DNA of 64,000 nt from Balanoglossus misakiensis (lineage: Eukaryota; Animalia; Hemichordata), in assembly GCA_040954595.2 (NCBI GenBank), contig CM082584.2, forward strand, positions 8,509,146-8,573,145, given 5' to 3'. The notes beneath the pieces were generated by a model. The model was not told the DNA's origin. It did no database searches and saw only the letters and a list, made by a program, of their open reading frames with translations. This document shows, in pieces, positions 1-64,000 of this stretch (within the stretch, counting starts at the first letter, position 1; each line of letters opens with the position of its first letter). The position numbers and the translations under genes are program-made.

Positions 1-1357
1 CTTTGAATAAGAGCCGCGTCTTTCATGTGAAACGGGGTTTATAATTGAAATGGACAGGGTCTTCCAAAGCAAATTGATGAATAAGACAGTGTATATAATA
101 ACAGATATTCGTGAGATTTTAGCTGGAATTTGCATAGTAGCACTACAATTGTAGGTCAACACACTGTATAACAGATTAGTATATGCAGTATAAACTGACC
201 CAAATTCATTTTGATTATCACATTAAAAATCTAAAAAATTGTGATGTTAAACGCAGAAGAGAAAAAGGATACTGAAAATAACATTTTTCATTCTGAGCTG
301 ACAATTTTCACAGCAAATTGACATTTATTCACCCGAGGTAATTTGAACCTTTTATCTGGTGTCCATGTAAGTCTTCCCTTCAAGGAAAGGCAGAACGCAG
401 TCAATGCATTTTGCTTAAAGGGCCACTCGCCGAAGAGCAGAGGATGAAAATACACGAATCCATTCACGTCTAGTAGAAAACCCTCACGGCACTATGACGT
501 TGATTAAAACTGCGAGTGATTCGTGCCAATATGGCTTTTGGAGTTTTTTTACCTCCCCGTGAAAATAGTGAGTTGTCAATGTAACTTGCGTCATGTCAGG
601 CTTGCTCAAGAAGACAAATGGATGATTTCGACTACATGTTCTCTCCATCACCCCACAGCCACAGGAGACAAAAAAACCTGCCAGTGATTTCCTGCTTTGT
701 TGCTCACACTCCAGTATTTACCTTGAAAATAGTACAATGTATACAGATTACATGCTCTAAGGTACGGTGCACCTATTTCAGGTCTTGTACTGTCCTTGAG
801 GGGTTCACACAAAAAGACCCTTTTATATACAGAGTATTTTTTTTCCACATGCAGGCGTAATTTTCTGAATAACTATAATTTTCAGATGTGTACGAATTCG
901 CCTGGAACACATCGCAATGTCCCCACAATCTCGAATAATCTGATACTTTTACAATAGCCTGAGAAATTTTCCCCGCACAGACAGTTGCAGCGTATAACAA
1001 AGTTTTACTCGTATCATAAAATGGACTTTTAAGGGCCAACTCGGCGCAGAGCCATAATGGCTCTTTCAAAGAGCTCCCCGCTTTGAAATCATGGAGATCA
1101 TTACGCACTGTGCCGTGGCTCATATATACGTCACCGCAGCGATGCTCACCCAGTTGAAATTTGCAGCAAATGCTGTCTCCACTTTGTCATATTACGCAGT
1201 CCAGGTCATCCACAATTGAACATTACACAACCTAGATGAAATAACCCCCACTGTATTGAACGATGATATGCACATCAATACAAGAACCTAGCAAGAGAGA
1301 GCAAGAGAGAGTTCTCAAATGTCCAAATTGGACGCGATATTTTCTGCCGTGGCTTAC

Positions 1358-1418
1358 CGTAGGACTGGATGACAGGCATGATTGGCTTCCCAAACTGCTG
1401 CGGCCGGAGCTTGATCAT
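1358..1418 (-). CDS. Candidate alternative first coding exon of the PI3K regulatory gene (MIKLRPQQFGKPIMPVIQSY)
   Basis: ATG with an upstream in-frame stop, 20 codons plus 1 nt, then a strong donor G|GTAAGC in phase 1, the same phase as the SH3 exon. Confidence 0.4.
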
Positions 1419-3556
1419 CACAACTGCCAGCGCTCTCTCTCCTAATCACACAATTTCACCCATTACCAAGCTTCAATTTTTTTGTCTCTCTTCAGTTCTC
1501 TTCGATTTGCGCGGAAACTACCGTCGGACGAGAGAAACCAGGCCCTGACGTGGTGGTGATGATGATGAGGCAGGCTGCTTCAATACAGATCTACAGCTGG
1601 AAGCTCCGTGTCAATTGGACCCTTTAGACTACCAATCCGGCATCACTTCCCAGGGGCCCCCTAGCTCGGCGTGAATTCTCATTTGCCAGACCCCAGAAAT
1701 AACTTTGACAGGGATATGGGCTATTATCTCCGATTTGCATAATACCGTTCCGTCTGACACATATAGCGCACACAAGGCTCACAGCAAGTTTAATTTTTAT
1801 TTTAATCAGCACTGCTCCCAAAGCTCTAGTCAGCGCAGTTCTTAAATAAAAGGCAAAAATTTGATGAAACTATCGTGCAAAGAACATTGTCATACAAGGG
1901 AACCATTTTTGAGGGTAGAAGTAGCAAGTATTTATCAAACAAAACAAAAATTACATAAAATGTACCACATCCCACAGTAACAACACTTCAACAGTCAATC
2001 ACAAATATTGAATACCTTCCAATATTTTACTTTTAAAACAAACTGGGTTACAGCAATAAAACTTCAACACCTACTCCCTTTGTATGTTAATATATACTCG
2101 ACTCCAAACAACGTTACACAATGTAATAACTCTCAGTCCACCAAAAACACCAGTGGCTGGTTTCCATGTGGACCATCTGGCCAACTGACCCTGGCCTATT
2201 AACCTACATGGTGCAGAAACACCATCCAAGGATAGCCCCGGAGTGTGAAGTGAATGGAGAGAAGGCCGGGCGTCCACAATAAAATGAACTGGAGGCTATC
2301 ACTTTTGTACCCTGCTTCTTGCCTCAATGACTTCAGTGCTTGCTGCGAGGTGCAATCGTACCCAACACTGTCGCATTTCGAATTCTGATTTCAAGCACAA
2401 TGTACCGCAGAGACCACGACAGACGTAAATACCTTCACATGATAGCAACATTGTTACTTGTGTGTCGCATACCCCTTCGACACATCTCGTTCTACGTGTT
2501 GCATTGGAAGGGTGCCATAAGATCTATGCCAATGTAGATGTGTTCTGAGACTACATCCAATCTATGTTGTTAAATACAAATATTCCCCTGCACCACATGC
2601 CAACCTTTTTTCTCTCCAAAATGTTCCTTCCACCCCCCACCCCCCCTCAGAAACCAAATGGTTCTCCCCTAATGGACAGGGCTCTTCACCCTGATGGACA
2701 CCTAAACAGACAAGTGCAGCGAGATCAAACAAACAATGTCTGGTGGGGGGGGGGAGGGTTGACTTGATTGACAGTGGCAGTGTCATACTCTGGACAATTT
2801 CTCAAAGTGAAGTGCTGTGCACCTTCCCTGCCAAACATCTCATCATCCCCGATGACTGGCCATGATTAAAGTGCCATTTCTTTCTAAACATTTCCATCTG
2901 CGAGTACTACAGCGTTGACAGATAGACGTCAACCGGCGCTGTCTGTTACTCTTTGTGGAGCGCACCGTTGATTGATGGCTCTGTGGAGATCATCCAGAAA
3001 CCCAAGCAAGCAATTTCATGGCTGTCAACACAATATCACTGATGAGTTACACTCTATTCAAGTTTGCAATTAAAGAGAAAAAAAACCCTTGCAGAAAATC
3101 ATGACATCACAGGGGTTCACATCAGACGATTCAAGTCAGCTCTGCACAGGTCCATGTGGGGTTTGGGAGGCATGCATGCTTACACCATGTTTTCAAGGAA
3201 AGCCATTTTTCCATCAAGTTACAACTGCCAATTTAACAAGCACAGAATCTTGCACTTTTACTAAATTTACATACTACTCCACGATCTAAAATCATTACAG
3301 CCTCTTGAGTTTCAGTACAGTTGCAACCTGAGCAAAATCACCAGAAGATTTTCATTGGCATTTTCACTCAAGGTATATTCATTCAGCTGCGAAGATAGCA
3401 AGGTGAGAAGAGACTAGCTGTATCCATTGGCCTTTCAAAGCTGCCAACACGTTCATTTATCACCACCTACATGGAATGTCAATACCCTGGAAAAGGTGCT
3501 TCACCCTGGCTAGGCCATTATTCCACCCTGCTGGTTCTTACACACCCAGCCTAATG

Positions 3557-5383
3557 CAGTCAGATCGCACGGCATTCATTAACATATGCAAATGAAGAAA
3601 GTACTTCAAACCATGTAGCCGTTAGAGTGGGCCCCGCTGACGGGTCGCGAAATAGGCCATTTTTTTACTCGATATTATAGAGCTGTTTTCAGGCGATGTG
3701 GATTATTTTAAGACAAAACCGTGGATTCACTTAAAGGTAGGTATACTGGATTGTTACTGAATGATTTTTTGGCAACTTCTGTCGAGTAGTTTCTTTGTAA
3801 TCACGAAATTTCTGACGACTGTGAAAAAACACATAGCGTTGACATCCTCTCGATTATTTTTAAGCTGACCGTTACACATGGATTTTACCATGAAATTTCA
3901 AACTTTTATCAAAATATAGACATCAAACTCCCTCTCTTTGAGTTTTCATTCACTTCCAAGCTTTGATAGTGACGATATGACCAGTTCAATTTTGTTTACC
4001 TTTCAACCTGTGAGCGCCATTTTGTTTATTTTTCAACCCGTGAGCGCCACTTCTTCTGCAAAATGGCGGGAGAAGACAGCATGCATGTGTACGTATAGAC
4101 GCTGGCGCAGGCTTGATCCTGGGTTTTACCAGCTGCGTAGTTTTCCCTCCTCTCTCGTGCGAAGAAATTTTGATTGCTGATATGTAATCCCGAGTTTTAC
4201 TAAACCCTAACAATTATTTTATGAAGGTTTGCCCGTCAAGGAAACTCACTTTTTTTAATTTTATTGTTCTTTCAGATTGATGAAGACTGATTTTTGTGGT
4301 GGTGGTGGTGTTGCAGTTGACTGTTTTATTTTACCTGTCTGAGTTGACAATTTATTCTGTATTTTGTTGTATTTTTAACTCTTTATCCTGTATTTTGTAG
4401 TAGTATTTTGAACACTGTTTAATAAATAAATTACTATTATTATTATTTATCGACCCAATGCAATGATGACAAATCGCTCGCCTTCAGACACAAATGTTGT
4501 ATTTATTGCATATATCATCGGCGAATAAAGGGAAGTGGTTTCGAAGTTACACTTGGCATTTTCGAAAAGTCTACTTATATCCCACGATGCGGAGAAAAAA
4601 ATATATACAAAATACGTCAGCTGAGCTCCTCACGTGCGGTAAACCTGGCATTCTGTGCATGGGTAATCAAATATTTGTTTGTAGCCCAATGTAGGCGAAC
4701 GGCGTGGAGCACCCGGGCGCGGCACTCGTGCGATTGATCGATGTTGTGTCGAAATCAGGCCAGTAATTAAGTTAAAACTTGGCTGATATGTTACCTTAGA
4801 GTGTTATACACTATCCAGTAACTTTTACTTGACAAGTGTCTTTTAGAAACTGTTTTCCCCACGATAAACGTGTCGTTTCACGAGCAATGCAACACTTCCG
4901 TATTTACAAGCCTGACATGGAGAGGTCAACGTAGGGCCTATACTTCCGGGTCATATCGTCGAACTACATCGATTATTTTTAAGCTGACCGTTACACAAGC
5001 ATTTCGAGTTAATTTCTTTTCACGGATGTTGGGACCGATATTAGACCTATCTGTCACGAAAACTTGGTTAACTTCCGAGGTCGTCTTCAAATGATTTTTG
5101 GCACGTTTGTGGACGTCTCTTCCGAGGTCACCAACATACCACCGAAAACACGCTAAAAACTACTACTATTACCGACAGATTCTCATAAAATTTACGTCTG
5201 CAGTGCAAAATAGGAATCACTTTCGAAATTTATCGAGCTAGCATGGTATTTTATTGTACCACGGAGTGTAAAAATCAAGTTGAAAATCACCTTGAAAACT
5301 GGCCTATTGCCGTCTGTTTGAAAATTAACGGTCGCTGGCTTGACGAACTTTCATATGCAAATGAGCACCGTGCGATCTGACTG
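3557..5383. mobile_element. Non-autonomous DNA transposon of about 1.8 kb, intronic
   Basis: Terminal inverted repeats CAGTCAGATCGCACGG (16 bp exact, about 32 bp imperfect) flanked by AATG on both sides. An internal direct repeat TCGATTATTTTTAAGCTGACCGTTACACA occurs at about 3850 and 4969. No transposase ORF. Confidence 0.75.
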
Positions 5384-8300
5384 AATGAATGCACGGCAGT
5401 CAAGGTCAGACATTGGCAGTTGCAAGGTCGCCGAAATTAAGAATGAGATCATTGATTGTGAAGTTTATCAACCCTACTTATGTAAATTCTCCCGAGTGTG
5501 ATCAATACCGAAAAAAGGTCATTTCTATCAGTTTTTTATTCCAGGTACTTACGACTACCACTTCATCTGGGTGGTCACAGTTCCGCAGATTGACTCAAGA
5601 GTTTCTCGACGTGATTTGCATACCATCACAGTTTGAAACAGATTCGCAGTTTCACCGTGGCAACCACGCATTTACTGAGAGTGAAAATCCCTATGTATTT
5701 TAGTGCCACAGACTGAATGCTCCACTTCTCTCAGCCAAATGAGCCAAGGCAACTACACAGTTGAACACCTAACTTCACTTCAACATGCACATAGACTTTG
5801 AATTCTGAAAGTCACACAAACTTCCAAGAAATCCCTCCAAGTATTTGCCCTTCTCCAGACTGTCTCTAACGTCTCTATAGAGACACGTTTGGCTCCTCCT
5901 AGCCTACATCATACTTGGCAACTACAAATGCATACATGTAAGATGGGAAAGCAAGTATTGCGGCCACAAGAGGGCCAGCTGGTCTTACTAAGTTTAAGCC
6001 CCTGGATTAGTGTCACTGTGAAACAAAACAAGCTGCCCAAGTTTGCACTACCTACAGCTGTATAAATGTACACGCATGTAGGATTCAAGAAAATAATGCT
6101 AAGATATGTTAATACTTTGCATATGCACTTTTAATATTAATTTATAATTAATCTTCCGAGAGTTAATATTATAATTTTCTTGAACTTCTGCCTGGAAGAA
6201 TACCCAACGGCTGTCAATTTCAGGTATAAGCTACACTCATCAATGTATTTTTTATTTCTTTATCAGCATGATTACATTTCTTGCGTGCATGCAGGATTGA
6301 TTAGATTGATATCTGCTGGGCTTGCAAAGCAGCGACAAATCTCAAGGTCGAGTTCGGCGCGTTTCATTAGTTGCAGTGGGTAGTCTCAAGTTCTAACTGC
6401 GATGAAGACAAGGGGTGTGTGGAGGTGGAAGTGGGTGGGGGGTAACATCGTCAAGTCTTCAAAGAATCAGCGCAACTGAAGCCATCCCTGGTCATTTCTA
6501 CCAACCGCAGAGGAAGTCGACGAACTCATTAAAACCCGGCGAAATGAAACCACATTCTAAGTTTGACGGGCAATGATGACTATCCACAGAATACTCATCA
6601 GGCTCAGTTCGATGCCTGCAGTTGCCATAGCAACCTTCCAGCAGACTTGACCTTGGTAAAGCAAAAAAAAAAATTTAAGCATTGTATAATGAAAATAATT
6701 TTTTTAGTTATAACAAAGCGTCAATGCAGACACAGATTGGCATATTATAACATCTGCCAGGGCTCAGTACAAGTACAATGCATGTCACAGCAGTGACTGA
6801 CTCATCCAAGGTTATTGAACTGTAGTGCGATTACCCTATTCACATGACTGGAGGGAACACTACCTTGAAATATGTGTAAAAATTTACATCTAGCACACCT
6901 AAGGAGATACATTCCAATTTTCCCGGGGCTAGCCTGCTGTTCCTAATGTGTCAGCGTGGCTTGCAAAGTGTTATTACAATCATTTGGGAATGATGACATC
7001 AATGCGTTATTTAAACTGTTCCTTTGTCTGAGTGTGCTAATGTTCATCCAACTTGCTGCTGGGGGCTGCATTGTTAGTGATCAGTGATGTGGTCGGGCAT
7101 GTGTACATGAGTGTCTGTGTGTCTATGCTTCCATTTGTGTGTACTTTACGTGCATTCATGCATGTATACATAGCAAGATAATGGTACCTAAAAACTACAA
7201 AAAACATGGATATTAAAGTATCAACACATTGCGGTCAATAACCCTTTCCAACACACCTAGGGATTAATTTGAGTTTATTAATGACAGGAAGGCAGGTGTT
7301 GCAAAAGTACTATGGCCTGCTGAGGGCATTGCCCAGCCCAGTCATTTGAACATATCTGACACTATTGTACATGTACACCTGGATGTAGAATTGCATTAGG
7401 AAGTTGTTAATTATTTACATCACATTTACAAGACAGCTTGGTGCTCGCTGATCAAGATAACATAAGAAATGATTTCTGACACCTCGTTTTTTCTATAGGC
7501 GCTGTAATTAATAGTTGGTACAGCAGTGTATCCATTACCAGGTTCAGACAGGGAAAAAATTGAGACACTATTTGCCTATGGTAAACACAGAGCATTAATC
7601 CTTTGAGTTGCGTTGTGTTCAAACACAGAATCTGTACACCTCATCTCAAGAGGGCGCTAATCAACGTGGTGTACAGTAAAACTGGGAGGAAGAAAAATAT
7701 CATTTATTTATATTTAACCTGTGGGTATGGCACCTGCTACACTCACAAGTCATTTAAATTACGTACGACCACTGGACATACTTTGACCAAGTTGGATACC
7801 AAATTGCACAGCTAAAGAGTACGTTGCCTTGAATAAAATCTAAAATTAAAAAATACAAAAGAGTAAACATATTGATAGAGAGAGAACGATGTATATGAGT
7901 TATTAGATAGTTTGTAAACTGGTTCAATTTATTTCTGGGGCAATAAACATTGAAACAAAGAAACAACTGTTGCTGGCATGGGGATATTTTTATCACTGAT
8001 GCCATTTCAACCTGCTCACCGCACGCACGTGTACAAAATTCTCTACCAGGAAGTAAATATTCCACCCCAAGTTCCCTTATAGAGACATTTATTTTAGAGG
8101 GACATATGTTGTGCACAGCTGACTTTGTTTTTCTTTTAACTGTTCTGCTGATGTTGTTTGGGTTTTATTTTGTTTGAACACTAACGGCTGAACGATAAAA
8201 AGTTGGACAAATCCAGGTATTCCATCGCGCAGGCAAATCTAAGAAGAAAGATCGGTCCTGCGTCGTTTGCGTTTTTATTTCAACCAGACCTTGTTTGGCA

Positions 8301-9269
8301 GAATAACACGTTAATTTGAACAGGATGCGGTGCATCCACATGGCTTCATACAAACAGTGGTTTTAAGCCCCACAGCACTCGACAAAGCCAACAAAAACGC
8401 TCAACATTCCTGGTCCTGACGTCACGCCAGAAAGATGATACCTGGAAAGTTCACACAAATGTCCGACTGAAAGGCAGCCCGGTACTTATCCGAGCTTAAA
8501 AGCAACAGGAAACGACTTCAATGGGTCCCACTCTGCTAAAATAACTCATTGCCATGGAAATATAAAAGACTGCAAAGGGAGGAGGTTCCCTTTCAACAGG
8601 ATCTATACAGACGCTAGGTACATGTACTATGTTGCACACCTCAAAATCTTACAATTTAACACCTGATGAAGCTACGTTTCAACTTCTCTCGTTTCATTTC
8701 ACACTCATCCATGTTTTGAAACGGATAAAAATTACCCCCATGCAAATTTTACTTGGCAAGACATTTTATACCAGTATTCAAAGGAATGGGTTTTACGTTA
8801 TGTAAACATTACATTCGCATGATCCTGATGATGCAACTGGTTGATTCAAATACGTACACATGTCACACATGCAGCCTATACAACAAGATACACCAGTACC
8901 TTTGTTGAAACACCTCAACATTCAAAATTTCCCCAGTTGTTTACATCACCATGTATCTGTCGAACACCGCCCTTTTCTATATAAATGATTTACAACAAAC
9001 GAGTGAATGCCGGCATCGTTTTTTTCTGGAAATATGGAAACACAGCTGTCACATGAGTTGGTAATAGCTAATTTTGGAACAACACACTACTAAGCATCCA
9101 GAAGGTCCTTTGTTGTAAGCATGTTAACCACCAGCTTTTCACATTTGCATGGATTACAACCCGTCTTAATTGAAATGTCCACTTTGTCTACTGATGACAA
9201 AACGATCCAGAAAAGACATGTTGGAAGAAGGCCCCCGAGGGCACTGATGTCATTCATCAAATAGTCCTG

Positions 9270-9400
9270 CTGTTTTGTTTTGCTGTGCTGTGCTGTGTTG
9301 TGTTGTGTAGTGCTGTGATGTGCTGTTGTGCTGTGTTGTGATGTGCTGTTGTGTTGTGCTGTGATGTGATGTGATGTGCTGTTGTGCATTGTTGTGTTGT
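9270..9400. repeat. Degenerate pentanucleotide microsatellite (TGTGC/TGTTG/TGTGA)n
   Basis: Directly visible; it explains the low-complexity ORFs 9090-9419 and 9257-9460. Confidence 0.92.
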
Positions 9401-12400
9401 CCAACGTGCTTGCGTACATGATGAAACTGTGAATAATCGTATAATATGTACTAAATACAAGGTTTAGTTAAACACGGATATTGTTTATCAGAGAGTCATG
9501 AAGCTTTGGGTATTACAGCTGATGTGACTGCCGAAAATAGCTGATAACAGGTTGTTCAGTGTTGGCCAACCAGCAGTGGCCGCATCAATCTTGATCAATG
9601 ATGCAATCTAATTGGTGACTGGGTAAATATGGCAGTAGCATTATGGTATAGCTTTGTCAATTTTGGAAACGACTAGGCCCGATTTCAACTACTCAACATT
9701 CTGACTACAGCCCTACTGCAAACAGTCAACCGACAATGAGAAGTATACACGTATCTTTCTGTCCAGTATTGACAGGGCTCCGAAACCCATTTTATTTTTG
9801 TGTAACAATTATGCAAATGCACGCAAGACAAAACAGCCAGCAATAAAACACAATATTTTGTAACTACCCTGGTTGAGTTCATTTCTTGGACTCGTTCCAA
9901 ATGGTTTTCCGCGCGACCCATATTGAATCTGTCAACAACATGACCCACCAAGAAAGCACAATTATTTTATTTCAATAATTATTAATGAAAACTGCCGGGA
10001 ATTTTGGGAAGTTGAACGAAATGACCACACGAAATTACATGTAGAATTAACAGCATTAAGTTTCAAATCCACTTTTCAATATTTTGATCCGCACACCAAC
10101 GACAATAGCTTGCTATGCTGAAATACTAATGTTTAGCTTCCCAAACAGCAAAATATGTTGAACACTTCTCACTGGAATATTACAATCTTCTACACACACA
10201 GTAAACAGTGCAAATTACATACTATTCAGTGATAGCTTTTGGTGAAACTGTAAGAAAAGATATAGCAGATCTGCAAAGCTGTACAATTATGCAGATCAAT
10301 AAAATCAAAATTGTACGCAAGTCCCACAATGCAGGAGGAAGAATATCAATAGTTCAGCTAGAAAAGAGCCGACAGAAATGACTGTGGTCGATGCAAAGAC
10401 ACTTCGTGTTCTCCTGTTATTTCCAAGTTCTGCATGCCATGCATTCCTGTTTTCTCTGTTAATCAGGCATGTCAACACATCCATGCCAAGATTTTTCACA
10501 AACTTTCACGGCCTGGAAGTGATTCACAGACCATTTTAAACTTTCAATTACATGTACTTTCTTTTAACATACAGGTAATGATTCATACTGTATTATTGTT
10601 GATGGTTGTGGGAAACAGGCAATCGTTTGGGAGGTGGTGGGTTATTACAAAACTGATCAACAGTCTGATGCGCTCGGGTATGAAAGCAATCTAGCGTACC
10701 AGTATTAAGCAACCACGGACCTGCTTCGTCACTTAACAAACTCTAAACATAGGAGTGGATGTCACATTGTGAAAAGTGTTACAATTATAGCCTAGGCATC
10801 CAGGTCTGTCGTCGATTCGTGCTGGTAGTGGCACTCCTCATTACAAAACTGCCCTCCTTCCAGGACCTAGTATTACAAGAGAGACAACAGGTCTATGCCT
10901 GCCTTTTATGCAACAAGAGCATACATTGTAACGTGTATCCAACAGTGAGACATGTGCTTAATACATAATATGCAGACAATGGACTCGTTTTCTGCTGGTA
11001 CACGTATTAATATACAAAACATAATGCATTCGGAATAGGATGTACATGTACACGTGTTAACAGAACGGATCTAAAGCCAGTTTCCAATGAGTTAACCTAC
11101 ATTGTACATATAGCGTGGACACAACTTCTTACAAGCATCAGTGACCTCTGACCTCTGCATCAGTGGCCTCTGACCTCTCCACCATACACCGCATGCAGTG
11201 TGAGAGGTCAACATCCTGCAGGGGTTTTCACTTGCAACCCTAAAACAACCCTAAAACCTGGTCACAGTTCTGCCAAATATGCGTGCTGACATTCACGGTG
11301 GAGGCTAAATATTATAGTCATTACAATCACCGACATTCGTGACAATGTCATCTGGGTCATGCAGGGATGACTTCTTTAAATTGTTTGTGACGTGAAAACG
11401 GCCATATCGTATTTCAATACACAGAGCCAGCGAACCTGGCTGCCCCAGTTCAAACTACTGAGTAAAATGCCTGCTCCATGTAACAGCAGAGGTCAAAGTT
11501 CAACCGATTCATTTGCTTGAAGCAAAGGATCTAAAAAGGCTTTTCATTGTACAATTCCTTGACTAACATACATTGTACAACATCTTACTCCAAGCATTCA
11601 AGCTGAGCATATCTGTCAATACTGACACAATGAAAATGTATGGTGTTTTTGCAAGTGTTCTACTTTCCCTGGACCAAAATACAAACTTACAAGTCATAAC
11701 TTAGACAGCTACATGTACTGTCTACTTTCAGGAATTCACAAATGTCGCATTTTCAAGTCAAACATGTACCAGTCCATTTGGATGGCGGCCAATACTTTAA
11801 CAGAAGTACACAGAATACAGACTGAAGCAGTCCGTGAGATAACAGTTGCTATATATAGGTTTGGGTAACTTCTATATCGGCATTACATAAATGGAAATTG
11901 GGTGCAGAAAGTACGTGAAATCTTGCTAATGGTTTGAGGGAACAGCAAGTGTACATATACATGTAGAAATAGTCGGTCACCAGTCAAAACACCCTCCCAA
12001 ACATTTATTTTACACACACTCACAAGGAGTACCACATCATGTAGGTTGCATTTCTGGGACAGACACCGAGAGGCAGAATGGAAACGAGTTCGCACAAATC
12101 TTGTCACAACCGAAATGACCCATCCCGCTGCTGCCAGTTTGAAAATGTCGGCCACCTGTACAGGAACCCTAGGCTTTATCAAGGGTCAGCATCTCAGTAC
12201 ATGTAATTCACAGGGGACAACTTCCTGGTGATATCAGTGTGTGTTTACCCCAGGTCAGTCTGTCATTTACCGATACCCCCAGACGTTGCTTGTCACAAAT
12301 GATTAACCACTGGGACACTCTGGTTCATAGGGAACTGGATCAAAAGACAGACCAGTCTAGTGTTGGTTGGATACCCCTTCCAAGGCCAGAGTCTCTCTCA

Positions 12401-14789
12401 CAAGCTCCCACCTCATCAATCATCCACCGACTTGTATGGAGACCAGTGGTCAGCTGACTGGTCATTCCAATTCTGTAGCTATCCCACAGCCATTACAGCT
12501 CACTAAAATTACAATGACGTGAAGTGTCATAAAAAAATTCCTGCACTGAAAAACAGAATTCACTCGACATCATGTGACTCTGAGGGAATATTTAAAAGAG
12601 ACTGTGAGAAATATCATGACTTTACTCAAACACTCATCAAATCTGTAGACCAGGTAACAGGCGATTCCAAAGATCATCATCAGCAAATATTTGTTGAACA
12701 GGGAACTGTCAACAGTAAATGGCAGACAGTCTATTTACAACTACACACTGAAATGCTTGTTACTTCACAAATGTCAACATATCAAAATCTGGTAGTGCAT
12801 ACCTGCAAGTGAGAAGTTGACCAAAAAAAAATCAAATAAAGTGACTGCCAGTTAAGTTAACATGTAATGATGTCGACTAGGCTCAGGCTGGCAAATTAAC
12901 AGACAGGCACAGTACATGATGACATGTATGAAAGTTTAAATATACACTGAAACCTGTCTATACAGGATACTGTCAGGAGCAGAAAAGATCTCCTTAATTA
13001 GTTAAACAGAGGTGTGCTAAATGGACAGGAAACGTATTTTTCAAATAATGATTTTTGTTGTGACAAACCTTATTTTGTCCCAATGTTGAGAAGTTTCTGG
13101 CTCCCAATTAGAAAGATGTCTGGGGGGGGGGGGGGGAGTCTTAGAAAACACACAACAGGAGTGTTGAAGAGGTTTCCAGGCAGATATTGTCAGACAGGAA
13201 ACAGTTTCAACAGAGAGACAGGGGCCGTTACTGAGGATAACAGCTTGTTCTGTGGTCAGACCAGTAAAACAGCAGATTGTGTGAAACATAGCCCCAAGAC
13301 AGACAAAGCACCAGGATGTTCACACAATAAGGTGAATGCAATTTGCCCAAGGCATTGTGCACATCTCAATATAGAAGGCTCTTTTGACACTGGTTGGATG
13401 GCCAGACACATAAGCATAGCAGTCCACATGAAAGCCTTTAGGTGTACACTGAACTTTATCACACATATATGGCTAGCTTCACAGAGTCATGTAACAGTAC
13501 AGAAATCAAGTTATTCCGGTCATATGTGTATGTGTATAAGAACTATAACATCATAATTCAGGAGTCTTTGGCACTGGTATGTGGCTGTAGTTATCCAAAT
13601 CACAGGAAAATTTAAACATAATTGTCATATGGTAACCATATTACAAGAGAATTTCATAATGAATTCAATTCAAATACTTGTTTCTGCCAGAAAAAGTTTT
13701 CACAATAAAAACTGAGTGACCTCTAACACTTGATTTAGTGCGCAATTGGTTATAGTATCTTGTAACTTTGCCACCATAACCTACAATACGTACAGCTGGG
13801 GGGGGGTCGGTGTTTCACGATCTGCAAAACCAGTTTGCACATGATAATCTGAAATTCTCACCAGATTTTAGGCTGACTTAACAATGGAAAACATGGATTT
13901 ACACCAAAGTTTGCAATTCAAAGAATCAAAGGGTCAAAAATGTTGAAAACGAGTTGAATGGGTACCCAAATGACTGAGTCTTTGTTGGTAAAGTCTGCAA
14001 ACACAATGCTGCATGGACATCCTTTTTTTCTCTGCCAGTCAGTTACTAAAAATAACTTCATTTAACAGTTGACACCACGACGTTACTCAGTGAGTCACTA
14101 CGTGCTAGATCACAGGGCATGCTTGGTTCCAGCACATAATCCGAACCGCATCACTGAATTTGTTTACCCGTTAAAAAGTGTGACCGCATGTTTGAAATTT
14201 GGGTCATAAAAACGTTTGAACATGACACAAGAAAACCTTATAACTACACCGTACCTATTAAAATCATGCACAAATCCAAAGCTAGTACTACTCTATTACA
14301 ATTTTCAAAGACTCACTGTAGTGTTTGTAACCAGGAGAATAGAGAAATGCCAAACAACAAATCCTGTTAAAAACTCGCCAGATTATTAGTAAGTCAAACA
14401 TAAGGGTAGTCAACTGTACATCAGCGCCATAAATCTTGTATGCAGAATGCGCCAGAAATCATAAAATCCATCTGTGCATGTGCTTAAGGTTTTGAATTGA
14501 CTCTGACCTGACACCATTGTGTTGCTGGTCAAAATCCATCGATCTCAATGAATGTCAAGTGAAACCTCAAATCGTGAACTTGTCCCTTGGTCTACCTGCT
14601 AGCATACACACTTAGCAGTAGTATGCTTACATTTGGCCAAAATTTGACCAAAAGCTTGAAAAGGGAAAAATAGTGTGACACTGAGTTCCTTCTTGTCGTA
14701 TATAATAATAGTAAATCTAACCACACGACGAAAAAGGAAATGGCTCAAACTCACATCATACACATCATGTACACATTTACATCCCGGAA

Positions 14790-14900
14790 TAGCTGTGGTA
14801 CGCACCTGTACCGTTGGTGTGGGGGGGGGGGGGGCTGATCCGTGGGGTAATCAGCCCCCCCCCCCACCCACCCAAACAGTACAGCTGCGTACCACAGCTA
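14790..14900. mobile_element. Palindromic MITE with poly-G and poly-C arms; a half copy lies at about 19468-19513
   Basis: TAGCTGTGGTACGCA(c/g)CTGTAC...G-run...C-run...GTACAGCTGCGTACCACAGCTA folds over almost its whole length. The same right arm recurs at about 19490-19513. Confidence 0.75.
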
Positions 14901-15124
14901 ATCACGGAAATGCTCATGTTCTGTCCAAAGCAAACCATCTCGAATTTTAATAGTCGAAATAATTTGTGTGGTCAGTACAGATCTGTAACAGGAAATAAAC
15001 CAGGTTCGCCTACACCGTTACACGTGCATTGAAATTAACACATCAGACGTGACAATAATCATGTAAACATACACAAGTTCATAGCACAACACATTCAGTC
15101 ATTGTGGGCGTGTCCTGAACTTAC

Positions 15125-15467
15125 CTCTGGGAGAAACCACGATGCCCGAGTCGTTATTAACCCCGTCTTCTGGCGGTGGAACGGGCAACGGGCGGCTGTG
15201 TCTCCTAGGCACAATTTGGGAAGGCGGTGGCCTGATTTCGTCCAGATACTTTACAAACGTCCCGGGGAAAGTTCCCACTTCCCCCGTAGTTTCGTTCCGT
15301 CCCTTCAGCCAGCATTTGGGTGACTGCACAGTTCCCACAAAGTCCTGGGAACTCTCTGGATCTGTGACGACCAAGATGTCGCCTTTGCGGATTGTGATCA
15401 AGTTTTGATCATCCTCGCCGTCATAGTCAGCGACCGCCTCGTATCTGTATCTGACGCTAACGGCCAT
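15125..15467 (-). CDS. PIK3R: Class IA PI3K regulatory subunit (p85-like), first coding exon with SH3 domain and Pro-rich motif; the gene continues past the window start through a long intron
   Basis: MAVSVRYRYEAVADYDGEDDQNLITIRKGDILVV...WLKGRNETTGEVGTFPGTFVKYL...RPLPVPP resembles the p85 SH3 with its long insert ([22 protein letters not shown]) and the RPLPVAP motif. Acceptor ctaacag at 15501 and phase-1 donor GTAAGT after 15125. Confidence 0.88.
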
Positions 15468-15801
15468 CTTGACTGAACTTGGAAATAGACAGTACACTTC
15501 CTGTTAGGAGCACACGTACGTAATAATATATATTGCACACGGATTTATCCACCTGTGACAGCGATCACAGCCGAGCACAATTTGATTTGTCGCTTACTCA
15601 ACAGATCTGGTGTCTGTATTTAGTCCGAAAAGGTACAGGTGTGTAAGAATGCTATGTTGACACAACTAAACAACCGGGAAAGTTCACGTGTTTTCGATCA
15701 CTTCATTCATAATCATGGAGAAACCGTTCAGGCACCTCCGATTCGCTTGCGCAGCAATAACACTGACAGTACCGATGCAAACAACCCGGTTACTTACTTA
15801 C

Positions 15802-15920
15802 TAATTCAACGTCTGCGTCGTTTCAACGCCAGCAAGGGAATGACAAGTTTGTCGATTGTGCAAACATCACACAACTACTTAGCTAACCCTCTTCTTCCTG
15901 CTGCTGCCGCCATGTTTATA
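15802..15920 (-). promoter_or_regulatory. Putative non-coding leader exon and TSS region of the PI3K regulatory gene
   Basis: YY1-type AAACATGGCG motif at about 15908-15917 on the minus strand and stacked GTAAGTAAGTAA donors at about 15790-15801, upstream of the SH3-exon acceptor. Confidence 0.5.
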
Positions 15921-18408
15921 ACCCAGGTCCGTGGGGTTGTGCTGTGTGACCATCGACCAGACGACGAGTGAGTTTCCTCCGCTGCATGCAGCGTACCGGC
16001 GTGACAGAATAGAAGAGCTCTTTACAGAAGTGGAAGACGAGTGACTCTCTCACATAAGGTTTTACCTCCTGGTAATCAAACAAGCCGTCTCTAACGGTAC
16101 GCGGACGTGACGGACCACATCAACTTTCAGGAAGTTGAAACTTCTGCGCAAAAGTGCCCGGATTAGGGAGTCCACCCATCAGCGTGACTGTGCGTCACGG
16201 CCAGCGCCCCCAGTGGTGGTTCCACAGCCAGATATGTGTTGTACAAACACACCCGAAATATAATAAAGGGGCTTTGTTGAAGGAAGCTGAGAATGATTAG
16301 GAGGAAGGGAGAGGGGGAGGCAAATAGAAGTCTGGATTGAATGCAATTAGTTTTCAAATTTATGATCCCAGTGATGGTAACATAAACAATGGTTATTATG
16401 AGGCAGTGCAAGACTTGTCATCAGAACTGTTGTTGGTGTTCTTAAATCATCTCTCTTGCCAAAAGATTTTGGGACTGGGGTCAAATGGTAGAAATCATGC
16501 TACAACAGGTTTGTTGTCATTGTTTGTGTTGGAGAGTTTTCTTTATTAAGCTGGGACTGTCTGCTGAATTGTGGGCCACTGGGGAATGATGACTTGAAGG
16601 CTGCCGGCACAGAAAGAAATGCAAGTATGGACAAGTGTGCATTTCACAACCATTCTTTTATTTTTACAAAGAAAGAAAGAGAAAGTACAGTTTTCTGAAA
16701 TAAAATGACGCTTTCAGTTCATTGATTGCCACTGTAATTTCAAAACCCTTAAAATATTGGCACTTCTGGTATTGTCTGCAGTTCTCTGTATTGCAGTAAG
16801 CAAACTTAACTGAATGTATTTGGGAGTTAATTATAATTGTACACAAAACACTGAAATAGGAACTATTCCCCCTTGTCTTGAATTAAAGCCCCATTTAGCA
16901 ATTTGTTCATGATTTTATTAGTTATTATTGTTACTCTGATCAAATGTGGTGTGATAATTATCATGCATGTTCGCATGAGCTATAGCTGTGGACTATTAAA
17001 ATGTATAAAAAAAACAATATAGAAGTTTTAAAGATTTTTAACAATAAGGCACAATGAAATTATGACACTGTCTAAGAATTCACACAGGTCTAGGTGCTGT
17101 CTGACACCCAGCAGTCAGTCTTTCCGCTGTGATCAAGTCTCGCTTACAATGCGTGCGTACCATCAGGTACACGTACACAGTCAGCTGTGTTTCGGGCGAG
17201 TATGTACAGCAACCACACTCTGATCAGCTGCAGAATTTATAGTACCACATATTTGGAGATATTTTCACAGTAGTGATTCAACAAGTGTCATTACACTCGG
17301 CATGCATCAGCCTGCAAACTAGCAATGGGCCAATAACACCCAGGCCCCAATCAACCGTAAATAAAAAAAAACTCTGCTTGCAGTGATGCTGCTAATAACA
17401 AAACCAGAAAACAAATTATGAAATGTCAGTTCTGCACCAAAAATAGACACCAAAATCTGTGCACCCAATTGCGATAATGAATGCACATGGCCATACAAGT
17501 ATAGAATGAAAAAAATTACTGACCTGAAATCCTAAATAAGTTAATATACACAACTTTCAAAATGACTGACAGCAATACCCTGGTGCGACTGTATTACAGC
17601 TATATTACCAAGACAAATAACTTCTACCTCGAAAAGAATGAAGTTTACCTGAAACAAAAGAAAGCTAGACATCTTCTATAATTTACTGGACAAAAAAATC
17701 TTGATTTTGGTTTGATAGTTGAAATTGCCAGAAAAGCCCCTCTTCACTGATTGCTCCCAGTGAAAAGGGGATTTCATCCAAAAAAGTTAGTCATCGATCT
17801 CAAATATAGTGAATAATACAGTATATAGTATTTTCATCTTCTTTACTTGATTTTTTGTTTGGATGATATGTATCTTGGGTAGTTACCATTTCCACTTGGC
17901 TAACAGTGACTCAGCAGTGATGACCATCTCATCTGAGATCAGATATTTGATTGGTTCATTCACTGGTCCCTTTGACAGAATCCACCTTTCCGACCAATGA
18001 GGTAACGGTTTACATTTTGGGTTTTGTACAGCCTCATTCAGCAAGACAAATTCCAGATTGGCTCATTTACTGGCAATTTTCATAGATCTTTCTGTGAGAT
18101 GAGGTAAAGCCTTACATTTTTTTTTGGTTTAGTTCAAGAACATTGATATGACAGACAATAGGAACAATCTGTTTATGAGTATGGTGGTGTTTTTTTCGGA
18201 CATTGTTATCAGAGTGGCTGTTACAATTGTGTATCGGAAGATGCCAGGCCATTGTCCTCTGAAAAGTTCATAAGTCCGCTACCATCATTTCTCATCCTGC
18301 GAAGGAAAATAAGAAAAAAAAGAGCCCCTACGTCAGTCCACAAATTACCCAGGAATAGGTGCATTTCACTATCAAGGAAAGCTATTTGGACTTATATCAT
18401 GAAGAATA

Positions 18409-19891
18409 CTACCACAGGGGGAAAATGCAACAAGAAAAGAAACATGGTACTGACCGGACAAAGCGTCGAAGTCTCCTCCATTTCTTGATCCTTGCATGTA
18501 CGACAGAAACAAAGAGGATGATGATTCCGATGCCGACGGATCCCACGATGATGCCGATGACAAGGTCGGTGATGTTCATTTTGTAGCTGTGGTCCACCAC
18601 GGCCGTGTTTTGGTACTGGCTGCCCACTTCATAGGCGGGTCCCAGTGATTCGGTCTCGTTGGAGCAAACGGTTTTGTTGAAGTCGACGCCTGAAATCGAA
18701 GCACATTAATTAATCTCTTAGGATTCTTCCAGATTATTAGTGGCGGGTGCATTGTATAGCTGGAGTGGAAGACCATGGATATGCATCTGTGAAACCTGAC
18801 ATACTGGTTGGGTTTTGCTGTCACTTTTCGTCACACCACAAGCGTGGCCGAAATTCTGCATGGCTTGTTGTTAAACAATGAACAGACAGACCACTCTTGG
18901 GGTAACATTGGTCAAGTAACTATGGTAACACTTCTGCAAACCCATCAATATGAGTTTACTGATATACAGATGGTAACCCCAGTAACATTAACCTGGGCCG
19001 GCTCCGCCCTTACATGAACAAAAATACAAAATTCTATTTGAGGTATGGAGAATTCCATGCCCAAAACCTACGGTACCTATTAAGAAAGTCATCGGTTTGG
19101 ACGCGAGAGTGGCATGGTCGTCGCCATCATGTGTACACGATGCACTGATGGTGTACACTGTTCGCGGTTTGACGAACGGATGCAAGAACTCCTGTCCGCT
19201 GGATGGCCTGGTGTTGTGCTGAAACTCTATCTCTGCACCTTTGGCTTTGCCGTAGGTGATGTGGCAGACAGTGTTTTCCGGCGGCAGAGGGGAGTTCCAC
19301 GTGACGGCAGTGGTTGACAGATCGCGGTTGGTGACACACACCGTCACTTGGGTGTCGATGGGTAATACCAATTCTGTGGAAAGGACATGAACAAATAAGA
19401 CTTGGTGACGTTGGTTCCGCCTCAAAAGAATATTCAACAAGACCATGTGTTTACTCAACTGACAGCTCCCCCCCCCCCCCCTCCCCCAACGGTACAGCTG
19501 CGTACCACAGCTACACATTTATACGGACCATTCGTGGGGCATTGTTGCTAGTATATTTGTGCTACAGTAGTGTACATATCAACAACACGCAGTATCGATT
19601 ATGAATATTCCGATGGCCAAGGCGTCTCTGCACAGAAACTCACTGGTGATGCAGAAATTCCATTCCCATTTATGTAAATACCGACTACTGGGATGTCACC
19701 AAACATGTGTGTTGTGCCGGAGTTACCGTAAACTTATCCCCAAGAGATAAACTTCAAAACGAATCGATCGATAAACTTTTAGCCCTTTTGACGCGTGACG
19801 TTGAAAGTAAATGAAACTTACCCGGAGATCGTTTCCGTGATTCTGTATTCGCTATGACCTCAAAGAGAATGATAGCCACAAAGAAATTCAT
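18409..19891 (-). CDS. Single-pass type I membrane protein: signal peptide, one FN3-like domain, TM helix and short Cys-rich tail (about 215 aa; exons 19891-19822, 19373-19077, 18689-18409)
   Basis: MNFFVAIILFEVIANTES signal peptide, FN3 pattern TAVTW..P....YG......VKPRTVYTISASC, TM LVIGIIVGSVGIGIIILFVSVV then RIKKWRR. Both introns are GT-AG in phase 1 and keep the frame. Confidence 0.75.
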
Positions 19892-20056
19892 TTCGGCACT
19901 TCGGTTTGCTAAATTCCGGATGCATTTAGGAAAGAACGACGGCGTAACTAGATATGATAGAGGAACAAGAACAAGTCGTAAACATCCCAATGTGTGACGG
20001 CCATTTTGAATACTGCCCTCAAAGGCCAAGGAACGTTCTCCTTTGTTTTTCGAATG

Positions 20057-20144
20057 CTATTTAAGAACCTTGGTGGTGTCGGCCCATGTATAAAATCCTA
20101 TTTAAGAACCTTGGTGACATCGGCCCATGTATAAAATCCTATTT
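20057..20144. repeat. 41-bp tandem duplication (about 2.1 copies)
   Basis: CTATTTAAGAACCTTGGTG(gtg/aca)TCGGCCCATGTATAAAATC is repeated directly. Confidence 0.9.
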
Positions 20145-21721
20145 TGAATTCTTACAAGATGTTGACAGTCAGGGTTTAGTATGAACATTTTTTTGCGCAA
20201 TGCATGCGTTATTCTTGCACTGATATATGCATGTTTTGGGGGTCATTATTCTAAAGTGAATAAAACGGTCGCGATTCATGAAGAGGAACTTCGAATTAAT
20301 CTGTGGTCGAAAATTTATAGCCTTGTACGTCCACACCTTCACTCCGGTAGATCTCCCGACGTATGTCTGTGATCCCCCCCCCCCCCCCCATCTACTTATT
20401 GACAACACCAGTAGCACAACGGCTTTGTGTAAATTGAACCAATGTTTTGTAGATGACGTACCCATCGTCTGTACGACTGCAAAGCCTGCATGCGGGACGC
20501 TCACCTACTTCCAAGTTGTCGTCTTACGTAACCGAGCGATAAAAATTACCGGTGTCGTCGTGTCCCACCGTGTATTCTTTTGTCAGCTCCATGCAATAGG
20601 AGACTCTTGTCGTTTCAAATGACAATGTATGGTATTAGCATCTTGTACAACATAAAATGTGTCATCGATTAAAGTATAACGGTCCATACCAACCACTTAC
20701 CTGGAATTTCGCCCGCGGTCATCATTGATTTCATCTGGGCCTGATCGAACGTCGCCGTCATATTTATTTCTTGCGGTAGTTGTCCGAGATTTATTAAGAG
20801 TAGTGCATAGTGCAAGTTCGCTCCACAAACGAAGGACGCGTTTTCCCCTGTAAAATGCTTTCCCAAAACTAGACAATGTTAACCATTTTGTGTTTACTTC
20901 ATATTATCATTTTTATTTCTGAAAGCCTTATACCATAGGCAGCGCTGCGGTCTAATGTCTATGGTATGGACATGCATCAAATGAAAACTAAATTTGTATT
21001 TGGATAGAAGGAGGTGCACATTAGGATCAGTGTATATTGTCCAGTTGTTAGTTGTAATTGGCTAATCGGCCCGAGACAGATTTTACAATTATCGCGTGTC
21101 ATGGAACAGTAACTCTATTGAGTCAAGGCTTTGGAAACGTAAAACAAGCGTACTTGTCTAATGTCCACTATTCCAAATGTATAGTATTAGACCCTGAATT
21201 TGGCATGGATGCAACAAAAGTAACCGTGCTTTCGCCTATATGCGGTATGTGCAAGATCATGATTTGACCTGTGTTTTACTAGTTGTCTGTGATTGAAACC
21301 CCATAGACCCACGTCCGATCTATAATCGAATCAAAGCTAACATGTGTATTGTCGAGATTGACTGTTGGTATTTCGAAGGGGTCTATTGATTGGTATCATT
21401 CTTTCGTTAATGAGGCAAATTGACGGTCATTTCGCGGTTGGAACCTGTTTGCTGCAGGTGTCATCAATGGGACAATGGAAACAAGCCCTTGTTTTAACGA
21501 GGACTCTTTGAGCGGCTGTCACGGCAACGGGTCGTCGTCATTCTCTTCAGCCTGGGTCGGGAAGTGAGCGTTCCCTTCACTCTCTACGCACAGGATCGCG
21601 TTAGAAAGTCCGACGTCGCCGCGAGAGAGACACAAACTGAAAAGAAACACTAGCCCTGAGGAAGTAGGTTTACAACGATCTCGTGAGTAGAGTGTTTGCT
21701 CCTCTGTAGTCGGATTTCTTC

Positions 21722-22438
21722 ATGCCGGACACATATTTGACAGAATCTCCCATTGACCGACCACCTGTTCCGATGGCAGCGGCCACTGCGCAACACCCTC
21801 CGCTGAAGGAGAAGCAGCTCGTCCAGTTCGAAAAGCAGACGGACACCTTTCCCAAGTCGGGCGTCAGAAAACCCTCCATGGCTGGCGAGAAGAAGAGGAG
21901 GACCTCGGTGATGTCTTCGGGTTCCACCACGGGGCTGGACGGACCCGCGCGGCGACGGAAGTCATCGGTGGTATCCATGCACGGCGGCGGTCGGCGCTTG
22001 TCGAGGGTAGGGTCGACGTGGGGGCTGTCGTTGAACAAAATCAACCAGAGCCAACAGAGCAACAACCGACCCGTGATCAAATACGAGAACACCTACAAGA
22101 TGAAGCCGGACTCGGGGACGCATTTCGACGTCGGCCGGGTGAAGAAGAGCATCAAGGCGTTGATGGAGTTGATGCTCGCCGACACCAGATATAACCCGAC
22201 GTCGGCCAAAGTGGCGTCCAACCAACTCTGCGAGAAAATCAAGCAGACGGTCAAAGACTTGGGCTACGTCAGGTACAAAATCGTCTGCTCTGTTCTGATC
22301 GGCGAAATCAAGGACCACGGGGTCCAAATCGCCAGTCGGTGCGTGTGGGATTCCACGACTGACAACTTTGCCACGGAGGTATTCAAAAACAGTTCACTTT
22401 TTGCCGTTGCATCAGTATACGGTATCTACTACGAATGA
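21722..22438 (+). CDS. Tctex1 domain-containing dynein light chain (TCTEX1D1/DYNLT5-like), single coding exon
   Basis: Hallmark YENTYKMKP, then RYKIVCSVLIGE...SRCVWDSTTDNFATEVFKNSSLFAVASVYGIYYE. The long basic N-terminus has RRxS phosphorylation motifs. Confidence 0.92.
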   Translation: MPDTYLTESPIDRPPVPMAAATAQHPPLKEKQLVQFEKQTDTFPKSGVRKPSMAGEKKRRTSVMSSGSTTGLDGPARRRKSSVVSMHGGGRRLSRVGSTWGLSLNKINQSQQSNNRPVIKYENTYKMKPDSGTHFDVGRVKKSIKALMELMLADTRYNPTSAKVASNQLCEKIKQTVKDLGYVRYKIVCSVLIGEIKDHGVQIASRCVWDSTTDNFATEVFKNSSLFAVASVYGIYYE

Positions 22439-23250
22439 AGACAATATAACAGAGCAGCATCATGATCTACATTGAGTTGTCGCCATTCGCGAAAAATCGT
22501 TTTCCTCGCGATTTTTGGCTTGTTGACGCCAATAAACTTTGACTCGGGGAACTTTGTGTTTTAAGAATGACTACTGGACAACAAGTTTAAAGTTTCGGAG
22601 TTGCATTTATTATTCTGTCTTGGTGGTTATATCGACCGTTTTACATAACAAGGACATTTAGTTTTACAGTCGCACGTTGTTTATTGCTCGAGTTTCAATA
22701 TTCTTCCAATCCATGTCGTATGTTTTTAAATGTATAGATACTGAATGTTTTGACATTTGTTGTGTTCTTGAGTTAGAGTTAAATAAAATTTAGGTAAATG
22801 ATTTCTCACGTCAGCCAGGCGAACACCGCGGCCTTTTGTTGCAGATTCTGACCTCCATGTCTTTATACACATTAATCATATGCCTAGTAACTTTTCCCCT
22901 GGTTCTAGACATAACCATATTAGGGAATATCTTCCCACCCTGTTTCTATAGAGACTGTCACATGATGTCGCGCTTTCACACTTGGACCACAGCACAGTTC
23001 ATTGGCTCTTATTGATCCCATCTTGGATTCTTCAATATGGTTCTTCATCCTGATAATGTAAAATTGATTATGATATGATAAATAAAACCTTACACAGGAC
23101 CGATGGTAGCATGATATAATATAATCTCTATTATACATCAAACACCAGGTAACTCTTAGCCTGGTCTCCATACCCCTGAAAGGCCAAAGGTCAGGTCAAA
23201 GGTCATTGACGGCGCCCTCTGGAGGAGAAGAAAAGCCCGAATCACCTACC

Positions 23251-26200
23251 ATGGCGGAATGTGGTACCTGCGGGGCTGTCGACGATTTCTACGTCGAAGA
23301 TGGCTTCTATTTCTGTAATGAATGCAACACACAAAGCCAGGTCAGTGATGAAGCGCAAGATGGCCAGAGTTGAGCGACCTGGCTCATGTAGCTAGCTGAG
23401 CGTGCGTGCATACAAATGGCACATACGATCGCCGTGTAACAAACAGCTCACACGTGACTGTGGATGTTTATCTTACCAGTAATACAAAGTTGTTAGTGGC
23501 CAATAATAATATGCTAATAAATTAAATTCACTAAAGTACAAACTCATGTTTCGTGTAATATTTTGCTGCCAACACAGGATGTCAGAGACATTCAACAAGA
23601 AGATGAATTCATGGAATCGGCAAACATGTCATCACTACGACTCAAGAAGTCCGCTGAATCAGCAATGGAAAACAAAGGTAAGAGTTGTCCTTTTGTCATA
23701 CCACAGGGGGCACAGTAGCTGTGGAAATGCAGCTGTTCCGCCACTGTACTTTGCCATTGACACCAGTCAGAATGATAGATGTATTTATTTTCTCCATATC
23801 ACTGCAGTCATTGACCGGGGAAAACCTTGGTTTACATACGAAGCCTTCCAGTGCATTATCAAGGAGCAAGTTGATTCGCTCCTCAAGAAAGGCGTATCCC
23901 CAAAACTGAAGGTAAGTGACATTGAGCTTTACACGTACAGAATCTCCTTTCTTTTCAGTAATACTAGGCTGATATACAGTGATAGTGTTTCTGAAACATT
24001 TCGAATTTTACCCTGTGTGAACCTGGTACATTACTTGATGGTGATGCTCGGGTTATGGGTATACACAAATCTACAGAAAATCATGTAAATTTTACAGGAT
24101 GTGGTGCAGCAGATTTGGTTTGTTTACCTCAAGACGTCTGGTGTGGCATTCACAGGGAAAGATGTCGGGCGAGAGAATATCTTCGACACGGCGTACGCCA
24201 GATTGAGAGACAGGTGCCCAGGAACTGTTGACGATCCCGATATTAAATGGCCGTACAGATTGGGACGGAAGCCCCGTGCAAGCCGAGCAGTAATACAATC
24301 TTCTGGTTCAGCTTCAGAGTCGGTGAGAATATTTACCCTTTCACCCCCCAGTTCCCTCTTTGGCGGTCCAAACCTTGCCGTAGATCTTGCACACTGTGAG
24401 TGCCATTCTTTTGTTTTTTCCAGGATGTTCCGGATTGGCTCTCGGAGGAGGAATTTTATCCGGGAGATAATCCGTTCAGCGACCTTTCCGGCAGCAGTAG
24501 CAGCGGTACTGATGACTCGGACGTCGACATCAGAAGTGTCGGGTCCATGGACAGTCAGGTGCACACCAAGTGCAAGAGGGCGCCCTTGCAGAAAATGACC
24601 ATGGATCTGACCATCTGCTTTCTCTACCTGGCCCTCCTGTTGCTAGGGGAACCAGTCTTGCTCTGTGATTTGCTGAGGTAAGAATGTGAATTCATCTGTG
24701 TCCATGTCTGATCAGCATCAGCAAGTGGCTGTGAAATGGTTAAAGTACCATCTTGTTTTTCTTCCCAGGTGGATAAATGACGGTCATGTGACTTACATAG
24801 CAGCCAGCAGAGTCTTACCAAAGCACATGAAGTTCTCATTGAACGACAGCAATACATTCTGTACTATGGTGAGTCCTGGATCACAGATATACAACAATTA
24901 CATTATAATCTTTCTTATAGCCTTCTTAGAGAATGTTTTTCATTGAGCATTTTAGTATTTTTCCTGCTGAGGGGTAGTCTGGTCACTTGGGTGTAGTGCG
25001 GTTTTGACAAAATGAGAGAAAATATCAGATAATATGTTCAGAATTTTCTTACAGGTGTTACCAACCAACCTGAGAATCAGATATAAAGTTGGACGACTAG
25101 CACACTACATCAGGATTCATGAGTTGCCACCAATCAATGTCAATAAAATAGCTGGCAGATTTATCCTAGAACTACAACTGCCCAGTAAGAACAACTCTTC
25201 AATCTACGATGCCGTTTTTTGCAAAGTCTGAAATTAATTTAAAATTTTCTCTTTAGTTTTTCTCAATTACTCTCAATTAAGCAAAGAGATTTACTTATTT
25301 CTTTTTTGTGTTTTTCAAAGGCGAGTTTCACAGTTACGTCAGGAACTTGACCGACAAACCTGGTGCCAATATCGAAATGACTATATCATCAAGGAAGAAA
25401 AGGCTGGTGTACTTTGAAGGCATCGCCATGGCGTACGTTGTTGTGGCCCTCAAGATGATGTTTGTCTTGGACGACAACAACGAGCACGTCATATCGGAGA
25501 ACGCCAGGTGTCTGCAGAAATCCTTGCCGTCAGGTAGAGTGCTTTTTCCTTCGTCTATGCAAGAACTCTCGGATGAGAGTCCAAGTATGGGCGTTTTCTG
25601 CAATTGACTTCTCATCATGCCACTTGAATATTCTACTGACACAGTGACATCCCTTGAATGATTTTTTTTCACCTGTGCAGGCGTCAAGCTCTTCATCTGG
25701 GATGAATGGACGAAATTCATGAAAGCCAGGATGAAACTGTACGAATCGAGATCATCTAGTAATTTGCCAAGGTAAAGGTCTTTTAAAAGAGTACGCCATG
25801 CTATTGTCACAACTTAGAGCATAGACTGAAGAGCTGAGTTTCAGCAAACTGCTTTATAATTAGTTTTATTTATTTATTTATTTGCGAAGGGATGTGAGGA
25901 AGTTAGTGGACATAAAGCCCTATGCACGAAATTTCAAAGAAGTTACAAGCAAATGGAAAGGAATCTACTCTGTAATAAGTCAGAAAGGTGAGTCAAATTG
26001 TCAGTGTACTTATAAAGGGAAAAAAATGACCACAACAATGTACCAAGAACAGCACAGAAACCGTTTCATATCAAACAAAATTGAGCAAAAAAGGCTCAAA
26101 AGAGAGTGACTTTGCCCTAATATGGCATGGTCATGTTTTTCGTCTACAGTGTCTTACACATGACCTGTCAAACATTCTCGTTTGTCTCTTTTCCTTTTCA

Positions 26201-26830
26201 GCCAAGAAACGCAAGCAAGAAGTCGTCATCAAGGAACAGCAGAAGCCGTTCCACGTCTTACAAGAGGCTCTCAGGGAGAAGTCAACAGACGCACCCGAAA
26301 TGTCCTCGTTCTGTCACCCTTGCCCGAACAGTCGGGACCCCGCAGACGAAGAAACTGAACAAGAAGAGGGACAGACGTTTTTAACGCACACCGTGCAGTA
26401 CGTCGCGAACTCTCGCATGTTCGCAAGGAAAATGGACGTCGACGACGGCCGAGGTGGCGACTCGTCCGCCGATGAAACGGAGGAGAGGGACCCGGACACA
26501 AACGAAAGATCGCCGGGTGCCAGCAACAGAGGGCGCACTGCACTAGACCCGTTTTCCATGTTTTCCAGAGCTCGCCGGGAATACGTCGTGTACCCGGAGT
26601 ACAGGATTGCGAAAATGGACGTGGGCGGAAGGTTCCCCGAGGCGAACGAAGAGTTCCACCACTCCTACAGGTGGCTGCTGGAGCTATGCGCGGCCATGTT
26701 GCAGACAACAATGTGGGACATGCACGACCAAGTTGTCCTGGTCGAGAAAATGATCGGGATCACATCAAACCTGGCCGACAGGACCTTAAAGAAAAGGAAA
26801 CGTGGGACGAAAAGAATATGGGAAAGATAG
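23251..26830 (+). CDS. TAF1B: TATA-binding protein-associated factor RNA polymerase I subunit B (RRN7 family), 11 exons: 23251-23340, 23578-23677, 23808-23911, 24098-24322, 24424-24677, 24769-24868, 25055-25184, 25321-25533, 25681-25771, 25890-25987, 26202-26830
   Basis: N-terminal zinc ribbon CGTCGAVDDFYVEDGFYFCNECNTQSQ; WFTYEAFQCII; TICFLYLALL...LLCDLLRWINDGHVTY; YFEGIAMAYVVVALKMMFVLDDNNEH; FHHSYRWLLELCA. All splice phases are consistent. Confidence 0.92.
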
Positions 26831-27206
26831 TATGCAATCAGAAGGTTGGAGATTGGACTCGGCAAATGACACTGGAAGAAAAGTTTTGGCACAGAAAAAG
26901 GATTATTTCAATGACTAAAATGAGTCATTTCAATACTTGCATTCAAACCTATCGTATTTGTTCACAATACAGCAGGGAATGTTGAATTATAAATAAAAGA
27001 ATGACAGTCACAACATTATAGTCAATCAATTGTGATAATTTAATGCAATATGTGAAGAACTATAATATATATCTCCCAGGTGCATAATAATAGACCAACA
27101 TATCGTTTCTTCGTTGAGATGTCGATCTTTTACCCACAATGCAATTTATTATAATGTTATATGGACTCTCTAGCAAGAAGTAAATTCATATTTAAAGTAG
27201 TAAGAA

Positions 27207-28761
27207 TTAAACCCAGTGCTGTTGTTGGGCGAGAATAGGAAAGAAATGTTCATCAACATATCCGAAGTTTGCTGACAGATAGGTGGGGCCGAAATTGTCC
27301 CATTCACAGGACAGGGGCGAAATGACGTCTTGTTCTTCGGAAAGGATGCGGTGACAGCGGGCGATGTTCAGGTCGCGGTGTTCGTACTCTGAATCCAAGC
27401 CTGGTCTGGTCACCATGCTGGTGTTGGATGACACGATGCGCTGCGAGCACCCGGCGCTGGCACCGAAATCGGAATCCAGACCGGGCCTGGACACCATGCT
27501 CGCGTCGGAGGACACCACTCTGTGCGAAAAGCCGGCGCTGGCTCCGAAGTCCGAGTCTAAACCAGGTCCCGTGGATGTCACGTTGGCGCTCGACTCGTTT
27601 AGACTGTTTTGAGGTGCGCATGTCCCGGGCTGACAACTTTGGACAGAAATCTGGAAATAAAAGTGTGAGATTTTTTTTCTTGTAGATTATCGTTCAAATA
27701 AGGCATATGATAAAACCTTTACGGCCCTGGTACGGGTTTTGCGACACCTCGGGCCGCAATACACGTATCAGGGCCGTAAAGATTACAACAACTACAACCT
27801 ACACGTAGATCATCAGATCCATCCGTTCCCTGAGATGAGATACATGTATATAGGATATCAAAGCTTTTTTGTGGACAGCAACACTTGAATCACTTTAAGA
27901 AGCACTCACTTCATTATTGTTCCACATGCTCATATTTTGTAAACTTCGCAAGCTGGCGTGGATGTCTTCGACGACACTTTGCAAACTGACGCTTCCGCGA
28001 CCGTCGCTCATGCTCGGGACGAGCTGAGGCAGACTTGCGCACGTGCACGTGCTCGTCATCGACGTGGTAGTAGCACGACCGCTGGCCGAGGCCGTGATGG
28101 TGCGGTCCACTTCGAATATCTCCAGCGACTTGGTTCGCGAGCGGGATTTGTGATCGTACAGGCCGAACCCGAAGACGTGGGTGTTCTTGCTGTCCTTGAC
28201 GAAAGCGATGGTGGGGTCCGAGTACGACTGGAACCCCATCGAATTCCTCTGGAGGTTGTCGATGACCACCGGTTTCATCTTCCGGTAGTTGACCGGGCGG
28301 TCGTGGTGGTGGACGTTTGGGTCGGAGTGCACAATACATGGGTTGGACGTCGAGACGAGGCGGGCCACCTTGGCTGGGAGAATGTGCGATTTCAGAGCCA
28401 TGCGCTGTTTCTCCACCGTGACGGCGGCGGGGCTTGGAACCTCGTTGAACCGGGCCGAGTGTGCGAGCAGTCTTCGGTTGGACATGGCCAAGACGCGGGG
28501 ATCCGTGGCGCGGCCAGCCGGTGGTGCCACATTGGTGGCATCCTTCGGGCGACGCTTGCAGCTGTCGCGGTAAAACACGACGAAGTGGAAAATCAGAACC
28601 CCGACCAAGAGGACTCCAAGTGCACTCAGGGGAACGATGAGGCCGATATCCAACGCAAGCACGCCCTGCTCATCATCGCCGTTCTCCCCATCTCCGTTGT
28701 AGTCATTCTCGCTCTGGTAAAGGACAACATTCGCGGTCACACTCCTGCCAGTTGATGTCAT
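27207..28761 (-). CDS. Uncharacterised single-pass membrane protein with a long disordered cytoplasmic tail (exons 28761-27910 and 27650-27207; the true start may lie upstream via an acceptor near 28843)
   Basis: GC-rich long ORF with TM IGLIVPLSALGVLLVGVLIFHFVVFY followed by RDSCKRR. A phase-0 intron (GAA|GTGAGT...TTTCCAG|ATT) joins the last exon in frame. Confidence 0.75.
27717..27781. repeat. Intronic hairpin or mini-MITE
   Basis: Inverted arms CTTTACGGCCCTGGTACG and CGTATCAGGGCCGTAAAG, matching at 17 of 18 positions. Confidence 0.75.
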
Positions 28762-31250
28762 TACACCGAGATCTGTACCCGTTACTGCTCCAGCTTCACC
28801 ACGACCGAAAGAAGCCAACAAGCCGGAGAACAACACGTCTTCTTTCAAAACAGAAGTTGTCAGATACTACTAGGATAGTAATAACAGTGAGTTCCACCCG
28901 AGCCTTCGAGAAAATTGATCTTTTCGAGGAAGCTTTCCTGGGACCACTGAGGGCTTAGACCGTGGTGAGACAAAATAATTTGAAGGGGAAAAATCGCCAA
29001 TCACAGAAAACCTTGCAAGATAGCTGCAAGTCTGACGGAATCACAGAGCACGTTCATCACTAAAGAAAGCCCCTGATTGGCGGTCCATTCTCTTGTTAAC
29101 GCGCATGCAGACAGGTGCAAAGCAGATGCACGGAATTCATCGGTTATAATGACGTAACGCACTAGTATACCAATGAAAGTAACTCTATGAGCTGACATGC
29201 AGCGGTCAATTCAAATCATAGACAGACTACTGTCTATGTTCAAATGAATGAGTGACGACACTATACATTTATATATGTCAACATGACCTAACTTGAAATC
29301 ATGATCAGTTGCAATGACTTGTGATACTAGATATTTAACCGAATCGCATGCACCCGGCTATTTTTTATCAATTCTTCCGTTGTATACTGTGAAGGCAAAT
29401 GTCACTTTAAAACTTGCCCGGCAAATTATTTTCCCTAGGGCGTCCAACTAAAGCCCATGAGCAGTGACTTCAATCAGGGGCTTGGACCAAGTCCACGCTT
29501 GGTTGAAGTGAGAGCTTATTTCTTGGGCGTGATCTTATAACAAAAAAGAACTCCCAAGGACGTCACCAATAGGCCAATAAACCCTTTGAATAGATTTGAC
29601 CGAGCGGGGTCAGTGCGTTCCGATCGGTGCATGATCACAAACGTTTGCATTTCTGAGTTCTTCCCTGTGAGTGTCGTCACCCTCATGTCGTCTGGCTCCA
29701 AAACACATTTCCATCGTCACTCAGTCACCGCTTCGTCTGTCGTCCTTTCCGGGAATCGGTTACGTTGTCGCCGTCACGTCTTGATTTGACGTCGACCCCC
29801 GGCCCGACCTCACCACCACAAGATTTTCACGCCCTGTGACTATCAGGCGTTTTACGAGCACGGGGAACCACCGTTTGCGAACAATTATTTCGCACGATGC
29901 GGGTAATCTTTCTTTATTCTTGTTCATATATTTTGAATGTGTACAGTTTCCCAACCCTTAACTTTTTTTCTAGAGTTTTCTAGTAGCTGAAGTAACACTT
30001 ACAGCTATCAACCGACATTTAATGCATTCGTCCTCAGACGGACACGGACAAGTTGTATACCTTTTTTTTTCAGTCGTGCTAATGGCCTCACTATTTTCTC
30101 GAATGTTTCCAGCATATGCCCAATAATCCCAAAATCTTATGCTTGTTGTGAAACTTCTTCTGATGTTGTTGGAAAACTGTAGTGCGCTTGTTTCATTTTC
30201 ACTGCGCGAGTATATGAAAAGGCAATGCATACCTGAGGTGATTCGAATCCACCATCTTTAATTCCAAAGTCCTACACACAATAGGGATGGGCCATTTTAT
30301 ATTGGGGCGGGGGCCGGATGAAATGCAAATGCATAGTGACGATAATTCCACACCAGGCGTTACTCTGAAGCAAGTTTTGGTATGGAGATCCGAAGCAATT
30401 GTTTTACTTTTAAAACTCTCAACAAATTAACAACCAGACTGCATTGGCGGCGACAACAGTCGCCAACTGTCCGGGAAGCCACGCACCCGTCCGTACAACC
30501 AAATTGGGCCCGGCCGCCGTGTTGTCATCGCTCCTTGTCTCCATGTCTAGTGACCTCATGTGCACTGAAGCATAGACAAGCTCAAACAAATAACTATAAA
30601 ATCACACAAACTAGAACGAGAAGTATCCTTCTAATGTCTATTATACAGTATTCAACATACCAGGTGAACCGGGCCGTCGTTTAGGACTGCTGTGACGGCG
30701 GCCATTGTAATCGCTGAAGCATGGGTGACTCCCGCGCGAGTTATTGTCACCATAAAACCAGTTTCAGACTTTTATGAAACAATGTGTTGTTCTCATATCT
30801 ATACTTTCGCACATGTGACATCGGTACGAAAATCGAAACGTGAATTTACGTCAAATGGCATAATATTACGTCAGCAGACGTAAGATATTTTATCTGCTTC
30901 TTCTAATAGTACCTGTGCCATCGATAATATATCAAGAACGCCCGTGGTTGCACGGCCCGGCTAATTTTACTGGCGGCACCTGTATACGTCAGCGTCACGC
31001 AGAACTTGAAGAGCGAGCTAAATCTGGAAACGGATATACGCGTGACGAAGCAGTTATGTCCTCAATGTTAGGTTCAGCATGAATATGTTTTGTTCGGTCC
31101 CTTTTTCCAAATGAAAACCTCACCGCTGCTATTCGCCACGCCCGTATTAACAGACTGCTTTCAAGCGAAGAATAGCATCGCCTGGTCTGAATGAGTGAAC
31201 GTTTTGGGGATGCTTAGTTACATTGTTGAAAAAAGTCCGCCACAGGTAAA

Positions 31251-32917
31251 ATGAGGGCGAGAGAACGCCGTGACCCCAGTGAAGAAAAGCGACAGGTTAG
31301 CCGGTACAGATTCTTGTTTGCCGACAAAGGTTTCGGTGGCGTGCAAGTCCCCTTTCACTCTTATAGTAAACATCACACGCGTTACCCAATCTGTTGGCGT
31401 CTTTTCAAACAACACACAGTATACGCATTACCTGCCACGCACACTTTAATTTGTTCTTCTGTTTCAGACGCAAGTGGCGTTTTTCTTGGCGTTCGGGTTC
31501 TGCTTTTGCTCCTACGTCCTTCTGGTCGGGTACATTGTATCACAGGGGTGGATGAGGAAGACGACGTTACTGGATCTGTCATCAGTCAGCAGAGACTCGC
31601 AGAGGTATGTTTGCGTGAATGAATAAAAATACGAGCGGCATTTTTATGTCGTTCGAGGTATAAAAAAACTTGTTGAACTGTCGACAGTAAGAACACCGCT
31701 TCCAATCTCTTTGTTTTTTTCATTTTGAAATTTTGTATGCTAGGCCTGGGATAATGCCATATTTTTTACAGCGAAACATTACTGGCAAATAACTTGATTC
31801 ACCTAACGTCATATTCCTTCGTTGCAGAATACCGTCGACGTTGGCCACAAAAACCCAAGGCGTCCCACAAGAGGCTCCGTGCCAGGCTACAACCAACTTA
31901 GTCTTCATAAAGATCCACAGAACTGGCAGCACCACTCTGGCTACACAACTGTACCGCTTCGGTTACAACAGAAACCTCTCGTTTCTCTTCTCCTCCAAAC
32001 AGAAACTCGGACATTTCAGGCAAACGCCCGTGACGTCACACTCGCAGCCAGAGATGTACCCGCCCATAGGGGTGACCTACGGTGACTATGGCAACTACAA
32101 ATTCAACATTTCCGCCGGACATCTGATTTATGGTAATCGCAACGCCTTTGACTCGCTCATGGCAGGGCAACCGAGATATATAACGCTTCTTCGAGATCCC
32201 GTAAGACAATATGTGTCTTATTTCTATTTCTTTGGGATGACAAATCGATACATGAAGGGCGTCAAATTTCCATCGAAAGATCAATTCGTCGGTTTAGCAA
32301 CATTTCTCAAGCAGCCGCTGAAGTATAGCGACTTACAAGTGAAAAGTGAAGCCTTCATCCCGAATAGAAATCCCCAGTTTTACCAGCTCGGCTTGCCGTT
32401 AAAACAAATGGGGAACCCGGACTACGTGCAGGCTTCAATCTCACGGATAGAGGAAGACTTTGACCTTGTCTTGATTGTGGAGTACCTGGACGAATCTCTC
32501 GTGCTCATGAAGAAGCGGTTCTGCTGGGAAATGGGCGACATTCTGTACTTCAAGATGAATGTCAAGTACCAGAGTCCGCTGAAAGTGCCCGCGGATCTCC
32601 GGCGACAAATACGGGTGTGGAACAGCGATGACGTGTCCCTCTACGACCATTTCAACAGAACCCTGTGGAGGAAAATACAAGAGTACGGACCGACATTTCA
32701 GGCGGATCTGGATGCGTTCAGAGAACGATTAAAAGATATGAAAAATGAGTGTGTGGCTGGGGAGGCTAATAAGAGGGCGTTGCCTCAATACGAGCTGAAA
32801 GCCAATGCGTCGCGTCAGTGCCGCGAGGTGAACATGGATATTTTTGCGCGTTTCGCTCAGATAACCGGAAGACAGAGAATACCACAGCAAAAGAGAAGAA
32901 AAAGAAATGCAAAATAA
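31251..32917 (+). CDS. Galactose-3-O-sulfotransferase (GAL3ST family), type II Golgi membrane protein; exons 31251-31295 (or 31210-31245), 31468-31604, 31828-32917
   Basis: Signal-anchor exon QVAFFLAFGFCFCSYVLLVGYIV; 5'-PSB motif NLVFIKIHRTGSTT; 3'-PB motif LRDPVRQYVSYFYF; FDLVLIVEYLDESLVLMKKRFCW; WNSDDVSLYDHFNRTLW. Confidence 0.92.
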
Positions 32918-33131
32918 AGGGCTGAATATATTGCAGGTGTATATGCTCAATATCTTGAGGAATTAGAGGAATGATTAATACAGAAATAAGACAGATATAA
33001 TGATGTATTGGCACATCTTTTTTAGATTATAATCTTAAAATGTACTCTTCACAATTAAAAGGCCGCATTAATCAAACACTAAAACGACATTTTAATACTG
33101 AAGTAATATAATGTTATCTCTCGATGTATGT

Positions 33132-34383
33132 CTACAATTCATCACGTGCGGGCAGATAGTATTTGCAATAGTAGTAATGAGTATCTTCATGACGTCTGTA
33201 AGAGCAGTACTGAATATCGACGGAAAAGGTGAGATCTCCTGGCGGGTTCCAGTACATTTCCTTGGACAATCGCTCAGGGCATTCCTGTGAAGGGAATTAG
33301 AACGAATCCATTAATGCAGTATAACGGTCCGAACATTCTGGGCGTTTCAAGCAACACTGTCAATGAAGTATGACGACACCTGACGCAAAGCCAAATTTTC
33401 AAACTTGTAGACGTCGACGAAAATTTCGGATGAAACTTAAACATTAAAGAATGCGTTGCTTTCTCTAGATGTTAAATTCCTGTGAGATATAATGCTATTT
33501 TTAATGCCATTTTACGGCCCAGAAAAATCGAGACAAATGGTGCAGCCAACACAGGCCACCGTAAACGAACTTACGGGCAATTCCTTGCTGATCGCCACAA
33601 TGATGTTATTTGAATACAAATCAATTGTCCCGATGAAACATTCATTCGCCCACTCACCATCAAGTTTGGAGCCCTGCAAGGTCAATGTTAGAAAACAAAT
33701 CATTGCTATTTAAGTACCATCATGTCCATCAAAGTCGAGGTTGCTGCACCTAGTTTTAGAAACATTTACGCAACAACAACAACAAACCAGCCCCCCCCCA
33801 CAACATTCCCTCAATTCACAGTCCTAACAACATTACTATAATTATCACAAATCTGCTGTATTTAAAAAGCGCCCCTTCCTTTTAGCATCAACCTGTATTT
33901 GGCTTAATACATGTATGAGATATTTCAAAGGGTTTAGTAACCCACAATGATATTAGACGTGGCGTTTAATAACAAAGGCACCTATTGCGAATCCGGTGAC
34001 TGAAAATGCGGTATTTCGGCGATGGTTCATGCAACTTGATTTGATCCAATAAAATATACTAGACCAATGCTTACCAGGTTTGCCGTTTCCAGCTTGTCTC
34101 TTACCACATTCACGCTTCGAAATGACCGGGTTGGCCCTATGTATTCACCGACAACCTTGTAAACGGGATACGATTTGACTGGTGATTCATTCTCCACCAT
34201 GTTGGGTATCTCCATCAGTTCGTCGAAACACGCGACGTTTTGAGTGCCAACTAGGTTAGTCACAGCATCGTCGTAGATTCGCAAATAGGCTGTGATGCAC
34301 ACCCATTCACTGGAGTGGTAGGGGTGTTCGACACTAGCACTGACGACTGACAGAAAGATTGGTAGACAGCGCAGCCACTTCAT
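33132..34383 (-). CDS. Uncharacterised putative ER-luminal protein with signal peptide and C-terminal RDEL (about 177 aa; exons 34383-34075, 33673-33658, 33435-33380, 33284-33132; internal exons tentative)
   Basis: MKWLRCLPIFLSVVSA signal peptide, donor CTG|GTAAGC, and a terminal exon ECPERLSKEMYWNPPGD...YYLPARDEL* after a clean CCCTTCACAG acceptor. Confidence 0.65.
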
Positions 34384-35061
34384 CTGTGTATTGTAGGCCC
34401 TAATACCAAGCAGTACAATGGGCATTTGTATTTATGCTCTCTGATACATCCAAAGATAAATGTTTAAAATAGTTAACGATCTGAAAAAAAGCCTTCCTTT
34501 AGCTGTAACGAGGGAGATATTCTATTTTAATCATTGCTGTCATTTTATGGCCTTCTCACGAGAAGTCCTGGTGGACCGCTTGGCGGCGCTTGAAAGAACA
34601 CCTAATGAATTGACTGCGGGAAGAAGAATTCGAACCCAAGTCAAACTGTGCAAGAAAAAAGTGGCAATATCACATGGGCGTTTGCTACCCAATGTCATCA
34701 TCTAATGAACGGAAACTGTCATCATCTGCCTACGAAAATGTCAAATGACAGCGACAGAGCGTGGCAATTTCCTCATGTCTTTGAAATACCCCTCTGCTAT
34801 ATAGCGCAGCCAGCGGCGGAATTGGCCAGGGCAGCAGACTATCGTACCTGGAGACGCATGTGTACGGTGGGTATATACATGTACATGTACACGGTATGCT
34901 AATTTCGTTATGGTAATTACTAATTAAGATAAAGACATTAGCATATCGTTTATATCTCCACTATATAACTGCGTTTCCACAGCTAGTTCACTCGAAACTT
35001 TTCGCCTGGATAAAGAGGCAGAGACTCCTGGCAATACAAGTCTATCCGACATCAGAACATC

Positions 35062-36866
35062 ATGAACGAGTGCGGTTGGGACGTTTACTCCACAAATAGA
35101 CCGATTCAACAAAAAACTGGTCTGGAACTGCTAAACTTGCTGGAGGAAAATGAATGGGGAGACAATGATATTATTCTTGACGTTGGTTGTGGTACAGGAG
35201 AGATGACAAAACTGATGGCCGAACGAGCAAACGTCCAAGCGGTAGTCGGTAGGTATTTTTTCTAGTGCTATAGAATATACGATGGTAGACTTGCTTAGTA
35301 CTTGCTATGCCTATATGAACAGAGAAACATCCGTTTGTGTAGATCAGAAGAGTTTGTAGACGGACATCCCGTCTACAAATCTAATTTCAAAAGTGACAGC
35401 TTCTGGGTAATTGAAGCAAGAGATGTCAAACTCCCCGGCTTCGTTGAAACAATACATTAAATTTAAGACAAAGTTTGAGAAAAAAAAAATAATTTCATTG
35501 TCTTTCTTGTTTTGTGATTTTTTGCAGGAATTGACATTTCCTCCGGTGCGATTGACTTCGCCCGCCGCAACAACTCCGTCGAGGGCAAGACTAAATTTCT
35601 CGTGGCTGATTTCACCAAAATACGAGAAACGCACAGTGAATTTGGAAATGCCTTCACCAAAGTGTACAGCAACATGGCTCTCCATTGGATGGAAAACACC
35701 GAGAGAAATCTCCAGAATATATTTTGGTGTTTGCAACGGGATGGGATAGCTGTCTGCCAAATAACGCAGAATTCCGTTCTGGGACTCTATTACGGAGGTA
35801 ATCCAGCAAAACTCCAAAGGTGGAAGAAGTTCTTGCAGGTAAGCAATCGACCGATACTCAATAACACCGAGGAATTCATCGGTTAGACATCCCTTCAACT
35901 GCGGAGTCGGGAGGGAGGGGGGGGGGGGGTCCTTGGTAAAAATCTTCCAGCGGGTGGTTCAAGTGCATCGCAAATGGCTTGTCCGAGTCAGAACGTATAA
36001 CGCATTATGTAATCGAACGACTGTTTATATTCATTCAGAATGGCTTTCTCACCACAAAGGCACGCAACGTGGCATTACAGACTGCTTAAAAAAGTGAATT
36101 CGCTTATTGTGTTACTATTAAATGGGTGGTCACGTAATCCAGACAACAATAGAGCCGCCAAATTGAACGACATGTTAAAACATTACCTCTAAAATGGCTG
36201 GCAGAATTCTGCCAATGAAAAACCAACAACTTGGTTCACTGACAAGCAAGGCAACTCTACTTACAAATTGTGCGGTAAAACAACTAATCGTCAAATCAAA
36301 GTGGCGATTTTCTTCGCGATTGAAAATACCCCGGTGTTGTATTAAACGTCAAGCATTTATGATGAACATGGTTTTGGGTAACGGACGTTGACATTTCCGT
36401 ATACTTCTGTATTCTGAACACAAATAGGACTTTAAACCGGCGTTAAACCTGTTCAACGGCAACCTGCAAGACATGCAAGATATGATTTCACGGTGTGGAT
36501 ATCGGGAAAGCCCGCGAATTCTGACGCCAGTGTGTTCAAAGTTGGTGTTCGAAACAAGAGAGATGGCAAAAGGTAAATCATTTTTGGCGAAACCTTGTGT
36601 CTGCACGTTTAGTGGTTGCTGACGTCAGCGTGTCTTTCCTGAATCAAGTCACAGCTAATTTCATAATAACCATGGATTACTTTTCTGTTCATTCCCCTTT
36701 CACAGCGTTCCTGAAACCTATCCTGGGACATCTGAACCACATACCGCCAGATTCCCACGATCTCTTTCTGGAGGACTGCTGTGACGTGTTTCACGACGCA
36801 TCTTCCACTGGTGACGGCAAATGCCAGTGGGTGGACAACTGTCTCCAGTTTAAAATGGCAAAATAA
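35062..36866 (+). CDS. Class I SAM-dependent methyltransferase, juvenile hormone acid O-methyltransferase-like (exons 35062-35248, 35528-35838, 36428-36572, 36706-36866)
   Basis: Motif I ILDVGCGTG, motif II VVGIDIS, N-terminal YSTNRPIQ, and FTKVYSNMALHW. Splice phases are consistent. Confidence 0.88.
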
Positions 36867-37124
36867 AATTTAGAAAGTTAAACACATTATCACCAACTCG
36901 GTATAATAATTTTAATTCAACAAAGAATTATATAGAAATAACAATAATGTTATTAATAATAATAACATTTATACATTTTACCTAAAACCTATTAAGCACC
37001 GCGTTAGCTGATTCACAGAAATTTTGACACAGAGGCATTTAACACCCCGATTCCGTCTCTGGCAACTGCAATCATACCACTCTTAAATATGTAAATGTTA
37101 GATGACACGTCCCGATAAGCGCCA

Positions 37125-40100
37125 TCATAGTTTTGAACTCTCTTCTCGCTCGTTTTCAGTGCTTTCATCGGCAGAGATGTCACGCGAGTCTCTTTTGCCT
37201 CTGCCGAGGCTGCTGAACATCACGAGAACGACGCCTTTAACGAATATCAGACACTCAATTGTTGTTATGATAGATACGCCTATGTAGAGTCCAAGCAGTC
37301 CACCTAGGTCACTGGCGAAGTCTTCTTGCTGTATTTGAGGAAAGAAATAACTCCATAACTCTGCGTCAGGCAACCAGTTCGAGCATATGCAAATTTTTGT
37401 GTGGCCTATTGATACGAGAGGTCCACATTTATATATTTGCTGGCAACATTCTCTAGTCAAATAGATGTACATTACACTTGAGGCGATGGACAGAAAGTGA
37501 ATTTCAAAAGACGACACCCCCAAGTCTAAATTTCTGACAAATTCAATTTTATAAAAAAGTACTACAGACAGTCTGTGCACCTACATGTATACTCAGTATA
37601 CATGTAGATGTACTTTATACAATAAAACCAGCCGACCAGTGCGACCTTTGACACAGACAGTCAACTTACCTGATATCCAGGGCTCTCCTTTACTAAATCA
37701 GAATTTAATGTCTCGAAATAAACCGACACGAGAGCAAGGTTCTTTCTGAAAGTTAATCAAAAACTGGTCAGTAAAGGTTATTTTACTCGGAAATTAAGTG
37801 AATCCGATAAGCTACCTTACGACAATAACTAACTGTTCATACTTAATACTCACTGTGCAGAAGCCATATTAGTTATTTTCTTCGTCTTAGGACTGATAGA
37901 ATGTAAGTTTTTCAGTAGTTGGTTCTGATGGAAGAAAAGTCATGGACAAAATGTATGTTTAATCTATGTATGCTGGCTTTTATTGTCACTTAATCGGGAG
38001 CAACGTTTGATTGTTTGCTTACCAGGTAACTCGAGGACGGCCACGTTGACATGGAAACAGTAGAAGTATAGGTACGGTCTCTGTGGACAATAATTAAATG
38101 TAATGGTGATTACAGGTGTGCGATGTAGCTGTCATGAAGGGGATGAAGGACAAATACGTGTACATCCCCAGCTCTGCACGAAAACACTTCTATGCATATG
38201 CTAGCCACACTCAAACACACATGTCTTATGTTAATCGAAGAGGATTTTTTTGTTAACTGTCAAATGCTTCTCGTTGTGTTTAAATGTTAAATGTAATAAC
38301 ACGGTCACTCTGTGTGGAGAGTGACCGTGGTAATAACCGCTTACTTGCAATGGGGAAGGCAGTCACAGTCCACAAGAGCTTTTTGATAGAAATAATGAAT
38401 TATTTGTCTGCAGGCCTCCTGGTAAATATTCAACATTGAACACTGCGGGTGCTCACTGTCGAATGTATCCACACAGTTGCAGTAACGCACCATATAGTCC
38501 TGTACACACTTCTTGACACAACTCTGCAAGTAACAATTGGTTCAATTGGATGATGTACATGCGTTGTGCAGGATTCGCACAGGAGGGAGGCACGCTGACT
38601 ACCCTAGACTTTCCTCATAATTTAGGAGCAAGGTTGCTACTATTATTAAAGCGTAATCTGGGACGACTGCATTACGGGTCAAGTGAGTGGAAAATATCAA
38701 ACTCTTAATCACCGTACCAGGCTGGAATAATCGTAGCCTTTGCTTCCAGACGAATAGTTACTGTTACAGAAGCCCCACGGCTGACCGAGTCTCTCAAAAT
38801 GTTTCTGTTGAGGAAAAAAAAGAAGTATGATAGAACATTTTACATACATGTATATGTATATGTATTCAGTTTAAACTGCAATGTTGTACTTATCAAAGCA
38901 AGCTATCACATATATCCATGTACATGGATTTGTAGACCAACCTGCTTAATGGCGAAAGACGTAGCCGCCCCTGTCTTGGCAGTCAGCCCAATGTCTTCTG
39001 GCCAAGGCATTTCATTATTGTCGTGTATGGCTACGCGAACACCCGCCGACTGACCGAACACTCCGAGATATTCCTCTTGTTCCACGTGTAAAGTTAATTT
39101 CAATCCTAGATGTAAACACATAAAAATATAGGTTTGTCTTTTATGCTGAATGAACACCCGCGGAACTGCTTAGGAACCGGTCGCATATACAGTAACCACT
39201 CCGCATTTGTGTTCGTATCGCCGGACGCATATTTTGAGCGCTTACCCGAGTTGGCCCCGGCCGTATGCGAGGTCCAAAGCCAGTCGTCGCCGCTTCCTCG
39301 GTTGAAGGTGTAACAGTTGCCGTAGACGTCATGCGGAAACCAGGCGAACTGACTGAGAGAAATACAGGACAGAAGTACAACTGCGTTAACACCTGTTACT
39401 GCAATGAGGAATTGCGTCATTCACAGTTCATTGTGTCACGTCACCTTTTCATGAACTCCATGTGTCTTGTACACTGACCTGTAATTACAGGGCATCCCTC
39501 CAAATGTACACTGTAGGATGAAATCCTCGGCCTGGTGTCCGTATTCCTTGATCTCGTCGCCGGTCACTTTTAGCACCCTGCGCAGATCGCTGAAGTCAGG
39601 CGTGGAGCTGAACGTGATGAAACCAATGAGGTCCGGCGGCATTTCCCTTTTGACGCGAGTGAAACCGGGGTCGGTGAAGTACCGATACTGGAACTCGTCA
39701 AAGTAACTTTGGTCTTTGGTGACGTCTCGGAATATATCGGTCCAGTTGCCGAGGAATAACACCTCGCGTCCTGCTTTCCTCTCAGCTTGAGGTAAAATGT
39801 AGCACAGAAAATAAAATTAATATCATTTATGTTTTCTGAATACACCGCTTTCATAAGTTTAGCTTCCTCATGCAATAAGCTCAATCGAAAAAGACGAAAA
39901 AGAAGGTAATGTATTATGATAGTTGCCACGGAATTGCCAGGTCAACGCCGCACACAAGACTCGTATCTCAAGAAATGCGACTTTTTCCTGATTCGCAGAC
40001 TGAGAAACCCTGTAGCAAGAGAAACTGTCAATTTTCCACGATTGGGGCGGAGCTTGGCCGCATACAAGACTCATATCTCAAGAAATGCGACTTTTTCCTC

Positions 40101-43100
40101 ATTCTCAGACTGAGAACTCTGTAGCAAGAGAAACTGTCAATTTTCCACGATTGGGGGCGGAGCTTGTATCACGTGGACTTGTTGCATGTATTGGTACTCT
40201 CCTCGACATCCAGAGGCAGAAGAGACATGGCGGTTGAACTGTGAGGACCGTGCTCTCGGTTGCGGTGATCTGAATTCGCACTTTACCTCTATATTTCTTA
40301 TATTTTCGTTCAAACCCTTCTCCACGTTTGTGGGAACACTTTGTCTGTAACCTCTGAGAGTTTTAGTTGTCTACGGATCGTAATTCCGAGGTTTTTCTTG
40401 GTATTTGTGTGAGCGCAACGCTCAGGTCAGTCGGTCGGTCTTTTCAGCACGTCTCTTAGCGCACGTTCTGCCGTGCACAAGGTCAATCGAACCAGGGCTT
40501 GTAACGGACCGGTCTACGCCGTCAAGGCTCGACCGTGCTACGTTTACGCTACCGTAGAGTTGGCTGTTGGTCCAAGGTTCGTCATTCACTAAAGCTTGAC
40601 AATTTTCAGGGACCTCAGTCCGACATAATTTCCGTTACATTATATTTAAGTAATAGCGTATTACACTACCAACATAGCGGTCTTTTTTAATTTTCTGTTT
40701 TGCTTGAAATGTCTCACAGAAAAGTAGGGTCATGAGGCTGGTGATAGGTTACAACACACACAAGTTCGTCTTACCGCGGTACACACATTCGGGCCAGTAT
40801 TCATCTTCGCTACCTATGCAGTTGGAGTGCGTATCACACACGTGGACTGCATCGATGCAGAAACTACTGTTACACTTGAAGAATCCTTCGGGACATTCAC
40901 CTTTCTCGTCGGCAAACACTAAAAAAATATACAAAACAACAAACTCTCAGTGGACAATCAGTTTTGACAATTACAACTTCTCAGAACATTGTCATTCGAT
41001 GTAAAGAATATGACTATACGCCATAGCGCAGACATAAATGCCTTGAAAGAAGTTTGTTTTTCGGTATGGGGGATATACATACACTTATTGGTTTGCCAAC
41101 TTACCATTTTGGCCTTCACACAAGCCGCAGCTTAACCTGCAACAGCTTTTCATGAACATGCTATTTGTTTCACACTCCCCTCTTTGAGCCCAGTTCGGGC
41201 AGAGCTCATTGCAGTCGGTGCAGTATACTATGACGTGAGAAAGAGGAAAACGTGTCAAGTTTGACAAGCGTAGCAATGGTCATTGCCCGGAAAGATTGTA
41301 TTTTAGATCAACAGCGTGTAATCTTTCACTGTAAATGTATAAGGAGGACGTCTCGAAAATGTATGATGCCTGTACATGTATATCATATATGGAGATATAG
41401 AGCAATGTGATTCGCGGCCATGAGTGACTGCGTAGGTGGGTGTCTCTGCTGAACACGACCCATAAAGACTTGCGCAAGTGTCTCATACCATGGTTTTAGG
41501 AAATGTCTATGAGACCAACAAGGTGCGTGTAACACCAGTCATGACTTACTATTATTTGTACAATCCTTTTCGTCCGAATGGTCTCCACAATCAATGTAAC
41601 TATTGCATCTCTTCCAACCTGCTATGCACTCACTATTGGAACATCGGAACTCCTCTGCCGTACACTCTCCTGGCCAATAATGAAAACAAATAAATTTGTT
41701 TCACCATTTTTCGATATGTGGTCTGTCTGTGTGTCTTTCGCAACTTTCGCATTTGTCATGCTTACATGGGTAAAACTGATTTCTGCTTTGTCTAGGCTAA
41801 GTTCACATGCTAATGGCAAAGATTGCGTTGGCTTTTACACTCACGATGAACAACACGCCTCAAACACTGTGTATACGTTTCACGATACGAAAATACTCAC
41901 GATAAACACACGTCGCCTCGTCGCTGTTATCGCCGCAGTCGTCTCTCCAGTTGCAAACGGCTTCTTCTTTAATACAGCGGTGATTGTCGCATTTAAACTC
42001 CCATGGTTGACAGTCACCTGACCAAGTCAGAACGAAGTAAAATGACAGTTAGCAATTCCCAAGACATTCGCTTGGGTTGCACCATTATCACTCCGAGCTC
42101 TCTACTTATATATGACCACTATCTACAGTGTTTGGTGTGCCTGTACTTTGGAATTTCATAAGTGGTTGATAGGCACAAAACTACTTACGAAATTTGCAAC
42201 CTTCTTCATCTGTTCCATCGACGCAATCGGAGACGTAATTACACTTGGCCTCTAGTGGTTGGCAGAGCCCGTCGTCACAATAAAACCCAGTACAGTGGTT
42301 AGGACTGGCGTTTTTATAATCTGAATATGATAGGAAGTATATACATCAGGAAGTATATACAAAGTGCATATCGACAAACCAACGGAAGACATATGTCTAA
42401 CAACCGAGACTGCCTTGCGCCCCTAATCATATACAGTAAGTGTTTTTATGGAAAGGGTTTAACTGTGCATGTACGTCGAACATACCGCAGTTGACTTCGT
42501 CTTCGCCCTGGTAGCAATCTTCAATGCCATCGCATCTTTTGGTCCTTGGGATGCATATTCCCATCTGTCCGCCACTGGCACATTTGAACTGGTCCCTGCT
42601 ACACGCATAATGGTTGTACTCACAACCGAACTCGTCACTCGTATCTGGACAGTGGTAGATTCCATCGCAGACGAGAAATCTTTTTACACAGTGAATGCCT
42701 GAATTGCATTTGAAATCTCCAGGTTCGCACGGCACTGTACCAAAACAAATTAAAACGGAATGCATTGTGTATTGTTAAGTTAAAGAGCTGAAACGATAGT
42801 TCACTATTATACTGCCTAAATGAACAAATGTGAAAGACCTTGGCCATTATTTTGAATATGGCTTTATAGAAATCTGTACAACACATACATACACACATGC
42901 ACACATACATACATGCACACATGAATAAATGCTTGTATGTATACGCACATGCATACATGAACTGAACCAGCGATTCAATCGTGTCTTACCATAGTAAGGA
43001 GTGAAGTCTCCATGTTGTATCATGGCCACGAACTTGAAGTATCGACTATTTTCCAAAGCGGAAACTTTCAGTTTGTTCGTGTTGCAGATGGTTACAGCGG

Positions 43101-46100
43101 GGAACACTAGTTCTGAATTGGGAACTTCGGTGATGCTGATGTCAATCGGGAAAGTCAGATAACGCATCAACATTGTGCTACCTTGCCACAGGAAGAAAGC
43201 TAACGCAGTGGCGCAGACGATGGCCCACACACTCATGGCCCCCTTTGTTTTGGCGGCGCAGATTCTAGGCAACCCATGCCACGTGGTGTTGCTGGCAAAA
43301 TCCCGGGTCAATGAGCTCAGTTCATTGTACGCTGACGAGCTTTTCGCCCCTCTTGCCGATGTGATTCCGCTGTCGTCGCCCTCTATGTTGCCGAGTTCAT
43401 CTATGCCATCTACATAGTTGTCTCTGTCATGTCTACGCCCTCTACGTCTGACTTCACTGAAATAAAAAGAAACCCATTGATTATCATTGCCCGTTTTGCG
43501 TTTGGCAATAGCTTTATATTAGTAGATCTTTTGTATCGGTAAGAGCAATTATTTTTTACAGGTGGCTGTTTCATAATTACTTTGCCGTATTATCAGGATC
43601 CGTCTTGTCTGTGGGAATAACATGTTCTTCGGCTAGTTCTATTTCATAGTGTGATTCCTGTAAGATGAAACCATTGTGAGAGGATGAATACATCATAGTC
43701 AAGTGAAGCACAGTTTTAAATATATCATAATTAACTGCGATGTAATTTAACGGGGTTGCCATGAACGAACGAACAATGAAACGTTTAGACTCTCACCTCA
43801 CTCGTCTGCTTCGATTCCACAGGCTTCGATCGGCGACGTCGGCAAAGCACCAACGTCATTGTGATGGCCCAGATTATCAAAATGAAGCTTAACTGGGCTA
43901 AAATTATCACTAGAGCTAAATGAAGAGAGACGAGAAAATTGGAAACCGAGTGTCTTCAGTGTGTAAAGGAATGGATAAATAATTGAAAGAATATACACAC
44001 ACACATTTGTTCTGCGGCTATAAGAATGTATACGATGCACAGCAGACGAAAGAAGCTGAATATCATACCCAAATGCCAGGAACAAGTTTTTCCAAGCCAG
44101 GCCCACGAACAACTACAGGTAAATTCACTGCAGTCGTTCTCAAGTTCCATGCAGTCTCCACCGTGGTTACAAGGCGAGCTTGCACACGCTCCTTCATCTG
44201 TTGATGTGAAGAGACGGAAAAGGGTTATACATTTAATATTATTCTGTGGTCGCTGATGGCAACACAGTCTGGGATCCACATGGGCATAAATCACGTGCTA
44301 TTTCTGATTACATTGCCTCATAATCGACCAGACACAAACATTATTGTAACTAAAATATATAGAACAATGCATGGTATTAGGGGTTATGCCTCGACTATTA
44401 CAACAACTTCTCATATAGACCGCCGCGCCTTGGATGACAAAATATGCCAATTGGAAGCACACTCCGAAAAGCACTGATCCATAAACTGAACAAACTTACC
44501 GACTTCGCAGTTGTCCCCAGAAAAACACCTTTTACATTCACAGATATGTTCTGTACACAATTGAGGGTCAGTAGTACATACGCCATCGTTCACACATGGA
44601 TTAGACTCGCAGGGGTCAATGGCTGAAATTGAAAGAGATTGTTGTGACACTTAAAATGCAGTGTTGCCTTGGACAGACAATGGGAAATCTTGGTCTATAT
44701 TCGCAAATCCATAAATGCATGCCAACCAACCAACCAACCGAGCAAACAAACGAACAAACAAATATTTCAAAAATACGACGGAATTTGGGGGTGAGGATAA
44801 GGTCCCACGATTCATATCAGATTGTTGTCTAAAGAAGTCGACAGTGTTCCCAAGTGACTATTCCGAAAAGTTTCAGGTGACATTCTAATTGGTGGAAATA
44901 CCTTGTTCACAAAATGTCCCGGTGTAACACGCCGGGCATTCACAGACGTATTCCATGCAAGATTCAGGACTGGATACACATACCCCTCCGTTGCGGCAAG
45001 GAGTGAAAAAGAGACACGGGTCGTGTACGTCTGAAAAAGAACAAACAAACAAACAGCATTAACATTTTGATCAAACGGGTGTGGTATTTGCTTTCAAAAT
45101 TACTGTAGTCGAAAGTGAAATTACCCCTCAGACAGGAACTGTATTCCATAACCCAGGTTGCAACATGTTTGCCACATCTAATCCACCAATGACCGTGTCT
45201 GTCCTGATCACGTGCCATTTGTATACAGGTGCAAACTATCGGCCGGCTGATGACGTCACATTTGCCGGGACTTGTTGCACAACACAACATTCTGTATCAC
45301 TCACATTTTTCACAGTTTTGTCCAGCATAACACTCGTCGCAAACACAGGAGTACTTGATGCACGACTGACTGTCTCTGTAACATAACCCGTGCTCCCCAC
45401 AAGGATTGCCTTCGCACGGACTCATCACTACAGGCGGAAAAAAACACATCAGCATAACCCTCATTAAAAATGTTCACAGCACGACAATGAAAATTGCAGC
45501 GTCCATGAAGTAGCATTTAAACAGTAAAATGTCTCAGAAATGTTTTGGTGTAACATGTTCAACGACGTAACATGACTTACACACGCTGCAGTCGGCGCCG
45601 GTGTAACATCCGGGACACGTGCAGGTATAATTGCAGGCAGAGGCGTCACGTAAACATTGACCACGCCCACACGGATTGGGATAACATGGATCGAACCCTG
45701 CAAAGTGATGACAATTTGATTAAAAAAATATTTTGTTCCTCATAGAGAGATAGAGACAGAGACAGACAGAGTAAAGAGACAAGGGAGGGAGAGTTAGAGA
45801 GTGGGGGAGAGAGACATACAGACAGAAACACTGAGGAATTGAAAGAATGACACTTACGTTGTTGACAGTTCTTCCCGACGAAGCAGCCCTGGTCATTTCT
45901 GCAAAAGCAGTCGTACGCTTGGCAAGAGTTGTCGTCGCGCGGAGTGCATTCCGTCTCGAAGCCGTCTTTCCGACAGGGATCCTCGGCACAAGGGTCCATG
46001 TCTGAAAGTGACACAAAACGTTGCATTATCTCAAAATATGGAGGCCATGTGTTACATACACTATATAAGTATAGAAACGTTGACAGGAATACTTAAACGT

Positions 46101-49100
46101 GCATACTGTAAGACAACGATCGACGAGTAATTAGTATGATATGAAAGAAAGGGTTAACATCTTTGTTACTTCCCCGATTATTTCATCTTACCAATTTCGC
46201 AGCGCTCGCCACCATAGCAACCGTCACATCTACAAATGTAATCGTCGCACGTCCCGCTCTTCACTTCGCACTTCCCGGAGTTTAAACAGGGCTGTGTGTC
46301 GCACACATTTAGCGCTGCCAAAACAAGTAGAAAGTAAAGCAATCAGCTATAGATACACACCACATTTCCTGAGCAAGAACACAAAGCTTCTCACGACATG
46401 TATTGATTCTGTATTAGTCTGTGCACGAGAATAGCATGTTTTGGTAAATATGCAAATGGCAGATTGTGTGCATTTTAATGGGAAAAAGAATCACAATTCT
46501 ATGCAAACATCATATAACACGCGCTCATCTATTTTGGGCTACGCTCCGACATTTACTTTTATGTGTTCCAAGACACTAACAAGTCAAATATTGTGCTTGG
46601 TTTTTGGACAGGACGCCGTAAATCAACCAAAAAGCTGAAAAAAGCCAAGCAAATTGACACTTACATGTTTCACAGTCACTTCCCGTGTAGCATGGTGGGC
46701 AGAAACATACATAAGCGGAGTATATACTGATGACAACCTGACAGGTACCACCGTTATGACACGGTTGGGAAATGCAAGGGTTTTCGCCTGCAAACAATTC
46801 AAAAACAATGTCTCAAAAATTACAATTAATCATTTTACTAACGCCTCCCAGTTTTTTTTTTCAACCACACACAACTTCCATCCCGCTTGTATGATATGAA
46901 AGTAAAAAATCGCCCAAAATGAATAAATGGTACAGACCGATTATTCATTTTATGCAGGAAAATTCGCATTGTAAACGGTTCATATACCCGTTTGGTTTCA
47001 CTTACTCGTCTGACGTTGAAGGCTGGTCCGCATATAAACATGTCCGGCCTCGTCCAAGGCTTGCAAGGATATCGTGTAATGCGTGGCAGACCGCAGTTCG
47101 GTGAACGAGTACTCGCCCTCTAATCCCCCGGAAGTGACGTTTATCGGGAAGGCCTCGGCAGCGTCCGGTTCGATGTCGAGTGTGTAGCCGCTCGGCGGTT
47201 CGGCATTTCCGGCGGCTCCAGACCTGATCACTCTCCAGCTCACCATTATGACGCTGGGACTGACGTGTGTCATGATTAACTCCAGCCCCTCTGGCGATGC
47301 TTCTCCTGTAAATAAGAACAAACGGCCCTGTTAGCATGGTGGTCGTATGAAACAAAATCGAACGGGAATCTAAATATTGATTTTCAATGTTTGATTTCTA
47401 CGTAATCTGATATACGCCCAAGAGCAGATGGAAATAAAATGTTTAGCTAATTTCACAATAGAGTGAATGTGGATTGCGAATTTGGTTTATTTCCTTTTTT
47501 TATATTTTCATAAGGGCATATTATATTGATATTGTCACGGAATTGCTAGGTCAACGCCGCACACAAGACTCATATCTCAAGAAATGCGACTTTTTCCTGA
47601 TTCTCAGACTGAGATACCCTGTAGCAGGAGAAACTGTCAATTTTCCACGATTGGGGGCGGAGCTTGGCCGCACACAAGACTCATACCTCAAGAAATGCGA
47701 CTTTTTCCTGATTCTCAGACTGAGACACCCTATAGTAGGCGAAACTGTCAATTTTCCACGATTGGGGCGGTGCTTGTATCACGTGGGCTTGTTGCATGTA
47801 TAGTGACTCCCCTCGACATCCAAAAGCAGACGAGACATGGCGGTTGAACTGTGAGGACCGTCCTCTCGGTTGCGGTGATCTGAATTCGCACTTTACCTCT
47901 ATCTTTCTTATATTTTCCTTCAAACCCTTCTCCACGTTTGTGGGAACACCTTTTCTGTAACCTCTGAGAGGTTTAGTTGTCTACGGATCGTAATTCCGAG
48001 GTTTTTCTTGGTATTTGTGTGAGCGCAACGCTCAGGTCGGTCGGTCGGTCTTTTCAGCACATCTCTTAGCGCACGTTCTGCCGTGCGCAAGGTGAATCGA
48101 ACCAGGACTTGTAACGGACCGGTCTACGCCGTCAAGGCTCGATCGTGCTACGTTTACGCTACCGTTGAGTTGGCTGTTTGGTCCAAGGCTCGTGATTCAC
48201 TAAGGATTGACAATTTTCGGGACCTCGGTCCGACATAATTCCCGTTACAATATTGATGTATAAACAATACTTTGTTGCGAATCTTACGACATACATGTAC
48301 AATATTAATAATAGCCAAAGCCTGGTAAATTTTAAAGCATGTTGAGAAAAATAGGAGAATGTTGGTGATAATTATAATAGCGTTTTTTGAGTTATTTTCG
48401 TAACTGGAGGGTGGTCAAATCATCACATTAGGTCTATAACTAGCGGGTGTTGCATATTATATGATTTAGGTGACTTTGCACTGCTAGCATCTAAATTGTC
48501 CCATGAGAACTTTCCACAGGTTATTTTCAATTATTTGTATAATGACAGGTTTAGCAAAATTTCATGAATTAAAATCGCATTATTGGTATTGTATTGATTA
48601 AAACGGGTGAATGATTCTCAGATCATCTGTCACAACTAATGAAAAAACCTTGCGTCCAAACTGTTATTAGATATGCAAATTCGATTGATGTATCTTCACA
48701 TCTGTGCGCCCTGAATGTAAACTACCGTAATGATATTGAAAGTGAAGTAAACAATGGACCTACGCCATTTGCATGACACACTCATTTTCTAAGGGAATAA
48801 TGATGTGCCATTTTGATAATTATCACCAGTCCAGTGTCGTTATTAAACCCATCATGAATATTCACCGCCAATTGATGCCCAGTCGCTCATCTGAGGTACG
48901 CTGGCTACAAAAACACGACCTTGCGTTGGTGAGAATATTCGTTAGATCACCAAAGTAACTTGTAGCTATACGGACAACGAACGTCTCTATCTCGTACGTT
49001 ACCCATACATGGGGATGGTTGCGTTTGGCTTTTCAGTATACTATTCTCGTTGTCGTCGGTCTGTTTTGTTTTGTGCTTTTCTCGTTAATCTTGAATTATT

Positions 49101-50273
49101 ATGACCCCTACAGTGACGGCACATGCGTATTTTGGACATCGTAAGGTCGTTTCGATCGCCACCTGTTTGAAGCGTCAGTGATTGGAAATGTGCCAGTAAT
49201 GCAACTCGCACGTTGGTCGTTACGACCGATTTTCCATCTCTGCTTCAAATTTTCAAAGCCTGAAAACTTGACCGATTTTTCAGGTAAATTGAATTTTGAC
49301 GACACGTTACAGATCCGGGTGAACATCAGTTCTGGCATTCATTTTTGTGTGAAAATTAGTTCTCCTATTTGAGGTAGTGATACCGACAGTAAAAACGCTT
49401 CATAATGTAAAAAAGAAGAATCCTATAATAAGCCGTGCATGAACCTAATGCCGTTTAGAATAATGATTTATGAGGGCAATATTATTACGCCTACGAAGAC
49501 GGCAATGCATAATTGATAACATAATTGAAATGCTTCTTCTGACCAAAATTGTCGATAGATTATATCAACAATAGCCATAACAATTGTACGTACCTGCACA
49601 AACGATCGGATAAGTCACAAACGACTAAATTAGCATACATATAAATATTCAATGTGATCATTAAGTTACCTTCATAAATCAACACATGACTACATGTATT
49701 CGAAGATAACCCTCGGCAATAAAAATGAGACACTAAGGCGTATTTTCATTAGTGTCATGTGTGTCTGTCTTTTAAAAAATAAAATTTGATTCCCGTGTTT
49801 TCTTAGTTTTAAAAATTGAAAGAAACGACACAGTGATGACAATTAGTAAGCCTTCGCATCATATAGTTAGACACAAAACAGAAAATTATTGAACCGTATC
49901 ACAAATGATGGTTTGACACACTGTGAAAAGAACAGGCCATTTTGGGTATTTTTGGTTCTAAAAGTACATGGACGAGAAGAGTCACCATGTAAATGGTACT
50001 TGCAGACCCACGTGGTTTACTAGTACATGTAAATACCGCTGTGATAAGCTTTACAGCGACCGTTCTCTATGCGTGTGAACATCATTACATGTGATTCCAC
50101 CGTTTTACAATGTATGAATTATTATAGTAAGGTCGCAGTACAAAGTTAGCACGGTGTCAGCAATTCACCGAAAGGTGCTTACCGTTTTGGGGCAGCTGGG
50201 CCCACAACCCCGGCAGACACAGGGTAACAACAAGCGGGAAGATCAACTGTGAAAAGCGAACGGGTGTCATCAT
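37125..50273 (-). CDS. DEG/ENaC (ASC family) sodium channel with N-terminal signal peptide-FN3-8xEGF-extra TM, and 5 LDLa plus 1 ShKT inserted in the ectodomain; 27 exons
   Basis: Channel core: FASNTTWHG and TM1 plus [10 protein letters not shown] (43456-42990), [34 protein letters not shown]...GVRVAIH, Cys-rich thumb, and [15 protein letters not shown]2 (37328-37125). Other exons: signal 50273-50183, FN3 47305-47006, eight EGF exons 46787-44069, TM0 43915-43797, linker 43657-43581, LDLa 42734-42486 (two domains), 42320-42189, 42017-41901, 40918-40775, ShKT 41227-41105. Every intron is GT-AG and phase-compatible. Confidence 0.88.
39924..40639. mobile_element. Solo LTR, copy 1, intronic
   Basis: TG(C)CACGG...CCGTTACA termini, about 716 bp, highly similar to 47533-48249, with an internal 110-bp tandem duplication. 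No clear target-site duplication. Confidence 0.8.
47533..48249. mobile_element. Solo LTR, copy 2, probably Ty3/Gypsy-type, intronic
   Basis: TGTCACGG...CCGTTACA termini with a perfect 4-bp target-site duplication ATAT (47529-47532 and 48250-48253). Same orientation as copy 1. Confidence 0.85.
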
Positions 50274-52353
50274 GTCCACACTACTTGTGCACCACCTGCA
50301 TCAGTCGCGACGTCACTGGAACAGTCACCGGGGGTCGCTGCACGTATGATGCGTTCTCCGTACCAGCAGATCGCTTAAAATGACGATTTGAGGGTCTTAG
50401 CCGTGGCATAACTAATAATACGTGCAAAGTTGGCGGCGAAATGCCCTAGTTGGGGATCGTACCACCAGACTGAACAGGTCGTGCGTGATCATCTACCAAA
50501 GCCATTGTGTTATTTGCGTAAATTCATCATTCGTACACTAGTATACGGGTCGCGGGATAATTATGTATTTACATACAGGTCGCAGCTGACAATAGATTCA
50601 TCACGTGACAAGATATGCCTTACATCATAGCTGAAACTCGTATCAGGGAACCACACTTTGCATTATTAGCTCACGTATGTTCACACTCGTGAATTGTTTG
50701 ACAGGTGTCTGTCTCTCCGTCCGTTCGGCTGTGTGTGTGTGTGTCTGTATGTCTGTCTGTCAGAATAACACTTAGGATTGCGACCTCTCCTGGACATTAG
50801 GGAGACGATGAGAAAAAGGATTGTGGTTGTTTTTTGGCTCAAGGGCACAAAATCCTGGCCATGTCCAGGACTCGAACTCGCATTGCCCTACTACTTGGGA
50901 AAATCGATACCTTCACTACTTTGACTGTTACCCATGATAATTACAATGCTTCTCCAACAGTTAGCCGTGAGGGTAACCACTGAATTCTTGACTAAATGGC
51001 AGCTTTTGTTCATGATTATTCATCATGCGCAAAGGAAATCTAATCTGCCGGTTTTGTCCTCTGACGAGCTTTGTTCTTGTACGCTGGCTTGAAGCTGAAT
51101 GTGTTCAGTCTTTAGAAGTGTTGTGTCCGCGAGAAAGGGGAGGGTTGAATGGGTGAATGGGGACAACCAAGGTTCGTCGTCCGAAAGTGGCGCATTGTTA
51201 AATTTATGGCTTAGTCATGTACATTGTACCAGGCTCTGAGTGAGATCATGTCACCCACACCGTGCCAGGTACCGGTAAACTCATTCAAACGGCAACAGTC
51301 ACAGAGGTCGTACGACCCACATTCAAAATTGTGGTGAAAGGTACCACTCGGACGAATTGAAACGTGTGAAAGTCGCAATACAGTTCAAAGACAACTTGCA
51401 CAGAAAAAAATAGTTCGTCTATCCCACAAACGTCTGAATATGAAGGAGTAGAACTCTAACGGGTCTCAAGTGTTCCCTGGGACGTTTTAAAACGTGGAGA
51501 GAAAAAAGACAATCCAACCATAAAGTTCAACCGCGACGTGAGCAACACAGACAAACGTTCAAATCTGTACCATGCACGCCATAAAAAAATACAATCTTCG
51601 TGTGTTAGATATTAGGTCATCCTTTCCTTTTGTGCAGCGCACGTTGACCAACACGTCATGCGTCACCACAACTGGGTCAACATTGCTCCAACGGAAGCGG
51701 GGTCCGTCTTACTACAACAGCGGGCGACATTTGTTTGCATCAACAGAAATAAACGAACACTTCGCCATGGAAACTCGCAGGTCCACACAAAGAGGTGTCT
51801 GGTTTGTCTTGGTAAACTACTGAGTCGTCGCTATGGCAGACGCGTTGAAATCTTTCTCCTCTTTGTCATGCAAAGTCGCACGTTCCTGACACGGATTGTA
51901 CTCGCACAAACATCACATTTCTGTCTTTTTTTCGAATCATTGAAAAAAGCCTGGACAGCATGTATATGTAAAAATAATGGTGCAACCACCACCATCACTT
52001 ACACTGCTGACGGGAAAATTGCTTTGGGAGAATCCTAGCAAATTATCTTTATACATGTAATGCGCCCTGGAAGAAATTTTGACGATTTGTTTTCAAAGTC
52101 ATCTCACCAACAACCGCAGCATGCGTATGTCTAAATTTAAATTCTTTCCATCTGAAGACTATAATTTGAATCTGTTTCGTATAAATAGTTTCAAGTCGAT
52201 AACAGAAAATATGTCTTGACGCACTTTTATTATTTTAGAATACAAAAGCAGGCGTGCCTGTATTAACGTATTTACCTGAGCGACAGGCAAATACCAGTAC
52301 AGTCACGCATGCGCATGATCTAGGATCTCGCTGAACTCCATTGACAGCATTTC

Positions 52354-52433
52354 TATAAAAACCGAGAGCCAAAGCGACGACAGTCTTATTCCTTCGCTGG
52401 CTATAGAGCGAGAGGCTGCCAAAAGCAGGAGCG
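52354..52433 (+). promoter_or_regulatory. TATA box, initiator and non-coding first exon of the GPI-protein gene
   Basis: TATAAAA at 52354-52360, Inr-like CAGT about 27 bp downstream, and donor G|GTGAGT at 52434. NRF1-like CGCATGCGCA near 52306. Confidence 0.55.
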
Positions 52434-54205
52434 GTGAGTAAGACAGTCGCTTTAGTCTTATAGAAGGCGAATACTGAGGATAATTTACCATGTTCAAGTT
52501 ACATTAGCCTACGCGAGGTGGTTTTAGCAATGTTATGCTAAATCTTGGAATTCTGACTATTTCTTATTTTCCGTATTTTTCTTAATTTTTAAGTGGAGGG
52601 GTTTGCTATTGCTACTATATGGTACCGATTCTGGGTGCGTTTATGAACGATACTAGTTTTGTGTTTTCGCAAGGCGGAATTGATTTGGAAGCCGCGCGTA
52701 TAGCTTTCTAACGCAGTAAATTACGCGAAGGTGCGGCAAAAAAAAAACGCCAGGGCTGCTTTTCAAGTGTCTGGGATCGTGTGTTCAATGAATCGAACGT
52801 TTCATTGACACAACACTGTACGGACAATAGAAAGCGGTGCCGAGTTGAACCAGGCGCGCCGTTAAGACGATAATGGCCGCGGATCCTGCTCTTATTCTTG
52901 CTCGAAGATTCATACGCATTCTCACGGTGACAAGGGAAATCCCCGTCATAAAATAAGCGACAAAGACTCCATTGCAGAAGAGTTCTACTTCTGAAAATTA
53001 CCCTAGCATGCAGTTAAACAAAAATAGGTTTTGCAGATCGACCATTCCGAGTAATTTACTGTACATGATCATTACGGGTAACATTCTGATTTTAGATCAA
53101 GCTTTTTTTGTTTTTATGTTTTTGTGTCAGTTATACAACGACATCGCTTATAAAGTGCAGAATATTGGAAAATGTGATTTAAAGGGTAAGGGACATCGAT
53201 CATGAAACTGGTCAGTGTCGATTAAAATTCAAGCTGACGGTAGTGTGTCTGTATGGGGTGATATTTGCATTTATATTCCGAAAATTGTCGGGAAAAGGCC
53301 CTATAGGGAGTGACGTGTGCATAGACGGTAGAAAGATATCAACATCTTCTCAAAAACTCGTCTGCTAACTAGTGCGCAGAAAGTCCAGGAATAATAGCAA
53401 AGGGTTGCGTGTTCACATAGCCTAAGCTGTCGCTTTTTTTGGCATTGATCCGTTGTATGTATGGCAGTCACGTTATCGACACGGACCAGGGTGAGATCTC
53501 ATGACTGTGCCAGTTCTGGAGAAAGCAAAATATGCCTGTATAGAAACTGAAGGATACTGCAGTATTCACGCCGACCTCGTATATGAAGCTAAAGCGTGTG
53601 ACGTCACACACACGTAGACTGGATACTCGAGCCGCACAGAAAGGAGTTGGTATGCCTGCAGGATAGAGAATAAGACATGCATTTAACGATCAGAAAATAA
53701 GCTTTTGTTCGACAGCAGAATGTCATTCAAGACGTCGCATTACATGTAAGGTATTATGGTGAAAGGAGAAAGTCGATCACACAGGCCTGTTTTGTATCGC
53801 CTCGTGGGAAACGCGTTCCAAACAAACCGCGTACCCATGGCAACAGATAACAACAAAGCGGGGTCGAGGCCTTATATTGGGTTGGCATCCATTTAATTTG
53901 TATACGGAATGCATGTTTTATGCTAGGAATCAAATAAACATGCGGATATTTATAATACGTCAGCAAGATTCCCTCTCGGGAACTGTTGACGCGACGATGT
54001 AACCGATGTTGTTACGTTACCTTGACGACTGCAAAAATAGTCGGTGGTATTATGTATCATAAAATGTTTTTGTATGATCATAGACCCTAGAGAAAGGGTC
54101 TATGGTTACACCTGGCTCTCTTCACGATTTTTAATTCTCTTGACCGCCACTTTCTTTTCAGGTATACAGAAGTAAAGAATTTGAAATAGTGGTATTGCGA
54201 CAACG

Positions 54206-55851
54206 ATGGATTATAAATTGCTGTTCGTCGCCCTTTTCTTAGGTAAATGCTATTTTTTACACACAAGTATACTGTGATGATTATTTTTTTATTTTGTACA
54301 GATTCTGCCGTCAAGTTGGCACGCGAACAATGTGATATGACTTCAATCTATTCATAGACTGTAATCGTATCCTAACACAACTCAGACATAACCGAACCCC
54401 ATTGTATTTCAAAGTTTAAACTAACTGGAAGAGGGAAATTGGCTCTTGACATCATTGCAGCATTTCTTTCGTGATCGTAAAGTTAGACGTCTGAACCTCA
54501 CGCGTTATTCTTTGCAGCCGTTGGTGTCGCCCTTGGCTCGTCTCTCGATGGCTCTACGGACGATGAAAGGGAGGGCGAAGGCTTGGACACCCCCTGCCCT
54601 GAACCCACTGATGATCGACATGGCAGAGACTTGCATTTCAAACGATCATTTGGCAACTGCATGAGACGCGCCATGATGATGCTGAGAAACCGCACTGGCG
54701 ATTGCAGGTAAACGCAGGCCTATGCACACTTATCAATGCAATGAGAATGGACTCAGAATTATGCTGTTTCGAAGCCGGAGAATGCGAAATTCATTGCTGG
54801 TCATCGAGAAGTGTAGGCCCACGCGAATTCCGTTGGATAACCTTGTAGAACCGATACTGTCATTGTAAATGTTGGCCACAATATCAACTGGACAACATAT
54901 ACTAGCCTGAGTGTACGGACGGTAGAATATATAAACGTATTTAGTATGATGTCACTCATTCTTTGGCCGTTGTCTTTCTTGCAGAGAAGCCATGTTTGGA
55001 GTGAAACACTGCATGGGGAGAGACAGAGAGAGGTGCATGTCACAGCACGACGGCACGTCTGGTGGTGGTGGTGGAATGACGGACGAAGAGCGCAGGGGCG
55101 AGATGGAACGCCACCTCAACGACACCGTTGACGAATTCATACCCGTCTTCTGCGACAGAAACTTCACCGTGCTCCCACCGTTCAACAGGCGAAACGACAG
55201 CTTACCCGGATGCGAGCCCGGCTACTTCGCCGAGATCAACAGGTGCTCGGCCGACTTCGAGACGCACTTCCGGGCCGACCCGCTGGACGCCGGACTGTGC
55301 GAGTAAGTCCAAACGTTAGACTCTCTCACAGCCCCTCTCGTCGTCCATGCAGGCTTATGGACTGATTGCATGTGTGACAACACCAAACGGTGCTTCTCCC
55401 TTGCCAAACGGTTGAGGGGGCGTCAGTGAGGAGCCTTGTTGTAGCGAACCGTGGGCTGTGAGAGAGTCTAGTCCAAACGTGCACATGGTTTTTCGTGCGA
55501 GGTCGTTTGCTGTTTTGTCGTTTGCTTTTCGGTGACACCAGACTATCCATTTGACTACCAACAAACTGACAGGTGTATTGTATGTGTCATCTGTCTTGCA
55601 GGAGAAGCCGCAACATGAAGGAGTGTCAGAGAGGAAAACTGCGGGACCACTGCTCTCGCGATTTCGTCACTGAAGAATACTTGGAGCGCACCGAGGAACA
55701 AGACGATGCGGGCAACTTCTACTGCGATTCCGAAGCCTTGGCCTCTGGCGACGATGACGATGTCGATGACGGCGACGCTGCGCCCTCCCTCAGGGCCTCT
55801 CTTGCAGTGGCCTTCCCAATTTCAGTTTTGTTGTTCTTGCGCGCCAATTGA
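54206..55851 (+). CDS. Uncharacterised Cys-rich, probably GPI-anchored surface protein (exons 54206-54242, 54518-54707, 54985-55302, 55602-55851)
   Basis: Spliced signal peptide MDYKLLFVALFL|AVGVALG, two helical Cys modules ending VFC and NFYC, an acidic spacer, and a hydrophobic C-terminus SLAVAFPISVLLFLRAN*. Phases 1, 2, 2 are consistent. Confidence 0.8.
55317..55470. mobile_element. 154-bp MITE with 18-bp TIRs and a 10-bp target-site duplication
   Basis: TAGACTCTCTCACAGCCC and GGGCTGTGAGAGAGTCTA, flanked on both sides by GTCCAAACGT. Confidence 0.88.
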
Positions 55852-57356
55852 GATGGGCCAGTACGGGGAAACCTGGCTTCTCGACTAGAGTGCCTCCGGC
55901 TTTTTGGCTTATTCTGTTAAAATTAGTTTCCCCGCCAAATGTGCGCGCTATTATAGGCCCTTTTTGAATATTTCGTACGTATTTTTTAGTGTAAGTTGGT
56001 TCGCACGAATGTTACAGAAACGAGCAGTTGGCGTAAAGGATGACGGCATGCCTTCAAACAAATTTTGTAAAAAAAAACTCATTCCTTATGAACGAGCTTT
56101 CTGAAAATCCACACACATAATTACATGTATTTCAAATCGAAAAAGAGGAATGCTGATTGGATATAACATTTGTGACGTCATATTATTCTTACGTCATCCT
56201 GTCCGTCAACTGGCCGTCATGTCGTTGTGTGTGATAACAGAACTTTCACTATTGAGAAAGTCAGAAGACCGCGATATCCGAATGAATTTGACTTGCTTCG
56301 TATTCTGTTCGGGGAATGACCGGTGGCTACTTACATTCATGTTCCAATTTTCAGGATTATTTTTTTTTAAATTCACCTTTTTTAAACTCACCTTAAGTTG
56401 TGTTGTTACTCGCTTGATGTTGTTATGTACATACGTAACAAGAAGTCAAAAGTTCAGTATCCAATGACTGTAATCATTTATATTTCTACATTCGAATAAA
56501 CCTGCTAAATAAAGTGTGTCTCTTGTTGTCTTTGCCATGAAAATCACCAATCCTGCTTTCGTCGAGAAACGTCTGGTCCGACCAGCGCACTCTCAAGCTA
56601 GTTAAGGCCGCAGAGAATTCTTCAATTCACGAGCCGTGTTTCCATAAATTCAAGTCTGTAATGAGTACAACAGATACTGTAAACAATAACGAGTCTGAGC
56701 ATGATAACTTATAGTTTAACTGTAGGTGGTACTTCCAGTGATATATCTGCTGCCAAAAAGACAAAAATATGACGATGTCCGCCCATACGGTGTCGTGTAT
56801 CATAGCAATAAATAAGACCAAAGACATGCACTCTGGGCAGCTTTTTTATTTAGCGAAACGCATAATTTATTAGGTTGGAAAACGAACTGTCATACTGGGA
56901 TTACCAAGGTCACATATTACCGTAGTATTTATTTAATATGGTTTATTCACTTTACTGCACCGCAGTGGATAAACACCCAACCACACCATTCATGTCACGG
57001 TTTTTCGAGCTTTTGACATCAACGTCTTAATCTTTTGCTCCTCTTTACGCACTTTACACTATTTCCCGTTAAAATAAATGAAACATCGTCACCGCGCCTT
57101 CTTCGTAATATTTGATTTCATCGTTATGCAAGGTATAAGATCTCTAAGAGATGTTATCAACCACAGAGTATTATATTTGTTGTCTGGTCGCAAACATTTA
57201 GGTTGTCGTTAGGTTTTTTGGAAAATCGCTTGGTCATCGTGACATCATTGCTCGACATGGCGTGAATCATTGTCGTCTTTTTGCTGTCGTCTGTCGTCTG
57301 TTGGATTGTAACGCACCTGTCCTGGCTCCACCGGTAGCAAAGGTTGCGTTTCCAAG

Positions 57357-57380
57357 ATTGCATCAGCTCATCACGTGACC
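57357..57380 (+). promoter_or_regulatory. ATF4/C-EBP amino acid response element next to a CLEAR-type E-box, upstream of the SLC7 gene
   Basis: ATTGCATCA at 57357-57365 and TCACGTGAC at 57371-57379, about 200 bp before the ATG, with a TATA-like TATATTATA near 57400. Confidence 0.5.
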
Positions 57381-57570
57381 TCCGAAGAAAACAAATAGAT
57401 ATATTATATCTTGACCATCTCCCTGCAAACTGTCTAGATACTGGTCCAGAAGTCCAGTGTACGGTTCAGCGCGCGGGTTGAGCACTGATTGAACGGGCAT
57501 TTCGTTTGACAGGGTTAACTAGCTGCTTCCAAAAGTTGCAGTTTTTTTTTCTGCCGATCTCGGCGACAAA

Positions 57571-60500
57571 ATGTCGGTCAACGGGGACGCAAAAATGAAG
57601 GCGAGCGACGGCTTGAGGCATCGCGCTTACCATGAAGTTGACGGCGCGGCGGCGGTGGTGGTCGCGGACGACTCGTCGTCGGAGTTCGCGGTGGCCATGA
57701 AGCGACAGATCGGCCTCTTCCCCAGCATCATGATCATCATGGGTTCGATCATCGGCTCGGGCATTTTCATATCGCCCAAGGGCGTCTTGGAGTACAGCGG
57801 GTCGGTGGGCACCGCGCTGGTCGTGTGGTCCCTGTGCGGCGTCATAGCAACCCTGGGCGGGATGTGCTACGCGGAGCTGGGCTCGTCCATCGGCAAAGGA
57901 GGCGGCGAGTACACGTACTTGAACGAGGCCTTCGGCGAGTTCCTGGCCTTTCTCATGCTCTGGGTCAACTTCATCATCGTGTCGCCAGGCAACACGGCCA
58001 TCATCGCGCAGACCTTCGCCATCTATGCCATAGCGCCGTTTTATCCGGACTGCGACCCTCCGCCATGGGCGGTTACTCTTGTGGCGGAGTCTTGCATCAG
58101 TAAGTGAAGAATTTTTTTCTCATGCAACATCACGCCGTTTCATATCTGGCTTATAATCCGTAAATCAATATTGAACTGCCTCCCTTCAGACGTCTTCTAA
58201 TCCTATACACATAACTTGAATTCGATAAAAATCTGAAATCTCTAATATCACATTGCAAAATCAATCCCATGTTCTTAATCTTGTTTACAAACGTGTTTAC
58301 ACCTTTTAAATATTTAATTGCGACTAAATGGACACCAGCAGTTGTTCGATGAAATGGCAACCCTTTGTCGTAAACCACGACTTCTTTCACGGCAAAAGTT
58401 AGCGACTTTGGCTCGCGAGAATAGTCTGACAACAGTGTGCTTGGACGCGTGCCCCGTTCGTGTAAATTCCAACACAGTTATATTTAAAATATTAACCGGT
58501 GTGTTTTATCGTTGAAGAGATAGGTGTATCAACAACATGACGATGTAACTAAGGAAGCCAATGTTTCCAAAGTACAAGAAATAGAGGAAGTATAGAAATA
58601 CGTCTGCGATGACGGATATAGACGAATTAAATATAATGAAAGTCACTTTCAATTGACCTGTTCTGATCTAGACTTTGCGATATTCCAGAATTTCAGACAA
58701 GCTGTTGACATTACAAGCTCAAATATGCAGTGGCTTTGGGAACACGTATTTCCACTTCTTTTTATTCTAAACCGTCTTTTTCAGTTCTGGTGTATTCTTA
58801 CAACTGTTACAGCGTCAAAGGAGCAACCTGGGTTCAGAACGTCTTCACTGTGGCCAAGGTTATCGGTCTTGCCATCATTATAGGTGCTGGAATAGTTTTC
58901 CTTTGCATGGGTAAGTCTCTACGCACTGTCATATTGGTGCTTGTTCACCAGAGAGCCGAAAAATAAATAACCTTTATCTTGTGCCTGCTTCAGTATCACA
59001 CACGTGATATGACCGACAGGTCGCGGTACCAGTATGCCCTGGAATTTCGATCATAAAGTCATAAACCCACCGTCACAGTGGCGGTTCGGCCTATCAGTGA
59101 GATGATACGGCAACAGGGACGTCTGCCTAACTGGAGGTGATGATTAGACCACGCTGAAGATTAATGTATTTTTTCTGACCTGGTTTTTTAGATCCCGACC
59201 ACCTGATACGCGGAGAGGCCCTGAGATTGATAACTGAGTAAAGTTGTAACGTGACAACTGATATGGCAATACACAATACACTTGTCAATTTTCACCGCTC
59301 AATATATATTATTTATCGCAAATAACGTATTTATTTACGTTATCAAGAACTAGTCATTTGAAGACGTTGTAAATCAAAGCGATGCAAGGGCAGGCGATAC
59401 CATGTCCCAGTTTTTCGTATAAAATGCGACTATGGTACCAGCTTGTTAATTTCATATAAAGACTCTTTCATGGCTGGTACATCTATTAAGTCTTTGTTAC
59501 CATGGCATTTCGTGAAGAATGCCTCAACGGACAGGCGCATTAATGTCTTTAAGTGTTTATTTTAGATTATGGTCAAGTTGTCAACTAACAAACTGAACGG
59601 TACTTCATGCCAGGTCTTTATCAAAAACAAGAAATGCAATCGTGTCTGACACGCATCTGTGATAACGAGGACCAACTTGGAAGGAAAACCCAACCCCTGT
59701 CATGAATGGTTTAGCCCAAGCCCCCCCCCCCTCCAAGACACCTCCATGCCAAGGTGTTCTGAGATAAGCCGTCCATCCACATCATCCCGTTACGTTACAT
59801 TACATTTCCTAGAAACAGTGGCCCTTCCCCTAGTTCCAGGCCTCCCTTACCAATTACCAGTATGTCCAGGCCGCAAGCGTGGCTTTTATTTTACCACTTG
59901 TGCCTGCGCTGCCTCAATACTGTTCGCTTCGTTTATTTGGCAGTTATAGTGATATTAATTGACAACAATACAAATATCCGGACTTTTGGCCCGTCAGTCT
60001 CTTGTGATGCGCCGGACACAAAGTTTTGATAGTAAATTGGGTCACATGAAGTGATGGATTTCGGCCTGCATGATCAATACACGTGATAGGTGGCGTGGTG
60101 GCGGCTGGGTTGTGGCTGGGGTTCACCATTCATTTACATCGTCAGGAAACTATATCAAGACGCATTTCAATAAACACAAATGACGCAGTATTTTAATATT
60201 TTCGCTCATAGGTTACACCGAGTATCTTGAGGACGCTTTTGCCGGGCCTGGGACCAATGTTTTGCGTATATCACTGGCTTTTTACAACGGATTGTTTGCA
60301 TATGTCGGATGGTACGTTTCAAGTCAAAGTACACTATTATTGCATCATTCTTGGTGCCATTCCCCGGTTTACTTTTGAGACTTGCCCCCTTTAAACTTTG
60401 TACATATTAATACACGCATACATACACATACACTGTTGGATGGATGGATTATGAATGGATGAAACAGGTGGATAAATTCTTTTTATTAAACGAGTCCTCT

Positions 60501-62532
60501 ATCTGAATTTATCGCTCTCTTCCAGGGCCAGCATGAACAACATGGCTGAAGAAATTGTAAATCCACACAGGTAATCACTACTTTTTGACACTATTTTAGT
60601 AATTATTTTTAATAATTAATTTGGAAAAATATAGTTACTTTACTGCATTTTCCCCGAACTTACTTTGGTTTTAAGAGAAAATATACAATAATATACATTT
60701 ATTTTTTTTTAATAGAAATTTTCCCATCGCGGCTATTGGGTCAATGACGCTGATAACGGTTATTTACGTTCTCACGAATATTTCTTATTTCACCATTCTG
60801 TCGCCCCAAGAAATGTTGGCATCTAACGCCGTTGCTGTGGTAAGTACTGTCTTTTCTCTGACCTAGTGGTCTGTCTGTCTATCTATATATTTGTCTATCT
60901 GTCTGCCTCTCTGTACGTTGACCACCTTGGACAATACGATGTCAGGTCTAGGTGCTTGATTTTGGAACCGTCTACACTGCTTTATCTTAACGACCTTTAC
61001 CTAATTTGCACAGACCTGGGGAGAGTTGGCACTTGGCAGCGCTGCCTGGTTGATGCCCGTAGCTGTCGCCATGTCAACGTTTGGTGCAGTGAACGGAGCC
61101 GCGTTGGCGAATTCAAGGTTGGTTACCTGGTTTTACTGAAGGTGTTCATGACTAAACTTGTGACTAACTTAGCAGACGTTATAAGAGTTGGCAAAACGTT
61201 GCGCATAACGTTTGTCGGGTAACTGTCGGGTAACTGTCAGAGGTGTCTCCATATAAAGCTTTCCTTCCTTCCTTCCTTCCTTCCTTCCTTCCAGATATGC
61301 CTTCGTTGCCGCAAGGGACGGACTTCTGCCAACTTTGTTCAGTATGATCCACATCGAGTACCTCACTCCGCTGCCCACCCTCATTGTCATGGTGAGTGCG
61401 AATTTCGTGAGAGGGCAGAACACATCTGCAGATGTCCATTAACTTGTGAACGCAGCGAGAAATGATGAACGTGAGAAGATGAGCACAGCACAATCTGATT
61501 AAAATTAGATGTAGAGTTGTCTCGAGCTTTATATTATTTTGCTGTTCAGCTCTCAGGTGGCATGACTGGGAACAAAATAGCAAAGAACCAGCGATTGTAA
61601 AGATCAAGACACGCTTTATTTCTCTCTCCGTCAGATGTTGATAACAGCCACGCTGTGCCTGTACCAGGATACCGGCAGTCTGATCAACTACACCGGGTTT
61701 TCCTATTGGCTGTTCGTCGGCATAGTATCAACCGGATTGGTGTGGTTACGAATCAGAAAACCTAACATAGAGAGGCCTTTCAAGGTTTGTCAGGTTCTAA
61801 GTAGTCTCAGCCGATGGAAAATAGTGGCTCAAACGTCCATAAAAATCCGTTGTTGTTTTTTTACTTTCAAGCAATATATGCTCACTCAGTACTAGATATT
61901 CTTACGGCATGCATGTATGTGCCGTATTGAGAATTGGAATTAGAATTGCCTTGTGTTTGTATAGTTTTGACTACTATTGCGCGACTGTTCTGATGTTCCA
62001 GTTTTTTTAACTCTCCCCTCTCCCATTCTCACTCTCTGCCCCCCCCCCCTCATATATACAGGTACCACTTGTGATACCCATTTTATTCGCTCTTATCTGT
62101 TACACACTGGTCTTTGTATCCATCTTCGCCTCCCCAAAAGAAGCGCTCATCGGAACTATCATTATTCTCACGGCCATACCTGTCTATTTGTACGGCGTCT
62201 TGTGGCGGAATAAGCCGACAAAACTGAGAAATTTCCTCGGTGAGTACGGTGTTTTTTTACGAACGATGGAATGTTTTGATCGAGTTATGAATGGGAGTGT
62301 GTGGCTGGCAGTTTATCCGTGCGACATTTTCGTTTCGATCGGAATTGTCCATAAACGAACGGTCATTTAGCACCTAATGAATGACACCGCATACGAAGAG
62401 TCTATAACGGCAGCCAGTTGGTCCACAGCTCGTTCTAACCCCGCCTCGCTCCCCTTTTCCCTTCCAGACGGTTCTTTAGTCTTTTTCCAGAAATGGTGCT
62501 ACGTGGTATCGCAGGAAGTGGATACGTATTGA
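57571..62532 (+). CDS. SLC7 L-type amino acid transporter light chain (LAT/xCT/y+LAT-like), 10 exons: 57571-58099, 58785-58910, 60212-60311, 60526-60570, 60716-60839, 61014-61117, 61295-61391, 61635-61784, 62062-62239, 62468-62532
   Basis: [26 protein letters not shown], heavy-chain disulfide Cys in [23 protein letters not shown], and C-terminal FFQKWCYVV. Confidence 0.93.
61260..61292. repeat. (TTCC)n microsatellite forming the polypyrimidine tract of SLC7 exon 7
   Basis: About 8 TTCC units directly before the CAG acceptor at 61294. Confidence 0.9.
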
Positions 62533-63479
62533 AGAGGTTTTTTTTGTAACCCGACTACGCCATGAACCTTAACCTTGCAATGGACGCTAGACCACAAGTG
62601 CAACACGTGCACTGTATGTGTTCCGTCACTTTGACTCATCCTTCTGCATCAATGAAAAGAGGCTATGAAACTTCTATAATGTATATTTTTAAAGTGACAT
62701 ATATGTACGTATGTAGTGACCGTGACGAATGGATTCACTAATCACGGTAGACTGAAAGAGCGACGAGAACAAAACTATGAAATAAGATGAGACTTTAAAA
62801 TAAATTCATAAAACAGCCAAGTGTACTGTTCGACAATATTCAGTAAATTACTTACAGGTGGGCCGTGATTAATAAAAAAATGATTGGCGGTGACTATGGC
62901 AATGCCAACACCAACAAAAATGAATAACTACGTCCCTTCAGCTGATTGGTCAGTGCTTAGAAATACTGCCCCTGATTGGACGATGAGAATTATGATGGCC
63001 AATCATGCTAAGGACTAAAATTAGGAATGTATATAAAACTACTGGTGAGTACTGTATTCTCTACCCTGATATGAAAAGTGGGGCGAGCAGATTTATTGAA
63101 TGTGTTTGTCTGCAGTCCTCCAGTTCAAATGATTCGCCTGTTTGTCCTCTACAAAACAGTGTCTCTTATCTGTGAAGTGCTCACACGATTTTACAGGGTT
63201 GCTATGGTTATTATCAAGTCCTGGCTGTATAAAGAATATTGGGGGGTTCACACCGGACTCATTACAGCGGTGTACCATCAGCGCTGGGCCTGGGCCAGGG
63301 CCAGTGTAGATGCTAAGTCGGCCCATATGTTATGCGCAGTAGTGGTAGCCGTAGTATGAAGAAAGGTGGTCTTGGACACCTTTCAATAAAATTCCCCCCT
63401 GCATCACCAGTATTCTGGAGCAGACCCATTGTTCTTCATAGAAAAGCATCGTATTTGATGTGAAATTTTTTTTTCATAA

Positions 63480-64000
63480 TCATCTCCTTTTCGACTGTTC
63501 TTTCCTCTTCTTTTTGCTCTCATCTCTCCTCCTCTTATTGATCGGATTCCTCGGATCATAGATGGCAAACGTGTCTTCGTCCTGTACGTTGGCATCTTTC
63601 ACCTTGGTTTCGTGGCTTTCAAACTGCAAGCGGTGATTCAACCTGAAAAGTATATATACAGTCAGAGGTTGTTAGTCATTCACATATACTAGTATGTACA
63701 TGTGACCAGTACTTGTGAGGAAATTATTCGAGTAATTGCGTTTCAAATAACTACAACTCAGATAGTTACATATTCGTATTTGGTCAATGGAAACAGGTTA
63801 TTTACATAATGCCATTTGCTCTAACCGTACTTGGTTAAATCATTTACATGTTGGGATTTCCCTTAGCCATTATTGGTCAGTGCAGGGGAGACCTCATTTA
63901 CATACCAACTACTGGTGGGAATATCATCTTCATCCTCCTCCTCCGCCTCCTCCTCATCCTCTTCAACTTTTTCTTTCCGCGGTGGCTCCTCGTCTTTCGC
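63480..64000 (-). CDS. CWC27: Spliceosome-associated protein CWC27 homolog, last two exons (64000-63906 partial, 63642-63480)
   Basis: The spliced translation ...SSWLNHRLQFESHETKVKDANVQDEDTFAIYDPRNPINKRRRDESKKKRKEQSKRR* closely resembles the conserved CWC27 C-terminus (W.H.LQFE...VKDA..QD.DTF.IYDPRNP.NKRRR). Confidence 0.9.

Follow-up and report, generated by a model that had tools for sequence, protein, structure and literature searches.

A candidate three-pass DEG/ENaC subunit with a predicted FN3-EGF stalk in the acorn worm Balanoglossus misakiensis

Gene model and domain layout

From the window (the whole 64-kb stretch of DNA analysed), we rebuilt a gene on the minus strand of B. misakiensis that runs from an ATG at 50273 to a stop codon at 37125, with 28 exons, 4203 nt and a product of 1400 aa (Table 1). 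All 27 introns are of the GT..AG type, and an in-frame stop lies 7 codons 5′ of the start codon. The original prediction had counted 27 exons, a number that the rebuilt model replaces. Its claim of one reading frame without a stop between the adhesion and channel halves holds, as the sole stop is at the end of the frame. The order of parts that it proposed is also recovered: a signal peptide-like N-terminus, an FN3 domain, eight EGF repeats, a hydrophobic helix (TM0) followed by basic residues, a linker, and the HG motif and TM1 of a complete DEG/ENaC subunit, whose ectodomain harbours six LDLa modules and one ShK module. No paralogue of this gene was found elsewhere within the window.

Table 1. 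Features of the three-pass gene (positions in the window)
Feature	Position	Strand	Evidence
Exon 1: start codon and signal-peptide-like N-terminus, aa 1-30	50183..50273	-	hydropathy 1.71
Exon 2: FN3	47006..47305	-	Pfam fn3 E 2e-6, above cut-off
Exons 3-10: eight EGF repeats, each one phase 1-1 exon	44069..46787	-	
Exons 3-6 (EGF)	46787-46665, 46314-46192, 46001-45858, 45697-45581	-	
Exons 7-10 (EGF)	45427-45305, 45030-44902, 44622-44500, 44197-44069	-	
Exon 11: predicted TM0 (aa 467-492; starts in the final codons of exon 10), conserved Gln475, then four Arg	43797..43915	-	
Exon 12: bridging exon of the predicted cytoplasmic linker	43581..43657	-	gapless alignment to P. flava linker
Exon 13: remaining linker, TTWHG (about 43287-43273), TM1, first palm strands	42990..43456	-	Pfam ASC E 2e-18
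Exons 14-19: LDLa x5, ShK-like, LDLa; insert in channel ectodomain	40775..42734	-	Pfam
Exons 14-19 individually	42734-42486, 42320-42189, 42017-41901, 41669-41550, 41227-41105, 40918-40775	-	
Exons 20-27: rest of ASC ectodomain	37670..39785	-	Pfam ASC
Exons 20-23	39785-39479, 39352-39246, 39105-38942, 38804-38718	-	
Exons 24-27	38523-38345, 38080-38023, 37924-37854, 37745-37670	-	
Exon 28: TM2 with SDLGG and GVS motifs, short tail, stop	37125..37328	-	
ATTAAA 3′ of the stop	36916	-	

The channel half has the hallmarks of the DEG/ENaC family, namely the ASC sequence and fold, the HG motif and the GxS of TM2. Pfam analyses, run exon by exon on 27 exons, detected ASC in exons 13, 22, 24 and 28 (E 1.6e-76 for the relative P0001). 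A TTWHG or TSWHG motif precedes TM1 in all seven aligned rows, GVS or GIS is found in the seven rows that have TM2, with a helix break there in the predicted model, and every complete row retains HG, SDxGG and GxS motifs without disruption. The core is the best-conserved part of the protein, with 86% identity to its Ptychodera flava counterpart before TM1 and 77-82% in the ASC ectodomain of exons 20-27. In the AlphaFold model of a relative, the core has pLDDT values mostly >85, and Foldseek matched the P. flava model to FaNaC1 (8on8), ASIC1 (6vtk) and ENaC (9blr) at E 1e-21 to 1e-25. The LDLa/ShK insert spans 290 residues with an identical order of modules in all full three-pass relatives. It is directly followed by R-V-x-R in the B. 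misakiensis protein and six of six aligned relatives, a motif that we take to be a possible convertase site. By prediction only, the protein departs from the family rule of two helices and a short intracellular N-terminus: the ~590 residues before HG include a predicted ectodomain and a third helix, and eight rows share this hydrophobic helix and a Cys-rich N-terminal region. Hydropathy is maximal in TM0 (2.80), ahead of TM2 (2.27) and TM1 (1.88). The N-terminal peak is weak, also in P0001 (<1.6), and the relatives P0003, P0004, P0005 and P0021 have hydrophobic N-termini as well.

In the stalk, the FN3 domain is 53% identical to that of P. flava, and the corresponding part of a predicted Glandiceps model matches the FN3 fold. 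Pfam gave EGF-type matches in four of the eight EGF exons, just one above the cut-off; all eight parse as EGF by cysteine spacing and a custom HMM, and the array is 66% identical to that of P. flava. Searching the ESM Atlas with the stalk retrieved generic EGF clusters only (<0.9). Calcium-binding EGF motifs are absent from all seven rows, and RGD, sought as an adhesion motif, is absent from the stalks. The EGF repeats carry an extra cysteine pair. Both extra Cys are present in all inner repeats parsed, while the first EGF has the C-side residue only (5/5 rows containing that EGF) and the last one the N-side residue only (7/7 rows). This asymmetric loss at the array ends predicts disulfide staples between adjacent EGFs, and thus a stiff rod. 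The AlphaFold model of the stalk (pTM 0.29), from which disulfide distances are not readable, lends no support to a fixed rod. The last EGF ends 2-4 residues from the predicted membrane helix, and this spacing is constant among rows.

Relatives and the junction between the two halves

The predicted P. flava protein XP_070563558.1 is 66% identical over 1399 columns, end to end and colinear, linker included. The layout is identical in Saccoglossus kowalevskii XP_006825152.1 and XP_077862007.1, Glandiceps talaboti XP_077981954.1 and P. flava XP_070563559.1, and the partial P. flava XP_070564444.1 also has a three-pass layout. All these relatives, which represent three paralogues in Ptychodera, Saccoglossus and Glandiceps, are gene predictions, and the architecture is thereby conserved between families of acorn worms. 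A second pipeline's model, Sakowv30011650m, runs continuously from EGF through TM0, linker and TTWHG to TM1. Full-length predicted orthologues in three other acorn worms and the agreement of two annotation pipelines support the single-gene, three-pass reading of the original prediction. Five other proteins with >150 residues before an N-terminal ASC block (P0056, P0094, P0142, P0181 and P0189) were discarded, having neither EGF nor TM0; three of them look like merged tandem models. No usable match to P0001 was obtained in the ESM Atlas, and no description of a three-pass FN3-EGF-DEG/ENaC protein was found in the literature searched.

Two IQ-TREE analyses, restricted to the channel core and run without EGAS proteins, unite the three-pass proteins in one clade (support 100/99). 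This clade belongs to a larger assemblage with two-pass LDLa-insert channels (100/99 for the LDLa-bearing group), and is either nested in or sister to the two-pass LDLa group, with support of 71/77 at this point. On this tree, the three-pass architecture is of single origin, and the nearest relatives found are ambulacrarian LDLa-insert channels.

TM0 consists of 23-27 uncharged residues followed by a stretch of net charge +4 to +12 in 7/7 rows, with Gln or Glu at position 475 in all seven. Both AlphaFold models of relatives show it as a helix, with modest pLDDT (60-70) in the long model. Complex predictions of TM0 with the channel half scored 0.00 twice, without controls, and weigh neither way. 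The linker is 91-101 residues long across three paralogues and four species (97 aa in B. misakiensis), with 14-40% identity among rows and predicted disorder (pLDDT <50). Since it is poorly conserved and predicted to be disordered, a direct pull along the chain on the HG region is unlikely, and so is the force route from stalk through TM0 to pre-TM1 put forward in the original prediction.

Phase compatibility alone is weak evidence, as four different open exons could bridge exons 11 and 13. When aligned to the P. flava linker, exon 12 reached a score of 33, which 6 of 5000 shuffles matched, and the other three candidates scored 8-13, one being a sub-part of exon 12; the whole linker scored 107, which none of 5000 shuffles reached. 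As judged from these alignments, linker homology across the junction introns decides the choice in favour of exon 12.

Possible roles of the stalk

A real three-pass product is very probable. If it exists, the chances that the stalk acts on gating appear evenly balanced. Taken together, a subunit whose stiff stalk tethers the channel to matrix or a neighbouring cell, with contact or force altering its opening, is a tentative reading to which we give nearly even weight. The signal peptide would export the N-terminus, TM0 would stop transfer with its basic residues inside, and the linker and HG loop would stay cytoplasmic, leaving the channel half in its normal orientation. The subunit would form trimers as other DEG/ENaCs do, and its partners in them might include its two paralogues or two-pass relatives. 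The stapled EGF rod, presumably some 25 nm long judging from domain sizes, might reach past the channel ectodomain. Coupling to the gate is the least certain step: TM0 may use its conserved Gln to pack on the pore helices, or the stalk may keep the channel pressed to a binding partner of the LDLa/ShK insert. Either is more likely than force transmitted by the flexible linker. Self-tethering is plausible, and is in keeping with the disulfide staples predicted for the stalk.

It is very improbable that predictors merged neighbouring genes or alternative transcripts, one for a single-pass EGF receptor and one for a two-pass channel, and that the fusion is rare or absent. The fusion does rest on gene predictions. 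A search of sequencing runs with positions 42400-47400 listed no RNA data set, which is evidence neither for nor against it. Intron 11 contains three ATGs in frame with exon 12, and if that intron is retained the frame stops after 3 residues; both two-pass and single-pass isoforms could therefore arise. Introns 10 and 11 have comparatively weak donors (4.6 and 5.7 bits; range 1.1-11.9), weak AATATA/TATAAA signals lie at 43520-43518 in intron 12, and the P. flava model P0049 starts after TM1. However, coding conservation of the linker extends over both junctions and its length is kept in all paralogues and species, the two pipelines agree, and introns of only 153, 139 and 124 bp would have to end one gene and start the next. 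Neither AATAAA nor ATTAAA occurs in 44200-43230, and the linker has no Met in B. misakiensis and none at a conserved place in seven rows. A search for shorter proteins over the P0001 junction, of low sensitivity given that another search also missed known relatives, matched 2 of 2015 candidates, neither across the junction. At 90% identity no alternative isoform is on record for P0001, whose cluster has one member.

Among readings that accept the fusion, the stalk might only anchor or sort a real three-pass channel (at a junction, cilium or basement membrane), with a soluble ligand, protease, pH or Ca2+ gating it through the LDLa/ShK insert as in two-pass relatives. We consider this possible, at clearly less than even weight. 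The disordered, divergent linker is consistent with it, as are R-V-x-R just past the insert and the diverse binding modules at the same site of two-pass relatives. None of these many relatives has a stalk, so the family can do without one, a point against the tethering reading. Conversely, the invariant Gln/Glu of TM0, the narrow range of linker lengths and the constant EGF-to-membrane spacing suggest that geometry matters for more than anchoring. A protein that serves chiefly as a receptor for adhesion or signalling, with a Notch/Delta-like, perhaps shed, stalk and a non-conducting or accessory channel half, is improbable. The best fold matches of the stalk are indeed the EGF arrays of Notch, Delta and Jagged, and each row has 2-6 sites matching what we take to be the O-fucose consensus; yet the channel core is the best-conserved part (77-86% to P. 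flava), its motifs are intact, and no DSL or calcium-binding EGF signature was found.

Returning to the gating stalk, a more specific version, in which the three paralogues co-assemble into a self-tethered mechanosensitive channel, their disulfide-stapled EGF rods ring it and bind matrix or a facing cell and the gate is reached via TM0, is doubtful. A three-pass subunit would break the rule that defines DEG/ENaCs, two helices and a cytoplasmic N-terminus, and would escape automated surveys in which termini are trimmed. Should the stalk gate the pore, it would offer a single-chain test of the force-from-filament model for the family, with a tether open to deletion, shortening, unstapling or transfer to ASIC or ENaC in oocytes, and no need for a reconstituted matrix. 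These analyses also bring to light many deuterostome DEG/ENaCs, as yet undescribed, whose ectodomains carry receptor-like inserts.

Comparison with known systems

Canonical ASIC, ENaC, FaNaC and BASIC share HG, TM1, the Cys-rich ectodomain and TM2 with GxS with the three-pass protein, which adds the long region before HG, the third helix and the LDLa/ShK insert. Known DEG/ENaC subunits are described in PMC7933985 as having two helices and short intracellular termini, and PMC7308080 has the HG loop lining the lower pore. The two-pass insert channels of hemichordates, sea stars and a crinoid, the nearest relatives, have LDLa repeats at the same insert site; those of amphioxus form a separate branch. 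Two-pass insert channels have no EGF array, FN3 or TM0, and their inserts vary (kringle, PAN, CUB, TSP1, SRCR, F5/8, HYR, Xlink), and ShK was found only in the three-pass clade. Unlike Notch ligands and Notch-like receptors, the three-pass protein gave no DSL, calcium-binding EGF, LNR or ankyrin repeats in Pfam scans.

Caenorhabditis elegans EGAS-1 to -4 also combine EGF repeats, an ASC domain and a hydrophobic N-terminus in one chain. Their EGF region appears to run into the ASC part, whereas TM0, linker, HG and TM1 lie between the two in the three-pass protein. In the trimmed EGAS-1 row of a published alignment, set against the first 400 aa, EGF-region pieces fill the HG/TM1 columns, so EGAS-1 appears, over these parts, to have a TM2-type helix only and no HG/TM1. 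The precedent invoked by the original prediction thus stands for the EGF plus ASC fusion, and is weaker in that the trimmed EGAS rows show no real HG/TM1 block. EGAS expression is reported from IL2 neurons, which are putatively mechanosensory (PMC9478639), and a touch effect is blocked by egas-4 RNAi (PMC12582246). Oocytes with homomers of nematode EGAS showed no currents (PMC10424705), a point against the gating-stalk reading.

MEC-4/MEC-10 with MEC-1/MEC-9, polycystin-1 and NOMPC have in common the idea of a channel served by a tether. MEC-1 and MEC-9 are secreted proteins separate from the MEC-4/MEC-10 channel, and in polycystin-1 a pore subunit is joined to an adhesion-like ectodomain. Both polycystin-1 and NOMPC belong to the TRP type, unlike the DEG/ENaC-type three-pass protein. 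The NOMPC tether is intracellular and ENaC shear sensing involves extracellular tethers, as stated in PMC6955349, and nematode DEG/ENaC activation needs guidance-receptor anchoring according to 10.1101/2022.02.28.482179; the findings on ENaC and nematode DEG/ENaCs speak for the gating-stalk reading. Next to the nematode MEC channel and its matrix complex, a self-tethered three-pass subunit would be a one-gene version.

Reading frame and the EGF-channel junction

With exons joined at canonical sites, the minus-strand channel gene comprises 28 exons, one more than originally predicted; the predicted single reading frame through the adhesion and channel halves was recovered, the rebuilt model having one stop, at its end. 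Phase fit alone is little proof of the junction, because four open candidate exons can be drawn to bridge exons 11 and 13. Homology is the stronger evidence. Exon 13 as query retrieved a colinear Ptychodera flava protein of 1446 aa (XP_070563558.1), 66% identical to the model across 1399 columns (FN3 53%, EGFs 66%, TM0 57%, linker 40%, pre-TM1 86% and core 77-82%). Across the junction introns, the two linkers align with a score of 107 and a single 5-residue gap, and none of 5000 shuffles scored as high. The same EGF-channel join is found in Sakowv30011650m, which stems from a different pipeline (supplement of PMC10507113). The three junction introns (153, 139 and 124 bp) contain neither AATAAA nor ATTAAA.

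Counted against the junction are three ATGs of intron 11 in frame into exon 12, the single-pass product that retention of this intron would yield, and one P. flava model that begins after TM1. All relatives showing the join are gene predictions. We regard the predicted three-pass fusion gene as real and conserved. Its nearest relative suggests that it belongs to an acorn worm related closely to Ptychodera.

Features of the channel gene and of the rest of the window
Feature	Location	Strand	Remarks
Channel gene	50273-37125	-	4203 nt, 1400 residues
EGF repeats	exons 3-10	-	one repeat per exon, phase 1-1
TM0	exon 11	-	26-residue uncharged helix, then four Arg
Linker	exon 12 and start of exon 13	-	97 residues, without Cys or Met
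TTWHG and TM1	exon 13	-	
Five LDLa, ShK, LDLa	exons 14-19	-	
R-V-x-R	~39654-39643	-	aa 1027-1030, just after the LDLa insert
Rest of ASC domain and TM2	exons 20-28	-	
ATTAAA	36916		bounds the 3' end of the channel gene
Methyltransferase gene	35000-36866	+	apparently convergent; last frame ends 36866, ~260 bp beyond the channel-gene stop
730-bp element	39917-40643		intron 19
730-bp element	47527-48253		intron 1
SH3 exon	15099-15503	-	ordinary neighbour
Tctex-1 domain protein	21710-22438	+	ordinary neighbour
Galactose-3-O-sulfotransferase	31793-32917	+	ordinary neighbour
Amino-acid permease	57523-62370	+	ordinary neighbour
Exons of one or two further single-pass-looking membrane proteins	18409-19518; 27895-28866	-	no Pfam match on these exons

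The copies of the 730-bp element are 93% identical and solo-LTR-like, with TG...CA ends and an internal 110-bp duplication; ATAT flanks one of them on both sides.

Relatives and probable age of the fusion

Among 29 matches of the channel core to long proteins, TM0 is present in six: three from P. flava, two from separate Saccoglossus kowalevskii genes (P0031 is a newer model of one of these) and one from Glandiceps talaboti. In the seven sequences compared, TM0 has 23-27 uncharged residues, is followed by a net charge of +4 to +12 and lies 91-101 residues from the HG motif. The Saccoglossus core, used as the query of an exhaustive search, matched 6141 DEG/ENaC-like representatives; the best 150 were examined, a range in which distant three-pass channels of other phyla would not appear. 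The domain scan covered 191 proteins, counting isoforms: the model itself and 190 from the databases. An N-terminal ASC block occurs in 137 and is preceded by >150 residues in 13; eight of the latter are three-pass proteins, and the other five lack both EGF and TM0. The P. flava relatives P0001/P0005 and the S. kowalevskii relatives P0003/P0021 have consecutive RefSeq accessions and contigs of equal length, which suggests that three-pass paralogues are clustered in both species; no second one was found within the 64-kb window.

Removal of fragments, isoforms and merged models left 161 sequences. On the core alone, the three-pass proteins form one clade at 100/99 under LG+G4 (53 of the 161) and again under a mixture model (100/99; 32 of the 161). 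This clade sits inside the group of LDLa-insert channels (100/99), nested and sister placements both being compatible. It comprises three paralogue groups, two common to Ptychodera and Saccoglossus and one to Ptychodera and Glandiceps. Glandiceps is a spengelid, as is Schizocardium. PMC11175523 places the Ptychodera-Schizocardium split at >370 million years, so the fusion probably dates from then or earlier.

One paralogue carries one or two further Cys-rich modules ahead of FN3, so there has been diversification at the tip of the stalk. These modules begin with WRDDLRCG (P0005 residues 30-140, and the N-terminus of P0021/P0031), have no Pfam match at 0.001 and may resemble chitin-binding type 1 modules.

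A large set of uncharacterized two-pass DEG/ENaCs from hemichordates, sea stars, a crinoid and amphioxus (P0007-P0030, P0050-P0092) also has receptor-like modules in the ectodomain (LDLa, kringle, PAN, CUB, TSP1, SRCR, F5/8, HYR, Xlink); several are annotated as LRP2-like.

Predicted anatomy and possible action of the stalk

The part of the P. flava protein that begins with the last EGF and ends with TM2 was modelled by AlphaFold (58 rows; mean pLDDT 79, pTM 0.68). In this model TM0 is helical (pLDDT 60-70), the linker is below 50, two short helices precede TM1, the core is confident and TM2 is broken; Foldseek matched it to FaNaC, ASIC and ENaC. In the model of the Glandiceps stalk (pLDDT 76, pTM 0.29), a helix accompanies FN3 and the EGFs, and the fold matches Notch/Delta arrays and FN3 domains. 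Two features were absent from the original prediction, the first being extra cysteines at two sites of the EGFs, the C3-C4 turn and the C5-C6 loop. Only the loop cysteine occurs in the first repeat (5/5 sequences including it) and only the turn cysteine in the last (7/7), and every parsed inner repeat has both, the pattern having missed a few; neither occurs in six of six repeats of an unrelated EGF protein. The C3-C4 turn and C5-C6 loop touch in tandem EGFs, and bonds from each repeat to the next would give this pattern with no free Cys left. The second is TM0 position 475, Gln or Glu in 7/7 sequences, which suggests a specific helix contact. All aligned three-pass proteins also have R-V-x-R, which could be a proprotein-convertase site of the kind present in the finger domain of ENaC.

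The signal peptide would export FN3-EGF8, TM0 would bring the chain back into the cytoplasm, and the channel half would then insert in the normal way, a topology that we regard as very likely. The stalk would be a stiff rod rooted at the membrane next to the pore. Packing of TM0 is one way in which it could act on gating; the other is that it keeps the channel pressed to a partner of the LDLa/ShK insert. That a pull would reach the HG loop by way of the linker, as originally proposed, is unlikely, because the linker is predicted to be disordered and is divergent. Given a three-pass product, putative action on gating and anchoring only are about evenly balanced; overall, action on gating is a tentative reading just short of an even chance, and a stalk that merely anchors the channel is plausible if rather doubtful.

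Comparison with known DEG/ENaC proteins

In the open literature, subscription journals aside, where a published remark may exist, we found no description of a three-pass or LDLa-bearing DEG/ENaC. The main text of the hemichordate genome papers (PMC4729200; PMC11175523) does not mention ENaC, and that of PMC10507113, whose supplement has the Saccoglossus sequence, has no match to LDL, EGF-like, egas, ShK or domain architecture. The accessible text of PMC6868747 adds nothing further to the comparison. EGF and ASC domains are also combined in the nematode EGAS proteins, but these appear to lack HG/TM1. In the portions available, EGAS proteins are reported to give no currents in oocytes (PMC10424705) and to be expressed in IL2 neurons (PMC9478639), egas-4 is required for a touch effect (PMC12582246), and PMC5203786 terms them atypical and leaves them out. 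DEG/ENaC subunits are all described as two-pass with short intracellular ends in the text available (PMC7933985; PMC9949801). As judged from its sequence, the channel half of the acorn-worm protein has the features of a DEG/ENaC, and the whole chain is predicted to break the two-pass rule, an arrangement apparently undescribed so far in this family.
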